Source of the DNA: Haplodiscus bocki
Taxonomy: Eukaryota
Length of the DNA stretch: 64,000 nt
Direction of reading: 5' to 3'
Assembly (NCBI GenBank): GCA_965655095.1
Contig: OZ296648.1
Coordinates: 131,688,001 to 131,752,000 of the forward strand
Shown: positions 1 through 64,000 of the stretch, one piece after another
Position numbering within the stretch: position 1 is the stretch's first letter
Layout: every line of letters begins with the position of its first letter
Notes under the pieces: model-generated
What the model was told of the DNA's origin: nothing
What the model saw: the letters and a program-made list of their open reading frames with translations, nothing else
Databases searched by the model: none
Position numbers and translations under genes: made by a program

Positions 1-3000
1 ATTTTGGATACATTTTACTTCTGAAAAAATTCCATAGGGCTCGATTGAAAGTGTTTGAAAAAGTTGGAAAATTTGTAACCTTTTGAGCGTATTCTATCGG
101 CTCCATATCAACTCCAGCTTCTTTTAGAGGCTCTAAAACGCACTCACGTACACTGTAGCTATCGACAAACACGAGATCATGGTCATTGTGACCATACTAG
201 TTGATTAGATTGATTCGGGACCTCAGAGATATGAGCACTGGAATGGTCCACTTTACGATGTTAAAGTCTCACGGCATCATAACGTCCACTGGGGTCAACA
301 AATCCGTTTGTGTGGCTTTATCCACCTAATTCGTTGTCAACAACATGCGATAGGACGTTTACTTGGCGTCTGGGTCATGAAAATGGAAAACACGGAGGCA
401 AAAAGTTGTTCTTTACAACTGAGACTATTTGTTTTGACCAGAAATGGTCTGCTTTATTGCTACAACTGCGTAAAACCTAAGTTTTTTTTGGCCTCTACGC
501 AGCCGACCAGCTATCCAACAAAAGTTCAATAGCTAATTTGGATACACTTTACTCCTGAAGAAATTCCATAGGGCTCGATTGAAAGAGTTTGAAAAAGTTG
601 AAAAACTGTGACCTTTTGAGCGTATTCTATCAGCTCCGCATCAACTCCAGCATATTTTAGAGGGTCCAAAACGTACCCACGTATTAAGTAGCTAAAGACA
701 AACCAAAGATTGTGGTCATTGTGACCATACTAGTTGATTAGATTGATTCCAAACCTCAGAGATATGAGCACTGGAATGGTCCACTTTACGATGTTAAAGT
801 CTCACGGCATCATAACGTCCACTGGGGTCAACAAATCCGTTTTTGTGGCTTTATCCACCTAATTCGTTGTCAACAGCATGCGATAGGACGTTTACTTTGG
901 GTCTGGGTCATGAAAATGGAAAACAAGGAGGCAAAAAGTTGTTCTTTACAACTGAGACTATACGTTTTGACTAAAAATGGTCTGCTTTATTGCTACAACT
1001 GGGTAACACCTAATTTTTTTTTGGCCTCTACGCAGCCGACCAGCTATCCAAAAAAAGTTCAATAGCTAATTTGGATACACTTTACTCCTGAAAAAATTCC
1101 ATAGGGCTCGATTGAAAGAGTTCAAAAAAGTTGGAAAATTTGACCTTTTGAGCGTCTTCTATCAGCTCCGCATCAACTCCAGCATATTTTAGAGGGTCCA
1201 AAACGTACGCACGTATTAAGTAGCTAAAGACAAACCAAAGATTGTGGTCATTGTGACCATACTAGTTGATTAGATTGATTCCAAACCTCAGATATATGAG
1301 CACTGGAATGGTCCACTTTACGATGTTAAAGTCTCACGGCATCATAACGTCCACTGGGGTCAACAAATCCGTTTCTGTGGCTTTATCCACCTAATTCGTT
1401 GTCAACAGCATGCGATAGGACGTTTACTTGGGGTCTGAGTCATGAAAATGGAAAACAAGGAGGCAAAAAGTTGTTCTTTACAACTGAGACTATATGTTTT
1501 GACCAAAAATGGTCTGCTTTATTGCTACAACTGGGTAGCACCTAGCTGCTTTTTGTGGCCTCTACACAACCATCCAGCTAGTTAACAAATGTTCAATAGC
1601 TATTTTGGATACACTTTACACCTGAAAAAATTCCATAGGGCTCGATTGAACGAGTTTAAAAAAGTTGGAAAAATAGTTACTTTTTGAGCGTAATCTATCA
1701 GCTGCGCTTAAAGTCCAGCTTCCTTTAGAGGCTCTAAAACGCACTCAGTTTCACTGTAGCTATCGACAAACACGAGATCATGGTCATTGTGACCATACTA
1801 GTTGATTAGATTGATTCGAAACCTCAGAGATATGAGCACTGGAATGGTCCACTTTACGATGTAAAGTCTCACGGCATCTTAACGTCCACTGGGGTCAACA
1901 AATCCCTTTGTGTGGTTTTATCCACCTAATTCGTTGTCAACAGCATGCGATAAAACGTTTACTTAGGGTGTGGGTCATGGAAATGTCAAACACGTAGGCA
2001 AAGAGTTGTTTTTCAAAACTGAGACTATATGTTTTGACCAAAAATTGTCTCCTTTTTCGCTACAACTGGGTGACATCTAGCTGCTTTTTTTGGCCTCTAC
2101 GCAGCCCACCAGCTGCCCAACAAAAGTTCAAAAGCTATTTTGGATACATTTTACTTCTGAAAAAATTCCATAGGGCTCGATTGAAAGAGTTTAAAAAAGT
2201 TGAAAAAATGTGACCGTTTGAGCGTATTCTATCAGCTCCGCATCAGCTCCAGCTTGTTTTAGAGGGTCCAAAACGTACTCACGTATTTTTTAGCTAAATA
2301 CAAACGAAAGATTGTGGTCATTGTGAACATATTAGTTGATTAGATTGATTCGAAACCTCAGAGATATGAGCACTGGAATGGTCCACTTTACGATGTTAAA
2401 GTCTCACGGCATCATAACGTCCACTGGGGTCAACAAATCCCTTTGTGTGGTTTTATCCACCTAATTGGTTGTCAACAGTATGCGATAGGACGCTTACTTG
2501 GGGTCTGGGTCATGAAAATGGAAAACACGGAGGCAAAAAGTTGTTCTTTACAACTGAGACTATTTGTTTTGACCAGAAATGGTCTGCTTTATTGCTACAA
2601 CTGGGTAACACCTAATTTTTTTTGGCCTCTACGCAGCCGACCAGCTATCCAAAAAAAGTTCAATAGCTAATTTGGATACACTTTACTCCTGAAAAAATTC
2701 CATAGGGCTCGATTGAAAGAGTTTGAAAAAGTTGAAAAACTGTGACCTTTTGAGCGCATTCTATCAGCTCCGCATCAACTCCAGCATATTTTAGAGGGTG
2801 CAAAACGTACCCACGTATTAAGTAGCTAAAGACAAACCAAAGATTGTGGTCATTGTGACCATACTAGTTGATTAGATTGATTCGGGACCTCAGAGATATG
2901 AGCACTGGAATGATCCACTTTACGATGTTGAGGTCTCACGGCATCTTAACGTCCACTGTGGCCAACAAATCACTTTGTTTGGCCTTATTCATCTAATTCG

Positions 3001-6000
3001 CGGTCAACAGCATGCGATAGGACGTTTACTTGGCGTCTGGGTCATGAAAATGGAAAGCACGGAGGCAAAAAGTTGTTCTTTATAACTGAGACTATTTGTT
3101 TTGACCAAAAATGGTCTGCTTTATTGCTACAACTGGGTAACACCTAAGTTTTTTGTGGCCTCTACGCAGCCCACCAGCTACCCAACAAAAGTTCAATAGC
3201 TATTTTGGATACTTTACTCCTGAAAAAATTCCATAGGGCTCGATTGAAAGAGTTCAAAAAAGTTGGAAAATTTGACCTTTTGAGCGTCTTCTATCAGCTC
3301 CGCATCAACTCCAGTATATTTTAGAGGGTCCAAAACGTAACCACGTATTAAGTAGCTAAAGACAAACCAAAGATTGTGGTCATTGTGACCATACTAGTTG
3401 ATTAGATTGATTCCAAACCTCAGAGATACGAGCACTGGAATGGTCCACTTTACGATGTTAAAGTCTCACGGCATCATAACGTCCACTTGGGTCAACAAAT
3501 CCGTTTGTGCGGCTTTATCCACCTAATTCGTTGTCAACAGCATGCGATAGGAAGTTTACTTGGGGTCTGGGTCATGAAAATGGAAAACAAGGAGGCAAAA
3601 AGTTGTTCTTTACAACTGAGACTATATGTTTTCACCAAAAATGGTCTGCTTTATTGCTACAACTGGGTAACACCTAGCCGCTTTTTGTGGCCTCTACGCA
3701 GCTCACCAGCTAACGAACAAAAGTTCAATAGCTAATTTGGATACACTTTACTCCTGAAAAAATTCCATAGGGCTCGATTGAAAGAGTTTGAAAAAGTTGA
3801 AAAAAACTGTGAACTTTTGAGCGTATTCTATCAGCTCCGCATCAACTCCAGCTTGTTTTAGAGGGTCCAAAACGTACTCAAGTTTTTTGTAGCTAAATAC
3901 AAACGAAAGATTGTGGTCATTGTGACCATACTAGTTGATTAGATTGATTCGGCACCTCAGAGATATGAGCACTGGAATGATCCACTTTACGATGTTGAGG
4001 TCTTACGGCATCTTAACGTCCACTGTGGCCAACAAATCACTTTGTTTGGCCTTATTCATCTAATTCGCGGTCGACAGCATGCGATAGAACGTTTACTTGG
4101 GGTCTGGGTCATGAAAATGGAAAACAAGGAGGCAAAAAGTTGTTCTTTACAACTGAGACTATATGTTTTGACCAAAAATTGTCTCCTTTTTCGCTACAAC
4201 TCGGTGACATCTAGCTGCTTTTTGGCCTCTACGCAGCCCACCAGCTACCCAACAAAAGTTCAAAAGCTATTTTGGATACATTTTACTTCTGAAAAAATTC
4301 CATAGGGCTCGATTGAAAGTGTTTGAAAAAGTTGGAAAATTTGTAACCTTTTGAGCGTATTCTATCGGCTCCATATCAACTCCAGCTTCTTTTAGAGGCT
4401 CTAAAACGCACTCACGTACACTGTAGCTATCGACAAACACGAGATCATGGTCATTGTGACCATACTAGTTGATTAGATTGATTCGGGACCTCAGAGATAT
4501 GAGCACTGGAATGGTCCACTTTACGATGTTAAAGTCTCACGGCATCATAACGTCCACTGGGGTCAACAAATCCGTTTGTGTGGCTTTATCCACCTAATTC
4601 GTTGTCAACAACATGCGATAGGACGTTTACTTGGCGTCTGGGTCATGAAAATGGAAAACACGGAGGCAAAAAGTTGTTCTTTACAACTGAGACTATTTGT
4701 TTTGACCAGAAATGGTCTGCTTTATTGCTACAACTGCGTAAAACCTAAGTTTTTTTTGGCCTCTACGCAGCCGACCAGCTATCCAACAAAAGTTCAATAG
4801 CTAATTTGGATACACTTTACTCCTGAAGAAATTCCATAGGGCTCGATTGAAAGAGTTTGAAAAAGTTGAAAAACTGTGACCTTTTGAGCGTATTCTATCA
4901 GCTCCGCATCAACTCCAGCATATTTTAGAGGGTCCAAAACGTACCCACGTATTAAGTAGCTAAAGACAAACCAAAGATTGTGGTCATTGTGACCATACTA
5001 GTTGATTAGATTGATTCCAAACCTCAGAGATATGAGCACTGGAATGGTCCACTTTACGATGTTAAAGTCTCACGGCATCATAACGTCCACTGGGGTCAAC
5101 AAATCCGTTTTTGTGGCTTTATCCACCTAATTCGTTGTCAACAGCATGCGATAGGACGTTTACTTTGGGTCTGGGTCATGAAAATGGAAAACAAGGAGGC
5201 AAAAAGTTGTTCTTTACAACTGAGACTATACGTTTTGACTAAAAATGGTCTGCTTTATTGCTACAACTGGGTAACACCTAATTTTTTTTTGGCCTCTACG
5301 CAGCCGACCAGCTATCCAAAAAAAGTTCAATAGCTAATTTGGATACACTTTACTCCTGAAAAAATTCCATAGGGCTCGATTGAAAGAGTTCAAAAAAGTT
5401 GGAAAATTTGACCTTTTGAGCGTCTTCTATCAGCTCCGCATCAACTCCAGCATATTTTAGAGGGTCCAAAACGTACGCACGTATTAAGTAGCTAAAGACA
5501 AACCAAAGATTGTGGTCATTGTGACCATACTAGTTGATTAGATTGATTCCAAACCTCAGATATATGAGCACTGGAATGGTCCACTTTACGATGTTAAAGT
5601 CTCACGGCATCATAACGTCCACTGGGGTCAACAAATCCGTTTCTGTGGCTTTATCCACCTAATTCGTTGTCAACAGCATGCGATAGGACGTTTACTTGGG
5701 GTCTGAGTCATGAAAATGGAAAACAAGGAGGCAAAAAGTTGTTCTTTACAACTGAGACTATATGTTTTCACCAAAAATGGTCTGCTTTATTGCTACAACT
5801 GGGCAACACCTAGCCGCTTTTTGTGGCCTCTACACAGCTCACCAGCTAACGAACAAAAGTTCAATAGCTAATTTGGATACACTTTACTCCTGAAAAAATT
5901 CCATACGGCTCGATTGAAAGAGTTTGAAAAAGTTGAAAAAAACTGTGACCTTTTGAGCGTATTCTATCAGCTCCGCATCAACTCCAGCTTGTTTTAGAGG

Positions 6001-9000
6001 GTCCAAAACGTACTCAAGTTTTTTGTTGCTAAATACAAACGAAAGATTGTGGTCATTGTGACCATACTAGTTGATTAGATTGATTCGGCACCTCAGAGAT
6101 ATGAGCACTGGAATGATCCACTTTACGATGTTGAGGTCTTACGGCATCTTAACGTCCACTGTGGCCAACAAATCACTTTGTTTGGCCTTATTCATCTAAT
6201 TCGCGGTCGACAGCATGCGATAGGACGTTTACTTGGCGTCCGGGTCATGAAAATGGAAAACACGGCGGCAAAAAGTTGTTCTTTACAACTGAGACTATTT
6301 GTTTTGACCAAAAATGGTCTGCTTCATTGCTACAACTGGGTAACACCTAAGTTTTTTTGTGGCCTCTACGCAGCCCACCAATTACCCAACAAAAATGCAA
6401 TAGCTATTTTGGATACACTTTACTCCTGAAAAAATTCCAAAGGGCTCGATTGAAAGAGTTCAAAAAAGTTGGAAAATTTGACCTTTTGAGCGTCTTCTAT
6501 CAGCTCCGCATCAACTCCAGCATATTTTAGAGGGTCCAAAACGTACCCACGTATTAAGTAGCTAAAGACAAACCAAAGATTGTGGTCATTGTGACCATAC
6601 TAGTTGATTAGATTGATTCCAAACCTCAGAGATATGAGCACTGGAATGGTCCACTTTACGATGTTAAAGTCTCACGGCATCATAACGTCCACTGGGGTCA
6701 ACAAATCCATTTGTGTGGCTTTATCCACCTAATTCGTTGTCAACAGCATGCGATAGGACGTTTACTTGGGGTCTGGGTCATGAAAATGGAAAACAAGGAG
6801 GCAAAAAGTTGTTCTTTACAACTGAGACTATATGTTTTGACCAAAAATGGTCTGCTTTATTGCTACAACTGGGTAACACCTAGCCGCTTTTTGTGGCCTC
6901 TACGCAGCTCACCAGCTAACGAACAAAAGTTCAATAGCTAATTGGGATACACTTTACTCCTGAAAAATTTCAATAGGGCTCGATTGAAAGAGTTTGAAAA
7001 AGTTGAAAAAAACTGTGACCTTTTGAGCGTTTTCTATCAGCTCCGCATCAACTCCAGCTTGTTTTAGAGGGTCCAAAACGTACTCAAGTATTTTGTAGCT
7101 AAATACAAACGAAAGATTGTGGTCATTGTGACCATACTAGTTGATTAGATTGATTCGGCACCTCAGAGATATGAGCACTGGAATGATCCACTTTACGATG
7201 TTGAGGTCTCACGGCATCTAACGTCCACTGTGGCCAACAAATCAGTTTGTTTGGCCTTATTCATCTAACTCGCGGTCGACAGCATGCGATAGGACGTTTA
7301 CTTGGCGTCCGGGTCATGAAAATGGAAAACACGGAGGCAAAAAGTTGTTCTTTACAACTGAGACTATATGTTTTGACCAAAAATGGTCTGCTTCATTGCT
7401 ACAACTGGGTAACACCTAAGTTTTTTTGTGGCCTCTACGCAGCCCACCAGCTACCCAACAAAAGTTCAATAGCTATTTTGGATACACTTTACTCCTGAAA
7501 AAATTCCATAGGGCTCGATTGAAAGAGTTCAAAAAAGTTGGAAAATTTGACCTTTTGAGCGTCTTCTATCAGCTCTGCATCAACTCCAGCATATTTTAGA
7601 GGGTCCAAAACGTACCCACGTATTAAGTAGCTAAAGACAAACCAAAGATTGTGGTCATTGTGACCATACTAGTTGATTAGATTGATTCCAAACCTCAGAG
7701 ATATGAGCACTGGAATGGTCCACTTAAACGATGTTAAAGCGTCACGGCATCATAACGTCCACTGGGGTCAACAAATCCGTTTGTGTGGCTTTATCCACCT
7801 AATTCGTTGTCAACAGCATGCGATAGGACGTTTACTTGGGGTCTGGGTCATGAAAAAGGGAAAACAAGGAGGCAAAAAGTTGTTCATTACAACTGAGACT
7901 ATTTGTTTTGACCAGAAATGGTCTGCTTTATTGCTACGATTGGGTGACATCTAGCTGCATTTTCTGACCTCTCTGCAACCCGCCAGCTACCTAATAAAGG
8001 CTCAAGATATTTTGAATACACTTTACGCCAAAAAAAACCACAGGGCTCGACTGAAAGAGTTTAAAAAAGTTGGGAAAATTTGTGACCTTTTGAGCGTATT
8101 CTATCAGCTCCGAATCAACTCCACCTTCTTTTAGACGATCCAAAACGTACTCAGTTACACTTTAGCTATGGACAAACGCCATATTGTGGTCAATATAGCC
8201 ATACTAGATAAGTAGATTGATTCGGCACCTCAGAGATATGAGCACTGGAATGATCCACTTTACGATGTTGAGGTCTCACGGCATCTTAACGTCCACTGTG
8301 GCCAACAAATCACTTTGTTTGGCCTTATTCATCTAATTCGCGGTCGACAGCATGCGATAGGACGTTTACTTGGCGTCCGGGTCATGAAAATGGAAAACAC
8401 GGCGGCAAAAAGTTGTTCTTTACAACTGAGACTATTTGTTTTGACCAAAAATGGTCTGCTTCATTGCTACAGCTGGGTAACACCTAAGTTTTTTTGTGGC
8501 CTCTACGCAGCCCACCAGCTACCCAACAAAAGTTCAATAGCTATTTTGGATACACTTTACTCCTGAAAAAATTCCATAGGGCTCGATTGAAATAGTTCAA
8601 AAAAGTTGGAAAATTTGACCTTTTGAGCGTCTTCTATCAGCTCCACATCAATTCCAGCAAATTTTAGAGGGTCCAAAACGTACCCACGTATTAAGTAGCT
8701 AAAGAAAAACGCAAGATTGTGGTCATTGTGACCATACTAGTTGATTAGATTAATTCGGTACCTCAGAGATATGAGCACTGCAATGATCCACTTTACGATG
8801 TTGAGGTCTCACGGCATCTTAACGTCCACTGTGTCCAACAAATCAATTTGTTTGGCCTTATTCATCTAATTCGCGGTCAACAGCTTGCGAAAGGACGTTT
8901 AGTTGGGGTCTGGTTCATGAAAATGGAAAACACGCAGGCAAAAAGATGTTTTCTAAAACTGAGACCATATGTTTTGACCAAAACTGGTCTCCTTTATTGC

Positions 9001-12000
9001 TACGATTGGGTGACATCTAGCTGCATTTTCTGACCTCTCTGCAACCCGCCAGCTACCTAATAAAGGCTCAAGATATTTTGAATACACTTTACGCCAAAAA
9101 AAATTCCACAGGGCTCGATTGAAAGAGTTTAAAAAAGTTGGGAAAATTTGTGACCTTTTGAGCGTATTCTATCAGCTCCGAATCAACTCCACCTTCTTTT
9201 AGAGGCTCCGAAACGTACTCACGTATCTTATAGCTATAGACAAACGCAAGATTGTGGTCATTGTGACCATTCTAGTTGATTAGATTGATTCGGGACCTCA
9301 GAGATATGAGCACTGGAATGATCCACTTTACGATGTTGATGTCTGACGGCATCTTAACGTCCACTGTGGCCAACAAATCACTTTGTTTGGCCTTATTCAT
9401 CTAATTCGCGGTCCACAGCATGCGATAGGACGCTTACTTGGCGTCCGGGTCATGAAAATGGAAAACACGGCGGCAAAAAGTTGTTCTTTACAACTGAGAC
9501 TATTTGTTTTGACCAAAAATGGTCTGCTTCATTGCTACAACTGGGTAACACCTAAGTTTTTTTGTGGCCTCTACGCAGCCCACCAGCTACCCAACAAAAG
9601 TTCAATAGCTATTTTGGATACACTTTACTCCTGAAAAAATTCCATAGGGCTCGATTGAAAGAGTTCAAAAAAGTTGGAAAATTTGACCTTTTGAGCGTCT
9701 TCTATCAGCTCCACATCAACTCCAGCAAATTTTAGAGGGTCCAAAACGTACCCACGTATTAAGTAGCTAAAGAAAAACGCAAGATTGTGGTCATTGTGAC
9801 CATACTAGTTGATTAGATTAATTCGGTACCTCAGAGATATGAGCACTGCAATGATCCACTTTACGATGTTGAGGTCTCACGGCATCTTAACGTCCACTGT
9901 GGCCAACAAATCAATTTGTTTGGCCTTATTCATCTAACTCGCGGTCAACAGCCTGCGATAGGACGTTTAGTTGGGGTCTGGTTCATGAAAATGGAAAACA
10001 CGCAGGCAAAAAGATGTTTTCTAAAACTGAGACCATATGTTTTGACCAAAACTGGTCTCCTTTATTGCTACGATTGGGTGACATCTAGCTGCATTTTCTG
10101 ACCTCTCTGCATCCCGCCAGCTACCTAATAAAGGCTCAAGATATTTTGAATACACTTTACGCCTAAAAAAAATCCACAGGGCTCGATTGAAAGAGTTTAA
10201 AAAAGTTGGGAAAATTTGTGACCTTTTGAGCGTATTCTATCAGCTCCGAATCAACTCCACCTTCTTTTAGACGACCCAAAACGTACTGAGTTACACTTTA
10301 GCTATGGACAAACGCCATATTGTGGTCAATATAGCCATACTAGATAATTAGATTGATTCGGAACCTCAGAGATATGAGCACTGGAATGGTCCACTTTACG
10401 ATGTTAAGGTCTCCACGATATCTTAACGTCCACTCTGGCCAACAAATCGCTTCCTTTGGCCTTATGCACCTAATTGGTGATCAACAGCGTGCGATAGGAC
10501 GTTTAGTTGGGGTAATCGTCATGAAAATGGAAAACACGGAGGCAAAAAGTTGTTTCTTAAAACTGAGACTATATATTTGGACAAAGATGGTCTCCTTTAT
10601 TGCTACAACTCGGTGACATCTAGCTGCATTTTCTGACCTCTCTGCAACCCGCCAGCTACCTAATAAAGGCTCAAGATATTTTGAATACACTTTACGCCAA
10701 AAAAAATTCCACAGGGCTCGATTGAAAGAGTTTAAAAAAGTTGGGAAAATTTGTGACCTTTTGAGCGTATTCTATCAGCTCCGAATCAACTCCACCTTCT
10801 TTTAGAGGCTCCGAAACGTACTCACGTATCTTATAGCTATAGACAAACGCAAGATTGTGGTCATTGTGACCATTCTAGTTGATTAGATTGATTCGGGACC
10901 TCAGAGATATGAGCACTGGAATGATCCACTTTACGATGTTGATGTCTGACGGCATCTTAACGTCCACTGTGGCCAACAAATCACTTTGTTTGGCCTTATT
11001 CATCTAATTCGCGGTCGACAGCATGCGATAGGACGTTTACTTGGCGTCCGGGTCATGAAAATGGAAAACACGGCGGCAAAAAGTTGTTCTTTACAACTGA
11101 GACTATTTGTTTTGACCAAAAATGGTCTGCTTCATTGCTACAACTGGGTAACACCTAAGTTTTTTTGTGGCCTCTACGCAGCCCACCAGCTACCCAACAA
11201 AAGTTCAATAGCTATTTTGGATACACTTTACTCCTGAAAAAATTCCATAGGGCTCGATTGAAAGAGTTCAAAAAAGTTGGAAAATTTGACCTTTTGAGCG
11301 TCTTCTATCAGCTCCACATCAACTCCAGCAAATTTTAGAGGGTCCAAAACGTACCCACGTATTAAGTAGCTAAAGAAAAACGCAAGATTGTGGTCATTGT
11401 GACCATACTAGTTGATTAGATTAATTCGGTACCTCAGAGATATGAGCACTGCAATGATCCACTTTACGATGTTGAGGTCTCACGGCATCTTAACGTCCAC
11501 TGTGGCCAACAAATCAATTTGTTTGGCCTTATTCATCTAATTCACGGTCAACAGCCTGCGATAGGACGTTTAGTTGGGGTCTGGTTCATGAAAATGGAAA
11601 ACACGCAGGCAAAAAGGTGTTTTCTAAAACTGAGACCATATGTTTTGACCAAAACTGGTCTCCTTTATTGCTACGATTGGGTGACATCTAGCTGCATTTT
11701 CTGACGTCTCTGCAACCCGCCAGCTACCTAATAAAGTCTCAAGATATTTTGAATACACTTTACGCCTAAAAAAATTCCACAGGGCTCGATTGAAAGAGTT
11801 TAAAAAAGTTGGGAAAATTTGTGACCTTTTGAGCGTATTCTATCAGCTCCGAATCAACTCCACCTTCTTTTAGACGACCCAAAACGTACTCAGTTACACT
11901 TTAGCTATGGACAAACGCCATATTGTGGTCAATATAGCCATACTAGATAATTAGATTGATTCGGAACCACAGAGATATGAGCACTGGAATGGTCCACTTT

Positions 12001-13369
12001 ACGATGTTAAGGTCTCCACGATATCTTAACGTCCACTCTGGCCAACAAATCGCTTCCTTTGGCCTTATGCACCTAATTGGTGATCAACAGCGTGCGATAG
12101 GACGTTTAGTTGGGGTAATCGTCATGAAAATGGAAAACACGGAGGCAAAAAGTTGTTTCTTAAAACTGAGACTATATATTTGGACAAAGATGGTCTCCTT
12201 TATTGCTACAACTCGGTGACATCTAGCAGCTTTTTCTGACCTCTACACGACCATTCAGATAGTTCAGAAATGTTCAATAGCTATTTTGGATACACTTTAC
12301 TCCTGAAAAATTTCCATAGGGCTCGATTGAAAGTGTTTGAAAAAGTTGGAAAATTTGTGACCTCTTGAGCGTATTCTATCAGCTCCATATCAACTCCAGC
12401 TTTTTTAGAGGCTCCAAAACGTACCCACGTATTAAGTAGCTAAAGAAAAACGCAAGATTGTGGTCATTGTGACCATACTAGTTGATTAGATTAATTCGGT
12501 ACCTCAGAGATATGAGCACTGCAATGATCCACTTTACGATGTTGAGGTCTCACGGCATCTTAACGTCCACTGTGGCCAACAAATCAATTTGTTTGGCCAT
12601 ATTCATCTAATTCGCGGTCAACAGCTTGCGATAGGACGTTTAGTTGGGGTCTGGTTCATGAAAATGGAAAACACGCAGGCAAAAAGATGTTTTCTAAAAC
12701 TGAGACCATATGTTTTGACCAAAACTGGTCTCCTTTATTGCTACGATTGGGTGACATCTAGCTGCATTTTCTGACCTCTCTGCAACCCGCCAGCTACCTA
12801 ATAAAGGCTCAAGATATTTTGAATACACTTTACGCCTAAAAAATTCCACAGGGCTCGATTGAAAGAGTTTAAAAAAGTTGGGAAAATTTGTGACCTTTTG
12901 AGCGTATTCTATCAGCTCCGAAACGTACTCACGTATCTTATAGCTATAGACAAACGCAAGATTGTGGTCATTGTGACCATTCTAGTTGATTAGATTGATT
13001 CGGGACCTCAGAGATATGAGCACTGGAATGATCCACTTTACGATGTTGAGGTCTCACGGCATCTTAACGTCCACTGTGGCCAACAAATCACTTTGTTTGG
13101 CCTTATTCATCTAATTCGCGGTCGACAGCATGCGATAGGACGTTTAGTTGGGGTCTGGTTCATGAAAATGGAAAACACGCAGGCAAAAAGATGTTTTCTA
13201 AAACTGAGACCATATGTTTTGACCAAAACTGGTCTCCTTTATTGCTACGATTGGGTGACATCTAGCTGCATTTTCTGACCTCTCTGCAACCCGCCAGCTA
13301 CCTAATAAAGGCTCAAGATATTTTGAATACACTTTACGCCAAAAAAAATTCCACAGGGCTCGATTGAAA
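1..13369. repeat. Tandem satellite array, ~534-bp monomer, ~25 copies, with higher-order repeats; continues beyond the left edge
   Basis: Landmarks such as GGGCTCGATTGAAAG and GAGATATGAGCACTG recur every ~533-535 bp. Block 1-~1498 is repeated at offset 4268 (8 monomers). Offsets of ~1068 (6178/7247/8315/9383) and 1603 (9383/10986, 9916/11519, 10353/11956) also recur. Confidence 0.98.
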
Positions 13370-13615
13370 GTGGATGAAGAAGTGGGAAGGGTGGTGGGGG
13401 GTGGGGTGGATGAAGAATCGGGGGAGGAGGTGGTGGATGAAGAATCGGGGGAGGGGGTGCTGGTTGAAGAAGTGGTGGGGGGTGGTGGTTGAAGAAGTGG
13501 TGGTTGCAGAAGTGTGTGTGTGTGGTAAGGGGGTCGAAGAAGTGGGGTGGGGGATTGGTCAAAGAGGTGGGGTGGGGGTGGTCAAAGAAGTGGGGGGTCG
13601 TCAAAAAAAGTGGGG
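13370..13615 (+). repeat. G-rich low-complexity junction (degenerate GAAGAAGTGG/GGTGGGG units), G-quadruplex-prone
   Basis: Abrupt switch from satellite to a tract with many G3-G6 runs and almost no C. Confidence 0.85.
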
Positions 13616-14596
13616 ATTCTGCAAAAATAATGAAAAGAATAATTGCCATAAATAAATTTAGGAAAAATTATGTCAAATATTTATGGGACAAGATGCGGAA
13701 TTATTTCTGACTTCATCCATAATTTTCATTACAGCCGTTCGATAACAAGAATATAATTGTCCTATGGAGTGTTTTGTGTGTAACGGATTGGGGGGGGGGG
13801 GGGATCGATGACTAACATTTGCTGTCTTTTTAAAAATTGCTATTAACCGCTAATACATCTTTGCGCTTAACGCTGAAAAACTCAATACTTTCACCTGTTT
13901 TATTACATTCACCCGCTTATTGAAATTACTTGAAGGCGATAAAGTAAAAGTTTGTTCAAAATTTATTGTTGCTGCTTTAGTAAATACTTTTTCTCATCTG
14001 TATGTATTGTTTTAATTTCCTTATCTGCATCTGATTCATATTTAACTGAAAGTCTGCAGCTGCAGATAATTGCATCAAGAAAATTGAGGAAAGACAAAAA
14101 CAGACAACAACCCACCCAAATGTAAGTTGTGCTCAATTTATAAATTTATCTGTTTTAACCAGAAGTAAAAACAATAATTAAAGCCATTTCTTTTCAAAAC
14201 TAAAAATAATTTTTCTTCTCTAATTTCATAGAGATTTCCCATTCACAACACCAAGAAATAGCAACTTTAAAATTCCCAACAATCACCCCGCGCATTTCGA
14301 GAGCTATTCAAAATTAAAACTACGAAAACAGGCGATTGTTAAATGTGACAGCTCCAAACTCAGGTGAAAGACATGTTCGGGAAGGCAAAGTCTAACTTGG
14401 AGTTTAATTTTGATCATTGTTGACAATCTTTTTCTCTTCGCTATGGTATGACAGCATTTGTCAGAATTATTTTTCGGAAATTCAAAATTATTTCTGCGCG
14501 TGCAACTATATTAATAAATTTGGGAACGTTAACTTTAAGGGCAATTATTTACTGTCACATGTTCCATAATATTAAATTATTTTTGCGGAATCCCCG
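13611..14596. mobile_element. Non-autonomous TIR DNA transposon (MITE, hAT-like), copy A, older and diverged
   Basis: Ends GGGATTCTGCAAAAATAAT (13613) and ATTATTTTTGCGGAATCCC (14594) are inverted repeats. 13613-13730 and 14450-14594 match the reverse complement of the two ends of copy B. No clear TSD. Confidence 0.75.
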
Positions 14597-14990
14597 GAGG
14601 GGAGGGAGTCGAAAAAGTGGGCTGGATTCGAAGAAGGGGTCAAAGGAAGAGGTAGAAAGTTATTTTTAATTTGTTATTTTGATTAAATTTATATATCGAT
14701 TCAAATAATTGTTTTTATCATCATTTTATTTTGATCATTATTTTGATTTAAATATTCTAAGTATTCTCAAGTTGAGAGTTTTTCTGAACTATTTTACATT
14801 TTCAATTTGATTATCTGTATTTGTGTTCAATTTTCGGAGTAATGATTTCGGAGTAATGAATAGCAAGCAATCCATTTAAGATTGGACAAACGAGAACTGC
14901 ATTGACGAAAAACAAGAATTCAAAATGATTTATCATTACTTTTTCTCTTTTCGATTTTTTCGAGCCGGAAATCCATTTTCTTTGATATTC

Positions 14991-15061
14991 ATTGGTTGGG
15001 TTCAAATTTTGGCGCGCGGAATTTTGGCTTTTTATTGGTTGACTTGAAATTTTTTCGCGCC
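14991..15061. promoter_or_regulatory. Candidate cell-cycle-type promoter module (2x CCAAT, 2x CHR-like, 2x E2F-like)
   Basis: ATTGG 14991 and 15034; TTCAAA 15001 and CTTGAA 15043; TTTTGGCGCGC 15007 and TTTTCGCGCC 15052. The triad occurs twice with ~43-bp period. No target gene identified. Confidence 0.35.
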
Positions 15062-15237
15062 AATTTTCGACGCAATGAATGTTCGGCGAGATGGGGATAC
15101 TGATACATAATTGTCATTATGGTATTGCAATTATTGCGAAAATAAATTATTTAACATCACTGTTTCAAAATCCACTGTTTGCGGCAACCCTTTTACTTTC
15201 TTCGGTTAACAAAAAATTAGGAATTAAACTAAAATGA

Positions 15238-15310
15238 CATCCCCGGCGGGATTCGAACCCGCGACCTCTGGATTAGAAGTCCAGCGCGCTATCCACTGCG
15301 CTACGGGGAC
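15238..15310 (-). tRNA. trnR-TCT: tRNA-Arg(TCT), intronless, 73 nt
   Basis: Minus strand reads GTCCCCGTAGCGCAGTGGATAGCGCGCTGGACTTCTAATCCAGAGGTCGCGGGTTCGAATCCCGCCGGGGATG: complete cloverleaf, anticodon loop CTTCTAA, A and B boxes, TTTT Pol III terminator 3 nt downstream. Confidence 0.96.
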
Positions 15311-15999
15311 TTTCAAAACCACGTTTCAATCTTTAACTTAATCAAATCACTAAGTTACATTACTATTTTATCAAACCATTCAGCGCGTGATTTACTGAAC
15401 CACACAAGTATTGAACTATCGGAATACATGCACACTAATAAGAACTGCTGAAAGAACTGAAATACAAAAACAAATCGAAAACGCCAAAATTATGGCACAT
15501 AATCCTTCACATCTCAACGAAACTCATGACCTCAAACTTAAGAAAATGTCCCCCACTAATTACCACGGAAAAGAGCTCATCTACAAGAAATTCATTAATT
15601 CGAAGCAGGGATTCCGCAAAAATAATTTAATATTATGGAACGTCCGACAATAGATAATTAACCCTAAAATCAACGTTCCCTAAATTATTGCAAAACAAGG
15701 CACTTGAAGAAATAATTCCGGAATTTTTGAAAATTATTTCAAACAAATGTTCTTAAACCCATCGGTCTTTCCTAAGAATGGAACAGCATGTCATCGATAA
15801 AGTAAATAGAATTTAGGTTTTACTCGACTGAAATGTCTTACCAAAGATTTTGGTACTTTCAGAATACCCTCCAAAGTACGATTAAGTTCTGTTTATTACA
15901 GCAGGTTGAGTTTGCATTTCTAAAAATTATGGTTGAAAGATGAAAAATAATTCCATATCTTGTTCCATAAAAATTTGCCATGAAATTTTTCCTCCAATA

Positions 16000-16794
16000 T
16001 GTAGCAGTTGAATTTTCTTGCCTAAATTTTACTTTCATAAACTGAACTAAATTTGTAGCTACTGAGTCAAGTACCCTCGAGTGCTGTAAGCCCCTTTATT
16101 AAACTCTCTTGTTTCACTAAATTAATGATTCAAGTACCTTCGAGCACTTCTTATCTATTCTCAAATGTCATGCAAAATTCCTTTCATACGCTCGCTCACC
16201 ATAATACTTAGCCTACAAGTGTGATATAAACCCTTTCGTAACCGTACACTCATTTATATGCAGTTATAATATTTTCCTAGCGTATTTTCCAAATTTAATA
16301 CTATTAGTCAAACCAAAACTGACCTGACCTCCGCCCTCGAAGAAGAACCCTCGACGATCGCGCAAAGAAATTCTGACAAAAATCCCAATCATACGAACCC
16401 AGAACACGAACAAGCAAACAGACGGTCCAACTACAACTCACCTTCAACAGAAGAGAAAGAAAAGTAGCTCAAGAGCCCCTCTTTGCGAAATTTCAACCCA
16501 AAAGACAAAGACACTTCCCTGAACAAGAACTCTCATTATAATGTAAGTTTATACAAAAACCCTCTGTAATTTAAAACCTTTAACTTTCTTTCTTTTCTTT
16601 TCTAATTTAAATTCTTTCTAAAAAGCCAAAAACAATTTTTGTATTCACTTGAGATATCCCGCTAGCAACCACCAAACCAAAAACACCTAAATAGTAATTT
16701 TAGAAATTACTGAAGTACCATTTCCAATAACAGTCGTCCTCCGCATCCAAAATCATTTTCTAGCGAACTGTTTTAAAAGCATACGACTGTTACA
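16000..16794 (+). repeat. 5' LTR (795 bp)
   Basis: Matches 27823-28627 except for one substitution and a 10-bp indel (compared by eye); TATAAA at 16225 and Inr-like TCATTT at 16250. Confidence 0.97.
16541..16548 (+). promoter_or_regulatory. Major splice donor AT|GTAAGT, supplying the AT of the env and ORF4 start codons
   Basis: Consensus GTAAGT at 16543; joining to AG|G at 23976/23977 or 26736/26737 creates an in-frame ATG in both cases. Confidence 0.8.
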
Positions 16795-16797
16795 AAA

Positions 16798-16815
16798 TGG
16801 TGACAGGAGTGGGAT
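16798..16815 (+). other. Primer binding site, tRNA-Leu
   Basis: TGGTGACAGGAGTGGGAT lies 3 nt after the LTR; 17/18 match to the complement of the metazoan tRNA-Leu(CAG) 3' end as recalled (TGGTGTCAGGAGTGGGAT). Confidence 0.85.
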
Positions 16816-17910
16816 ACCTCAAGTGAAAGGTCGTTTAAAAACGATCCGCGTGCGATTTTCGAAAATTGGAAAAGTGATTTAGTTTTTCCCCTTTCTTAGC
16901 TTTGGCCCAAGACCTTCGCCCACTGTTTTTCTTGTCACTGAATTTCAGTGCCCGCCAGCTAAGATCCTCTTCACCGGACTGTGTCCGAGCCTAGTTTTCC
17001 TAAGATCCTCTTCACCGGACTTTGTCCGAGCCTAGTTTCCCCAGCTTCGTGCTGTGTATTCCGCGTTATGCGAGTTCTGGCAAGACCCACTAAGATGGCC
17101 CTTAAGTTTTAAGGATCTCACGTGAGTACTAGCTAAAACTTCAATTTTTCTTGAAATTTTTCGTACATTTTTGCTTTTGTAGCCCCTTTTCCTTTAATGT
17201 CCGTTCAGTTTTGTGCACATACGTCACCCCATGCCCGAGTTTTTTCTGTGAGTCCACCTTCACCCCCACCAGCGTACCGACCCGTGCAAAACCGTTTCCC
17301 AATCATCAGTACAACCTGCCTTTTCAACATTTTTCTCGCACTGACTGTCATTACGCTACTCCTACTGATAGCCGCCATAACCAGATTAGCTTTCGAAGTT
17401 CACGAAACCAGAAAACAGTGTTCCCGTGCAGTAAACGCTAAATTTTCAACAAAACAAATTTTTGAGTAGAGTTTGCAATTCCGATGTATCTTTTTGGTTT
17501 TCCTGTGTCAACCACCACGAACACGTTACCTAAAGAAATTTTTATTCCCTGTTATTTCTGTCAAGTCCGTACACATCAAATCCCAATCGCTTTTCGGCCC
17601 GAGTCCTCTTTTACACCGCATCAATTGAGTATTCACTATCGACTTGAAGGAATTCATTACCAACACAGTGAGACGCACCCACTAATTCAATTTTTCCCTA
17701 ACACGAACCATCCCAACCACATTAAGTCCACAAGTAGTTTCTTCTTCCCAATCCTAACTCAAATCTGGAGAATTTATATTGAATTCTTGTCGCACTACTT
17801 TACTGACCCCCTTGCGATCGTGTACCCAGGTAGTGGTCCCTCTCAACTTGATGACCTCAGCCGCTAATAATTCGAAGTAGTTTGATTTTCTTTGAGTTTT
17901 TTTAATCACT

Positions 17911-19129
17911 ATGTCGACAACCGTCGCTACGGCAACGACCACCACCGCCACCATTACAAGTGCAGGAGGAACCACTTCTAGCACGCCTACCTCCTCCACT
18001 GCTACCACCAGTGCAACAAGTACCCCAGTTTCGTCGACCGCAACTAGCTCAACGCCTACTGCAACCCTAGGCACTGGTGCTGCCGCACCTGGCACGCCGT
18101 TCGCGACACCTTTTGGCCCCGGAGGTGCCCCTTCTGTAACTCCTTTGCCCTCATGCCTTATGCCAGAAAGTTTCACCGGATCTGGTGATTTTGAGGACTA
18201 CCTACAGCAATTTAATACTGCTGCCTTACTTTCTGGTTGGTTTTCACTAACCCAAGACAACAGGCGACATTATTTCGCCCTTCGGCTGCGAGGAAATGCC
18301 CTGCACTTCTACACAACGCTTTCTGCAGCCCAACAAACTGATTTCAATTTGTTAGTTGATGCCTTCCGGCAGAACTATACAACGAATGTCGACATACTGA
18401 AAGCAAGATTGAAAGCTGCCCGACAGCAACCCAATCAAGATATTTCTGCCTTTTTGTGTGACATTAGAACACTCGCGCGACGCGCCTATCGCGCTTTTCC
18501 TCACTTAGTAGAACAAATTGTCCTGACTAGTTTCATCGAAGGCCTGAGCGATGCAACGCTTCGATGGGAACTTAGAAAGTCCAAACCAGCTACAGCTGAT
18601 GATGCTCTAGCCCTGGCCATGGAATTGAATTCTTTCCTGGAAATTGAGAAAGGAGCCCCATCAACAAGCAAAATGGCCGAGACCAGCGTAAACGCGATCT
18701 CCCGTGAAACTCCTGAGCCACCCACCAAAGAGTGGATGGACGAGCTTGTTCGAACGCTAACGGACGGAATCAAGAACTCCATGCCTAAGCCGAGCCAAGA
18801 AGGATCCCGACAGCGTAATAGCACGCCAAATCGCCACCAACCTTCTCGGTCAAACAGTACCGACTCACAAGGAACCCGAACGGTCCGTTTTCAAAATATT
18901 TCGAACGAAAGAAGAAATAAGTGGCCGAGACAATAATTGGCGCGGACCCAACCGGCAAAATACGAAGTCTAACCGATCGAATGACAACAGAAACAGCTCC
19001 AAAGGACCTTGCAAACATTGTAAACGCGAAAATCATGCCTCAAACGAATGCAAAGCGTGTTTCAAGTGTGGAAAGATTGGACACTTCCGCAATGAGTGTC
19101 GAAGTAACACTCCCAACAATTTAAACTAA
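17911..19129 (+). CDS. gag: Gag (Thr-rich N-terminus, capsid, two CCHC zinc knuckles); frameshifted near 18900-18935 in this copy
   Basis: ORF 17911-18936 has a retrotransposon capsid-like region (PESFTGSGDFEDYLQQF...RQQPNQDISAF). The zinc knuckles CKHCKRENHASNEC and CFKCGKIGHFRNEC (from 19010) are in the +1 frame, which ends at TAA 19127-19129. Confidence 0.9.
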
Positions 19130-19171
19130 GAAAGTCTACGCCAGAGGGTCAACGCGCAGACAAAGACACTC
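19120..19171 (+). promoter_or_regulatory. -1 programmed ribosomal frameshift signal (U UUA AAC plus putative pseudoknot)
   Basis: T TTA AAC immediately precedes the gag stop, in the correct phase to enter the protease frame. After a 7-nt spacer: stem GTCTACGC/GCGCAGAC and loop-tail pairing GAGGGTC/GACACTC. Confidence 0.8.
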
Positions 19172-19935
19172 CCCCAGGCCCACAAATTGAAACATTGAAT
19201 TCTGTTGTTGATCACCGAAGTGAGTTCATTCAAATAACAATTTTTGATCGCATAATCGAAGCGATATGCGACAGTGGAGCAAGTGTGTCATGCCTTAGTA
19301 GTGAAATCTATGATTCCCTCAGATTGAAACATTCTTTGAAATTGCAACCTGCCCTGAGACAACTGAAAGCTGCAAATCAATTGCCCATTGAGACTCGAGG
19401 CGTTGTACGCCTCCCAATAAGTTTAGGCGGAAGAAAATTTGAACATAATTTTCATGTTTTGGCTAAGTCGGAGGCCGATTGCCTTATAGGACTCGATTTT
19501 TTGGAAGATCACCAATGTGATCCACTTTTTTCGCAGAAGAAATTGCGAGTGAATGATGACACTTTTGTCCCATTAAATCACAAAGTTTATACCATACAAA
19601 CTGATCAAGTCTTCCGAGTTGCTTCCACTGACAACGTTTGGATCCCAGCAGGTCATTCGATGATCATACCAGCCCATATCCCAGGATGGAAGCGCCCACC
19701 AATAGAGTTGGCCGCCGTATTCGAGCCGCATGAACGGTTCAAGGTAGACAAAGAGGTCAGTGCTGACCATGTCTTGTTTAATTTCTCCGAGGAAACAATC
19801 CCGGTGATGGTAACAAACACTGGGGATGAAGCGATCATGATACATAAAGACACCACATTGGGACAATCTGAACTAGTCGCAACGGATAAAATTCAAAACA
19901 TTAGTACATTGAAAAGCCGCAAAAGCCAAAACTAA
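19120..19935 (+). CDS. pro: Aspartic protease plus degenerate dUTPase-like segment (N-terminal part of pol)
   Basis: AICDSGASVSCL catalytic motif and CLIGLDFL; frame is open from the slippery site; separated from RT by an apparent 1-nt frameshift at ~19920-19935. Confidence 0.9.
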   Translation, partial: FKLRKSTPEGQRADKDTPPGPQIETLNSVVDHRSEFIQITIFDRIIEAICDSGASVSCLSSEIYDSLRLKHSLKLQPALRQLKAANQLPIETRGVVRLPISLGGRKFEHNFHVLAKSEADCLIGLDFLEDHQCDPLFSQKKLRVNDDTFVPLNHKVYTIQTDQVFRVASTDNVWIPAGHSMIIPAHIPGWKRPPIELAAVFEPHERFKVDKEVSADHVLFNFSEETIPVMVTNTGDEAIMIHKDTTLGQSELVATDKIQNISTLKSRKSQN

Positions 19936-19961
19936 AGGACAAAAAGGATGCCAAGTACGAT

Positions 19962-22900
19962 TTGAAACTTGTCAAAAACTCTATCGATACTGGTATTTCT
20001 CAGAAAGCAAAAGCAAAGTTCTATAAACTAATCAATGAGTTTTCTGATGTGATCTCAAAAAATGAATGGGATATTGGCCAATGCGATGTAGCCGCCCACA
20101 AGATTCAAGTAGAACCCGGATCGCGACCAATTAAACTCCCCAACAGAAGAATGCCCTTACATTACAAGGACGATCTACAGGAAAAGATCGATGCTTTCCT
20201 AGAAAAGAAGTTAATCACGCCTTGTCATAGCCCATATAGTGCACCGGCCATGCTCGTCCCGAAGAAAAACGGCAAACTGCGTTTAGTAATAGACTACCGG
20301 CAGTTGAATAAACAAACAATCAAGTCCTGTTGGCCCATTCCATCCATAGAAGAAATCTTTGACACCTTAGAAGGAAGTGAATTCTTTACCACGATTGATA
20401 TGTCGTGGGGTTTCTACCAGCTCCCAATGGCTGAAGAAAGTCAACACTTTACCGCTTTTAGCACGCCTTTCGGATCTTTCAAATGGCTCCGAATGCCTAT
20501 GGGACTGACCGGTAGCCCGAATACTTTTCAAAGCTTGATGGAACAGGTTCTAGTTGGCCTAACTTGGAAGACAACAGTCCCTTATTTCGATGATTGTATC
20601 ATCTTCTCTTCTATGGCTGAAGAACACATTGAAAGATTAAGAGAAGTTCTTGAACGGTTTCGCCTTGCGAATCTAAAAATAAACCCAACAAAATGTGAAT
20701 TTTTCCGGACTCGCGTCCCCTTTCTTGGCCATATCATCAGCAAGAATGGTCTAGAGGCGGACCCGGACAAAATTGCTGCCGTTAAAAAGTTTCCCATCCC
20801 TACAAATCCGACCGAAGTAAAATCTTTTCTTGGTTTATGTTCTTACTACCGTCGTTATGTGCAAAATTTTGCTGAAATAGCCCGACCACTCCACAAAGAA
20901 AGTGAAGCAACTACAAATTTAAAGTGGACACCCGAAGCCCAAGATGCTTTTGAAACTCTGAAATCTCGATTAACGACTACGCCCATTTTGGCTTTTCCTA
21001 TCATGAAAGAACCTTTCATCCTGTACACCGACGCTAGCCTAACGGCTATGGGCGCTGTCTTGTCGCAAGTACAAGATGGACAGGAGCGTGCCATCTGCTA
21101 CGCCTCAAAAGCTTTCTCGAAAGCCCAAACTAGATATTCTGCGACTAAAAGAGAATTGTTAGCCGTCGTTAACTTCACACGACACTTCAAACATTACTTG
21201 CTTGGTCATAAATTCACAATTATCACTGATCATCGCGCCCTACAATGGCTCCACAACTTCAAGGACCCAGATGCACTAACCGCCCGCTGGCTTGAAAAAC
21301 TTGCCGCTTTCAACTACGAGGTAGTGCATAGGCCCGGAAAATCGATTGGCCATGCCGATGGTCTATCCCGAACACCACTTAGAGCATTTAATGCAATTGC
21401 AACTGAAGACCCAGCTGCAGATGCGCCTGAAGAAGACCAAGAATGGCCCAACCGCACGAATGAAAGTCCACCTGACCCCAAACATTTCCAATATTCGGAG
21501 ATCCAAGGCGATGTACTGCAATCAACTGACTCCATTGCTCACTGTATTTCAGCTGACTTCAAGCTAGGAGCAGGAATCGCTCGAAGCATTAAGCGACGCT
21601 TTCCAACGCAGTACCCCGACAAAGAAGCCATCGCTAGCGAAGTCATTTGGCCGCAATGGATCCCCGAATCGCAAAGTTTCGTCTATCATTTAATAACAAA
21701 AGTGCGTTATTTCCATAAACCAACGTACAAGGCATTGAGATTATCTCTAGAGGCAATGAAAAACCACGCTGAAAGCAAAAAAGTTTTGCGTATTAGCATG
21801 CCCCAGATAGGTTGTGGCCTCGATAAACTTGATTGGAATAAAGTTCGAACATTGATTAAAGAAGTTTTCCGACCTACCAACATAGAGATCATCGTGTTTC
21901 TAAAGCCCTTAAAAGAACCGCCACGCGCAAGTCAAAACCCAGTTAACTCCTCTGATAATGCAGTTGCAGCAGAAACGCCTAATATTTCCGAAACGTTGAC
22001 TTCCCTCGCATCGGCACAGAGAGCCGACCCACAATTGAAGAATCTTTTTCAATGGGTCATACGTGGTACACCACCAAGTACCCACGAGTTACAAGGACTG
22101 CCGCGAGCAACATGGCAATTGGTCAACGAATTCCGCAGTCTGAAGATCATCAATGACGTTCTATGTAGAGAATTCATCCACAAAGAACGCCCATTGTACT
22201 ATCATCAACTGATCCCTGCGTCATTAGTACCCCAAGTCCTGAACTCAATCCACTCATCGACCACTGGAGGTCACCTAGGAATAATCAAAACTGTAGAAAA
22301 AGTACGTGAACGTTTCTACTGGCCTGGCTTCCAGGAGGATGTGAAATTATTCATCAATCGTTGTGAACAATGTCAGAAAAGAGCCAACCCACCCAAGACC
22401 CATCGACATTCTTTGGTCGAATGGACCCCAAGCTATCCGTTTCATCATATCGGCATTGATTTTATGAGTCCCTTACCATTGTCGAACGGTAACCAACACA
22501 TTCTTTTGATTGGCGATCAATTTTCGAAGTGGTACGAAGCGATTCCACTTCCCGACCAAACTGCTTCTACCACAGCTACGGCTCTTCTTGAAAATTGGAT
22601 CTGTAGATTTGGATGCCCCCACAGTATCCATAGCGATCAAGGTCGTAACTTCGAATCAGAACTTTTCAAAAGTCTGAATCAAGCCTTGCAAGTTGACAAG
22701 ACCCGAACAACAGCCTTCCGGCCCCAGTCGAACGCGGTTGTGGAACGGATGAACCGTACGTTGCAATCAATGCTTGCCAAATGCGTCAACGATGAACAAA
22801 GTAACTGGTCACAACAGTTATCGTATGTCATGATGGCATATCGTACCTCGGTTCACGAATCCACAGGGTACACTCCACACCTTCTTGTCTATGGACAGGA

Positions 22901-24035
22901 AGTCTGCCTTCCTATTGATTTCATGTATCCAAATCCGAGTGATCAACCCCCAGCCGACCTCCATGAATTTGTGTCAGCCCGACAAGTCAGATTTCAAAAG
23001 GCGTACGATTCGGCTCGTACAGCCCTGAATTTCAATCAGCGACGCAGAAACGCCCTTTACAATCGAAAGGTCCATGGACCCACCTATCAAGTCAATCAAA
23101 AGGTTCTACTACACAATCCCGTTGTCCCAGTTGGAAAGTCACCAAAGTTCTTTAGCCCATGGAAAGGTCCATATGTCATTTTACAATGCCTCAATGATGT
23201 GACCCACCGCATTCAAGAAATTGCAAATCAAAAAGAACTTGTTGTTCATTATGACCGACTGAAGTTATTCCATGAACCCCCACCGACCTCGAATGTACCA
23301 ACGCGTGATAAAAGAAATCCGAAAAACATATCTCAACCAAAACCTCAGCAACAAGAACCATCAATCCCCGAGTACGACCACGATCAATGCACCTGGCATT
23401 ATCCGTACCATACCGTCCCTTCAGCAACCACTTGTTCTCGTGGCGTTGCTTGCACAACCCCGCCTGCTACGCCTGCACCAGCAACTACTCCAGTTGGTTC
23501 CCCCAAACCTGTACTACCGAGTCCCTCTTCTTCCTATTCTGGAGCTACAGCACCCTATAGTCATGGCTCTCCCAGCACACCGAAGACAACCACTTCTCTC
23601 CGTTCAGGCACACCTACACCTGAACCTCAAACATCTGCAGAATCACCAGCTCACTCCCGAAGCCTTCCTAGCAGCCCTTCTACGCCGTCTTCTGTGAGAT
23701 CAAAACCATGGTTCCGCGAAGTCATTGACAATGCTTCTCGTACTCTTCAATTTGGTGATGCACCAACTCACGCCCAACCTCAACATAACCTCCGCAGTAG
23801 TACAAAAGAACAACGCAAAGCCCAACCATTATGGAAAGCAAAACTACCTCCTGACCTAAGTGATTTCACTTCCCCCGCCAGCTCGAAGAAGAAAAGAAAA
23901 GTTCGCCCACTTCATAACTTTCACTCCTTTCAGAACGCTAATTTCACACCTTTTACTCCTCATATCGTTCTTTTAGGCTTCCTTTCCTACTTTCACTCGT
24001 CCTTCTCAATGGCCCGCCTCTTTGTTACACTGTGA
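19962..24035 (+). CDS. pol: Pol: reverse transcriptase, RNase H, macrodomain, integrase (HHCC, DDE, GPY/F), Ser/Pro/Thr-rich tail
   Basis: RT LRLVIDYRQLN, MPMGL, YFDD (20583); RH LYTDAS, RELLAV, TDHRAL, HADGLSR; IN H..GHLG..CEQC, GIDF, HSDQGRNF, VERMN, WKGPY. Confidence 0.97.
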   Translation: MKLVKNSIDTGISQKAKAKFYKLINEFSDVISKNEWDIGQCDVAAHKIQVEPGSRPIKLPNRRMPLHYKDDLQEKIDAFLEKKLITPCHSPYSAPAMLVPKKNGKLRLVIDYRQLNKQTIKSCWPIPSIEEIFDTLEGSEFFTTIDMSWGFYQLPMAEESQHFTAFSTPFGSFKWLRMPMGLTGSPNTFQSLMEQVLVGLTWKTTVPYFDDCIIFSSMAEEHIERLREVLERFRLANLKINPTKCEFFRTRVPFLGHIISKNGLEADPDKIAAVKKFPIPTNPTEVKSFLGLCSYYRRYVQNFAEIARPLHKESEATTNLKWTPEAQDAFETLKSRLTTTPILAFPIMKEPFILYTDASLTAMGAVLSQVQDGQERAICYASKAFSKAQTRYSATKRELLAVVNFTRHFKHYLLGHKFTIITDHRALQWLHNFKDPDALTARWLEKLAAFNYEVVHRPGKSIGHADGLSRTPLRAFNAIATEDPAADAPEEDQEWPNRTNESPPDPKHFQYSEIQGDVLQSTDSIAHCISADFKLGAGIARSIKRRFPTQYPDKEAIASEVIWPQWIPESQSFVYHLITKVRYFHKPTYKALRLSLEAMKNHAESKKVLRISMPQIGCGLDKLDWNKVRTLIKEVFRPTNIEIIVFLKPLKEPPRASQNPVNSSDNAVAAETPNISETLTSLASAQRADPQLKNLFQWVIRGTPPSTHELQGLPRATWQLVNEFRSLKIINDVLCREFIHKERPLYYHQLIPASLVPQVLNSIHSSTTGGHLGIIKTVEKVRERFYWPGFQEDVKLFINRCEQCQKRANPPKTHRHSLVEWTPSYPFHHIGIDFMSPLPLSNGNQHILLIGDQFSKWYEAIPLPDQTASTTATALLENWICRFGCPHSIHSDQGRNFESELFKSLNQALQVDKTRTTAFRPQSNAVVERMNRTLQSMLAKCVNDEQSNWSQQLSYVMMAYRTSVHESTGYTPHLLVYGQEVCLPIDFMYPNPSDQPPADLHEFVSARQVRFQKAYDSARTALNFNQRRRNALYNRKVHGPTYQVNQKVLLHNPVVPVGKSPKFFSPWKGPYVILQCLNDVTHRIQEIANQKELVVHYDRLKLFHEPPPTSNVPTRDKRNPKNISQPKPQQQEPSIPEYDHDQCTWHYPYHTVPSATTCSRGVACTTPPATPAPATTPVGSPKPVLPSPSSSYSGATAPYSHGSPSTPKTTTSLRSGTPTPEPQTSAESPAHSRSLPSSPSTPSSVRSKPWFREVIDNASRTLQFGDAPTHAQPQHNLRSSTKEQRKAQPLWKAKLPPDLSDFTSPASSKKKRKVRPLHNFHSFQNANFTPFTPHIVLLGFLSYFHSSFSMARLFVTL
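21486..21905 (+). other. TARG1/OARD1 (Poa1p-like) macrodomain embedded in Pol
   Basis: GDVLQSTDSIAHCISADFKLGAGIA ... YHLITK ... HKPTYKALRLSLEAMK ... ISMPQIGCGLDKLDW closely follows the OARD1/TARG1 signature, including the catalytic Lys (LITK) and Asp (GCGLD). Confidence 0.92.
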
Positions 24036-26302
24036 CCCACTACTCGACTCATCTCAACGATCAGCCAGAAGTTCCAGTCTTCAAGAAAGGCGCTGCCTTC
24101 CTCTTCAAATACCAAGCAGTCACTTCCGAAAGTGAGAGCAAAGTTCGAGTGTTCTCCCCGTTCCCGAAAATCCCGGATGTCAATCTTACTGGAGCTGAAG
24201 AATTGTTGAGCCTAGCGAAAATACGAATAACCGGAATTGGTGGCATGTATGTCCAAAAAGTTTGTGAATTCCAAGAAATCAACAAAACATATGGCCTATT
24301 AATGACACAGTTGAAGGATCGCGTCGAATTGATCAAGCTTGAAGTGAAACAAGCAACAGATGAGCAAGGAAAGCTCGCAGACGTAATGAAGTCTTTTCTC
24401 CCGAAACAGTATCAGAGGAACGTGGCGACGCTTCCACGTTCGAAACGATTTATTGGCGCAGTAGCTGCTCTTGCAGCAGGTGCCGGATTGATCCTGGGAG
24501 ACCCGTTGAAAGAAGCTGCATGTACAGCCGTCTCGATTTTTAACTTGTGCGATGACACAAGCAGTTTGTCCCAAGACATGGACCAGATCCTGAAAACGCA
24601 GGAAGAAATAATAGCGACCTTGCAACGTGTCCAGTCAGCCAATGATCAAAACTTCTTCCTACTGGGTAATGAAGTCCGAGAAACGCAACAAAATGTTAAG
24701 AACCTTCGTGATGCTGTGAATGATCACCTACAGGTTCTCCATGATCGAATAAATGGAATTCAAGGAGATTTAATTCAACATAAAGAATGTCAACGAAGAC
24801 AAGCTCAACATTCCCTCTTCCTCCAAGAGATTAGATATACCATATCTCATTTGGGTACCTTGTATACTCACATAAAGTCTTACCAAGCTGCGTTCTACGC
24901 CTACAAGATTAACTTGTTCTCGACGATCTCGTCCCTTGCTAGTGGCCAAATAACCCCCCAGTTGCTCCTACCCCCAGAAATCGCTGACATTGTACGAACA
25001 CTGTCAGAAGAAGAGAGTTATCGTGGTACAAAACTTACCCCCGCCATACAGCCTGGCTTCGAAGCTGTCTATTATGAGATTCAACTCGTTTTAGAAGTCA
25101 CGTTAATTCCGCGCGGTATATCAGTTGTACTTGGTGTACCAATGAACTCCAAGTCTTCCACTTTCAACGTGTACCATGCTACCCCGCTGTACCAACCAAA
25201 CGGTGACAACAAGACAGCCTCCTTGTTCCAGCTCGCAAAGCCTTTCTTGGCTGTGGCTACTGACGACTCTCGATACGCCGAATTGGATAGTTCCACCTTA
25301 CAACAATGTTCAGGTAACAATCGGATCAGACTTTGTCGCAAAGGTTTCTCAACCACAACTGATGACACCCTCCTATGCCTGAGTTCTTTGATGTTCGATT
25401 ATGCCATCCCAGCATTGCGTAACTGCCTCGCCAATTCTGTGCTTTTACCTGACGCGCCACAAGCTTTTTATTTGGCCGAAGGATTGTATCATGTCATCTC
25501 CCGTGAACCACTTCTTCACATGAAAAACGCCAGTGATATACATGGTGTCAGTGTTTCAATGATCCCATGTCAAGCCTGCATTTTGAGACCCAGTTGCCAC
25601 AGTACCCTAACCCTGAACCAAGGCGATCTAGTTCTTGAACCGGATATGGACTACTGCTCGACGAGCACAGAGCCCTTCTTTGCCACGATCGAACTGATCC
25701 CATCATTAGAACAAGTCTTCAAACATGTCCCACACTCCAATCATGTCTTTCATGCCTATTCGTTGGGCGAAGCACGTCATTCTGTCCTCAGCAGCGTTCG
25801 TATGGAATTAGCAGAACTCCCGGACGTGCGACGCATGTCAGTTGATTCAATCGACCAACTAGCACACCCGATTGCGCAGTATTACTCATCAATTTCTCCG
25901 GCAACATCACAAGCCCTCGAGTCATATCTCCCCTTTCGCACTGCCGTCTTGTTCTCGACTGTTTCGATTACCCTTTCTTCATTGACTTTCACTATCAGTT
26001 TTACCTTGTTCCGCCGTCAATGGAAACGACTTTTTCTTCATCCACACAAGTTCTTCAAAAGTACAAATGGACGACTCTTGCATGTCACGGACAGTCATGA
26101 AATTCCAGATACAGCCATTGATGACGCTTCTGTTTTCATCCAGCTCAGTTTGGACGAATTCAACGCATTAAAAACACTTGCCAGTGAAACCCTGAGACAC
26201 CCACCCCATAATAACTCATATACCACATGCAATGCCCCTCATATTCCTACCCGTGTCTACCCAGACATCACAGCCCCTCATTATTCCGAGTCTACAACAT
26301 AA
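23977..26302 (+). CDS. env: Env, class I F-type fusion glycoprotein (~775 aa when spliced to the LTR leader)
   Basis: Spliced N-terminus MLPFLLSLVLLNGPPLCYT (signal peptide); furin site RSKR (24437-24448) followed by fusion peptide FIGAVAALAAGAGLILG; heptad repeats; Cys-rich region; N-glycosylation sequons; TM helix 25943-26011 then RRQWKR. Confidence 0.92.
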
Positions 26303-26736
26303 TCTAACTGAACTCCTTAACATCTTGTTGTTGTAACATATCATACATGTCATATTTAAAATCAAAACAATTTGCACTTCTGTACCCCTTTTGTACGTCT
26401 CCGTACTTATCTTGCCTAGATTCACATCATGGCCCAGCTTTTGCACATTTCCGTGCCTGCTCTCTTGTACGTTCCCGTACCTGCCCAGCTTCTGTTGGCC
26501 CGTTTGCACGTGTCCGTGCCCACTTCTTGCTCAGACTTTGATCTGACCCTTGACAAATTGAGACCAATCATGTCTCCCCTGTCCTATGATTTCAGCGTTG
26601 ACAGTATACGTATCCGTATACACGTACCTCAAAAAAACTCAACATTAAAGACTCGTTTCTGTTTTTCTCCCTTCCCCACCCTCTTTTTCTTTAATCCATA
26701 AATTGTGAAATGTTCTTATCATTTTTTTTGTTTCAG

Positions 26737-27733
26737 GTTTCCTACTAAGCGTCCATCTGGCACCCCTCTCTACACCAGCAGTGGAAATGTGTCCATCATC
26801 TCCCCAGGCGACGTTGTCCAGATATTGGATGAACGAGAATATCGAGTACTACGGATCAACCCCCATTCGTCAACGGTGGTCCTACGTCGAGTCGATGCCA
26901 GTACCAATCAACGTAGCTTCATGCGCCCCTCAACTTCCATTTGTACCCTACCAGCCACTACCCGTGATATCGCCGTCGAAGTTAACGAGCCAACTGAAAA
27001 TTGCCTCTGTGAAATCCCGCCCCCTCCCGTCTTGCCAGATGTTGCCGACATTTCAATTAGTTGCAATCTTGACGTTGATGAGTATGTTAACAGTACACAC
27101 CCGGAATTCGACTCTGTTGCTAAGTTGCAACAAGGATTCGAAGAAGCTAAATTGGCCGCTAATGCAGCTTTCAAGGAACTTTGCACCGAGGTCCTGAAAG
27201 TGACAGAACTAAAAGAAAAGATAAATTCCCTGCAGCAACGCATAACAACACTCACAGAGGAGAACGAAGGTCTTTTAAAACGAACAATGGATCTAACAGA
27301 GGACGTGTCTGCCCTATCGGCCATTGCAACAAATAAACGCTACGTACCCGTAATGCAGAGGATCATTTGGCACCATGTGCTTCAACAGCCCCTTTTGCAA
27401 CTCCCCTTAACAATTGGTTTCAATTATGCACCCCCTAACTTCCTCTTCAACCTTCTAGGGTGCCCCCAGTCGTCGACACCCGAACTGATTAGCGAGAACG
27501 TAAAATGCTTATTACAGATTCTCCATCCCGACAAGAACCCACAGGCTCCCCCTACAGTCACCCAGTATATACCTTTGATATCTTTTGCAAAAACTATTTT
27601 GCTGGACAAAAGCCTTTCCCCCGTATACCGCTGCTGTGGTCTGGATGGTATTGCCCGCCGTCAACACAAACTTCGCACTTGTCGCCGTTGTGATCCCTTC
27701 TTGCAAACCCTCAATGACCTAATGGATCTATAG
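26737..27733 (+). CDS. ORF4 accessory protein (~332 aa when spliced): coiled coil, DnaJ-like J-domain, Cys-rich tail
   Basis: Intact ~1-kb ORF between env and the PPT; acceptor TTTTTTTGTTTCAG|G; NFLFNLLGCPQSSTPELISENVKCLLQILHPDKNP...ISFAKTILLDKSLSPVYRCCG fits the J-domain pattern (HPD at 27524-27532). Confidence 0.85.
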
Positions 27734-27809
27734 ATATTCTTTTATAATAATTTTATACATTGTAATAATTATTGTTCGCCTTTTTTTATTTGCGGGACGC
27801 AAACCCAAT

Positions 27810-27822
27810 AAAAGGAGAGTGG
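27810..27822 (+). other. Polypurine tract
   Basis: AAAAGGAGAGTGG immediately 5' of the 3' LTR. Confidence 0.9.
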
Positions 27823-28627
27823 TGTAGCAGTTGAATTTTCTTGCCTAAATTTTACTTTCATAAACTGAACTAAATTTGTAGCTACTGAGTCAAGTACCCT
27901 CGAGTACCCTCGAGTGCTGTAAGCCCCTTTATTAAACTCTCTTGTTTCACTAAATTAATGATTCAAGTACCTTCGAGCACTTCTTATCTATTCTCAAATG
28001 TCATGCAAAATTCCTTTCATACGCTCGCTCACCATAATACTTAGCCTACAAGTGTGATATAAACCCTTTCGTAACCGTACACTCATTTATATGCAGTTAA
28101 AATATTTTCCTAGCGTATTTTCCAAATTTAATACTATTAGTCAAACCAAAACTGACCTGACCTCCGCCCTCGAAGAAGAACCCTCGACGATCGCGCAAAG
28201 AAATTCTGACAAAAATCCCAATCATACGAACCCAGAACACGAACAAGCAAACAGACGGTCCAACTACAACTCACCTTCAACAGAAGAGAAAGAAAAGTAG
28301 CTCAAGAGCCCCTCTTTGCGAAATTTCAACCCAAAAGACAAAGACACTTCCCTGAACAAGAACTCTCATTATAATGTAAGTTTATACAAAAACCCTCTGT
28401 AATTTAAAACCTTTAACTTTCTTTCTTTTCTTTTCTAATTTAAATTCTTTCTAAAAAGCCAAAAACAATTTTTGTATTCACTTGAGATATCCCGCTAGCA
28501 ACCACCAAACCAAAAACACCTAAATAGTAATTTTAGAAATTACTGAAGTACCATTTCCAATAACAGTCGTCCTCCGCATCCAAAATCATTTTCTAGCGAA
28601 CTGTTTTAAAAGCATACGACTGTTACA
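27823..28627 (+). repeat. 3' LTR (805 bp)
   Basis: Direct repeat of 16000-16794 with an extra GTACCCTCGA. Confidence 0.97.
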
Positions 28628-29410
28628 AATAAATAATTTTTGGAGAAAATGGGCAAAATTAAATTATTTATGGCAATTATTTATTTTGCAATTATTCTTG
28701 CAGAATCCCTGACTCGAAGGCAACAAGTGGTCTCGAAAATCGGCAATGTGAAGCAAATTATTCTTCCGCTCTAACAAATTTAAACAGCAAAATTTAAAAG
28801 AAACGAAAAAGATCCGTCCTCCAACTCAATGGACTCCAAATTTTGAATCGAACCATCTTCCCAACGGCAAATGAAGTGGGGAAACACAGCCCCTCCATGT
28901 ACCTCGACAAATTTACTCAGCGATTTCGAGGCCTCCCAATTTTGTGCAGAAATGAAAACATAGAAACGATAAAGATGCCTGCCGGCTAAATAGTTTCCAC
29001 TGTTAATCGCCTTTTTGCCAACACTGAAAAGGGATTAGTACACAAGTGAATTCCCATCGCGTCGAATATTCGAAGCATCGAAAATTACAGACTGTTCAAA
29101 GCGTCAAAAATTCCTGAGCAGCCAGTGGTCTTTAGTCGATTTTTGACGGTATGAATAGTCACCGTGGATGGCAGGACAAAATACCCAAGCCCAAAATACC
29201 CGAAGGCCCAAAAAAACCCAAGATTGAAATAGCCATACTAATTAAATAAATAACAGCGTCGTGAACTAAAAAATTTATAACGCCTCTAATTACTTTAGTT
29301 TATGGATGTTTTGAAATATTTGTGCAGACAAAATAAAATACCACAAGTCAAAATATTCACAGAAAAACAACTGCGAAGTTCAAAAAGTTGGGTATACACG
29401 TGGAGTACCC

Positions 29411-29527
29411 CACACAATTTTTGGCACAGTGAGACAAAATTGTAATTCACCTCACAAAAGTTTGGGCACTGTGATACAAAGTTGTAACTCACATCACAAA
29501 TTTTTCGACAACGTGAGACAAAATTAT
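29411..29527. repeat. Short minisatellite, ~3 degenerate copies of ~40 bp
   Basis: CACAA...GCAC(A/T)GTGA(G/T)ACAAA(A/G)TTGTAA.TCAC repeated in tandem. Confidence 0.65.
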
Positions 29528-32500
29528 TTCACCCGCGGACCATTAGATTCTTCACATCCCTTCTCATTGAAATTTCAGATAATTTCATCGGAAACGTCTC
29601 CAAGATGCTGCCAAACTTGGCTTCCTTCAGAGGACCGAAACTTCAACAGAGGGGGTTTCAACTCAAACTGGTAGGATTTTTGATTTTTTGAAAATCTTTT
29701 ATTTCGAGGCTAGTACTAAGCTCTTCAATGCTTACGTTTTGACAGCAAAGATGAAAAAGATGTTTCTGGCCTAAAAATACATTAATAAATCGTAGCTGAG
29801 CAATTAATAGTAAACTTCAACAAAAACCTGAGCCAAAAGAGCGCTGAAATGCCAAGTTACAACACTTTTAACATGATATATGTCGTCGAAATTAAGCAAT
29901 TCTGAATTTTCTTCGCGTAAAAGCACTCAGAGAAATCCTGAATTAATCCCAAAAACTTGAAAATCGGAAAACAGTTCATTCTTGGCGCGGTCAAATAGAT
30001 AGCTAGACATAATGATGGAAACAAAGGTGGGGGAGACATCAATTCAAACGGTACGAAGTATCCACAAAACAAGGTGATTTTCAACTTTTTCTGGAACAAA
30101 CCTATCGAAACGGTTTCGGAGCGCAACCACACTTGATTATGTTGCGAGGAGTCTTGCTGTGACTTCTATTCAAAAGTCAGGTGATAAAAGTGCCTATATG
30201 TCGAAATATAGGACATTTCAACGCGACAAGGTTCCCACAAAATAGCCTTAGCAATATCAATTTCGAATTTCTGTTACAAAAACCAAACGAAACCTTGGAC
30301 ATTCACAAAAGATCATGCTGTAGACAGGATATCTACGCTACGTCTGTTGATACGTCTACGCTACCGCGGGAAGTGAACTACTTGCGTGTCGTTATAAATC
30401 TGACGATTTATCGTGACAATGTGCAAAAAATTTCAGTTTTCGAGTTTCACTCGCAGAAAGTTTTGCTGAACAAGTTTCGGGCCGCAGTTAAAATTCAGAA
30501 CGCGCTTCATAGGAATTTACTTATTCTGGCTTTTCAAAATGAAGCCATTTTAAAACTTACGTTCAAGGTTAACACATCAAGAAATTGCAAGTCTACAAAA
30601 ATTCGCCTCGTTCCTTTCTATCGACTGAAATACTATAGAAACAATTTTCGACCGCAAAAAAATTCTAGGCTGTGACATATTAATGACACTGTTATGGTAA
30701 TGTAAGTTTTAATGATTTGGAGACCAATTTTTTAGTACGTAATATTTGAATGTCCGAAAACTCATTACATTATCATAAAATAGCTCAACTTTGAAGCTTC
30801 TTCAGCAAAAAAACCTATCGAAACAAATTCTGCCACGAACCAGTAGTGAACCCATTGGAATCAGTAGGTTGCACAAGTCAGCCAAGCAAAATGATCGTGA
30901 CATGAAGGTCTATGCCCCAAAAACTACTACTGGAATACGAAGTATCGCCAAAATAGCTAAAAATGAACTCGAACCCTATGTTCCTCTCAGAAAATAACCA
31001 TCGGAAAAGTGTCGGACCGCAACCAAAATTAGGTATGTGGTAGACTAGAATGTTCTCGTTATGATTTTGCAGAAAATTTAAAAAAATGCGTCAGTGAAAC
31101 GATATTGAGTTCTCAATCAGTTCCACAAGGAAATTAGGTATTTTGCGGATTTGGTCAAAAAACAGCGGAAATTTCGATGTGTGAAACTTGTTTTTTTATG
31201 CAAATTTGCAAGTCAAAAGGAACATTCCTACAGAAGAAAATGGTTCGAAAATTTTGAGGGCCGAAACGAGTGAAACGAGCAAGCTGACATACTGACAATT
31301 GACAACAAAATCCCAGTTGTTAACGTGCGGACAAAAAAATGTAAGTTGTTGCAACACAGAGTCGAAGAGGAGATGCGCAGAGTTGCTAACACAAACAATC
31401 CATTTTTTGGATTTTTGAAAATGACAATGGAAAAGAAGCGAAAGTTTTGTCTTTGGAATGTTATGTTACTTTGTAAACGCATAAAATACACTTTTCAGGA
31501 AAACTCGATGGACGCCGTGAATTGTCAAAAAAAACAGTCTGAGAAAATTTGGTCTATGAGTTAGAAAATTTCCAAAAAACTGCTGAAAATGCGGCGTAGG
31601 AGGAAGGAGCAGATAAAAGCGCAGCCTCTTGTTTCGCTAGTAGCTTTCAGTACACACGTGCCGAGGAAAAATGTGAAGGAATCGTTCCCTGGAACTCATT
31701 AGACCTGCTACCCAACGAATCATTGAGATTGCATTACTAAAACACAATGTGACAACTTGCTACCAACAAAGAAATCGACTTCTTAATTATGAGTTGACTT
31801 TGTTCGTGATAACGGCACCAGACACAATCCCTGCTAAATCGAAGATCCCGAAGCCAGTGAAAGGTCGAAATAGCGTTAATTGGGCGCAGGTCCACCGAGT
31901 TCTCCAGAAAATCAGAGGCACTATCTAGTACTCCTTCGACAACATAACAAAAACACAGAGACGAAGCAAAACATCACAACACATTCTGATTGGTCAGTTA
32001 AGATCACGGATCCCGAAATTCATTCGAAATCATGATCAGAGATATGATTGACACTTTTACATATACTTCATCAGCTGTCAATCAAGGAAATCGTAATAAG
32101 AGGGCATTCCCTCCTTTATCAACTAATACTGAAAGTGTATATACTGATCATTTGATATAACCTTGTACCTTACCTTATTACAAGATGAACCCGGCTGACT
32201 CAGTTTTGATCACTATTGATTTATCAGACGTAAACACAAAGGCTTTTTAAAAGCAACCACGGCAGAACCAAACAAACATCTGCCATTTTTTCTCCGAGCT
32301 CAGAACAGCTCAAAGTCGGTGCTGCCCATATGTCGGACGTGAAAACTTCGCTAAATCATAGTGGCACCACAAAAAGTGTCGAAAAGGTTTCGTCTCACAG
32401 TTTTAAAAAATTGGCGAGGGTCCTTTTGGGGTTTCTGGTAGCGAAAACGTTTAGGTGTAAGGGGGGTATCACGATTTTTCTCACAGTACCGAGACTGTAA

Positions 32501-33624
32501 TGTCATTGGCAACATCGAATCAAACTTAATATGCATATTTTCTTTTGGAATAAACACTGGTAAAGGAATTGGAGCACCATATAAGTATGCGATAAATTTG
32601 TTACTCTTTTGTTTGATTTCTTTGCTTCATAACATTCACTTCTCGATCTACGTTGCAACCTAACACCAGCAATATTCTTAATTCAAGAAACTTTAACTAT
32701 CGCATATCTTTCTTCATGAGCAATTTGGGAGCCCCAAGCGAACTAATACGTATCCGATGAGAAACAAGATTGTGGAACAGTCCTCAAAATATACTTCGGG
32801 TGCCTTTGAGTAATTGCCCGTGCTTGTTATAGACTGTACCTGCATGCTTCAAAGAAATATGCCAGAAGACTTAGGGAGAAAAGTAGACAATTCGCTGTGA
32901 TCTCAAAAAAAGTAACTACAAGAGCCGGCCTTTTACTTCATAAAGCCTGATACAAAAAAAATTGCTGTGTTTGAATCATCTTAAATCATTGTTGCAATTT
33001 ACATCGTGTTTGCAAAGGGGACATAAAATTGTTCGATGTCGTCCTAAGATCCAGCACAAAATGTGATACTCTAGCAGAAGATTTCGTTACAAACAAAGAC
33101 GGCGGTAGCCGGTATCTCTCTCTAACAGTGTCAAAATTGGGAGTTTTTAATAACAAGCAGCAGAGCACAGAACAAAGTCGACCGGGTTCGAAAAAGAACT
33201 TGTACGTTTGCCTAAAGATTATAGTAGAAATCAAAATTTGGGAGTGGACACTTGATTGTGATCGTTGGAAAACAATGCCACAACGGGAAACGATACACTG
33301 AATTTACTTCCAAGGGATGAGTAAAAAGTCATAAAAGAAGAATTTCATATTCAAGAAAAGCTCACTTTTTGGATTACAGCAAAACTAACCTCATTTCTTT
33401 AATAGGCAAGTTAGCGAAGTCCATAGTTCATATTCAAGGATACTGCATTTGGTGATATTATTATTCGCTTCGTAATCATAGAGGGATCATCGCGAACTAC
33501 TCCCAAAATTAAAATCACTAAAAAAGAAGAACAAACATACCAAAGGTAAGATTGTTCCAATAAAAACGAGAGCATCAAAGATAAAGATTTGGAATATTGA
33601 TATTTGCAGAAAATGGATGCAGAA

Positions 33625-34836
33625 TTACTCGACCATCAAGTTTCGCCAAGCAAAATCATAAAAACCTGCAATATTATCAACAGGTGCATCCTCAACACCA
33701 TTGGACGGATCTTTTGCATCATCACGATTAACGATTACGTCACTGATTGGGTGTTTGTTGGAGGTTTTAGCAAGCAGAGACTCCAAATTGCTCAACTGTG
33801 AAAGAATATTACGTAATGCTTGAGGATTTTGTTCAGTTTCTCTGGTTTTCATCATCTCAAAACATTCACAAATGACTCTTTTGGCATCTTCCGATGCAAA
33901 AGCACAGCCTTGGCAAGAAATAACAGCCATTTTGATAATTTCAATCTCTCCACTTTTGAGTGCACGTCGGAAAACTTCCTTCTGTTCACTTTCCTTCATG
34001 TTACGTACAATTTCGGGTCCATAACATTTCATTATATCCAAGAATATGGCCGAATTTTCACAGATAAAATCAGCTGTGAGTACTTGATACAAAAAGTTTG
34101 CGAATCCGGTCAATTTTCCAAGATGTAGCATCGCTTCTTTGCAACCAACTTCAGACAAAATTGAGCAAAACTCTTTTGGAAATCTGAAAATATTTTTCAA
34201 TAGTATGCCAAGCAAATATTTTTTTTCAGGTATTGATTTTGGTTTCTGTTTTCCTAGAGCTGCAAGAAAAGCGTCATGTGATATTTTCCTCGTCAACCAA
34301 TCCGTGATTAATTTCTGCAATTTCAGTTCCGTTTGATTTTGCAGCTCAAAAATGATCAACCACTGGGGGAACCAATACCTGTCTTTGATGAACTCTAAAC
34401 AAGTTTCAGCGCCCAGAGCCATTAAATTGGACGTCGGAAGTTGTGCATGAGCCGAAGAATGTCTTAAAGAAGTAATCCAAGCTGGAATTCCGATGGATTC
34501 ACAAACCACTCTCATGGCTTTCTTCTCATACGAGGTCTGCTCAACGTCTGAAAGAAGACTGACGAAGCGAACGAGAGCTGATGACAAACAGAGTCGAGTT
34601 CGGCAGGTATCTCCTTCTGTTTGGAAACATAAAACAGCCTGAACGAGATCAGCTGTGACGTTGATGCTGGTACTCAAGGAGCATGTACCCATTGTTCGCA
34701 CCTTCCATATCTGGACCATGTCTACCCCCAACTGTCGCTTTTCGGTATCCTCGTGATATAAAAGGTCAAACACGTACTTCCATTCTGCATCACAGGACCA
34801 CGGAACAACTTTGTGTTGGGAAAAATCAGCTCTCAT
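33625..34836 (-). CDS. LAS1L: Ribosome biogenesis HEPN endoribonuclease Las1 / LAS1L homolog (~403 aa, intronless CDS)
   Basis: VVPW...EW..V...LY, WKVR, TADLV, SALVRFV, IPAWITSLRHSSAH (HEPN RHxxxH), YW..Q; first ATG at 34836, preceded by acceptor TTTCTTTTCAG at 34864. Confidence 0.9.
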   Translation of the reverse strand: MRADFSQHKVVPWSCDAEWKYVFDLLYHEDTEKRQLGVDMVQIWKVRTMGTCSLSTSINVTADLVQAVLCFQTEGDTCRTRLCLSSALVRFVSLLSDVEQTSYEKKAMRVVCESIGIPAWITSLRHSSAHAQLPTSNLMALGAETCLEFIKDRYWFPQWLIIFELQNQTELKLQKLITDWLTRKISHDAFLAALGKQKPKSIPEKKYLLGILLKNIFRFPKEFCSILSEVGCKEAMLHLGKLTGFANFLYQVLTADFICENSAIFLDIMKCYGPEIVRNMKESEQKEVFRRALKSGEIEIIKMAVISCQGCAFASEDAKRVICECFEMMKTRETEQNPQALRNILSQLSNLESLLAKTSNKHPISDVIVNRDDAKDPSNGVEDAPVDNIAGFYDFAWRNLMVE

Positions 34837-35389
34837 GTCGAAGTACTCAAAACAATACAGAACCTGAAAAGAAAGCTGAGTCAAAAGCGGAAAAAATGGA
34901 ATATGTGGAATCAGATGAAGTTTTTCAAGAAATGGCGGTAAAGCTTTGAAGGAAATCGACTAGAAAATGATTAAAATCGATTTCAAGAAAGAAACAAGTA
35001 GATGAAGCTCAAACAAAATCTATTAAATAAGTCCATCACCTTGCTTATATGAAAATAGGCCCCTGGCGAAGCTCGAATATCGAAGCCTATGAACCAATAA
35101 AATAAACCAATTTTTGAGGTTAGCGAAAAAGAAAAGGCTACCAAAAGTGTCATAGTCAGACAAGTGCTACGTTTTTGAACAGAGACACCAGATTAGCTAT
35201 TTCCACCGACATTGAAATCTTCAAGATCCCAGTTCTGCAGAAAGTTGGCAACATGTTATAAACAAGCCAGCCTATTGGCGTGATTTTTCCGTTTTTTTTT
35301 CGAGGGGCTTGTAATGACAGATTTGGTGCTTCGAACATCAACTTCGTTCAAAACTGTTATATATGGTTATAAAGTTTTCTGGCTCAAGC

Positions 35390-35480
35390 AGTAACCGCAA
35401 GACATAGTGGGTAGTGCACAAGGCAGAGGTTCCAAAGCCACAAGTTGCGCATTCGAACCCTGGTAAAGGCTAATATTTTA
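35390..35480 (+). pseudogene. Degenerate tRNA-derived (SINE-head-like) sequence
   Basis: A-box-like TAGTGGGTAGTGCAC and B-box-like ATTCGAACCC at tRNA-like spacing, followed by a T run; no intact cloverleaf. Confidence 0.3.
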
Positions 35481-37181
35481 TACCGCAAACTAAACCAAAA
35501 GTCTACCTAACTCCGAAAAAAAGGACCTTCAGACACAAATGATTTCGTAATACACCCTGACAAAATCTAACGAATTGACAGGTGGCGGATTCGAATCCAA
35601 TAAAAGCTATGGTTTCTTACGTTTTAGACCAAAAAGTACACCAGAATACAATTTTTTCCAGCATCAAAATCAACTCCGTCCCACAAGTATTTAGGAGCGA
35701 TACGGCCGGTGCCGATTTAAGCCGTTCCCAGCGTGTATTTGTATTGCTCTGTGCTGGAACAATTGCTAAAAAGACGACTTGAAAAGCAAAAGAACAAAAA
35801 ATCCACGAAAATCGCAAACTTTTTTGTCCAACTCTAAAGAACCAAAAGTACCATTTTAGACAATTCCTCAAAAATGTTGACAATTTGTGTAGATATAGGC
35901 AATATGCATTAGCACAAATGTCAATTGACAGACAGAACAGCAAAAAAAATCGAAATATTGCCAAATTAGACAATTTCGTGGACTGAAAAACAACAAAAAT
36001 GACGTTTTTCTGGTTTAAAAAAAACTCAGTTTTCCACTAAAACATACTGCCTACTTTCTTTTGTTTCAGTTTTAAATGTATTTGTAGCTGAAAAATGGCA
36101 TTTTAGACAGAAGGGCACAAAAACCTCAAAAGTCGGGAAATTAGCTACTTACCTACTTTATAGCAACCAAAGAAACCTCTATATTGAAAATTTTTGCACT
36201 GTTCTGCTGTACAATGCTAAAAGGTGTATTCGAATCGTATTGGTTGGGATTAGCAGCTAGAGAGCTGCAATAACGAACAAAAGTGCAAAATTTTAGTCAC
36301 AAACAACAATAGTATCTATTTTTGGCCTTCCAAAAAGCAAGAACGCCACTTTTCAAGCACCTAAAGTGCCACTTCGCACAAAGTTTTGAAAACACTTTGA
36401 AAATTTATCAACTTGTATTGAAATAAGCTGGATTCTCGATAACAAAGTGCGTTTGAGGGGCAGAAAACTTTTGGAAAAATCACAAAATTAACTCGTTCAC
36501 ACTAAAAAAACTAAAAATCCTCTAAAAGTTAGTAATTTGAGAAAAGGAGTTGCATTTTACTGTGTTTGTGTTTCTGTGTCTTCCTAGTTTAGTAGTGTGA
36601 CATTCGATATGGAAAATCGGGAAAAATGGTCATATTTCCTTGTTTTACCTTCAAAACTGAAAATGCCATTTTTTCAAAATTTTCATGCTTTCGAAAAATT
36701 CGTCACAATTTAACATAGGATAGATTTATTACGAATGCAAGGCTAAAAATATAATTTCCACGGCAGAAAGCGAATTTCCAATTTTTCTGGCTACATTTGC
36801 ACACTAAAACACGGAAAAAATTGTACACTAACGTTTATACATGAACGTTTGTACAAAAACGCGAAGGGAAAACAGCGATAATTCGGGCAAAGATAGAAAA
36901 ATTGGTAAAATGATCAGCGTAGCTTACCTCCAGCGGCAGTACGTGGTACGTAACGGCAAGCTGATGGTAACTACCGTGTGACGTACCTCCAAGCAGACCT
37001 ATTGTTTTCAAAATACCAAAAAATTGTTTCAAAATTGATTTTTAACAATTGCAATAGATGAAAAATTTAATTATCCTAAATTGAGAAAAGAAATATGCAA
37101 TATTGCTCCTAGTATGGAAACGGTATCTTTGAAAAATATGAAAAATTGAACTTTGAAAGTGTTGAAAAATAAGCATCAATT

Positions 37182-37580
37182 TTAATTTTGACCACCCGAA
37201 TAATGTTCATCATAAAGCTGCTTGGCTGAAAGTGGTTCACTAGTTTCTTTCAAACTATCATTGTCAACAGAAAGACTCATGTATGGTCTCAAATTGAAAT
37301 TGTTTAGATCAGGAATCACAAGTTTTGGGCTCATTTCGGGTACGTGAACAAACTTCACATTTCCTTTTTCCGTTTGGACACGGTATCCTAGAGCTGGCTC
37401 TCCGTAGTCTATGACATGTGATATACGCTTGTCAGTACTGTGAGTCCAAGGAATGGCAGGATCCCTGAAATCGAATTCGTACTTCCACTTGGTACCCCTG
37501 GGATCTTTTTTCAAGTACTTCAGATACCGCGTTCGGGTTAAATATCCAGCACTTAAAGGCATTTTTCTCTGAAATCTCAT
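37182..37580 (-). CDS. MRPL41: Mitochondrial ribosomal protein mL41 (MRP-L27 family)
   Basis: C-terminal half KFVHVPEMSPKLVIPDLNNFNLRPYMS ... EPLSAKQLYDEHY matches the mL41 motif (F..V.EM.P..VVPDL..F.L.PYVS); basic N-terminus; 132 aa. Confidence 0.75.
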   Translation of the reverse strand: MRFQRKMPLSAGYLTRTRYLKYLKKDPRGTKWKYEFDFRDPAIPWTHSTDKRISHVIDYGEPALGYRVQTEKGNVKFVHVPEMSPKLVIPDLNNFNLRPYMSLSVDNDSLKETSEPLSAKQLYDEHYSGGQN

Positions 37581-37920
37581 TTGATTAAAATCAAGAACTC
37601 ATTTTGCAACAACGTGGCAAAATAAAAAACCTCTATATTGAAATCTTTTTACTATTCTGCTGTAAAACAAAAAGTACAAACTGATCAAGTGAATTTTTTT
37701 CAAAAAATAAATAAATCAAAAAGCTTCGGCATATAAATTTTATCTTTTAGCATTGATGACCTTCTTGACCCCGCCGTTGACAAGTATTGTCAGCGCAAGA
37801 ATATAGCACGTTTTCAGAGCAAGCTTATATGGGAAACCGAACGACTTGTTTTGAATTTCTCGGGACTCGTCACTGACGATAAAAGATAACCGATTATCAC
37901 AAGTCCCGGAACAAACCAAT

Positions 37921-38943
37921 TCATGTATCAACGAAACATCTCTCAATAGCTACTGTTCGTAATTCATTCAACGGTAAAAGTTGTGGCTTCATGCGAAGCA
38001 ACATTTTCAAATTTCTGACGCCAAGTGGAACATTGCTGTACTTTGAATTCATCTCTGCGCTCAGTTGCCGTTCGCAGTTTCTCAACTCTTGTGACGGTTG
38101 AAGCTGGCTCCGAAAACTAATGTTGTCCACTGCCGAGTTAACATTCAAAAGATGATTTGGTTTCGTTTCATCGTAATTCAAATTCAAAAGATTAACTATG
38201 ATTTGTCTAATAATATCAACAGTAGCTCTGCATATCAGATGCATTGATTCCTCAGAAGCGGTAGCTAGTCCATTTTGGTAAAGGCCTAAATTGACTCTGC
38301 CAATGATGTTTTCAAAATGCAGCAGATTTCCTGTTTCTGAACAATATTTGGGTTTAAGGGTATCATTGTCAAGCACCGGCATCTGTGGTATACGAGCTTC
38401 AACATTATCTCTCCATGAATTGCTCTTGAGTAGAAAGTTTGGTCTTCCAAAAGGAAGAAAATGTTCGGCTGAGGAAATTTCGAATTTTGGAAACTTCGCA
38501 GGATTTTCAGGAGGGCGTGAAGACCCAAGTACCATGTTGGGGTCAACGCAAAGCTTTGAATGATTATCGTCAAAATTGTCTGTTTGAATATCATCATCTA
38601 CAGTAGGTGATGGCCTTTCTTTAATGCCAGTGAAACTATTGGTACAATTTGAGCCAGTTAATAGCGAATTGCTGCATATGATTTCCTCTTTTTGATTCAA
38701 ATGCAAGTTTTCTTCAAATTTATTCGACATACTCAGGCAGTGTGAAAATATTTGCAACATGAAGTGGTTATGCAGAGCAGAGTTTTCGCTTGAAAAGAGG
38801 TGCGTTAAATTTTCATCAATTTGAGCTCTTGTAATTCTTCCTGAAAACCATTCACTCATTAGCGCAAGATATTCAGCTTCGTTATCTCCCAATTGTTGAG
38901 AAAGTTGATGACGCATTTGCGTCAGCACTTCTAAGTTTTCCAT
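37921..38943 (-). CDS. TADA1: SAGA subunit transcriptional adapter 1 (Tada1/Ada1), intronless CDS
   Basis: N-terminus L...LGDN..EY...MSEWF..RITRAQID......LFSSEN..LHNHF.L.I matches the SAGA-Tad1 domain; C-terminal histone-fold-like segment; TTTTCAG acceptor 7 nt before the ATG. Confidence 0.85.
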   Translation of the reverse strand: MENLEVLTQMRHQLSQQLGDNEAEYLALMSEWFSGRITRAQIDENLTHLFSSENSALHNHFMLQIFSHCLSMSNKFEENLHLNQKEEIICSNSLLTGSNCTNSFTGIKERPSPTVDDDIQTDNFDDNHSKLCVDPNMVLGSSRPPENPAKFPKFEISSAEHFLPFGRPNFLLKSNSWRDNVEARIPQMPVLDNDTLKPKYCSETGNLLHFENIIGRVNLGLYQNGLATASEESMHLICRATVDIIRQIIVNLLNLNYDETKPNHLLNVNSAVDNISFRSQLQPSQELRNCERQLSAEMNSKYSNVPLGVRNLKMLLRMKPQLLPLNELRTVAIERCFVDT

Positions 38944-39494
38944 TTTTTTTCTGAAAATCAGCTGAAGATGAAATAAGTAAAATAAGTTTAAAAAAGTAAA
39001 AGCAATGTGGAGAAAATGTTCTTGTACAATGCATCATCATCAAAAACAAACAGACAAAGCAGAACTTCGCAGCACATTGACTTGTCAGTTGAGATTACGG
39101 ATCCGAAAAGACATTTGGAACCATAATCGGAGATGTCAATGGCCTTTTTAGAAATACTAATGCAGTTGTCAAACAAAAGTTTGATCGAAAATTCAAATTG
39201 AGGCAAGTAGCTATCACAGGGTGTCATACTCTTAAAACTGGTATATCAATCATGACTTTTCAGGTTCTGCATATTGCTGCCCAATGACTGAGAAAGTTAC
39301 ACAGTAAAAAACTCGAAAATGAACAAGTACCTTACACTCTCATTCGAATAATTGGTGTGAATCATTTCTTTTCGGGTTACACTATTTTGCTGCCGGATGT
39401 CTAAGAAGTTTTCACTGTAAACAACGCAAATTGAATAAGTACCTGCCAAAAGAGGCCGTTTTTGACCGCTTACACTAGATGACTAGACGCTCTG

Positions 39495-39504
39495 ATGACG
39501 TCAT
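39495..39504. promoter_or_regulatory. Perfect CRE/ATF palindrome, candidate promoter element for the TADA1 cluster
   Basis: ATGACGTCAT ~550 bp upstream of TADA1, just upstream of a minus-strand donor-like CAG|GTACTT (~39442). Confidence 0.35.
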
Positions 39505-39699
39505 AAAATGCAAGTTTTGAAATGGACAAGAAACCTCAGCACAAGCTAATCTCCAATATATTCTTCCTTTAGGCACGAATGTGTAACACATACAAAAGTA
39601 ACCCATTAATTGAAAGTCTCAATTAGAAGCAAAATTGTCGACTTTCAGGACAGATACTGTCACCTGAAAAGTCCATCCGAGTCCATTCACGTAGTCAAA

Positions 39700-42600
39700 A
39701 AAATGTGAAGTCATTCTGAAAGTGTCACCACGGAAACGACTAGTTGCAGCACTGCCAGTCAGTAGTAATACAGATTCGATCATTTCTGGAATGGAGAACA
39801 TTTTTACCTCCGTCGATGCCGTCATATTCCTCATGTTGTTGACAACTCAGCACTTCAAAGAACTGTTGATTCCCGAAGGACCGAAAAAGGACTTGATAAT
39901 GGTTCTCAGAAATGCAACAGTCTCTACTATCAACAGTGGGAACGAAAGTCCACTTACAACGGATCGATCACTGGGGCAAAATGCTGTTGATCATGGACTC
40001 TGTCAACTCACCCAAGGATCTCAAAAAAGAGCGGACTGGATACAATGTAAAGTGTTTGATTTCGCTTCATTCCCAATGCCTCAAAATACCAAAGGAGGTA
40101 TTCGTTTTATCTTCGTCTGAGATCATTTCTTACTTTTGATTCCTTTATTAGCAATGAATCAGTTTTGTGACAATATGAACGAACCGTCAATGGACGTACT
40201 CAAAACCGAAAGAACAAAAAATGTTTAAAAGGACTTCGAAAAAAAACGACCGAACAACATGCTCAATGAAAGCAACATATCGGAAAAACAAGCTTCCACA
40301 GTGCCGGTGAAGTCTGAATTTGCAGACAAAACTCATCATTACAAAGTCAGAAGACCTGGACTAGCTGAACTGGACTCGAAGTTTTTCATCAATCGACAAA
40401 TCCAAGACGAAAAAAATGAAGTTGTTCAAGATTTGATAAGCAGTGTGAATGTCATGAAACAGAGCGCCTTGGTAAGTTTGACAAACGATTTTGACGGGAA
40501 AAGAACGAGAAACATGTTTGCAACGCTTGCGTGTGTCTAGGACGCCCGTAGAGACATCGCAAAAGCTATTGAGAAGTTTTTCCCAACGAAAAACATTCTA
40601 TTGAGAAGTTCTTTCTAACCAAAAACATCCTGATTAGGTTGAGTTGTCCCGCAAGGATTTTCTTTCGGGAAGGCAACTGCTTGCAAAGCGCAACGAACTA
40701 ATCAGAAGTGGGATACATCGCAGCTGTCGTAAAACGAAAAAGCTGAGCTACCAGGATGGTGATCTTGTACAATGAAAAGACTGAAGCACTATGAAAATTT
40801 TTCAATACGAAAATCTCTATCATATCTATCTTTTGAACTGTCGTAGTAAATTATTTCCGGAGAAAAATTTACACCTTTCTTCTATCCTTCAATCGAGACG
40901 ACCAGATGTTTTCTGTTTAACTGAAACTTGGTGGGATGAAAGTTTTCCACATAATATTTCCCTTGCAGCGGCCTACTCAATCATAGCTACAGCTGAGTGT
41001 CGCAGCAATCAGTGTCGAGGAGTGGCTATTTAGTTCAAACTAATTATTTGAGCTAATACAACAGAAGGATTCGAGATTTCAATTCGCTTCGAAATGTCAC
41101 TTGAACACTATGGTGGTAATGTATTGTAAAACTTTACGATAAACAGTGAGGAACGTGTTTCGGACGACTTTTTTAGCTGTTTATCCTTTTTCTGGGCCGT
41201 ACTTGGGGAACTCTAAAACCAAAGGTGCTTTTTATGGAAATCTCAGTCTACCAGATGAGTTTTGCCCTCAATTTGCTGCCATTGGTGATAACAAAATTTC
41301 AGAAACTTAGAGCTTTCTTACTACCAACAACTTCATCCAACTAGTTACAGAACCAACTCAAGAAGACGGGAACGTTTTGGACCAGATTTTTATCAATTAT
41401 GATGTCCTTCAAATTCTATGGAAAAAAGCATCTATAATTGTCAGACCATTTTGGTATAAAATTGGGCATCCCCAGAAACTTCTCAACTTTGTCTTTTGAT
41501 TTTGATTTCAGAACTTACAGTCTTAAAGCTTCCGACAAACAATCAATCGACATCAGAAACCCTACATCCTTTCTCTGGTTTGATCCGATACAGGTTTCTG
41601 ACAACCTCCTTGGTGATTGGCTGAAAAAGTTCAAAACCATTTAGAACTTGACCTTGAATCGAAAACAGAAACCGAAACCGTTGCTCCCGAGCTACCCCAG
41701 TTCTCACAGTATCCATCTCTGTACTCGTTTCTGAACAGGATGAAACGTTGCAATAGCTTCAAATTGAAAATTGTCTGATTTACAATACCTTACGCAAGAA
41801 ATTGGAAATTTCTAGCGACCTTGGCACACTTTTTTATATTGACAACTTCAGCATGACAAAATGTGATGTGAACGATTGCTAAAAAACGCTAAGCAACCTA
41901 AAGACAGATGCTGTCCCTGAAAAAATGATTGACCCCAAAAACCAAACCGTAACTGATTGCCAAGATTTTGCAAATGCCCTCAATAGGTTTTTTGCTTTTT
42001 GTTTGAGTGTTCAACCCGTTATACAACTTTTTCAATAATTTCGCAGAAAACGAAATGAACAGAATTGATATCTTGATTGAAAAACCAAAAAGTGCTCTGG
42101 ATGCATCAAAGGATTGATTTGACCCTGACATCATACCTGCTCATTGTTTTACTAAAATGTTCTGACAGTCGTTCAATCCACTTCAACAACTTAGTGTTTT
42201 TCACAACGGTATCTGGCAATTATGCGTCTTCATGGAAGCAAAATATCCGTACTCCAATACCCAACGATGGTCAGAAAGCTGAAATTACAAAACTTTACCC
42301 CATTGCATCTCTCTTTAATTTATCACTAGAATTCGAAAATATCAGATGAGCTACTGTTTCAAGGCATCTGCAGAACCAATTATCTTCCCCTCAATTTATA
42401 TTTCGAAAGTCTAGATCATGTACTATTCAACTAGTTTCAATTTTTTCAGGAAAATTTTGGATAGATTGAAGCTAATGAAAAAGCATATGCTATGTGTTTG
42501 GATCTCTTCAAAGCCTTCGATCGAGTAGACCACTTTATTTTCTTGCAAAAATTGCGACAATTCGGATTGGGTGGGTCCCTACTAACAATGATTGCTTCTC

Positions 42601-43630
42601 ACCTTGGAAACAGAGTGCAACATGTCACAATCGGAAACAGTCTATCTGAAGAGTTATTGATCACCACTGGAGTCCCACAAGGCTCAATGCTCAAACCATT
42701 GTGCGTTCTTATATTAGTTAACAACCTCCCGGAGTTCTCTACTTGTCAGCTTTATCGTTTTACTGATGACCTAACCCCAAAACGATTTGTTGTCACTACT
42801 TATGTGCAGCAATGAGAACAAACTTTCATGCAATATTGAAAAAGCAATAACACTTCAGCAAAAAGAGCTAAAATTGTGACCGTCCAGTCTTTTTTTATAG
42901 CGAATGACAAAAACATTATTAATGGGAGCAAACGGTATATAACTGTTTTGGTCTTCCCAAACCAGACATTGACCGGTCATTTGAACAAAAATATTTGAAA
43001 TTGACGATACTGGCCAAAAAAATTAATCCCACATACTTAATGAAAAGTTTATGGCGTGTACAGTTTACCGCTGCCTTATTATGCTTCAGGTGTCTGGAAA
43101 CGAAACAGAGGTGTGTTGAGAGAGCTATAAAGACTAGAAAAATGATTTTCAAACAGGCAGTCCCATCATTAATTTCTGAAAAAAAACCAGCTGTTACCAG
43201 TTTCCCTGACACTACAAGTCCAGGACTTACTACTGTTCAACAATTTGATTTTCGGACTCTAGGATTTTTCTTATCTTGAGCTAAGTGTCTCCGACTCAGC
43301 ATAACCAAAACCAAGAACTGAGAAGCAACTAATCATATACTTTCACAGCAAATCCCACACAACTGAAATGCATAAATGAATGTTTTTCTTTCGTCTGAGT
43401 AAAATCGCAAACTTTTTGGACCAAAAATATAGTCTGAAGCTTCTAAACCATCCCAAGACACTCAGAAAGGAATTCAGAAAGAAAGTCTGGGAATGTTACT
43501 AACTACCCTTTGACGATAGTGGCTGCAGAATGTTCTTGAAAGGTGCCTGTTGTCACAAGAACTCTGTAACTTTTTATTTTAAGTAATTTTATTTTATTGT
43601 AAGCCAACAAAACAAAAAGAACAAAAATTC
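39700..43630 (+). pseudogene. Decayed non-LTR retrotransposon (CR1/L2/Jockey-like), near full length
   Basis: APE remnants LLNCRSK and PDVFCLTETWW (40791-41033), LSDHFGI (41438); RT remnants LDLFKAFDRVDH and GVPQGSML (42492-42815); many stops and frameshifts; A-rich 3' end. Confidence 0.85.
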
Positions 43631-44399
43631 CAACAGATGCAATCAGTACATGAGGCGGAATAGGTTTCCGAAAGATTCCACACGTAGTTGGGGAACCGAA
43701 CGATGATCCTTACGAACATTTCATTGAAATAGAAAGATGATGTAATGTGCACTTAATTAGGAATGACCATAGTCTGCCAGCGTCTCGCCCTTTTGATGGT
43801 GGTAAACATCCTACAATTGATCAGCTTGTCATTGTGGATAGAAAGCAGGAGTTGAAAAAAAAAACAACAAAAAGATCCGACATCAGGTTCCTAAGTGAAA
43901 TGTTTCCGACCTCCACTGCGATCGCTCAAACTAACTTTTCAATGCAAAGAGGAAAACACTCAGGTACTTGCAGCCAGTGAAAGCAACAAATGTTAGTTTT
44001 GAGATCAGTTATGGGAACTCGGAGTGCAATCTTCTGTATGAAGTCCAAGAAGTATTCCGTCTTCTGATGCAGTGAATTTTCTGGGGAAAACAATCATTTG
44101 AGTAACAGGCCTTCGTCTTCCTGAAGTTTTTTATCTGATGTCGCTGAATTACACCAAGGATTCGCTGAATTACACCACATCACATTTTAACAGAAAATCT
44201 TTGCCCAAGCACGATGACAAATTCCAGCAGGACATCATTGAAGATTACAAAAAACACATCATCTGTCTGGCCGGAACTTGGCTGGTAATCGAGTGAGAAA
44301 GAAGTGGAAAAAGCCGTTTTAGAGAAAAAACTACTCTTTTTACTCCAAAACGGATCTTTCTAGCGCAATAAAATCCATAACTTACTGAAATTTTAGATT

Positions 44400-46700
44400 A
44401 CAGAGTCGAACTTTGTCAAAAAAAACTATGTTCTGAATGCACCACTCTTACTGAAAACTTGCAGGGTAATTGCAGGTATAACTTGCATTAAACTTCTACA
44501 GCAGACTTGATTCTCGAATTAGACAGGTTTCAAATATTCTTTCTAATTTCATGGATGAATCTGTTTTTCAAGAGACGCGAAGAGTAAATTAGGGAGAATA
44601 ACAATCAGTTGTCCTTTCACGTTTTGAATCGACCTTGATTAAAAACAATTATCACTAAAGAGACCACCATCGGTGAGGTAGAAAAAAGAGGTTGATAGAC
44701 CATGTGGTGGGCAGTCACTTTTTATAATCATGTTTGGATGATATTGCCTTCACGTTGACACACTTTTTTGTCACTACCGATCCGAACCGATACGGTGTTC
44801 GCAATATCGCAGACGTCTCACAAAAAAAGTTGCTTACCTTTTTTGAAGATAGACCGAGAAAAAAAATAGTGGAAATACAACAAGATCTGAATATTGTCAG
44901 GGATCAGTCTGAAACTACTTTTGTGTCTGCCACCAACATGACTTCAAAATCAAATTTGTAAAAAGCAACAAAAAACAACCATGGTTTAACCGGCAGCTGA
45001 GAAAAGCTCTCGGGAGGAGGAACAGTTTCTCTAGCAGTCAAAGACGGACGGCAACAATTGCCTCAGAAACAAAGGTATCAGAAAAACTTGAAAACCCTTT
45101 TTTTTCGAAAAACGGCAGCACTAGAAAAAGATAACCACTAAAACTTCTATTACTATAGTCATTGACACTGAAATCATTAACATGACAGCAAACAAAAAAG
45201 TTGGAATGCTACTTCAATTGAAAAAAGAGGGTGGTCAAACTTTCAAGCCATTGAAAAAAGTGAAAGTTTTGGTAACTTAATTGCTCAAGTTGGTTGGACT
45301 GATTATGATTCCTGTAAAGAAAAACTTAGCTTCAAATTCCACTCATTAAGACATCGATGTACTTTTCACATCGAAACAAAAGAAGTTGTCATGTTAATGT
45401 GTGCTTTAGAGTTAGACAAGGTCACACGATTTGATGGCATTTCGGTTAAAGTTGTTAAAGGAAAGATACCCATTTATAGTTGCAATTTTCCGACAGAACT
45501 CATTGATTCAATTGAGATTGGACACTTTCGAGTTTGTTCGCAAAAACCTCAGCTCTCGCTTTTGTTCAAACGTGTTTTATGTCGTTTTTTCAAGGAAACC
45601 ATAAGTTGGTCTCCATTTAAACAATTTTGATTAACTGTTTCAAAAAACAATGTAAAACAGGTTGGCTGTACAGTTAAAAAAAATGGCGTCTGAAAGAAAG
45701 GCAATTTAATTTTAGAGGCAAGTCTAGCAATTTTTTAGCAACAACAACCTGTGGAGGAGTTACGTTCAACCAATAAAAAGAATTAGGCTCCAGATTTTCT
45801 TAACTTTAGCAAAGCGTTCCACACAAAAGTCACAAAAAAAGATAGATAAGTTGGTGACATGTGGTACTTGAGCGGTTTCGATGATTTTCTCAAGCCCTGA
45901 ACAGTCAGTGTAGTATATGGGAACGAATGCACACTATCTTGACGTTGACTGTGGTGCGCTTCAAAGGTTGAACCTTTCGCCTCTGTCGTGTTTAAAAGAA
46001 ACAAACGGTCTTTTCCACAACTGTGAAAGTTTCGATGTTTACGTGTACGTTAATGATCCAAAGTTGTTACATTGTAAAAAAACTTCAATTAAAGATACGT
46101 GTTTTTAGTCTTTAGAAATATCAAAAATTTGCATGGCGAGAGTTTTTCATCTTAATGAATCTGTTACTCGAAGTATGAAAATCTCACGAGTTTGATGAAC
46201 CGGAGGGAGAAGCTTTACTACTTGAAAACTTTTGATAGACACAGATGTATATAGTTACCTAGGCTGATAATAAGATTGAAAATCTGTCTTTTTTCCATAT
46301 GAGCATGCTAGGAAAAATTAATCTTAACATGTTCTCACATGTACTATAATAGGGAAACTCAAGAGTAGACAGAACTTTCTGTTCTTCTATACTCTTTCCA
46401 TGGAATCCAGAACTCGTTTTGTTTTGGTGTCTTACTCCTCCAGAAAGTCACAAAATGAAAGTGCTCAGACTCATTGATTCGTAGGAGAACGAAAAAAATG
46501 TACCTGCACTTTCTTGAAACTTTTAGGTGGAGAGTTTTTCATCTGTACTTTTCCGAACTGACCATACTCGTAGTTATAAAAATGCCATCAGAAAGTCTGA
46601 AAACTCAATATCAACGTGATACACGACAAGGCCAATTATTAGGAAACGTACCTCGGGAATCTTCATCAAACCAAAGGTGACAGAAGTTACAGCTAAGAGT
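44400..46700 (+). pseudogene. Highly decayed LINE RT fragment
   Basis: LELDKVTRFDGISVKVVK (K..G.DGI motif) at 45391, FLNFSKAF at ~45795, GALQG (GVPQG-like) at ~45952; boundaries approximate. Confidence 0.6.
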
Positions 46701-47699
46701 TTTTTTAATTAGGCTGGGAAACGCTCTGGTTGATTACTTGATCAGCAAGAGGTTCCGTTATCCTGAAGAAGGTAAAAATTGAACAGGAGTTAAGGATTTT
46801 TTAAACAAAATCAGCGAGGTACTGAAAGAGGTAGGCAAAAACTTATCAACAGACTGGTTAACTGATAGTTTTGAAATCTTAACTTCTATCCTCTCCCATG
46901 TTTGTATACGTGCTCTTTTGTTCTTCCAAACCCATTCGGTGCATGCCTAGGGGAACGTCCTTCTTTGGTGCTAAGCATACTTGTTGCCTAGAAAAACTGC
47001 ATACTGGGCTGAATTTAATTCAAGTACTAACCCAACGTTTCTCAGAGCGTCAAAAATAGACCAGGAGACCATTGGTTGATCTAAAACTATGGACATTTTG
47101 AACTGTCCACAAAAATTAGACGCTTTTAAAATTGAACGTGATGGGAATTCACCTCTGTTATAATAGTTGGCCAAATGTAATCGTTCTCATAATGACTTCC
47201 AAAACTGCATTCGGTCCATCTTTGCAACAAATGTATCGGTGATCGAGGAACTTCGGTAGTCTCTTCGCCTAAAAATATTTGTGCTGGAAAACGTTCTGGC
47301 CAAAACAATTTGTTGATCTTACAGCAAACGAAAACTTTATGAGGAAAGAAAACTCATGTCAAGGCTATAAGAAAAATAAACAAGATTGGAAAACTCACCG
47401 AAAAGAAACCTAGAACAACGAGACCTAAAACATTAAAAAGCAGAATAAAACCCTTAATTTGGTAAAGGGACTTAAAAAACCATCGCCCAAAAGAATCGAC
47501 AAAAGATCAGACAGACAGACGATTTTCAGGAAACAATGTTATCAAAAAGAAGTGTTATATAGTTGTTAGGTCGGGAGTAAAAAATCGGATTTCAAAATAC
47601 ATATCGTAAAAGGGTGAACTCGTATTGTAATCTTTATTAAAACGGTAAAAACCAAGTAAAACGGTCAACTAAGAAGCAAAATTGTTCTCAATAAGTAAC

Positions 47700-50130
47700 C
47701 GCTAGCTTAGCGTTTTTCGTATAGCGCATTTAGGACAAATTTCGTCTTCCCGAAAGGTCAAAGCATTTGACCACAAAAGTTTCAAGTTTTTGATGGGTCA
47801 GCGTTGACTGTTAGCTCCAAATGACTCCGTATTACTGTAGTAAACGCTGACAAAGGCTTTTTGAGAACTTGATCTTTTGGCTTCTAAGCAAACATTGTTG
47901 AACCAAAAAAAAATAAAGGAGAGTAACTGTACTGATTACTCATTAATTATTTCGATGCAAAGAAATGCCGGACAGCAAACCAGTTTGCAGAAATATCTCC
48001 TTCTGGACACGTGTTGTGGGGCATTAGAAAGTGTCATTTCAGGGAAGCTGGACTCTCCGCAACCATGTTTAATCAACTTCTTTTTTTCTACACAAACAAA
48101 CCATGATTCTCTGTTTACTGTTCTGTTTTCAGTGAGCAGGAAAAGTGATGAGTGGTCGCTAGAAGAAAACTGTTAGAAGATCCCGCACTTTTGCATGAAA
48201 ATAAGCTCTACCGACAGGTAATCTTTCAGATTAGTCGGAGTAGAAGCTTTTGTCATTAAACGGTTCAGCATGTTGAGTTTTTCACTAGTGTTGAATAAGG
48301 TGGTAAATCTTATGCGTAAGTGATGCCCTGCAGTAGTTGAAGGACGTTTTACAAACAAGTACCGCACTTTCAAATTTACGTCCCTGGTAATTGAAGAATC
48401 ACTCCTTTAAATCTCATGCCTCTGCGAAACGGTTTTTGCCGGTTTCAACTTCTATTTTGCTTTGAAGAATGATGACTTCGCCGTAGATGAGTCACTCTTA
48501 CTTTTTCAACGTTGATGCATCATCACACGTCATCGCAGTATGGTACCATAATCTGGCACTTGTTCCTGTCTGTTCATGGAATCACTGACTCAGACTGTGT
48601 TAACACTCACCTGGTTAATTTTTCATGAGTAGCACTTATGCGTGTGGTACTGGTTTTGTGTCTGCTGCTTGTTGGGCGTCATCACCGTGCCGTTGGCCAC
48701 TGTTAAAAAGCTGCCGCTTTTGTATGTGTTGTTGTGGTTTTTGTCATTTTGATCAAAATATACCTTCAACGAAGTTAACTATTGCCCTCTTAGTCAGATT
48801 GGCGCTGTTTCTGACAAATTCAGGCGTCAGTTGCGTTGCCTACTTGTCAAACAAAGATAGTCTTTCCGAATTGATTACCACAAAGGATGGCACGGGAAAA
48901 AATTTCTTCCGAAGGAAGCATTCGAATAAAAAATTTAAACAATAATTGTTTTCCTGCTGTCACTAAGGATTCTTTCACTAGCTATGTTTCAAAACCAGTG
49001 GCCGAGTGTTTAGTGACCGGTATGGCGTGAACTGTTCGATTACCCCGATTTCAAGTTGAGACAATCCACTTCAAACTCCTCCCGTGTCGACAGTTTTGTA
49101 GTTTTCTCTTCACAATGTATTTTGTGAAAAATACAGCTTTTCAAAACCTTTGTCTGAATGTAGTGTGGGACTACCAATGTTAACATTTACTTGTTTTTAA
49201 AGGTATGGAAAGAAGGAACTTTGTGTTGTTACTGAAGTCCGGTCTCGGTTGTAAATTGAAAATTGATGGAATTGTGTCTGTGTAAAATTCGGTTGTCATT
49301 TGCGTCTGGTTGGTGTTTACTTTACATCAATAACTTCATAACATCTCCAGTCATCACGTCAGTTAAAAGTTCGAATTTTTCTTGACCTACCAACTTCCAA
49401 CTTCGTGCAGTCGTTTTTTCGGTTTGTCGGAAGTCATCGTTATTTGGTCGGCCGTCTGTTGAGTTTATAGTGACCGTCTTTTTTTCCTTCTGCTTTCTCT
49501 TCTGTTGCGTTGCTGAGAATTTGCTGTTACAGAACGTCCCGTGGTCAAAATTCTCCATACATGTGAGTGCACACTTGAGACGTTTGAGGGTCCGAAAAGC
49601 AGCGAGATTCTTTTAAAACTTAGCTTTTATACCAGTTGTTTTCGTACTGTTATTTTCTGCCGTCATTTTGTTAATGGATTCCTTCATGATGTCGGTTATA
49701 TTGCATGGTTAACGTTTGGTCTCTTCAGCAAAGTGATGTTCCAAAGAATACTGTCCTAATGGCGTTGATTTCCGCTTCCGTATTTTGCCTGCAGTTTTTT
49801 GCCGTGGCTAGTGAAAATAGAGGTGCGGCATAAATGTTGTTTTTTGTTTGGTTGCCAAATTTTACGCTATTTGGTTTCTTCTGTAACTTTTGTTTTGGAG
49901 TGCCATTTTCAACGTCATGGATTTTCTCCCTCCACTCTGCTTTGTGGTCAGCTGCTGTATGGGATTTGAGCCTTTACCATCGGAAAGTGTTTTGTTCTGT
50001 TTCCTACTGTTTGTTGGGCCTGCTTTTTGGGCGACATCGGTGCGCGTTATGCGAGCTTTTTGGAAGGAACGGTGGTGGAATAGTGTCGTCTGAAATATTG
50101 TTAGAAATGGCGTTTGTCTGAAAACATCTT
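47700..50130 (-). pseudogene. Decayed Ty3/gypsy internal fragment (protease and RT remnants)
   Basis: Minus strand ~48040-47840 reads TLSNAPQHVSRRRYFCKLVCCPAFLCIEIINE*SVQLLSF...KPLSAF (gypsy RT motif region); TVDTGG protease-like motif at ~49090; boundaries approximate. Confidence 0.65.
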
Positions 50131-50507
50131 AATTTCTTCTGCGCGGGTGTCTTCTGTAGTTGTGCAATAAATTTCGTTGCAGAGTGATCAGGAGTTTGCC
50201 AGAAAAAAATCTTTAAGCACTCAGTGGTAATTTCAAGGAAGTTTAGGAGTTAAAAAGTGCAGTTGTGGGTGCTTCATATAGTCTTAGACATCAGAAGCTC
50301 CCCTGGTTGTGGTGGTCCGTCGTGTTGAAACTGACTTGTTTGAAAATCTCCGCTTTGCACCGCCCCGTTGGATTCGAGCATGAGTCATGGTTAGACAGCA
50401 GAAAATCTGTTTGGACCTACTGTGTGAAAATCAATTGCCAGAAATCGGAAAATGCCTGTTTAGCACTTTTGATTAAGAGTTACATTTGCTCGCATCGAGG
50501 AAAAACG

Positions 50508-53500
50508 TACTACTACTACTCCTAAAAGACTTGAATTATGAGTAATCATAAATGAATAGACACCAATAACTTAATTATTTACAGATGACAGCAATAGCAT
50601 TGAATGAAAGAAGCACATGATTTCCTTTCATAGGAATTAAGGTAATAATTCCAAAAAAGAGATTTCAACAGGGGTTTGACTTTTTCACATGGATCATAGA
50701 AATTTATATTGTGTTTCATTGAAACGAAGTTCGCAAGTCTCGTTGCTCGATGGATGAAATTTGAATCTGTCAGTTTCAGTTTTGTTTTTTGGAGTTTGAA
50801 AGGAGGAAAGCTAGTTTCGCGGAGGTTTTGTCTAGGTGCTTTAGAAGGCTCTATCAGGGACCGAACTTCAGGGCCAAGTTTTCCATTCAGAACCTTGTTG
50901 AAGGTTAGTAGATCCTCTAACTGAAACAGAAGAGACAGTGGTAGAATGTTGCTTTGAATAAGACGCTCTTTATACGTGTCATATGAAGTTATCCAACGCG
51001 TGACTCTACTTTGGAAACTTTCCAACTTTTCCATATTAGTTCTGTTTGCGAACCAGACAGTGGATCCATATAAAATCAAGGGCCTTATATAAAGAACATA
51101 AAGTGAAGCTTTTTGACTGGTGGATAGATTATTTGGCAAGTTTCTTTTGATGGAGATGAATCTACCATGAGCTTTACAAACTTTCGACTTGATATGCTCA
51201 GTCCAGGACAGATTATAACAAAAACCTACTCCCAAATCCATAACTGGCTTTCGAGTAAAAGAAATGTCTTCACCGCCAAAAACACAAAGAGGTTGTTCTT
51301 TAATGTCCTCTCTCTTCAGTGTGAACCATATTAAACTTGTTTTGCTGAAATTGAACTGCATTTTATTTTCCAAGGACCACTGATGTAGTCTAAGAAGATC
51401 ATTCTGAAGCAAGACTGGATCTGTATTGTGGATTTTTGTGTCATCGGCGAAGAGATAAGCAATAGAGGTTTCAAGCACATCCGGAGGGTCATTAACAAAA
51501 ACCAAAAACAGCAGAGGCCCAAGCACAGAACCCTGTGAAACTCCATTGTTTATAGGCAAATACTCGGAATAGATGTTATTTATGACCGTCCGCTGGGATC
51601 GATCTTCTAGATTGGATGATAGAAGTTGCAAAAGTTTCCCACCAATGCCGAAATTTTTTAATTTTTCAGTTAGCAGGTAATGATTCACTTTATCGAAAGC
51701 TTTGCAGAAATCGAGATATAGTGTAAAAACTTCTTCGCCTATGTCAAGAGAGTCGTGTAGTAACTTTGAATGCAATAGTAGTTGACTAGTTGTTGAGCGG
51801 TTCTTCATAAATCCATGCTGTGAAGAGTTTATTTTCGGTGCAAGTAATTTATATAGGTGCTTGAAAAGAAGCCTCTCAAAGCTCAATGATAGCCTGGAGA
51901 GGTTGGCAACAGGCCGATAATTGGATATAATGTTTTTTGTTCCTTTTTTATGTAGAGGCTTTACATCAACTAATTTCCAGTTATCAGGATATTTCGCAGT
52001 TTCCAAGATACTTCTGGCCAAGCCAAGAAAATGTATACTCAATGGAGTTGCAATTGTCCGAATGGTTGCGCCTGACATGTTGTCAGAACCCATACCATCA
52101 CTTGTTTGAAGAAGCGTTTCAATGACTTCTCCAAGTGAGAATTCAATTTCGTTCAGAACAGAAGGAGGGAAGTCTTTGTATTGTCTATCGCATGGTGTGA
52201 ACTGACTTATGAAGAAAGTATTGAATTCCTGCGCAATTTCCGAAGGTCCAATAAATTGGTTATTGTTAAGAAACGTTTCATTCGGGAACTGATCTTCAAT
52301 CCGAAAAGATTCGATAAGTTTGTAAATTTCGTTCATTTTGGTATTGAATTTGAGGAAATTTTCGAAGAAGAGTTGTGTGTCCAGTTCAATTGACTGCAAC
52401 AGATTTCTCTTAATTACGAAGTACTTTGATTTGACAAACTCCCTTCGCATCAAGGTTGAAAAGCAATTCATTAGGTGAGTCGTATGTGACGAGAAATAAT
52501 TTGGTAAAGACTGGCGATAAAATCTTTTGTTTTTCATATAAACCAGCAAAATTTGATGCAAAATCCATAACCAATTCTGTGAATAGAAGAGATCAGCTAT
52601 TGCATCTTGAAAAGAAAGAAGACTGGTTGAAAGATCGAGTTTCAAAAACTCAAGCCTCTCTGGACCCAGGACGAGCCTACTTCTGGAATTACGCATCTTA
52701 CCATCGACCGGAAGTAAATGTTGTGTTGAGAGTGTGAAGTGTAGCAAAGCATGATCAGAGTGGTCACAAAACTCTGACTCGATGGAGACACTAACTTGAA
52801 AGTTACAAAGAAAAACGTCCAGGGTATTCCCAGACTTGTGAGTAACAATGTCGACATATTGGCTAAAACCGTTTGTCAATAGAAAGGAGGATAAAATAGG
52901 ATAACTGGTAATATCATGGAATGGTAAAGATGACCAGTCAAATCCAGGAAAATTGAAGTCGCCAATCAGAATTATTTTGTCGTCAGTTGACCAGGAGTAT
53001 TGCCGAAAAGATTCTTCTATGAAATTCGTTAGCCGGTCATCAGAGATCCGGTATTCACTGCTAATTGGCGGGTTGTAAATCAGCAAGAATAGAATACCTT
53101 CAATTACTGTAGAGCAACCACAGTCGAACAGAGGTGTTAACGTAGTAGACTTGCTTGGATCCCAATCAAACGCTGCTGTACCACCATGTATTCCCAAGCT
53201 TCTATCGGAACGACAAATTTGAGCTGGAGTGTTGTTGGAGAAAACCACTGAACTTGCATCCCAGACAGAATTAAAGGTAACGAGCAGTTTTCTGGTTCTC
53301 CCATCAACAAATTTCCCAATGCGTCTGCATTCCTTAATCGGATATGTACATCCGATTGACAAGCAGACGTTCTCAACTTCTTCTTTATCTTCGAACTGAC
53401 GTTTGATTCGACTTGCTTGATTGTTTTCTGGAATCCCACTTACCCGGACCTCGTATTGGTATTCATCAATATTTTTTGATGGAGATACCTTTTCTACATT

Positions 53501-53860
53501 TTGCATTCCTTTTTTAGCGGACAGTTCGATGGGCGGAATTTTCGTAATGGAGGTTTGTAAGTCATTGTCAACGGAACTTAGCTTTCGAGTTTGTTTGGCC
53601 AGTTCCTCGACTGCTTTCGTCTGTGGAAGACAAGAATCGCAGAACCAGAGGCAGTTTGATATCCTCCCCAGCACCCTGATGTCCTCGGAAGAAAGAGACA
53701 CGCAGGCGCCATGGAACCATCTGCTGCATTCATCGCACATGATACAAGGATCCACGTGCTCTGCTATTTCCTCCTCACATTGGCCACATCTTTAGTGCTT
53801 TGCTTTGTCATCTGAGACACTCGCTTTTGATCGTTTTGGAGGCATCGAAAGATCTGAAGT
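50508..53860 (-). mobile_element. CR1/L2-like LINE with an internal deletion fusing ORF1 and ORF2
   Basis: PHD-finger ORF1, partial APE, RT, Cys-rich C-terminus, short 3' UTR ending in an (AGT)n tail at 50508-50520. Confidence 0.9.
50579..53845 (-). CDS. Fused PHD-ORF1 / truncated APE endonuclease / reverse transcriptase ORF (in-frame stop at codon 18)
   Basis: ATG 53845 MPPKRSK...KH*RCGQC...CIMCDECSRWFHGAC...WFCDSC; IYNPP, LIGDFNFP, GNTLD, SDH; YRPVANL, YLDFCKAFDKV, QGSVLGP, FADD. Confidence 0.85.
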
Positions 53861-56800
53861 TGACTTATTAAACAGCCGAAGCTATTTAATAAGTTTAACA
53901 CAACAATTAGGCTATGAAATCTGAATTTACTTTATGAAATTAGCTTATGACATATTTTGAAGACCCTATATCTATCTAGTGCAAACATAAAGAGCATTGA
54001 ATACCCTTGATGTAAAAACTTTTATGCAAAATTACTTTCACTCCCAACGATATGAACGGGATTATGTATTACTTATAAATGTGCACATTGACACCAATCA
54101 CGCCTCACCTGTTGCTATTTATGCGAAGCACCCGAATCCATGGGTTAGATAATCTTTCGGAGCTCAGGTGCTACAAACCTCGCTTCACTGCAGTCATATG
54201 GCTTATCATTGATTTTCTAACTTACAGTGAGCCGCAACACACATCAGTCTATTTCACGTAGTTTTTAAACATTTACACGAATGCGTTTTACTACACAGGG
54301 TTGTCCTACTCAAGCGCAATCCTCCAATAAATTTCATCAAAAGGAAGTGAACCGCAGGATGCATCGCTACAGAGTATTTCATAGGAGCAACATCAAAGTT
54401 TATTGATTAGAGTGGGCCGACATACATATGGCTCCAGAAATTCAGAATTCAGTTCGCACCAGCTTCCAAAAAAAATCCACGAGCCATCACACTCATCATC
54501 CAAGGTGCAGTCAAAATTGAACGTCTTGAAAATTCATCATCGATAATGAGCCATGCCACACTTCACTTTTGAATGTTCATTATTCACCGCTGTAGTGGTG
54601 CAATGTTAATATTGAGCTCTAGCAGACCTCACTCCAGTGTTATCTTAATGACAAAACGCGATAACTGCTCTATCGATTGCTACACGTATTGCCTACAATA
54701 ATTCAAGTGTATATTCAGTCAGTAATAAGAAAACACAATAACTTGCCGTGAGCCGTACAAGTGCTCACTGTAGTCATCCAAAGCAATTACCATCGATGCA
54801 AATTAGTGCTTTTAGTAACGGATTGGTTACCTGATGCAATTACAGAGACAGTCACAACCTGATTCGTGCGGTCAAAACCACATAGTTCATTCATAAACGA
54901 AGGAGCGGTAGTGCAAATGCATTCATTAGAAGGATAACCGATGCTTGCTGGAAATGTTAATTCAGGTTTGAATGTGAGATGCAATAAGAAACACTTAAAG
55001 AGTCACGTGATTTAATTGCCTTCGCATTTAAGCCACAACTCCATGGCGCTAAAAAACTCGGCGGAACCATGACTGAGCACTAATCGCGATAGAACCAGTG
55101 TTACACTGCTACAAAACTCTTGAAATTTCGTGAAGTCATGGTGTCATCAAATTCGCTTATCATTAATCTCATTCTGACTTTAGTATTTTTTACTTTTTTA
55201 ATTTAGCTTGATTCATGACCACACCGTACTTTAACACACATTAGTTTCGGACAAAGTTCATTTTTTAAGATTAACGGAACTTTCTTAGTTAGTGAACAAC
55301 GAAAACGAAGCCGGTACTCAGACATGTGACAGTTACTGAGGTTAAAGTGAGAAGGAGAAACGGACTCTCGAGGGATCGAAATTTTCGGACTATCCGTCCA
55401 TGAATTGATACTTAGATCGGTTGACGAACGGATCAAACAGGCAGCTGAACCAATCGTCAGACGAGTAGAAGAACTATGTACCCTGCTAGCGGGTTGGATT
55501 GAGAAGTCGGTGGAAACCGTGAAGCGTCCGGTTGGAGGCGTGACGACACGTTTGCTAGCTCTTCACCTAACCGGCATGACAGTTTGACATAGAAAAAGGT
55601 TTATTTAGTGGTGTGATTCCGCCGATCGACCGAAAGCGTTGTGTGATATGAGAGTGATGCTGGTATGTGCCTTTGATTCATCTCTGTCGGTCCGCTGAAG
55701 GACGGTGTCCTTGTTCGCCGTCTTCCGTTCGTGATGGATGTAAAGTGATGCTTACGCTAAACTTTTCTGGCCCTCTTGCTTAAGCTCTAACTCCTGCTTC
55801 ATATATGTAGGACTTTGTTTTGTTCAAACATTCTTATCGTAAAGTGCTTTACTGTGCGGAAAACATGAACGCGGACGTTTTCCGTAGTACTGAATTTCCA
55901 GCTATTTTGGTTTGTTCACAGTCTCATTAGTGAATATATTAAAATCTATAGCATTTGTAGTGGTTTGAGTTTGCGGCCAAAGAAAAGCGATGTCTGTAAG
56001 TGTCTTTTCATTCTTTCTGCGTGTTTAAGTTTCATTCAGATGGTAGTTTTGTCGAAAGTTATGCACTTCTGGTTTGATGTTACTTCAGCCATCAATTTTT
56101 AAAAAACTCAAGAAGAATATACACGAAACATATTGTTTCAAATATCAGACAACTGTTTTCATATTGTGGGGAAGAGAAGTTCCGCAACATATTTGTAGTT
56201 TTACTCTTTTGCAATTTGTGGCTGCAGAAATTTCTGAGAGATCTTGTCACAAAATTAACATCGTTCCTTCATATCGTACACTTGATTTGATGATATCTAT
56301 ATTACTCATGCTTCCCCAACGGAACCATGGCCAATGTAAATAGATAAAAAGTTAGGAAACATAAATGTCAACTACATTTTTTTGTTGTTAAATATTACGC
56401 AACTGTATGTGCGGTTTCAACCTTTGTTACAGGAGAAAACCTCTTTTTTTATCACACTATTGCACCAACTTCATTATTATTGTTCCACAAGTTTCGAGTG
56501 CCACATATTGTCGCAGCACATCTGAAAAGCCTTCGGACGAGAGCGGCAGAAGGAAAAAACATTCCCAGACCCTCAGGGAAAATGATGAACTGTAAGAAAA
56601 AGCACAACAAACTTGATATTTCATCTTTCTTCCATTTCGCACTTATCTGATCAGCATCAAATACGGATCACCCTAGTGAATTGATACAGACTAGGACGGA
56701 ACTGTCACGGGGAAAACGGTTGTTCGCAGAGTTTTCCATTCTAAAAGGTGCTAAAACTGTAGTACGCTAATAATTTTGTTTGATATAACTCCACTTTTTC

Positions 56801-57544
56801 AGTGTATTTAATTTGGTTACTGTCCTAAAATGCTATCAAATTGACGTTGTCAAATAGTTAAAAAAATGCCTCCGCAGTAGAGAACGAAAAATTCCAGGAG
56901 TGAATTATTGTTCTGTATGTGTTCTGTTGCAACTAGTCTGAATGAGTAAACTAGTAGTGTCACTAGTTTGTCTTCATTTCTCGAGACTAATACTAATGAT
57001 TGAATGAAAGATGAAAATTGCATGAAACTTCATGTTTTTTTTACTATCACTTTCAGTTTTTCATATCTGCTGCTTTAATTTTATAAATCTTTTCATTCTC
57101 CCGATTGAGAAAATGTTCAATTTCGCCAACTATGGAATATCCGGTGACGTGTGTGTAGATATTTATCGGCGTGGGAATCAGCAGTTTGATGACCATTAGG
57201 TCCTTCCATTTTGTGCCAAAACATAGAAAAGACGCGTCGTGTGGGTGAAGAAATGGATAGAAAAGGTGTTTATTTCCCGCCAGAGTCGGTTTTTCCGCTT
57301 TGATATTTATCAAAGTGTTTTTGCTTATTTGTTCTTTGACGTGGCGTGAAAACACTTATGTTTCCCCCCCAAGGAAGAGGTATAAAAAGGAGATTTGAAA
57401 AAAATGTACTGTGGATATTAACCAGTAACTGTTTTTCCGAAAACGTGGCTATTCAATTTTCCCAACTGTTATTAAACAGTAATAAATAATTCAGTCTCAA
57501 AACACTGCTTCCCTTATTTCTCCCTTCTTCAAATTTGGCGACCT

Positions 57545-57930
57545 GGAAGAATGAAAAGAAGTTAGCAGCCATCAACAGGGATATTTATGAGGATCATCCC
57601 AGTATAACCAGGCTCGAAACACAAATTCTCCTAGAATCCAGGAAGAATTTATTATGCAGAAGTCAGAGGAAATTGAGGGTAGAGTGACAAAGAAATGTCC
57701 CAGGAGTTCAGTAGGACGGGAAGTCGCGTTTTGGGATCTTGATCCAGACTAGATGATTTTCTTCTGATCCCACAAGCCCGGGTTTATTCCGGTTTGGTTC
57801 CGGAGGCATCCCGGAATTCAAACATAGAAAACCAGGGAACGAATGAAAACCGCTCCCAGAGTGATCCTCATCCTGAAATGGGTGCCTCCTTGAGCCAATC
57901 CTCACAAGAATTAAGTCCAGAAGAGACATC
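57545..57930 (+). repeat. Dispersed repeat with coding-like remnant, copy 1
   Basis: Diverged homolog of 60230-60625 (e.g. GTCAGAGGAAA...GAGGGT...AAAGAA...CAGGAGTTCA...GTTTTGGG). Confidence 0.6.
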
Positions 57931-60229
57931 TGACACATGCACGTACTTCAAAACACAGCTGTTTTAAATTAACGTACGCAGTCGGTAATCTCAAATTTGA
58001 TGACGTTTTCAATTGAATTCACATTTTGCTAATTATATTCAGCGCGTTTGTTCATCTTCATTAGTGACCTGTAATTTGTAGGTTACCGTTTGAAAAAGTC
58101 CTTTTAACCGTTGTAGGTTCTTTTACCGTTCGAAAACTTTTAATTAAATTCTTAGAAGATAAATCCTTGAGCTGTTTAGAAACTTGCAAAATATTTTTCA
58201 CTGGAATTTTTCCAAAAGTAAAAAGCGCCAGATCATCATGCCAAATTTTCTTGTTCTTTCAAGTTTTTTTCGAGAAAGCTTCGAGAAAAACGATTACTTT
58301 TTGAGACAGTTGCTGAAAAAATGCATTTGAGGCATCTGTATTTTTTCATCATCCATGCAGTTTCACTTATTTGGCATTTTGTGAACCACAATTTCTGATG
58401 TTTCCATGTTAATCAGAAATCGAACTTTTATGAACATCAAACCAGTGAAGGTTTATCAATTTCTTAATTCACGGCTCCACTGGAAATTTCACTCAGCTTA
58501 AGTTCACCTGAGACGCCTTAGGTAATCTGATCCCCATGTAAAATCATTGAGTTTTCAATATATTTCGCCTCAGTTGTGCAGATACATGTTTATTACTAGA
58601 GTGGACTGAAAATTTTGTCGATATTTCTTACTTCAATCCTTAAAGCAAAAATGGTGCTTTTATTTCATTGGATTGTTACTTCTTGCATCGATTTGTCAAG
58701 TGCTTCTCTATAGTTGATCGTTACCTGAGTTAACTCAGGTATATAACCTGACTAGGTCTCAAACAAGCTAATCTGATCAATTTCGTTCATGGGATTTTTC
58801 AAACTGAGAAAAAGCTAAAACTCCACAAATTCATTATCACGACCACATTTTCAAACATACGCAAGCGCAAGAGGCCAAAGTAAACTACTGCGCAGTTATG
58901 CCGTTATTTCAAGGTTGAAAAGTAAGACGAATGGTTCTCATGAACGCTGTCGAAACATTTGCACAGACTCAAACTGAAAAGTCGAGTTTCCACATGTTTA
59001 ACTACAGTAGCACATCTGCCAAGCCAGCGGGCAAGCAAAACCAAAAGGAAGGACATCCCAAGATTTACAATAAAACTAAGACTCTGCATCCTATTTAAAA
59101 GCCTCATTTATACTTACATTTCAATTACATGTGAAGTGATCCGTAAACATACAGATCACTCCAGTAAACTGGGTTAGTCTAGGATGGAACCGTCACGGAA
59201 CAAACATATTTACATCGCATCTTATACAAGTCTAAATGTGCTATGTCGCGTTAACTTATGTACTACTCTACTATGAGAATCCAACTTCTAGAGAAAAAAG
59301 AATCCAACTTCTAGAGAAAAAATTCAATTGATATGCAGTATTTTGACAGTGCTCAGGAAATAATGAAAGCTAAACAGTGCAAATGTAGTAAAGCGTGAAG
59401 GACTCCAGGAGTGACATTTTTTCCGTACGTGGTCCGTCGTTACTAGTCTGGTGACGTCAATGTCATTCCAATTAACCTTAAAATGCTAGCATGCCATGCA
59501 AAAAAAGCTAAATATGAAATAGTTCCGTCTACACTCTTTCGTGCATCACGCCAGCACTACTCTGCTAAGCGACACAAGTAAACACGGAACTGCTCCGGAA
59601 TGATTTGGTTGACTTGTAGAAAAGACTGGGAACGTTTCTACTTCCTACGTAGTCTTCATCGTAACATTTCAGAAAGTTAGCACATCCCCTCGTGTCAACA
59701 TGAACAAATCATGATCATTTCGTGCTATAATTTTTTTCAGCTCAAAATGTGATTTGTAAAATGATTTTTGTACTTTCTAATTATGCAAAGCCATTGATCA
59801 ACTGTTTCTATCATGATGTCGTCGCAAGATTGAGCATTTTATGTCCAATTCCTTCCAACAGATTTGGACAGTCTTTTCTCTGTCCAAAATGGAAACGACG
59901 CAGACTATGAGGAAGGAAATGGATGGAAACGTGTTAATTCCTGCGTACGCCGGCATTTTTTGCTTCCTAATTTTCATGATTAAAGAACCCCATTTCTCAC
60001 ATTGAACTGACGTCTAAACAGTTAAATTTCTCGCCAATGGAAAAGTATAAATAGGAGGAATGAAAATACCGGTATAAAAATTAGTTCTACTGATGATTGT
60101 AACCAGTCTCAATATTTATTAACAGACGATGTTAACCAGTTTTAATCTTCCAGGTTGCAAGATAAATTAAAACACGTCAAATCAGTCTTTGATACTGCCT
60201 AAGTATATTTCTTTGAAAAAGGCAAGACT

Positions 60230-60625
60230 GAAAAAGAAGCAAAAGTTGGCAGCAAATGCAAGAAAAAATCAGGAAGAACACATATGGAAGAACCAATGAC
60301 AGATCACAGCCGTTCCTAGAACTCAAGAAGATTATATTACTCAGGTGTCAGAGGAAACAGAATGGAGGGTGAAAAAGAATTTGCCTCAGGAGTTCAATTG
60401 GACACAGCGCCGAGTTTTGGGCGCCCCGTCAATTTTAGACGTTTTCCTTCTGAGTTCACAGGTCCGCGAGCTATCCGGAATCGTTGCGGGAATTTCCCGG
60501 AATTCTAACGGAGAAAACCAGGAACCTGATGCGGACAGTTCCCAGAATGATCCTTACCCTGAAGTAGGTAACTCCGTGAACCGGTCCCCTCAATTTACGA
60601 ATTTGGAACCTGATGAGGTATCTTA
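60230..60625 (+). repeat. Dispersed repeat with coding-like remnant, copy 2
   Basis: Homologous to 57545-57930; reads DYITQVSEETEWRVKKNLPQEFNWTQRRVLGA. Confidence 0.6.
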
Positions 60626-61528
60626 CATCAACATTTTCTAGTGTTTGCTGAGAATTCAGGGAGACTTGCATAGAAAACTCTTTTAAAAATTTATGATAAT
60701 TTCTTAAGAAGTTAATTGAGAGGTCATGTGGTTATTTCGTAGGAATCTCGGTGAAATCTCAGGTAATGTCTGCTATCCACATGTTGTCCCGTTTACCTGA
60801 GTCCCTGAGGTAGTAACACCTTAATTTCCATGTAAGTTACCTGAGAAAAAATTTCAATTTACATTTTTAAAATTGCTACATTGTATGCAAAACATATTTG
60901 AGGTGTGGAGCTATTCAAACATGTCAGAATATTTTCACAAAATAGGCAGAATCAAAATCTATCCGGATCTATGGGCTGGATTCCAAAGCAGTAGTGTCTT
61001 CCGGTAATTGCTGATTTCAGAATGAAACGTGTGGTAAAAAAAATAAAAACTAAATGGTGTGAATGGCCTCTTGAGAAAATTGCCGTATACTGAAATATAT
61101 CAGTTGGTTAATCGAACACTTTGCAAATTTTCTCTGAAAACGGTTGTGTCTTCAGAAAAAGCTCACAAATTATAATATTGTTCTACAGGTATCTGAGCAA
61201 CAAAATTCAGTATGAAACTTTTAGAGCTGGTCCTCGTTAGGAACAAAAAATTGCGCGAGTTACGGCTGTCCAATTGTGAAGAAACCCAGATTGTGGAAAC
61301 TCAGCTGAGCTCCGGAAGCAATGGCGGAATCAGCCCAGTGTTTTGAATAGATTAGAAAAGTTATTTCAATTGGGTATTGTAAAAATAATAATTTGTTGCT
61401 TTTTTTATAAAACCCAAGAAGGGTAAAAAAAGAAGCAATACTTCTCTTCTAGCCCGCGCTTTTGAAAAACAACAAAAGCACATTCACACGTTTTTATTAT
61501 GATTTTCTACAAGATTGTTTTGCCCCTT

Positions 61529-62130
61529 AGTAGTAAGAGTGTGAGCTGATCAGGCAGGGGGGTCAAGACCCTAATGTATTAAGATAGGCTAAAGCGGGCC
61601 GACTCGAGCCGAGAGCCGAGAAGGGTCTTCACCCCGAGCCGAGAGCTCTCGGGTGACGTAATGCTCGATTCTGATTGGTTGACGACTCGGGTTACGTAAT
61701 ACTCGATTCTGATTGGCTGACGACTCGGGTGACACTCGATGTTGCCGAGAGCCGAGACGAGTCATTTGGAGCCGACTCAATGTATTAAGATAGGTGGCAA
61801 TGTATTAAGATATGGAGCCGAGAGCCGAAAGCCGACTCAATGTAATAAGATGGGTAGTGCATGTATTAAGATATGGAGTCGAGAGCCGCCTCAATGTATT
61901 AAGATAGGTAATGCATGTATTAACATATGGATCCGAGAGCCGAAAGCCGAGTCAAAAATATGTAATGCATGTATTAAGATATGCAATAGGGTATTTTCGG
62001 CACAATTTTCGGCACTGTGAGATTTTTTCGAAAAAAATTTTTGGGCCACCCCCGCCCGCGCGGATAATTATTACGGCGCGGATAATTAATACGCCTGCGG
62101 ATATTTTATTACGCCTGCGGATATTGTTTT
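61529..62130. repeat. Putative Polinton terminal inverted repeat with internal repeats
   Basis: ~8 copies of ATGTA(T/A)TAA(G/C)AT, several GAGCCGA units, 2x CTCGATTCTGATTGGYTGACGACTCGGGT, 2x CGCGGATAATTA, 2x TACGCCTGCGGATATT; partner TIR lies outside the window. Confidence 0.7.
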
Positions 62131-62223
62131 GACTTAATGCTATGTAAAAAGATTGTGTTAATGTTTTAAAAAGTTAATTAGAATGAATAAAAAAGGACAA
62201 ACAATTAACAATATTATCAAAAC

Positions 62224-64000
62224 TTACAAATTTAAGGGTTTTGTGTGTATTCCATCTTCTTCTACTATTCTTTTTGGAAAAAAGTAAGACAGTCCTTTCT
62301 TTGTTTGTTCATACGTAGCAACACTATGCTGAATCGTTCTAATTCCTCTATTGGTTGAAGTGACGTTGACTGCTTCTTCTAAGACTTTGCGATACTTTGC
62401 CATTGGACCACCATCGCCACACTCTTCCAATGTTCTTTTATTGAGTCCTTTGCTGCTAAACTTGTGCTTGTTAGTACGCTTATCATAACAACAATATGTT
62501 TTGCTACAGAGACACAACATTTCTGCACATCTAAACTCTTCTTTGAAGAGACCCGGCTCTCTCTTATCATGTTTCTTGTGGACATTACAGCAAGTTCTTG
62601 GGAAAAAATTGTCGGTAGCATTCGCAGTAAAGTCATCAGTGCAGTCTTTAGAACGTAACAGGTTCCATTCAGCTCGTTTTTTGGGAAGAATAACATCTTC
62701 TAAATATTCTTCGGACAAAGCCAAGTAAAGGGAGTCGGTATCCATTTCAAGTTCTTCATACTTGTCAGTGTCACAGAATTTTTTGAAGAAATTGTAGTAA
62801 AGTTCCAACATTCTCAGTTTTGCATATTGTAAGATAAAGAAACCCACAATGATTGGTTCTCTGTGCTCAATTTCTGACTTGACAAATTCCACTTCATACA
62901 GTTGATCAGTTATGTGATTAGGTCGCTTGAACAATTTACTATTAATTGCACTGTGGGTTTTTTCATCGCTCAGACACTTTGTCACTGTGTGTCGACTGCG
63001 ATCCATGATTTGATAGCCATAAGAGCTGTTAGCTAATAGTTTCATAGTTTTGGCAACAACACTCGAATTTGGATTTTCATCTCCTTGTCGTCGTGCATCC
63101 ACGGCAGACTGAACGAAATTGCCAAAACATTTTCTCGGAGTGTATTGAACAAATCGGTGAATCTTTTTACAAACTAACCCAAGTTGCAAATAAAACAAAA
63201 GCAAAGGAGTTATAATGGTGCCATTTGCTAGAATAAAGCTTGATATGAGCATTCTTCTAGGCTGAGCCATAATATTTTCCTTTTCTGCGTACTGTTTCAT
63301 CAGATTGCCAATATCATCCCTACTCACAACAGTATTTTTGAATATGGGAGGAAAGTTGGAAAAGTAGTCGCGCAAGTGTTCAGGCACTTCAATATCACAT
63401 TGAACATAACCAAAGAGTTGCCCATCAATAATTCCGTGCAAAAGTCCTTCTTCACTCAATGGACGTCTGTAGGGAAAGTTTTTTCGGAGGTGACTTTTGA
63501 CTGATGCATCACTTTTATAGAGACTCCACCACTCACACTCCCACATTTCAACAATTTGGTAACCCTTTTGTTGTATGTAATCCCTACGCATCTCATCTTG
63601 CTGTCGCTTCTTCACTCCCCTCTCAATATCCGTATCTGTTAGAGAGGGACGTGCTTCTTGACAGGGGCAGTAGTGATAGTAACACCCCATTGCTTCAAAC
63701 ACAGTGTTGCAATGATAACAAATTCCATCTACACTGAAGCAATCAATCTTCTTTTGTCTACCAGTAGTAACATTACTCTCAATTTTGCAATCTGGGCGAC
63801 TTTGTTGAAAGTATGACAGCACCATATTCTCAAAGGAGCGAGATTTGTTTTGCCGAGCTGTGAATCTATTAGTTTCAGAATCGTACTCCCATCGCGTATA
63901 CAATCCAGTTGGCATTGGTTGACACATTGAGTAGGGATAAAGCTGACTAGCATCGATACCAAAAATTGTTTTGCACAAGTTTGATGATTTGCGTATAAAA
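62224..64000 (-). CDS. polB: Protein-primed family B DNA polymerase (C-terminal part; ORF open past the window edge)
   Basis: Motif A GIDASQLYPYSM, motif B KLLANSSYG, motif C MDTDSLY, KTY, SKG. Confidence 0.93.
   Translation of the reverse strand, partial: FIRKSSNLCKTIFGIDASQLYPYSMCQPMPTGLYTRWEYDSETNRFTARQNKSRSFENMVLSYFQQSRPDCKIESNVTTGRQKKIDCFSVDGICYHCNTVFEAMGCYYHYCPCQEARPSLTDTDIERGVKKRQQDEMRRDYIQQKGYQIVEMWECEWWSLYKSDASVKSHLRKNFPYRRPLSEEGLLHGIIDGQLFGYVQCDIEVPEHLRDYFSNFPPIFKNTVVSRDDIGNLMKQYAEKENIMAQPRRMLISSFILANGTIITPLLLFYLQLGLVCKKIHRFVQYTPRKCFGNFVQSAVDARRQGDENPNSSVVAKTMKLLANSSYGYQIMDRSRHTVTKCLSDEKTHSAINSKLFKRPNHITDQLYEVEFVKSEIEHREPIIVGFFILQYAKLRMLELYYNFFKKFCDTDKYEELEMDTDSLYLALSEEYLEDVILPKKRAEWNLLRSKDCTDDFTANATDNFFPRTCCNVHKKHDKREPGLFKEEFRCAEMLCLCSKTYCCYDKRTNKHKFSSKGLNKRTLEECGDGGPMAKYRKVLEEAVNVTSTNRGIRTIQHSVATYEQTKKGLSYFFPKRIVEEDGIHTKPLNL

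Follow-up and report, generated by a model that had tools for sequence, protein, structure and literature searches.

Does an LTR element that combines an envelope gene, a macrodomain and a J-domain gene reflect a heritable genome design resembling that of complex retroviruses, or a one-off assembly in a single copy? This question was raised by a locus of Haplodiscus bocki lying in the 64,000-nucleotide stretch of DNA analysed here (the window), in which all features described below are on the forward strand. Positions 16000-28627 contain an LTR-bounded Ty3/gypsy provirus in the order LTR, tRNA-Leu primer site, gag, pol, env, ORF4, polypurine tract, LTR. The 5′ LTR (795 nt, 16000-16794) and the 3′ LTR (805 nt, 27823-28627) both have TG...CA ends, and pairwise comparison placed them one substitution and one 10-nt indel apart. 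The provirus is flanked by identical 4-bp target-site duplications (AATA, 15996-15999 and 28628-28631), its primer-binding site (16798-16815) is complementary to host tRNA-Leu(CAG) genes, and a polypurine tract occupies 27810-27822. These observations confirmed the original prediction of a young insertion with intact ends, and four genes were found in the order that it gave. Its description of the provirus as complete failed in the coding sense, three frameshifts being present in this copy, near 18.9, 19.9 and 23.9 kb.

At each of these sites sister copies were out of frame with the copy studied: 9/9 in late gag (∼18.9 kb), 8/9 between protease and reverse transcriptase (RT; ∼19.9 kb) and 10/10 at the pol end (∼23.9 kb). 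The first falls within gag (17911-19129), which encodes a Retrotrans_gag capsid region and a CCHC zinc knuckle; the second sets the protease part of pol (19108-19935) out of frame with RT. The remainder of pol (19905-24035) encodes RT, RNase H, the macrodomain, integrase and a low-complexity tail, and because of the third frameshift its end reads on into env in this copy. A slippery heptamer in the gag/pol overlap (19120-19126), where a -1 ribosomal frameshift is predicted, was present in 8/9 sister copies; a hairpin in the sequence 3′ of the heptamer was not supported (z +0.9).

The Pol order detected with Pfam, protease-RT-RNase H-integrase, is that of Ty3/gypsy. The best PDB match of RT was Ty3 RT (E 3e-80), followed by a match at 1e-54, and retroviruses in PDB matched at 5e-36 or weaker (foamy virus, 5e-36). 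Pol order and the affinity of RT, nearer to Ty3/gypsy than to retroviruses or caulimoviruses, together with the TG...CA LTRs, primer site, polypurine tract and short target duplication, place the element in Ty3/gypsy (Metaviridae). Kinship with lokiretroviruses or Odin-type retroviruses instead of Ty3/gypsy could be argued from the Mononegavirales-like fusion protein that lokiretroviruses are described as bearing (PMC9040795) and from the macrodomain ORFs of fish epsilon-like endogenous retroviruses (ERVs) discussed below. We consider such kinship very improbable, since RT and RNase H are far nearer to Ty3 than to any retrovirus and the only RNase H found is Ty3-type, Pfam having detected no second one.

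The third gene, env (23977-26302), matched F-type class I fusion proteins in fold. It encodes an N-terminal hydrophobic signal, a furin site (at 24437), a fusion peptide and a C-terminal membrane anchor. A Foldseek search with the predicted Env structure returned 202 matches at E≤0.001 with henipavirus and pneumovirus F on top, pointing to a paramyxovirus-F-type fold, and the Env gene that had been anticipated is present. Matches to haemagglutinin HA2 were at E 0.006 or weaker and were taken as coiled-coil noise. A dN/dS of 0.12 indicated purifying selection on env. Errantiviruses in the broad sense, the Ty3/gypsy elements that carry env, are characterized by a third ORF for an F-type or gB-type fusogen that has a furin site, a fusion peptide and a membrane anchor, and we classify the element as a variant of errantivirus-like elements. 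The provirus is probably a recent insertion, although a frameshifted one, from an errantivirus-like Ty3/gypsy lineage whose organisation resembles that of a complex retrovirus.

F-type env is already on record in Ty3/gypsy elements across animal phyla (Chary and Hayashi, eLife 2026, PMC13524379), which makes the enveloped side of the design no novelty. As portrayed in the available parts of that study, the 'ancient errantiviruses' have in common with the present element the gag-pol-env order, an F-type env encoding a furin site and a fusion peptide, a tRNA primer site and multiple young copies; what sets the present element apart is its macrodomain, placed between RNase H and integrase, and the additional gene that follows env. 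In the accessible text and seven supplements 'macro' and 'DnaJ' were absent as domain names, and no macrodomain appeared among the bridge-region categories (PMC13524379). The annotation method of that study covered the three standard ORFs only, so a fourth gene could have escaped report. In the literature searched, mostly open-access papers judged by title, abstract or excerpts, no LTR element with a J-domain gene, and none of this architecture, came to light. The suggestion of a new lineage of enveloped endogenous viruses therefore survived in part: no described LTR element with the full set was found in that literature, but env-bearing gypsy elements as such are not new.

The macrodomain (21465-21899) lies within Pol, in the RNase H-integrase interval, and was assigned to the TARG1/OARD1 type by homology and catalytic residues. 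It matched human OARD1/TARG1 at E 4e-31 and other macrodomains at 3e-4 or weaker. Its Lys (codon at 21699) and Asp (codon at 21822) correspond to TARG1 K84 and D125, and both were kept in 43/44 Pol relatives covering those positions. Gypsy Pol proteins with a TARG1-type domain were seen scattered among other animals. The macrodomains of RNA viruses form a different class from TARG1/DarG. Thus, the original prediction was right that a macrodomain is present, but the domain is part of Pol and belongs to the TARG1/DarG class, not to that of RNA viruses. Human TARG1/OARD1 and bacterial DarG, described as enzymes that take ADP-ribose off DNA as well as off acidic residues (PMC9967889, PMC11102865), have their fold class and catalytic Lys/Asp in common with the Pol macrodomain; unlike either, the latter, a predicted hydrolase, is fused within a retroelement Pol. 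Fish epsilon-like ERVs, which can bear macrodomain ORFs (Basta et al. 2009 as cited in PMC4977317), likewise combine a macrodomain with an enveloped reverse-transcribing element. They are likened by description only, being true retroviruses with the macrodomain as additional ORFs and, in the part of PMC4977317 available, with no J-domain mentioned.

The macrodomain also proved not to be special to this element: other, unrelated gypsy Pol proteins carry a TARG1-type macrodomain at three different positions. Its presence on these Pol proteins favours a view in which the element is an errantivirus of an ordinary, ancient kind that carries passenger domains: selection would maintain the macrodomain and ORF4 for housekeeping in the element's replication (cleaning up cDNA, assembling particles), and the element would neither manipulate the host nor spread outside cells. 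The frequent acquisition of extra ORFs by LTR elements, as described in the available text of PMC5408684, points the same way, and we regard this explanation as a realistic possibility.

ORF4 (26737-27733) consists of a KOW/SH3-like barrel (residues 9-72), a Cys/Pro linker, a coiled coil (127-216), a J-domain (232-305) and a Cys-rich tail; the barrel is a candidate assignment from the predicted structure, with a middling score (Z 7.7). Foldseek returned no match to the ORF4 model at E 0.001 or better. An HPD motif (at 27524) is placed between helices II and III of a helical hairpin. By inspection, helix II has few basic residues. Against Pfam DnaJ this copy scored E 1.3e-5 and 25.6 bits, missing the cut-off of 27.8 by 2 bits; three relatives exceeded the cut-off, and the ORF4 family profile matched DNAJC5 at E 1.5e-8. 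These results supported the earlier claim of a J-domain protein. HPD was present in 81/101 ORF4 homologues covering the loop, and H, P, D and K ranked among the most conserved ORF4 positions (93-96 of ∼103) while their flanks drifted to 29% identity. ORF4 might alternatively be a real conserved gene acting as a coiled-coil scaffold, its C-terminal J-domain a relic no longer engaging Hsp70. The score of this copy, the basic-poor helix II and the most distant ORF4, in which HPD is kept and a Pfam DnaJ match is absent, would fit such a relic, but the constancy of H, P, D and K amid drifting flanks and the match to DNAJC5 make it quite unlikely.

Comparison of ORF4 with its counterpart in the first of two distant families gave pN 0.34 versus pS 0.84. 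Among 19 related copies, dN/dS was 0.03-0.48 in 37/38 half-gene comparisons, and between subfamilies it was near 0.1. As judged from these substitution patterns, ORF4 is under purifying selection. The value between subfamilies also suits the passenger-domain explanation. No excess of amino-acid change was found in ORF4; such an excess is often expected of a counter-defence role, and its absence counts against one. Halves of ORF4 have been swapped between subfamilies on a near-constant element backbone. A profile search with ORF4 gave 141 matches, and the 120 listed were all unnamed ENA proteins; ESM Atlas returned unnamed clusters only (at 0.77-0.80), and a metagenome scan gave no confirmed match. 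No cellular protein of the same architecture was present among the database matches obtained.

Absence of ORF4 from sister copies had been named beforehand as the outcome that would overturn the original prediction. This was not the case, the modules co-occurring between LTR pairs family-wide. Nine of ten sister copies, chosen by ORF4 match, contained all modules, and the tenth was internally deleted with env and ORF4 retained. A listed ORF4 match lay ≤2.5 kb downstream at 53/58 env loci and was absent, by match coordinates, at 5/58; 12 element copies were examined at length, and the co-occurrence counts are therefore based mostly on the coordinates of matches. Genome matches numbered 125 for ORF4, with 112 more for a distant ORF4 version. 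The copies are separate insertions, each with its own LTR pair and target duplications. Both distant families (RT 84% and 75% identical, ORF4 53% and 29%) kept the macrodomain, env and ORF4, and synonymous divergence between families was saturated. That ORF4 is a one-off or recent host-gene capture, or the arrangement an assembly artefact, could appeal to the lack of a single piece spanning the element in four sequencing runs. We give it virtually no credence in view of the genome matches, the independent insertions, the saturated divergence and the lack of a matching cellular protein among the database matches obtained. Taken together, these genomic comparisons indicate that the four-module arrangement is heritable and not a one-off. 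A fifth gene may have been acquired in a sister branch. Identification of this fifth ORF by eye as GDSL/SGNH received no support from Pfam or PDB, and a search of ESM Atlas with it gave no match.

How might env and ORF4 be expressed? Neither has a start codon of its own, the earliest in-frame Met being residue 90 of env, past the signal segment, and residue 62 of ORF4. A predicted splice donor in the LTR, AT/GTAAGT (16541-16548; the slash marks the splice site), was kept in 37/38 aligned LTR rows and has counterparts in the two distant families; the motif arose by chance in 2.2% of 5000 LTR shuffles. Its AT would supply the first two start-codon bases for both genes, and unspliced RNA reads start-stop there. 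The predicted env acceptor (23953-23977), a pyrimidine tract followed by AG/G with 23977 as first exon base, was found in 10/10 sister copies, and that of ORF4 (26713-26737), a T tract followed by CAG/G with 26737 as first exon base, in 30/30 aligned rows. Protein conservation begins at the acceptor site, and all three families retain the donor and both acceptors with their phase unchanged. The four sequencing runs mentioned above are contigs and showed no joint at the predicted splice sites among the joints listed, which does not bear on expression. Hence it is well supported, at the level of conserved signals, that one LTR donor and two AG/G acceptors would build an ATG for env and ORF4 alike, in keeping with the proposal that both use spliced RNAs. 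Both distant families have an in-frame ATG near the env start, so a splice-made start may be dispensable there. In Drosophila gypsy the env start codon is described as being constructed in the same way, from the AT of the donor and the G of the acceptor, but that donor is within the gag region and acts for env only (PMC2585583, as far as available), whereas the donor predicted here is located in the LTR and would be used by two genes. A predicted start-codon-building donor common to env and ORF4 is new to the present analysis.

Other elements with additional 3′ genes provide parallels. Complex retroviruses (foamy bel, HTLV pX) place a regulatory gene, expressed from spliced RNA, downstream of env and ahead of the 3′ LTR, and polyomavirus T antigen is a viral J-domain and virus-encoded Hsp70 recruiter. 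Their likeness to ORF4 is by analogy only, without demonstrated sequence relationship. Bdelloid rotifer LTR elements have an extra ORF of ORF3 type (env, GDSL, DEDDy), with neither macrodomain nor DnaJ in a search of the available text (PMC5408684), and CERV of C. elegans Cer1 is reported as an element-encoded export factor (PMC10309623). As these sources describe them in the parts available, both have extra 3′ ORFs from spliced RNA, as predicted here.

The conserved signals suggest that unspliced RNA would yield Gag and, via -1 frameshifting, Gag-Pol, and that the LTR donor would splice to either of two acceptors, each creating a start codon, to yield Env or ORF4. By homology, Env would be a furin-cleaved class I fusogen letting particles pass between cells, and the Pol macrodomain would act as a TARG1-type hydrolase: accompanying RT and integrase, it would clear ADP-ribose from the cDNA or from proteins where integration takes place. 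Most speculatively, ORF4 may be a cytosolic or nuclear adaptor and not a particle enzyme, its barrel binding a target, its coiled coil dimerising and its J-domain bringing host Hsp70. We rank first among targets, tentatively, the RNA of the element itself, or the machinery of transcription or export, in a Tat/Rev/CERV-like manner; a host silencing or defence complex comes second and is doubtful, and capsid assembly or uncoating, third, is unlikely. Host manipulation, as originally proposed for the macrodomain and ORF4, goes further than these results support. An errantivirus with passenger domains would leave unexplained the one-donor/two-acceptor layout and the swapping of ORF4 halves on a near-constant backbone, and env is still under purifying selection. 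It is somewhat less likely than not that this is a Ty3/gypsy lineage that independently evolved complex-retrovirus genome logic, with a shared start-making donor, an Hsp70-recruiting ORF4 whose target-binding half is swapped, a Pol TARG1 hydrolase that would strip host ADP-ribose from the cDNA/integration complex, and a fifth gene in a sister branch.

Accessory genes on spliced RNAs are commonly seen as typical of complex vertebrate retroviruses. With env and a conserved J-domain gene behind one predicted start-building donor, the gypsy lineage would represent a separate route to that design. It offers small, testable proteins, and its catalytically complete TARG1-type domain opens to experiment the long-standing question of whether LTR retroelements are restricted when the host ADP-ribosylates their cDNA or integration complexes. 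If the proposed functions are true, this element would be the first known case of an LTR element with a J-domain co-chaperone of its own, and ADP-ribosylation would be implicated in restricting retroelements.

The four-gene layout of the provirus (16000–28627) is inherited. A search of the 1.5-Gb genome with ORF4, the gene between env and the 3′ LTR, gave 125 matches (118 of 1,889 candidates scored), and the ten other copies best matching ORF4 were examined at length as sisters. Nine carried gag, protease, RT, macrodomain, integrase, env and ORF4 in that order, and the tenth was internally deleted with env and ORF4 retained. LTR pairs of all ten were 97.9–99.9% alike, and at least 8 had their own 4-bp duplication. 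Since these sisters had been selected via ORF4, we ran the reverse test starting from env. A listed ORF4 match lay ≤2.5 kb downstream at 53 of 58 env loci (60 env matches minus two second pieces); none was listed at the other 5.

Gene order was also retained in two distant families, represented by copies L041 (RT 84%, env 67% and ORF4 53% against the element) and, more distant, L042 (75%, 56% and 29%), whose type of ORF4 had 112 further genome matches. The original prediction would have failed had ORF4 been a one-off capture absent from sister copies; its presence in all ten sisters, beside most env loci and in both distant families supports the co-occurrence of the genes. An RT tree was built from rows drawn from the macrodomain-region search, with no named clade references among them (106 rows; 16 of 122 dropped for a short or absent RT match). 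It placed the element inside a long-stemmed clade of 27 (SH-aLRT 100). In 25 members the macrodomain follows RNase H and precedes integrase, and the other two are incomplete proteins; it is missing from the sister group of four rows. L042 also holds a fifth ORF of 205 aa, which has an ATG of its own and lies after ORF4, ahead of the 3′ LTR (L042:8172–8786, on contig C7 of genome G000). It had 150 scored genome matches at 59–100% identity, many without stops, and no match in Pfam, PDB and Atlas searches.

A single substitution and one 10-nt indel separate the 795-nt LTR from the 805-nt LTR, and this near-identity marks the insertion as recent. AATA occurs on both flanks. The primer site begins at 16798, and a polypurine tract starting at 27810 precedes the 3′ LTR. 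Host genes matching the primer-site complement were called tRNA-Leu(CAG) by ARAGORN (2/2 checked); the pattern has >1,100 matches genome-wide, those two being the verified ones, and occurs in tandem arrays (G000:C1 161.09–161.14 Mb and C11 13.12–13.22 Mb). The leader holds a 41-nt tandem duplication (16959–17040). The motif GCG(G/A)GACGC lies a short way ahead of the polypurine tract in all three families (27790–27800, L041:8050–8060 and L042 ~8950), although their LTRs have no mutual resemblance. Pfam identified capsid, zinc knuckle, protease, RT, RNase H, integrase and DnaJ, plus Macro with a weak match. The nearest solved structure to RT/RNase H was Ty3 (E 3e-80; retroviruses 5e-36 or weaker). 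By the features tested the element is of the env-carrying Ty3/gypsy type, and identity as a lokiretrovirus was rejected on these features.

These structural features bear out the claim of a complete, very young provirus, but completeness does not extend to coding: this copy is not coding-intact. Late gag, the protease/RT junction and the pol end are out of frame, where 9/9, 8/9 and 10/10 sister copies, respectively, differ. At the pol end, the frame of this copy continues for 68 residues beyond a conserved motif; the motif was located in eight other copies, and there the frame continues for 26–30. The closest of the ten sisters is 97.4% identical over 7.85 kb. The lesions either arose after insertion or were carried over when a defective template was copied in trans. 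Since the gag/pol offset is common to the sisters, with a slippery heptamer in 8/9, we infer a programmed frameshift there; a stimulatory hairpin was sought at the element's slippery site and none was found.

The first in-frame Met of env is residue 90, beyond the signal segment, and that of ORF4 is residue 62, beyond the start of the conserved barrel. Ahead of each frame lies a predicted phase 2 acceptor (pyrimidine tract and AG|G), kept in 10/10 (env) and 30/30 (ORF4) aligned rows, and the LTR holds a predicted donor, AT|GTAAGT at 16542, kept in 37/38 rows (rows count this copy and overlapping loci; one LTR type was unalignable at the donor). The donor motif occurred in 2.2% of shuffled LTRs. 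Joining the AT to the acceptor G would yield a start codon for env or ORF4. In L041 and L042 the acceptors share this phase and the LTRs contain an AT|GT donor, but both families also have an ATG close to the start of env. According to PMC2585583, the env start of Drosophila gypsy is built likewise; there the donor lies in gag, whereas here these conserved signals point to one predicted LTR donor for two 3′ genes.

In the ORF4 model (mean pLDDT 73, pTM 0.35), a barrel of five strands is followed by a disordered linker, a helix of 90 residues and a C-terminal domain that is likewise helical. J-domains topped the Foldseek list (best E 4e-3, with no match under E 0.001) and the VIA fold search (Z 8.4), and the family profile matched DNAJC5 (E 1.5e-8). 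L041 and the related proteins P0026 and P0027 passed the Pfam DnaJ cut-off; this copy, P0029 and L042 missed it. Of 132 homologues examined, decayed copies among them, 101 cover the loop, and 81 of those have an exact HPD. The modeled barrel's likeness to Spt5 KOW domains (Z 7.7) offers a lead only. ORF4 is under purifying selection. In eight copies (L013–L020) it is mosaic, the N-terminal half being 72–76% identical and saturated (dS >2) and the J-domain half 95–99% identical, and env loci at ≥92% identity adjoin ORF4 at 91%+ (12), 76–89% (17) or 56–72% (3). Subfamilies exchange the two halves of ORF4. A signal peptide was absent from the protein, which is therefore unlikely to be a chaperone of Env in the ER.

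The macrodomain in Pol matched human OARD1/TARG1 at E 4e-31, other macrodomains giving 3e-4 or weaker. The catalytic residues of TARG1 are K84 and D125 (PMC9967889). Their aligned counterparts are both retained in 43 of the 44 Pol relatives covering them (46 with a match), and between families pN is 0.29–0.33 versus pS 0.72–0.89. TARG1 strips ADP-ribose from acidic residues and DNA (PMC11102865). As part of Pol, the macrodomain would be packaged alongside RT and integrase, which would fit it to act on cDNA or at the site of integration. Such a domain is not unique to the element: other gypsy Pol proteins (P0224, P0226, P0228–P0235 and P0242) carry one before RT, between RNase H and integrase, as in Athalia rosae, or after integrase. 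Their scatter across the RT tree suggests repeated capture or relocation. Another protein, P0238, has the order integrase, chromodomain, macrodomain and a weak rhabdovirus glycoprotein match (E 0.002). Fish ERVs cited in PMC4977317 likewise bear macrodomains, there as additional ORFs.

The env model (mean pLDDT 76) gave 202 Foldseek matches at E≤0.001. F proteins of henipavirus, metapneumovirus and RSV headed the list; TM-scores were low. All three families have a furin site upstream of a hydrophobic fusion peptide and a C-terminal anchor whose hydropathy is modest (1.6, 1.8 and 2.2); dN/dS against L042 was 0.12. The element shares F-type env with Ty3/gypsy elements described across animal phyla in PMC13524379.

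Upstream lie a satellite (1–13500; ~25 units of 533 bp) and, ending 300 nt before the insertion, 82-nt inverted repeats 1 kb apart (14513–15689), between which a tRNA-Arg(TCT) was called (15238–15310). Downstream, long uninterrupted host ORFs match Las1 and SAGA-Tad1 (33628–34959 and 37924–39033, both minus strand), and a non-LTR element ORF (50582–53791, minus) encodes PHD finger, endonuclease and RT. An open frame of 591 aa (62227–63999, minus), with no match in a Pfam search, has by eye a family-B DNA polymerase-like motif, and we take it to be perhaps a Polinton/Maverick piece.

Gypsy elements with an envelope gene, start codons made by splicing and macrodomains on retroelements are all already known. 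In the literature, searched outside Repbase, Dfam and GyDB, we found no J-domain gene in any LTR element, no single donor for two 3′ genes and no instance of the full combination. Within that scope, the proposed novelty would lie in the J-domain gene and the full set, not in env or the macrodomain, which have precedent. With its predicted genes and signals, the element resembles a complex retrovirus in layout.

Follow-up and report, generated by a model that had tools for sequence, protein, structure and literature searches.

In Drosophila gypsy and in the insect endogenous retroviruses of the springer subclade, the initiation codon of Env-F is put together by splicing, with exon 1 supplying AT and exon 2 supplying G (available portions of PMC2585583 and PMC12992720). 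For gypsy itself, which an earlier note on the present DNA had named as precedent, this is confirmed in the available portion of PMC2585583. In 8 of 8 annotated elements covered from supplement file 3, the position of the AU is outside the LTR (in gypsy at 567-568, with the LTR at 1-482), and only env is served. In the accessible annotation of ZAM/Beagle, a short coding exon is spliced to env, and this exon also follows the LTR (494-531, LTR 1-473). Foamy virus genes have their own start codons. The major donor of these retroviruses is located in the R region of the LTR ahead of the PBS and feeds LTR-derived subgenomic RNAs, and no initiator made at the junction is described for them in the accessible part of PMC5035957. 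The Cer1 CERV of Caenorhabditis elegans expresses an accessory ORF past pol by splicing, from exons in common with gag (PMC10309623, as far as accessible).

The element studied here shares its LTR-gag-pol-env layout, an F-type env, and many recent copies with the metazoan Ty3/gypsy "ancient errantiviruses" of PMC13524379; the accessible main text of that paper never mentions splice, Macro, DnaJ, ORF4, or accessory. As in gypsy/springer, an AT donor and a phase-2 AG/G acceptor ahead of a putative signal peptide are found (a slash marks the splice junction). The donor position is different: in gypsy/springer it follows LTR and PBS, whereas here AT at such a site occurs only in one related family (family B), and the candidate donor lies inside the LTR, ahead of the PBS, and fits at least two ORFs. 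The foamy virus donor likewise lies inside the LTR ahead of the PBS, and the present one may also fall within R; Cer1 CERV offers a parallel to the accessory ORF after pol with its predicted splicing. AU/G splicing and LTR donors were each known before; the combination was not found in the literature searched, which covered few subscription papers.

Architecture of the Element

The window (the whole analyzed stretch of 64,000 nucleotides of Haplodiscus bocki DNA) contains at 16000-28627 a Ty3/gypsy retrotransposon that carries, besides an F-type env, an additional frame, ORF4:

16000..16794, + strand, 5' LTR, TG...CA, 795 nt, 4-bp target duplication AATA
16225..16230, + strand, TATA-like box, the sole TATAAA within the LTR
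16798..16815, + strand, PBS, which we take to be tRNA-Leu-like; 0-2 mismatches in 17/20 5' stretches of other families
17911..24035, + strand, gag (own ATG), zinc knuckle, protease, RT-RNaseH-Macro-integrase
23977..26302, + strand, F-type env exon with a hydrophobic stretch at the acceptor, furin site RSKR, and a fusion-peptide-like segment
26737..27733, + strand, ORF4 with SH3/KOW-like barrel, coiled coil, J-domain with HPD, and Cys-rich tail
27810..27819, + strand, polypurine tract
27823..28627, + strand, 3' LTR, 805 nt, second donor copy at 28374-28381

Pfam matches gave the domain order PR-RT-RNaseH-IN, and LTRs, PBS, polypurine tract, and target duplication are all present, as in Ty3/gypsy elements. 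The two LTRs agree in 794 of 795 aligned bases and differ by one 10-nt indel. Pieces of the gag-pol region are carried by four reading frames in the window copy. No conserved splice acceptor was found upstream of gag, and the single tRNA match of an Rfam scan fell outside the element, with none inside. Nine element families (A-I, the window copy being of family A) were distinguished in the genome; their env sequences are 45-67% identical, with one pair at 97%.

A Candidate Donor inside the LTR

The LTR donor is probably cis-spliced to acceptors of env and ORF4, the start codon being formed at the junction. Transcription would begin in the 5' LTR, and the unspliced RNA would serve as genome and as gag-pol message, in which the donor site would make up a tiny uORF. 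Upon use of the donor, exon 1, ending in AT, would be joined to either of two phase-2 acceptors, the first base of which, G, would complete ATG. The predicted product is either Env preceded by a signal peptide or ORF4 including the N-terminal barrel. Such spliced RNAs would be without PBS and leader and, therefore, should offer no priming site for reverse transcription. The DNA itself shows the motifs, their phases and co-variation, and a coding constraint upstream of the first Met; from these we infer where transcription starts, that splicing occurs, that translation begins at the junction, and that the spliced RNAs are kept from packaging. The proposed first exon and its donor are as follows:

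16252..16542, + strand, putative exon 1, an A/C-rich, weakly folded leader with AT at its 3' end
16541..16548, + strand, LTR donor AT/GTAAGT (sequence ATGTAAGT; AT 16541-2, GT 16543-4)

The donor reads exactly as described in the earlier note, and in unspliced RNA ATG is directly followed by a stop at 16541-16548. It sits about 255 nt upstream of the PBS and ranked first of the 559 GT sites of the element with approximate splice matrices. Transcription probably starts near 16252. The leader had been called free of ATG from 16261 to 16540; this holds, but an ATG at 16258 lies immediately upstream, near the putative cap. T content is 15% on the 5' side of the donor versus 35% on its 3' side, and the folding z score of the leader was +0.41. 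Families B and F likewise have TATAAA followed by an ATG-free stretch as far as the donor. A polyadenylation signal (ATTAAA) follows the donor in B, C, and D, and neither AATAAA nor ATTAAA does in A. Among close family-A LTR loci, GTAAGT was present in 30/30 and AT in 27/30. By itself, the donor 8-mer is unremarkable against chance: ATGTWAGT occurs 9 times in the window versus a mean of 4.5, and 9 matches were reached in 7 of 100 shuffles.

Candidate Splice Acceptors and Reading Frames

23937..23977, + strand, env acceptor: branch-like CTAAT (GCTAAT at 23937), pyrimidine tract, TTTTAG/G at 23976/7
26722..26737, + strand, ORF4 acceptor: variable-length T-tract, TGTTTCAG/G at 26736/7

Both AG/G sites and the GCTAAT near 23937 had been noted before and are present. 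At each, AGG forms one codon of the frame concerned (env 23942-26302, ORF4 26702-27733), i.e. the exon begins in phase 2 with G. Each frame is open for merely 11 codons 5' of its acceptor, with no Met there, and the earliest in-frame Met comes at codon 91 of env and codon 63 of ORF4, in agreement with the 60-90 codons given earlier. Among the 629 AG sites of the element, the ORF4 acceptor ranked first and the env acceptor fifth with the same approximate matrices. In close copies, AG is kept in 28/30 at env and in 27/30 at ORF4, and the following G in 30/30 at both; the ORF4 acceptor has an equivalent position in other families. The sites are thus kept in other copies, as had been asked of them, but no better than the background in close copies, and because that background itself reaches 94-96% column identity, conservation within a family is uninformative. 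The signal above chance is the agreement between diverged families. Comparable signals are used by host introns, among them donors reading GTTAGT and acceptors reading TTTCAG.

In the window copy, pol stops 56-58 nt beyond the env acceptor, an overlap in which frameshifting could yield Env as a Pol-Env fusion. We consider this very improbable: the long upstream frame of families B, C, and D already terminates 119-234 nt short of the acceptor, the signal peptide would become internal, and ORF4, which begins 400 nt past the env stop, would be left unexplained.

Four read runs on 16000-27822 appeared DNA-like (even cover, genome-sized contig sets) and uninformative on expression; none of the 15 joints listed, of 141, begins at 16542. 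Spliced genomic copies numbered 0 in a sample of 90 family-A loci and 30 family-B leaders, and none of the deletions in loci L069, L087, and L183 has its ends at splice sites.

Comparison of Nine Families

AT/GT in the LTR is kept by eight of the nine families. Family B reads AAT/GTTAGT in 30/30 5' LTRs and 11/12 3' LTRs, and a donor with AT is present in C (8/8), D (4/4), G (1/1), H (2/2), and I (2/2); in E the donor is decayed and AT retained. Because of the relatedness of the families and a leader common to C, D, and E, these family counts are non-independent; E, G, H, and I each rest on one or two copies. Old copies deviate: L131 is donorless in both LTRs, and L134 reads AA/GT. LTRs of A and D and of B and D aligned no better than shuffled ones (A-D 44 versus 45, B-D 46 versus 52), and 35-66 of 2000 LTRs simulated under a Markov null contained ATGT[ATG]AGT.

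The acceptors were picked for their homology and their phase. They did not always come first with a generic matrix (env of C and D third locally, ORF4 of B second), and the acceptors of F env, two F accessory ORFs, and I ORF4 fell below threshold in a phase-blind scan. In families with an AT donor, 13 of 16 env and ORF4 acceptors are in phase 2 with G. The three without G (H env, H ORF4, and I env) have an ATG of their own 0, 1, and 15 nt downstream.

Family F, whose LTR matches are paired 9-13 kb apart, reads ATG-TC/GTGAGT in 19/20 LTRs, with A at -3 in 20/20. TC plus any base encodes Ser, so this donor tolerates every first base of an acceptor, and the first base of the phase-2 acceptors of family F is G for env, C for the RING ORF, and T for the KOW-like ORF. 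One mini-exon in the LTR is compatible with env plus as many as four additional ORFs. The predicted Met-Ser start resembles the ZAM/Beagle exon, which differs in its place after the LTR and in serving env only. The co-variation of donor end and acceptor first base between families is the strongest point in favor of a junction-made initiator. Across the clade, the LTR would act as a common initiator cassette, with AT in eight families and ATG-TC in one. The earlier proposal that the start-codon trick is used twice is supported by this comparison for both acceptors; the design appears broader, with up to five ORFs in family F.

In the first 60 codons of ORF4, A and B are 72% identical (pS 0.86, pN 0.22), A and C 52%, and A and D 43%; for the first 88 codons of env, A and B are 70% identical (pS 0.58, pN 0.19). 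These values come from 26 of 30 rows, and pS and pN were used because a dN/dS of 0.0 was a saturation artefact. The 40 codons upstream of the acceptors aligned poorly between families. The alignments show a coding constraint that starts at the acceptor, ahead of any Met. The open frame 5' of the ORF4 acceptor is Met-free in 8/8 representatives; an in-frame Met precedes the env acceptor in 4/8 (two B, two D), and family G has Mets near env and near ORF4.

Other Roles of the LTR Site and Other Donors

U1 pairing prefers AG over AT before GT, which speaks against a role of the LTR site in U1 binding only. The site might nevertheless be kept for suppression of polyadenylation by U1, as a uORF (shunting or reinitiation), or for the promoter, with initiation of env and ORF4 left to a trans-spliced leader, to a non-AUG codon, or to an ATG farther downstream. 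Premature polyadenylation is suppressed by the major donor in R of foamy viruses (accessible part of PMC5035957), and spliced-leader trans-splicing is found in some invertebrates (accessible part of PMC9911081). A uORF of 1-11 codons is present at the site in 8/8 LTRs checked, and family H keeps AT/GT although neither of its sampled acceptors supplies G; AT may have been retained there for the uORF or by inertia. Such roles do not, however, predict a first acceptor base that is fixed as G where the donor ends in AT and unconstrained where it ends in ATG-TC, nor ATGs placed precisely at the acceptors that lack G, and a downstream start would lose the signal-like stretch and the barrel. As a replacement for the junction-made initiator they seem quite unlikely; an initiator role and another job of the site can be compatible.

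Two donor-like sites follow the PBS:

17120..17127, + strand, AC/GTGAGT, in 21/22 family-A copies
17231..17253, + strand, family-A-only rival donor: ATG plus 17 nt, then CT/GTGAGT, phase 2

The acceptors could thus be genuine and the main donor post-PBS, at 17122 or 17247/8, as in Drosophila gypsy; we judge this unlikely. The 17122 site has homologs across families A-D and in family B shows the stronger consensus AT/GTAAGT, with AT in 29/30 copies, but its junction would give the near-cognate ACG in A, and no ATG in A, C, or D save one C copy; several ATGs lie upstream of it. The 17247/8 site brings an ATG of its own in phase with both the env and the ORF4 acceptor. That ATG is present in 19/22 family-A copies (lost in three) and GTGAGT in 18/22, but the site is missing from the donor lists of B, C, and D. 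The co-variation in family F concerns the LTR site. With the LTR donor, which precedes the PBS, subgenomic RNAs would lack the PBS as proposed earlier; given the conservation of 17122 in A-D, this may not apply to the whole clade.

Env and ORF4 Proteins

Atlas matches of env fell in Baculo_F and Fusion_gly clusters at 0.95-0.96, and two env homologs carry PF12259; the env of the window itself had no direct Pfam match and no PDB sequence match. By its relation to F glycoproteins, its furin site, and its fusion-peptide-like segment, the third ORF is that of an F-type env gypsy (errantivirus-like) element. The peak hydrophobic 9-mer within the first 170 codons lies no more than 30 codons from the acceptor in 8/8 representatives (2.6-3.2 versus 1.0-2.1 deeper). 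The signal peptide expected after the env acceptor is, thus, backed by an adjoining hydrophobic stretch in frame, but the stretch of family A is short and has no basic n-region.

The barrel of ORF4 (about 26762-26947) lies nearly all 5' of the first Met; the J-domain is at about 27446-27613. A beta-barrel was predicted for residues 9-70, with Spt5 KOW and Tudor as nearest folds (weak, E 0.02). The DnaJ profile gave 25.6 bits for the window copy, slightly below the cut-off of 27.8, and 53.3 bits (E 3e-14) for family H. HPD is present in 23 of 37 ORF4 homologs, many of them truncated, and in G, H, and I, and a structure search returned J-domain folds. With this profile and HPD, ORF4 is predicted to be Hsp70 co-chaperone-like, and a J-domain protein is retained in eight families. 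The single-sequence model of ORF4 was poor (pLDDT 48), a wide structure search returned largely coiled coils (best Z 7.4), and the Atlas search gave no ORF4 match above 0.80. No report of an LTR retrotransposon encoding a J-domain was found in the literature searched, with few subscription papers covered.

Implications

The chances are about even that the LTR of this clade has evolved into an initiator socket, a single module combining promoter, leader, start codon, and donor. Such a socket would explain the changing cargo (env, J-domain, RING, KOW-like, and other ORFs, up to five in family F), of which a J-domain protein on an LTR retrotransposon is an unusual item. A donor ahead of the PBS would exclude env and ORF4 messages from the replication pool. 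Since ORF finders truncate or miss genes of this kind, the number of accessory genes in invertebrate retroelements may be underestimated. A testable rule would be that one LTR-retrotransposon promoter expresses an envelope and several accessory genes. If the socket is real, the element could gain captured genes and switch them on without evolving start codons, and solo LTRs would be predicted to supply promoter and start codon to host exons downstream.

Structure of the element and its surroundings

The splice donor and both acceptors were located in a Ty3/gypsy LTR retrotransposon of 12.6 kb (16000-28627), which is flanked by a 4-bp target duplication. Apart from one mismatch and one 10-nt indel, its LTRs (795 and 805 nt) are the same. 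Pfam domains follow the gypsy order (gag, zinc knuckle, protease, RT, RNaseH, a weak Macro match, integrase) and are spread across four frames in this copy. The Macro match (E 0.007) covers about 21500-21900 (Pol residues 591-650), between RNaseH and integrase. ORF3 encodes an F-type envelope; gypsy elements with such an env are described as widespread (PMC13524379). ORF4, the extra gene after env, encodes an N-terminal beta-barrel, a coiled coil and a J-domain with HPD. Families as diverged as about 25% identity still keep the J-domain with its HPD; a profile search found 226 cluster representatives at E<=0.001. Judged by its domains, ORF4 most likely forms a dimer that recruits Hsp70, binds RNA or peptide through its barrel, and serves RNA export or particle assembly. 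Cargo ORFs have been reported for rotifer elements (PMC5408684).

Features of the window
15238-15310, minus strand, tRNA-Arg(TCT) gene
16798, PBS
27446-27613, ORF4 J-domain with HPD (also in the comparison loci L224, L227 and L229)
27810, PPT
33625-34959 and 37921-39033, minus strand, Las1-like and SAGA-Tad1-like host genes
50579-53791, minus strand, LINE-like ORF with PHD finger, endonuclease and RT

The tRNA gene is enclosed by an inverted repeat (14513-15689; arms of 82 nt, 85%) directly before the element, and 25 tandem units of about 533 bp, with higher-order similarity, fill 1-13500. The Las1-like and SAGA-Tad1-like genes each form one long open frame and are apparently intronless. The leader of the element contains a 42-nt tandem duplication (16960-17040). 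The genome of 1.5 Gb holds many element copies. One of them, L069, is a 5-kb deletion derivative in which the leader, just past the PBS, is fused to sequence starting about 75 nt 5' of the env acceptor, which is therefore retained.

Splice motifs and coding constraint ahead of the first methionine

The donor AT/GTAAGT (16541-16548) and the acceptors for env (23976/7) and ORF4 (26736/7) were all found where the earlier note had placed them. Both acceptors are in phase 2 with G as the first base after the junction (+1), and the first in-frame Met lies far inside, at env codon 91 and ORF4 codon 63. Each frame closes 11 codons upstream of its acceptor without a Met. The leader was said to be free of ATG; this is true of 16261-16540, but an ATG sits just outside, at 16258. 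By itself the donor 8-mer hardly exceeds chance: the window contains 9 matches versus a mean of 4.5, and 7/100 shuffles reach that number. In close copies, a set that includes the window and, for some elements, both LTRs, the donor showed GTAAGT in 30/30 and AT in 27/30, and the acceptors AG in 28/30 (env) and 27/30 (ORF4) with +1 G in 30/30 at each. The sites are kept, but this is a weak test because the neighboring sequence is kept as well.

Between families the first 60 codons of ORF4 shared 72% identity (A-B; A is the family of the window's element), 52% (A-C) and 43% (A-D), and pS clearly exceeded pN. For the first 88 codons of env, identity was 70% (A-B) and 55% (A-C). The 40 codons 5' of the acceptors aligned poorly, and the T-tract ahead of the ORF4 acceptor varies in length among copies. 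In a structure model, the predicted ORF4 barrel (residues 9-70) lies almost wholly N-terminal to the first Met. In 8/8 representatives, the env N-terminus has its strongest hydrophobic 9-mer after the acceptor. Because constraint, barrel and hydrophobic stretch all precede the first Met, these N-termini are translated and require a start codon from elsewhere.

The LTR donor across families

Nine families (A-I) were sampled with diverged homologs as queries. Env identity between families was 45-67%, except for C-D with 97% (eight families compared, E left out). Leaders of C, D and E are about 88-94% alike, in contrast to their strongly diverged ORF4s and LTRs (L141, L146, L153 versus L121, L126, L133); this and the C-D env identity suggest that an ORF4-LTR module was swapped among these families.

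The LTR site AT/GT(A/T)AGT was present in A, in 41/42 LTRs of B and in C (8/8), D (4/4), G (1/1), H (2/2) and I (2/2); in the single E copy it is decayed with AT retained. Among old copies, L131 has no site and L134 reads AA/GT. The motif occurs in 1.8-3.3% of simulated LTRs, and some LTR pairs between families align no better than shuffles. The site precedes the PBS by 210-270 nt in A-D, and in H and I, where two copies were matched, it lies 140-190 nt ahead of the point where the match ends. A PBS was sought in 20 5' stretches of other families and was absent from 3/20.

Co-variation of the donor end with the acceptor base

The main new evidence for the proposed splice-made start codon is co-variation between the two sides of the junction. 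In the eight AT families, 13/16 env and ORF4 acceptors are in phase 2 with G, and the three lacking that G each have their own ATG shortly after the acceptor (H env +0, H ORF4 +1, I env +15). Family F carries ATG-TC/GTGAGT in 19/20 LTRs and ATG-TT in one; the donor -3 A is invariant, and -2 and -1 vary (20 LTRs chosen by similarity to one copy). Paired matches place this site inside the LTR. Since TC plus any base encodes Ser, the acceptor base is free in this family. In its phase-2 acceptors this base was G for env (6/6 copies), C for two unknown ORFs and a RING-like one, and T for a KOW-like ORF. The first Met of these ORFs lies 23-119 codons in.

Variable cargo ORFs after env in family F
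Loci: L218:3903-4283, L218:4487-4849, L220 and L222:381-737
Types: one RING-like (Pfam E 2.5e-4, under the cut-off), two without Pfam matches, and one KOW-like and akin to the N-terminus of ORF4

Only phase-2 sites were considered when these acceptors were first listed. A rescan that ignored phase ranked the RING and KOW acceptors top in their stretches and scored those of F env, the two unknown F ORFs and I ORF4 below threshold. Host myosin introns (21 junctions, about half well resolved) include GTTAGT among their donors and have T-rich CAG/TAG acceptors. Host myosin donors often differ from GTAAGT/GTGAGT (GTT and GTC starts), and some of these genes have very few introns (L185-L214).

Counter-evidence and other donors

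Family H counts against the model, retaining AT without any G acceptor, as do in-frame Mets upstream of env in some B and D copies and of both genes in G. No spliced genomic copies were found among the sampled loci. A second donor-like site after the PBS, at 17122, is homologous in A-D and reads AC/GTGAGT in A, C and D. In 29/30 B copies it is AT/GTAAGT, and the LTR site of B is the weaker GTTAGT; B may therefore use either donor. The earlier note expected spliced RNAs to lack the PBS, which fits a donor upstream of it, but in B the 17122 donor would make PBS-containing spliced RNAs possible. A family-A site at 17247/8 could serve as an alternative donor supplying its own ATG, being in phase with the acceptors, but it is absent in B-D.

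Proposed mechanism

Motifs, phases and co-variation across families agree with a start codon made twice from the LTR donor; family H and the possible use of 17122 in B do not. On balance, with strong comparative support, splicing from the LTR donor probably makes the start codon of both env and ORF4. Transcription would start near 16252, behind a TATA box at 16225, and run through an unstructured, A/C-rich leader up to the donor. Unspliced RNA, in which the donor reads as a uORF of 1-11 codons, would serve as genome and gag-pol message. By splicing, the uORF start would become the initiation codon for env or for ORF4, and the PBS would be lost.

Papilloma-, influenza- and deltaretroviruses use shared first exons. 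In the literature searched, no report was found of an LTR-encoded initiator common to several ORFs. AT+G initiation of env is described for gypsy (PMC2585583) and the springer subclade (PMC12992720); in 8/8 entries seen in the latter source the AU lies outside the LTR, whereas here it lies inside. Cer1 is described as expressing an accessory protein through splicing (PMC10309623), and the MDG1 sORFs as unspliced (10.1101/2025.03.14.642691). An LTR-resident donor is known from foamy viruses (PMC5035957), and the donor here may likewise suppress polyadenylation in the 5' LTR. Every ingredient has a precedent; what appears new is their combination, and the way it has co-evolved across families.

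Follow-up and report, generated by a model that had tools for sequence, protein, structure and literature searches.

The env gene and its element

Does an unbroken gene for an F-type fusogen, lying beside broken gag and pol genes, serve its host or the element that carries it? The question is raised by a 64,000-nucleotide stretch of DNA (the window) from Haplodiscus bocki, probably an acoel, in which the original prediction had seen a candidate for host co-option. The open reading frame concerned is the env gene of a Ty3/gypsy element, a class already described across animals (PMC13524379). The element spans 12.6 kb (positions 16000-28627; Table 1). It has the paired TG...CA LTRs with a target-site duplication, tRNA primer-binding site and polypurine tract of Ty3/gypsy elements (Metaviridae), and gag followed by the order PR-RT-RNaseH-IN (Pfam RT_RNaseH, Integrase_H2C2, rve, Integrase_p58_C). 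Only 1 substitution and 1 indel (a 10-bp duplication) separate the two LTRs, and this near-identity together with the intact target-site duplication implies a very young insertion. The primer tRNA locus was called as tRNA-Leu(caa) by ARAGORN in intron mode, with its intron mis-spanned; without intron mode, ARAGORN missed it. The explanation that we consider probable as a whole, including the identity of env, the spliced starts and the fusogen and co-chaperone roles, is that the window holds a defective copy, inserted recently, of a Ty3/gypsy family of the errantivirus type that is actively spreading.

As predicted, the env frame is unbroken (23942-26302, 786 codons) beside frameshifted gag and pro-pol. 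The signal peptide, RSKR site with fusion peptide, transmembrane helix and tail of about 95 residues could likewise all be located, the signal and transmembrane segments by hydropathy and the tail with a length of 96 residues. The frame has 103 homologs at E<=1e-3 and a dN/dS of 0.15-0.42 against 6 of 6 sibling copies, and is therefore not a product of chance. The protein contains 14 Cys and 5 N-glycosylation sequons. The long heptad repeat is also borne out: 3.5 is the strongest hydrophobic period among the 7 tested in residues 195-320, and the region is a single long helix in the predicted model. The conserved tail motif reads YPDI (26258-26269) and is presumably similar to endocytosis or late-domain signals. 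An R-x-[RK]-R match is present in 36 of the 43 env rows over 600 aa, a few of these regex matches being upstream sites; the sequence after it is AIGL in 4 rows, AIGA in 3, LVPA in 3 and FIGA in just 2, which rules out FIGA as a family signature.

Table 1 Features of the element in the window (a slash marks a predicted joint or cleavage point).
Feature	Position	Strand	Remarks
Left target-site duplication, AATA	15996..15999	+	right copy 28628-28631
5' LTR, TG...CA ends	16000..16794	+	795 bp
Predicted splice donor, AT/GTAAGT, inside LTR	16541..16548	+	exon ends 16542; purine at -3
Primer-binding site	16798..16815	+	18 nt, complementary to host tRNA-Leu(CAA) 3' end plus CCA
gag	17911..19129	+	Retrotrans_gag + CCHC knuckle; frameshifted near 18,900 in window copy
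pro-pol	19108..24035	+	protease, RT, RNase H, macrodomain, integrase; frameshifted near 19,900 and 23,900 in window copy
Slippery heptamer TTTAAAC, then stop	19120..19129	+	predicted programmed -1 gag-pol frameshift site
OARD1/TARG1-like macrodomain	21470..21900	+	between RNase H and integrase
Predicted env splice acceptor, TAG/G	23938..23977	+	CTAAT branch-like motif, pyrimidine tract; exon starts 23977 in frame
env, predicted F-type class I fusogen	23977..26302	+	
Hydrophobic N-terminal stretch (signal peptide)	23978-24030	+	hydropathy only
Furin-type site and hydrophobic fusion peptide	24437..24499	+	RSKR/FIGAVAALAAGAGLILG
Long heptad-repeat helix	24557..24934	+	HR1 equivalent
Transmembrane helix	25943..26011	+	hydropathy only
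Cytoplasmic tail	26012..26299	+	96 aa; ends in conserved YP-x-hydrophobic motif
Predicted ORF4 splice acceptor, CAG/G	26716..26737	+	T-tract; exon starts 26737 in frame; best-scoring AG in its scoring window
ORF4	26737..27733	+	KOW/SH3-like barrel, Cys/Pro linker, coiled coil, J-domain, C-terminal Cys motif
HPD motif of ORF4 J-domain	27524-27532	+	between helices II and III
Polypurine tract	27808..27822	+	
3' LTR	27823..28627	+	805 bp

Fold of the envelope protein

In a Foldseek search of the PDB with the env model, all 42 matches listed are pneumovirus or paramyxovirus F proteins (best E 1.8e-6), with low TM-scores to the solved structures (0.2-0.3 by query length). The best BFVD matches are F-type glycoproteins of invertebrate viruses and baculoviruses (E 1e-17 to 1e-14), and alignment to RSV F with VIA-align gives a Z of 9.5 over 336 residues (rmsd 6.3). 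The three comparisons agree on the F-type class I fusogen fold that had been proposed; confidence in the model is low at the fusion peptide (pLDDT <50, residues 129-180). Of the checks suggested for this proposal, Foldseek came out for pneumo/paramyxovirus F; a single-protein Pfam search of the window env matched neither PF00523 nor PF12259. Single-env searches of Pfam and PDB sequences returned coiled-coil noise alone, and a 36-row env profile nothing significant for F; a deep env profile matches PDB entry 9W4C, ‘fusion protein’ (4e-8). Among 36 aligned env relatives, 5 match Baculo_F (best 3e-8) and 1 matches Fusion_gly (0.009), and PF12259 is above cut-off in 2 of 16 proteins. Judged by these profile matches, the env sequence is nearer to the baculovirus-F/errantivirus type than to PF00523, and the description of its fusion peptide as paramyxovirus-like was an overstatement.

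Env follows pol, has a signal peptide and transmembrane helix (by hydropathy) and a furin site with a fusion peptide, and has a predicted ectodomain fold like that of RSV and paramyxovirus F, as do F-type env errantiviruses. At the family level, env is likely to be fusogenic. Since a predicted F-type class I fold is combined with purifying selection on the family, it may fairly be inferred that the family spreads, or formerly spread, infectiously between cells.

A J-domain gene downstream of env

The fourth ORF, ORF4, is found in 8 of 9 families; the remaining one, with at least 60 env matches, lacks it, so ORF4 is not essential. Its HPD motif is invariant in all 10 ORF4 rows. Of 7 other families scanned, 4 exceed the cut-off of the DnaJ profile, and the window ORF4 lies just below it (25.6 vs 27.8). 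An ORF4 profile matches DNAJC5 (E 2e-12), and the ORF4 model shows a J-domain fold (Z 9.4). ORF4 is under purifying selection (dN/dS 0.08-0.18). It is probably a working J-protein. In the ESM Atlas, ORF4 has low-score unnamed matches only, and ORF5 of family F5 has none; no relative of ORF4 was found in viral contigs, and no J-domain retrotransposon gene like it in the literature searched.

Whether the target of ORF4 would be the element's own particle we consider evenly balanced. ORF4 could instead be a counter-defence or host-manipulating protein, a decoy for Hsp70 or a factor interfering with small-RNA loading, and not a helper in assembly or uncoating. Its dispensability and the presence of an OARD1-like macrodomain in pol are consistent with this, as is its far greater variability than env within a family, as if alleles were swapped by recombination: dS among copies of one family ranges from 0.18 to saturated for ORF4, compared to 0.04-0.07 for env. 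The low dN/dS, with no diversifying selection evident in the 4 measurable pairs, argues against a counter-defence role, which we regard as possible but somewhat doubtful.

The gag and pol frameshifts

The genuine breaks in the window copy, near 18,900, 19,900 and 23,900, are all small and private to it, and uninterrupted gag, pol and env frames do not occur together in this copy. The gag/pol overlap is ruled out as a lesion, since it is a conserved TTTAAAC slippery site: 14 of 15 further loci with a listed CCHC frame, across 3 families, have the heptamer at the end of gag, as the window does. Programmed -1 frameshifting at a slippery heptamer is an established mechanism; the RNA 3' of the site has no significant fold (z +0.94) by a method that does not consider pseudoknots. 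The pol macrodomain matches C6orf130/OARD1 structures (E 4e-31).

Small, private frameshifts between nearly identical LTRs would also be compatible with assembly errors in an element that is actually intact. This is unlikely, because an indel distinguishes the two LTRs, which shows that true indels arose after insertion, and because the majority of sibling copies are likewise broken. Env and pro-pol are both open in 3 of the 33 paired copies of the window family (F1) and in 21 of 28 in F2.

A proposed start codon made by splicing

Position 23977, given as the start of env, is the first base after a predicted splice acceptor, but no ATG stands there for the signal peptide, which has no genomic start codon; the first ATG of the frame comes no earlier than residue 102. 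The predicted donor in the LTR would supply the AT of a split start codon. The motif AT/GT(A or T)AG is present in all 8 LTRs scored, the donor-like site lying 140-262 nt from the LTR end and AT preceding it in 8 of 8, against a background AT frequency of 0.07-0.10 and in LTRs alignable in short patches only. There is a purine at donor -3 in 7 of the 8, and the donor of the ninth family LTR reads ATG-TC/GTGAGT, with the phase unchanged. The env acceptor is kept in 19 of 19 sibling copies. Visual inspection of 17 acceptors gave an in-frame AG/G for 14; the remaining 3 are each followed by an ATG of their own, at 0, 1 and 15 nt. In blind scoring, the in-frame AG/G came top in 8 of 16 scoring windows, compared to a 14% background, and the proposed acceptor was missed in 8 of 16 (that of the window env is the second-best AG, 9.2 vs 10.2); the P of 3.5e-4 overstates the case because the families are related. 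No GT-AG joint occurs among the joints listed (15 of 71, from pooled-copy contigs in four public runs), which is silent on expression. Conservation alone is the basis for proposing splicing, and it leads us to hold with considerable confidence that one split start codon is common to env and ORF4.

Alternatively, translation of Env and ORF4 might not depend on the LTR donor: it could rely on a different donor, begin at a non-AUG codon or begin at internal ATGs, the last of which would cost ORF4 its N-terminal barrel. A usable in-frame ATG does lie near the env start in 5 of 9 families (F2, F3, F5, F8 and F9), so that only the env of F1 and F4 strictly needs the splice; the LTR exon holds upstream ATGs (2-5 per LTR), and further donor-like sites occur in the leader and in two LTRs. 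However, ORF4 homology starts exactly at the acceptor, in 6 of 8 families the conserved barrel lies upstream of the first Met, AT is an unusual exon end and yet precedes the donor in every scored LTR, and all 3 acceptors that have lost the +1 G have an ATG close by. Translation without the LTR donor is thus improbable.

Element gene or host gene

The env gene is multicopy, with 136 matches scored in at least 9 families, a count that leaves out the env copies of a more distant family in the same genome (P0205). Among the 33 paired F1 copies env is open in 11 and pro-pol in 5, with 0.0014 and 0.0012 lesions per codon, and by length alone the probability of an unbroken env beside three frameshifts is ~0.31. 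These equal lesion rates and this probability give no sign that env is kept beyond the rest of the element, and the copy number and young insertion with near-identical LTRs speak against a syncytin-like domesticated env. The proposed candidacy for host co-option does not survive an env that is multicopy and decays as fast as pol, next to gag and pol frameshifts private to this copy. An open env beside three frameshifts and a dN/dS below 1 would fit a copy co-opted, or being co-opted, as a syncytin-like fusogen or receptor-blocking factor, but the very young insertion, the copy number, the equal lesion rates, the role of chance and a low dN/dS that is seen in ORF4 as well and so reflects the replicating lineage make this very improbable. 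We are highly confident that env is a gene of the element, not co-opted by the host.

Proposed mechanism and significance

Transcription would begin in the 5' LTR, and the unspliced RNA would give Gag and, by -1 frameshifting, Gag-Pol. The LTR donor would end exon 1 on AT, and the G after either acceptor would complete the start codon of Env or ORF4. As the donor lies upstream of the primer-binding site, spliced RNAs would not be primable for reverse transcription and would not be copied. Env would enter the secretory pathway, be cleaved at RSKR and, by refolding like RSV or NDV F, merge the membranes of particle and cell, so that the element would pass from cell to cell and probably into germline or stem cells. 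ORF4 would act as a cytosolic Hsp70 co-chaperone, most likely bringing host Hsp70 to the element ribonucleoprotein or capsid; its J-domain would engage Hsp70, the coiled coil would mediate oligomerisation and the KOW-like barrel may bind RNA or Gag.

By itself, the fusogen only enlarges by one member a group known from descriptions of 2017 and 2026, although its host phylum is probably new to that group. An example from a xenacoelomorph is relevant to the claim of an association between F-type env and Ty3/gypsy pol that predates the bilaterian split. The J-domain gene and proposed spliced start matter more than the fusogen itself. That a J-domain gene is conserved suggests steering of host Hsp70 by the elements themselves, which would offer a direct handle on particle assembly or uncoating. 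A split start codon as in Drosophila gypsy would be either very old or convergent. We lean slightly towards the view that ‘complex’ retrovirus-like Ty3/gypsy elements have radiated in acoels, with a split start in the LTR that leads to either an F-type envelope or a dedicated Hsp70 co-chaperone, the latter being the first reported J-domain accessory gene of an LTR retroelement. If so, each LTR, solo ones included, would be a portable promoter with half a start codon, able to open frames in host exons.

Comparison with known systems

Polyomavirus T antigens are virus-encoded proteins with an HPD J-domain that recruits Hsp70, and foamy viruses have their major splice donor in the R region of the LTR, upstream of the PBS. 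Both are virus groups unrelated to the window element, and the comparison is limited to the J-domain fold.

In Drosophila gypsy and the springer-subclade insect ERVs, the Env start is made by splicing AT (AU) to G (PMC2585583; bioRxiv 2023.08.03.551782; PMC13097621), as predicted for the window element. Their donor lies outside the LTR, in the gag region in gypsy and 43 nt past the 5' LTR in Springer, and serves env only; the predicted window donor, unlike these, falls within the LTR, upstream of the PBS, and apparently serves two ORFs.

F-type env errantiviruses across metazoans were surveyed by Chary and Hayashi (eLife 2026, PMC13524379). They share with the window element the gag-pol-env order, Ty3/gypsy pol, signal peptide, furin site, fusion peptide, RSV-F-like fold and multicopy young insertions, and in some clades priming by tRNA-Leu. 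The sections consulted describe no fourth ORF. In ancient errantiviruses the pol bridge contains a ‘mini’ domain, and that of the window element contains a macrodomain. Acoel or xenacoelomorph hosts have no match in the available survey files, the terms ‘splic’, ‘macro’ and ‘DnaJ’ have 0 matches in the available main text, and a peptide-motif search of the available eLife supplements, in which long cells are truncated, found nothing.

The bdelloid rotifer LTR elements TelKA, Vesta and Juno (Rodriguez et al. 2017, PMC5408684) likewise include a paramyxovirus-F-like env in a non-insect LTR element, and captured accessory ORFs. There the accessory ORFs encode a GDSL esterase and a DEDDy exonuclease and replace env, and ‘DnaJ’ has 0 matches in that paper; in the window element the accessory ORF encodes a predicted J-protein and follows env. 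Finally, baculovirus F (PF12259) and paramyxo/pneumovirus F (PF00523) have the fold and cleavage-activated layout predicted for the window env, at 8-15% identity in structural alignments. Unlike them, the window env has a Cys-x8-Cys loop after the fusion peptide and a longer ectodomain.

The env frame and its element

The element that carries env has the TSD AATA, a PBS and a PPT; its LTRs (795 and 805 bp) are identical except for a single substitution and a 10-bp duplication. Its order is gag with CCHC, protease, RT, RNase H, an OARD1/TARG1-like macrodomain, integrase, env and a fourth frame, ORF4. The PBS pairs with the 3′ terminus of the primer tRNA, a tRNA-Leu(CAA) whose intron-containing gene is arrayed elsewhere in the genome: a long tandem array with a 424-bp period lies at locus L069 (G000:C1, about 161.09–161.13 Mb). 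Gag ends at a canonical –1 frameshift signal, TTTAAAC followed by a stop; this holds for the window and for 14 of the 15 other loci at which a CCHC frame was shown. The three genuine frameshifts of the window element lie near 18,900, 19,900 and 23,900 and are private to it, being missing from 10/10 and 18/18 site-covering copies (one of 19 lacks coverage).

The original prediction described an env left open beside frameshifted gag and pro-pol, and indeed the frame is open over 786 codons (23942–26302). All the parts it placed were located, namely the signal-like stretch, RSKR|FIGA, heptad helix, Cys cluster and TM helix, and the cytoplasmic tail, claimed as ~95 aa, measures 96 aa. Since no Met occurs in the frame before residue 102, the genome provides no start codon for the signal peptide.

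Among the homologs of the LAS1-like gene near the element a single one is named, and it comes from Convolutriloba macropyga (34%); the host is probably an acoel, although as a single gene LAS1 reaches phylum level only.

Features in the window
Feature	Position	Strand
Tandem array, about 25 units of 533 bp, 60–100% alike, higher-order patterning	1–13500	
Inverted arms, 82 nt, flanking the region with tRNA-Arg(TCT)	14513–14594 and 15608–15689	
tRNA-Arg(TCT), about 700 bp upstream of the element	15238–15310	–
Ty3/gypsy LTR element	16000–28627	
env	23977–26302	+
ORF4	26737–27733	+
LAS1-like, mitochondrial ribosomal L27/L41-like and SAGA Tad1-like host genes; tightly packed, apparently intronless	33625–39033	–
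Non-LTR retrotransposon: PHD finger, endonuclease and RT in a single open 1070-aa frame	50579–53791	–
Short tandem repeats, 54–60 bp	61800–61983	

Fold and affinity of Env

The Env model, built from a 61-row alignment, has a pLDDT of 78.8 and is weak only at the N-terminus and near the cleavage site and fusion peptide. The 42 Foldseek matches listed from the PDB are to RSV, hMPV, NDV, PIV and henipavirus F only (best E 1.8e-6, TM 0.2–0.3). In VIA-align, too, RSV F comes out on top, with 336 aligned residues at rmsd 6.3 and Z 9.5; Z alone gives modest support, since a de novo helical design reached 9.1. Predicted viral structures fit better than the PDB (E 1e-17 to 1e-14), the best being a myriapod-virus glycoprotein, an abalone herpesvirus protein and baculovirus F. 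By sequence, relatives of Env match Baculo_F, and a deep Env profile finds PDB 9W4C at 4e-8, whereas the best F0 entry reaches 0.05; 9W4C carries only the name "fusion protein" and is presumably a baculovirus F. Given these structural and sequence matches, Env is predicted to work like paramyxovirus F, but it is no member of PF00523, its sequence being nearer Baculo_F.

Uncharacterised abalone and ranid herpesvirus proteins also match the model (E 3.5e-17 to 1e-6; ranks 2, 22 and 27), a hint that these herpesviruses may encode class I fusogens.

Copies and decay

A 287-aa env query scored at least 136 matches in the genome, and additional queries revealed more env families. Nine were examined: F1 (the window's), F2 (L031–35), F3 (L036–40), F4 (L070–72), F5 (L073–75), F6 (L076–78), F7 (L079–81), F8 (L082–84) and F9 (L085–87). 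We tallied 48 F1 and 29 F2 rows of env matches and 66 rows of pro-pol matches, excluding weaker and partial rows. Of the 33 F1 copies matched by both, 11 retain an open env and 5 an open pro-pol. Lesions per codon in the paired copies are 0.0014 for env and 0.0012 for pro-pol, so env is not spared from decay, and zero frameshifts in 2.3 kb, given three in 6 kb, has a chance probability of about 0.31. On these grounds env is no candidate for host co-option; it is a typical gene of a known kind, and its dN/dS of 0.15–0.42 is the trace left by a replicating lineage.

A putative start codon made by splicing

Directly upstream of position 23977 lie a branch-like motif, a pyrimidine tract and AG, all conserved in 19/19 sibling copies, and the AG|G is in frame with env. 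The LTR contains AT|GTAAGT at 16542/16543; its exon-end AT, joined to the G after the env acceptor, would give an ATG directly before the hydrophobic stretch. A similar acceptor stands at 26736/26737, where the homology of ORF4 with its relatives begins. From these motifs we infer that one LTR donor probably serves both genes through a split start codon.

All eight scored LTRs have a donor-like site preceded by AT, 140–262 nt from the LTR end, even though the LTRs align in short patches only; F4, outside this scoring, has ATG-TC|GTGAGT in identical phase. Inspected by eye, 14 of the 17 acceptors show AG|G in frame, and the other three have an ATG 0, 1 or 15 nt downstream. The metagenome relative L091 has an acceptor followed by ATG for env, a second, L089, has in-frame AG|G for ORF4, and locus L088 carries an ORF4 homolog that lacks a clear start. 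Against splicing, crude blind acceptor scoring (F9 ORF4 window excluded) picked AG|G in frame in no more than 8 of 16 windows and placed the window's env acceptor second. Alternative env ATGs in five families count against a strict need for splicing, and upstream ATGs against a split start.

ORF4, a J-domain gene

ORF4 (332 aa) lies downstream of env in 8/9 families, with a dN/dS of 0.08–0.18 (four measurable pairs). Its beta-barrel matches KOW domains of Spt5/DSIF at Z 7.0–7.2, a lead only, since many coiled-coil rows tie with it. The middle is a long coiled coil. The J-domain matches by structure (Z 9.4, rmsd 2.6, 74 aligned) and by profile (DNAJC5, E 2e-12), and HPD is invariant in 10/10 rows from eight families. 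A protein search gave 36 homologs, all nameless ENA records. ORF4 would, as our first choice, recruit Hsp70 to the element's particle; as our second, it may be a counter-defence factor.

Within F1, ORF4 alleles diverge far more than env, which suggests recombination. Copies L021–L030 have mosaic 3′ ends, with env nearly identical but ORF4 and LTR-U3 alleles distinct (63–97% aa identity). In F5 and F8, ORF4 is followed by another frame, the fifth (L073 4903–5541, L074 4922–5536, L082 4609–5397), which has no match in Pfam, NCBIfam or Atlas but has motifs reminiscent of SGNH/GDSL hydrolases.

Comparison with known elements

F-type env is described in Ty3/gypsy elements of rotifers (available text of PMC5408684) and across Metazoa (PMC13524379). 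In the accessible portion of the latter, the main text leaves splicing, macrodomain, DnaJ and acoels unmentioned and seven text supplements carry no acoel names; its figures and sequence repository may hold related elements. Literature in mostly open journals, without Repbase, yielded no acoel env elements and no macrodomain in gypsy pol, a weak absence; equally weak, mostly open journals gave no J-domain gene in an LTR element, the available text of PMC6338049 included. The precedent for an env ATG made by splicing is firm: AT plus G builds it in gypsy (PMC2585583) and likewise in the springer subclade (bioRxiv 2023.08.03.551782), as far as the available texts describe. The Springer donor sits 43 nt past the LTR (PMC13097621, in part), whereas the donor predicted here is inside it. 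Macrodomain ORFs are documented in fish ERVs (PMC4977317, in part). What appears new in this element is the probable acoel host, the predicted LTR-borne split start codon for two genes, the J-domain accessory ORF and the pol macrodomain.

Follow-up and report, generated by a model that had tools for sequence, protein, structure and literature searches.

Complex retroviruses encode spliced accessory genes between env and the 3' LTR, among them foamy virus Tas/Bet, HTLV pX and lentiviral Vif/Vpu/Nef, which are dispensable in some lineages and hijack host protein-control machinery. To our knowledge, none of the known accessory gene products is a J-protein. Polyomavirus T antigens carry an HPD J-domain joined to their own targeting domains. 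Another viral J-protein, Rki of phage RB43, interferes with DnaK and is not a generic co-chaperone (PMC3486835). Env-bearing retrotransposons of invertebrates have been portrayed as simple elements made up of gag, pol and env, and their persistence in the face of host small-RNA silencing calls for an explanation. Errantiviruses with an F-type env (Chary and Hayashi) have been described with three ORFs (PMC13524379); term searches of that survey for chaperone, Hsp40, DnaJ, J-domain, accessory and macro found nothing in the main text, and a search for DnaJ found nothing in the supplements.

We analysed a 64,000-nucleotide stretch of Haplodiscus bocki DNA (the window, to which all coordinates refer) that contains a 12.6-kb LTR element spanning positions 16000-28627. 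The element is an env-bearing Ty3/gypsy element (errantivirus) with an F-type env. Several accessory genes are conserved in its clade, including one with a captured J-domain. The element is organised as follows:

16000..16794, + strand: 5' LTR (TG...CA), with an AATA 4-bp target duplication at the element ends
16541..16548, + strand: predicted splice donor in the 5' LTR, AT followed by GTAAGT, a conserved signal
16798..16814, + strand: primer-binding site (PBS) for tRNA-Leu(CAG); the PBS complement ends tRNA-Leu(CAG) genes at 2 of 3 loci scanned
17197..17469, + strand: sORF1, 90 aa, one hydrophobic span (hydropathy 2.7)
17484..17867, + strand: sORF2, 127 aa, PCYxC...H...H motif, ending upstream of gag
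17911..19129, + strand: gag, Retrotrans_gag and zf-CCHC above the Pfam cut-off
19108..24035, + strand: protease and pol (RT, RNase H, weak Macro, integrase), from Pfam matches
23977..26302, + strand: F-type env, starting at a predicted acceptor (AG 23975-23976)
26737..27733, + strand: ORF4, predicted 332 aa after splicing, behind an AG acceptor at 26735-26736; omega 0.15
27810..27822, + strand: polypurine tract (PPT), from sequence
27823..28627, + strand: 3' LTR, from LTR comparison

The structural features of errantiviruses (LTRs, PBS, PPT, target duplication and the order PR-RT-RH-IN) are present. Alignment of the 5' and 3' LTRs gave 794 matches, 1 mismatch and 10 gap columns corresponding to one 10-nt indel. 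Together with the AATA duplication, this near-identity points to a very recent insertion. The env gene (positions 23942-26302) encodes an RSKR furin site followed by a hydrophobic peptide. The window env alone matched no F-protein profile; Baculo_F scored above its cut-off in one of five sister envs tested (L111, 29.1 vs 24.1 bits, 48% identical to the window env) and weakly in a second. In the window copy, gag is interrupted near 18.9 kb, with its zinc knuckle encoded there in a different frame, and pol is interrupted near 19.9 kb between protease and RT. In several sister copies gag occupies a single frame, and sister pol frames stay open for ca. 1600 codons. A weak Macro match was seen in pol between RNase H and integrase (ca. 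21675-21854, E 0.007) and again in L111 (E 0.01, nearly the full model). The element leader holds a tandem 41-nt duplication at 16959-17040.

The two small ORFs upstream of gag are conserved to different degrees. Matches to sORF1, a membrane peptide carrying a PPPAY motif, were found in 8 of 18 5' loci. For sORF2, tblastn matched 12 of the 18 and the motif was present in 13, across clades A, B and C. Neither matched a Pfam family; the sORF2 motif is possibly zinc-binding. The earlier note on this DNA had called ORF4 the fourth gene of the element, a label that falls short because these two conserved small ORFs precede gag.

Several other features surround the element. Positions 1-13500 form a satellite array (ca. 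25 units, each 530-537 bp long) in which a higher-order period of ca. 4268 bp is apparent, and at 14513-15689 an 82-nt inverted repeat pair (85% complementary) encloses a tRNA-Arg(TCT) at 15238-15310. Three long unbroken host-like frames, which may resemble LAS1L, mitochondrial L41 and TADA1, lie on the minus strand at 33625-39033, and a 1070-codon minus-strand frame at 50579-53791 may be a LINE ORF that encodes a PHD finger, an endonuclease and an RT. The tRNA-Leu 3' pattern had 557 forward matches genome-wide. Among the matches listed, hundreds lie on one contig (G000:C1, from 161.07 Mb) at multiples of ca. 424 bp, where genes for the tRNA that primes the element are probably arranged in tandem.

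ORF4 occupies a stop-free frame of 343 codons (26702-27733) between env, which ends at 26302, and the PPT, in keeping with the intact ORF reported there previously. The start proposed in the earlier note, 26737, is the first base past the conserved acceptor: conservation sets in at a pyrimidine tract plus AG at 26735-26736, which is followed by a third codon position. The earliest ATG in this frame falls at residue 74, within the N-terminal barrel described below. Of 18 other elements, 17 have an in-frame pyrimidine tract plus YAG where the acceptor is expected, and an acceptor of the same phase was seen for most env genes. Of 19 elements scanned for a donor, 18 had a PBS, and 12 of these carry AT plus GT(A/G)AG 144-255 nt before it compared with 0.21 expected from shuffles, the distance range having been chosen after seeing the data. 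Three of the exceptions have the donor ca. 295 nt past the PBS and three have none, one of which possesses its own ATG after the ORF4 acceptor. These signals suggest that splicing joins the AT of the LTR donor to the acceptor, which would create the start codon of both ORF4 and env. Four contig sets from one study gave 83 matches, and the 15 of them listed included no joint of the predicted splice, a result that speaks neither for nor against it. In Drosophila, members of the springer subclade of iERVs splice env to an AU dinucleotide, which supplies a part of the start codon (10.1101/2023.08.03.551782). Such env signals are also present in the elements studied here, with the difference that one donor is predicted to serve a second downstream gene.

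The ORF4 protein divides into five regions:

26759..26953, + strand: SH3-like barrel of the KOW/Tudor class at the N-terminus, from predicted structure
26954..27091, + strand: Pro/Cys linker with repeated D-x-x-[TVS]-Q-[TVC] LC8-type motifs, degenerate in the window copy
27119..27337, + strand: coiled coil, an unbroken helix in the model with core pLDDT 88-94
27437..27640, + strand: J-domain, with HPD at 27524-27532 (residues 275-277) between helices II and III
27632..27691, + strand: (C/H)CG...CxxC tail with conserved Cys

The J-domain homology proposed in the earlier note was supported by three kinds of comparison. Pfam DnaJ (PF00226) matched residues 249-304 of the window ORF4 with an E value of 1.3e-5 and 25.6 bits, below the cut-off of 27.8, which was passed by five of eight sister ORF4s (53, 46.2, 34.9, 33 and 29.8 bits); two of the other three scored 17.3 and 14.7 bits, and the clade C copy L117 gave no match. 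A PDB sequence search with the C-terminal 110 aa returned 22 matches, all of them DnaJ-family chains (best E 5e-4). Further, the four-helix J fold is present in the AlphaFold model of ORF4 (mean pLDDT 62; J region 68-81). The Foldseek matches of this model are almost all J-domains, including giant-virus DnaJ proteins and small T antigen, none of them at E 0.001 or better; the J-domain in 5NRO was matched with probability 1.0 and an rmsd of 1.7 over 60 columns (E 0.08). By these comparisons the window protein is a divergent J-domain homologue, not a canonical J-protein, and its co-chaperone activity is putative. Element J-domains form one clade in the J tree (17 rows, SH-aLRT 96); the domain was captured once from a cellular J-protein. 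The 79-column tree gave no resolution as to the cellular donor and no support for a DNAJC5-like one.

Conservation of the HPD motif in sister elements proved strong. Among 23 lineage representatives with a median identity of 27%, H was found in 23, P in 22 and D in 23, and the only invariant residues are H275, D277, C312, C327 and P84. In the genome, 58 of 61 distinct copies keep the HPD. The Hsp70 interface of J-domains comprises helix II, the HPD and helix III (PMC10410713, PMC11249846), and both helices are required for productive Hsp70 binding (PMC11249846). In the window copy, the 13 residues before the HPD include one K/R compared with a mean of 4.5 in 19 host J-domains, and the conserved helix II tyrosine, which is Tyr or Phe in 19 of 19 host domains, is Val. 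Helix III has a conserved Pro where cellular J-domains usually have Lys. Clade B and the protein on a metagenomic contig (L190, see below) show a canonical helix II with 3-4 K/R and Tyr. The lack of basic residues in helix II noted earlier therefore describes the window lineage, not the family as a whole. In clades A and C the interface on either side of the HPD has decayed, and the HPD itself has remained fixed.

To what extent Hsp70 is still recruited, as the earlier note had inferred, was approached by complex prediction. When the window J-domain was paired with the cytosolic Hsc70 of the host, the score was 0.38 (best control, 0.00), which is graded as weak support: of 78 solved pairs, 51 reach the mark, as do 2 of 108 mismatches, passes at or below 0.60 comprise 5 of the 78 solved pairs and all 4 passing mismatches and are wrong more often than right, and likeness to a solved textbook pair such as J plus Hsp70 may drive the score. 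Between runs, 88% of contacts agreed, and the pLDDT of the partner was at least 66. Recruitment is plausible, and we consider it fairly likely that the window lineage truly engages Hsp70.

The remaining regions of ORF4 were characterized in the same way. The N-terminal 65 residues fold SH3-like (pLDDT 83-91 over residues 1-60), which bears out the KOW/SH3-like N-terminus suggested previously. In the fold search, 50 barrel chains were matched at Z 8.0-6.0; Spt5/NusG KOW domains rank first (Spt5 KOW, Z 8.0, rmsd 2.1, 56 aligned), and Tudor domains, at a Z of ca. 7, are tied with them within ca. 1 Z unit. The modelled fold assigns the domain to a class but does not indicate what it does. None of 18 members searched against Pfam matched a KOW, Tudor or SH3 family, and no useful PDB profile match was obtained. 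LC8-type motifs in the linker occur in 11 of 23 lineage representatives compared with 1.1 expected, for a pattern chosen after seeing the sequences, and are absent from the window copy, where the Asp is kept and the Gln lost. They resemble an LC8 anchor of the TQT type with Asp at -4 in a disordered linker, although many TQT peptides fail to bind LC8 (PMC6607443). LC8 is encoded in the genome. The coiled coil, proposed earlier at ca. 70 aa, is a helix over residues 106-178 in the model (pLDDT ca. 90), and the CC and CxxC cysteines previously seen past the J-domain are conserved, with C312 and C327 in 23 of 23 and C330 in 21 of 23 representatives. The tail is probably zinc-binding; the Cys/His exchange at position 311 suggests a metal site. 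No signal peptide or membrane span was found in ORF4 (maximum 19-residue hydropathy 0.8-1.1 in 7 lineages), and the protein should therefore be cytosolic or nuclear, apart from the ER lumen. The ESM Atlas held no usable match for ORF4 (best 0.81).

ORF4 lies behind env in four lineage groups of the 1.5-Gb genome and on a contig from elsewhere. Genome searches with the window protein and two distant homologues, in which the best candidates were scored and some matches are pieces of one copy, yielded at least 134, 137 and 127 matches, largely at different places. Nine of ten loci from the window-protein list show the order gag-pol-env-ORF4, and the tenth, covered on the env-end side only, shows the end of env, ORF4 and an LTR. 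All nine elements from the distant-homologue lists have the same order, with ORF4 identity to the window down to 25% and LTR matches of 99-100% (in three over 115-120 nt only). RT-anchored sampling, which avoids selection on ORF4, added 12 loci, 7 of clade A and 5 of clade D; ORF4 was whole or broken in 6 of the 7, and one had no match beyond the RT region. L190, a 3.5-kb contig from a metagenome collection, carries env followed by a J-bearing ORF4. Its env is 45-50% identical to four envs tested from the genome, its ORF4 shows 24% identity, and its best in-genome relatives match at E 1e-8. The arrangement is therefore not confined to this assembly. No ORF4 relatives were found in viral contigs, nor in metagenome contigs searched with alignment A1. 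One profile match, to the 3667-aa P0225, was rejected by inspection as a repeat artefact.

Purifying selection on ORF4 was evident from a codon model of 12 natural clade A copies. Omega was estimated at 0.152 across the whole of ORF4; by region it was 0.085 (N-terminus), 0.104 (coiled coil), 0.155 (J region) and 0.172 (helix II). These values are rough since deep pairs are saturated at silent sites and copies recombine. Log-likelihood was -8171 for the fitted model compared with -8602 at omega 1, which rejects neutrality and rules out a neutral captured fragment. Pairwise omega was 0.08-0.27 in the 8 of 18 pairs unsaturated over the whole of ORF4; two pairs reached ca. 0.6 in the J region, with few changes. 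None of the three grounds on which the earlier note would have given up its reading (a missing J-domain match, an HPD that varies among sister elements, neutral evolution) applies. ORF4 is an accessory gene of an env-bearing Ty3/gypsy clade, conserved in position and under purifying selection.

The ORF4, integrase and env trees agree between major clades. Within clades, pairs that lie 0.03-0.10 apart in env lie 0.5-0.8 apart in ORF4, whose silent sites are saturated, and DNA identity of ca. 95% falls to ca. 60% at ORF4 and U3. Deep ORF4 types are thus exchanged on near-identical pol/env and are old alternatives, a pattern consistent with, though no proof of, conflict between element and host. 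The 30 copies of clade A1 combine ORF4 halves and U3 types in several ways: a given J type was seen next to either of two U3 types, and a given U3 type next to either of two J types, which rules out strict ORF4-U3 coupling. A search for an outgroup to root the element trees found none. Midpoint rooting places clade B at the base of the RT and IN trees but not of the tree built from the env C-terminus, and an order from canonical through eroded to lost J-domains would be conjectural.

Clade D (RT 77% identical) carries in the ORF4 slot an ORF of 115-125 aa that is homologous to the barrel (hhalign probability 97.5). It has a TQT motif and a CCG tail and lacks the coiled coil and the HPD. The short ORF is conserved (dN 0.057, dS 0.845 in the one unsaturated pair of three) and abundant, with at least 150 matches (150 of 150 scored candidates), and many clade D copies keep env and open pol frames of ca. 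1580 codons. Since clade D does without the J core, the J-domain is accessory. Its tail, aligning by eye with the end of helix IV, favours loss of the J-domain by deletion. RING-like ORFs precede the short ORF (Pfam below cut-off, best E 7e-5) and are separate from the barrel. Up to four small ORFs lie between env and the 3' LTR in L140, L147, L149 and L150, namely two RING-like ones (after the first of which comes a second Cys/His cluster), one unknown and one ORF4 relative. Some clade C elements have another conserved ORF, the fifth, behind ORF4; it is ca. 205 aa long with a basic C-terminus (L117:8826-9617, L119:9041-9655, L123:8735-9652). It had no Pfam, PDB or ESM Atlas match, and its GASS, PG and WHD motifs may resemble SGNH-fold blocks. 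At ca. 69.548-69.586 Mb of contig G000:C10 (L129, L130), tandem 2.72-kb units consist of ORF4, LTR and leader with gag-pol-env deleted; they are 88-89% identical to the L115 lineage, and their J-domain scores 32.8 bits.

Based on these results, our best explanation is that ORF4 is an adaptor that would bring Hsc70 to a specific target. The protein would be made from a spliced mRNA, as predicted from the conserved signals, and may form a cytosolic or nuclear dimer via the coiled coil, with LC8 helping where the motif is intact. The SH3-like barrel would pick the target and the HPD loop would bring ATP-bound Hsc70 to it, to remodel or dislodge it in the manner of class C J-proteins. Such tethering could let the electrostatic patch of helix II decay while the HPD stays fixed. 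Most weakly inferred is the target, which is probably a host defence factor such as a silencing or restriction complex; the full reading of ORF4 as a counter-defence adaptor is tentative, and we hold it with somewhat less than even confidence. The evidence for it is indirect and consists of the exchange of ORF4 types, the RING-like ORFs nearby, 13 genomic matches to Piwi-domain genes (AGO and PIWI taken together) and the part that Hsc70-Hsp90 machinery plays in Drosophila piRNA biogenesis (bioRxiv 10.1101/423210). Speaking against it are the low omega, without sign of an arms race within ORF4 types, the RING matches, which stay below the Pfam cut-off and belong to ORFs separate from the barrel, and the altered helices II and III, both of which are needed for productive binding. 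A broader version, in which an exchangeable 3' cassette hijacks host protein control against silencing, with a constant barrel that picks a host defence factor and passes it to Hsc70 via the J-domain in clades A-C and with RING-type ligases instead in clade D, is speculative and on the whole doubtful. On that version ORF4 would be a transposon-encoded Hsp70 co-chaperone and silencing suppressor whose old types are kept by host conflict.

Alternatively, ORF4 might serve as a trafficking or uncoating adaptor, with the barrel binding element RNA or capsid, LC8 and the coiled coil linking it to transport, and Hsc70 remodelling or uncoating the particle as auxilin does for clathrin. KOW domains of Spt5/NusG, the top fold matches, bind nucleic acid, the barrel and TQT motif are the part retained in clade D, and an LC8 gene is available. 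However, KOW and Tudor matches differ by no more than ca. 1 Z unit and similarity of fold does not reveal function, the window copy has only a degenerate LC8 motif and many TQT peptides are non-binders (PMC6607443), and clade D thrives without the J core. We regard this alternative as unlikely.

A role as decoy or titrator is improbable. Here the HPD would bind Hsc70 without client transfer and divert it or raise a stress response, similar to RB43 Rki. The fixed HPD within a decayed interface in clades A and C would fit such a protein, but a weakened interface would compete poorly with host J-proteins, and the stronger constraint on the barrel than on the J region (omega 0.085 vs 0.155) points to a specific target. 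Slightly less probable still is that Hsp70 has no part in this lineage, the J fold now serving just to hold the Cys/His metal site in place, or ORF4 being a Tas/Tax-like activator of its own LTR. The position between env and U3, predicted spliced expression, an Spt5-like barrel, the window score below the Pfam cut-off and the missing DnaJ match of L117 would all fit. Yet the HPD, a surface loop, is as invariant as the cysteines, and, with ORF4 halves and U3 types reassorting, the cognate ORF4-LTR pairing of such activators is missing. Finally, the option raised in the earlier note, that ORF4 acts in the folding of Env or as a chaperone indispensable for assembly, is very improbable despite its adjoining env with a common predicted splice donor, because the Env ectodomain folds in the ER lumen while ORF4 has no signal peptide or membrane span, and because clade D, with its env, long pol frames and abundant short ORF, has no J core.

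In conclusion, F-type errantiviruses and viral J-proteins are known, and a J-domain gene in an errantivirus is apparently new. No retroelement with a J-domain gene was reported in the literature searched, which lay outside subscription journals, Repbase and Dfam, and the accessible text of a J-protein survey (PMC10410713) does not mention retro- or transpos-. The captured J-domain offers a direct biochemical handle on how such elements outlast small-RNA silencing. Canonical, eroded and deleted J-domains further provide a natural series on the Hsp70 interface needed by a tethered J-protein. Compared with errantiviruses as described in PMC13524379, the elements share LTRs, a tRNA-Leu PBS, the gag-pol-env order, a furin site with fusion peptide and young multi-copy families, and differ in adding two to four or more conserved ORFs. 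Like RB43 Rki (PMC3486835), ORF4 is an encoded HPD J-domain joined to its own targeting domains; however, the viral J-proteins belong to DNA viruses and this one to a reverse-transcribing element, and the J-domain of ORF4 is C-terminal, past the barrel and coiled coil. As in complex retroviruses, to which we liken it by position and not by homology, ORF4 lies between env and the 3' LTR and is predicted to be spliced, although it has no cognate U3 pairing. The captured J-domain suggests that the elements redirect host chaperones much as complex viruses do.
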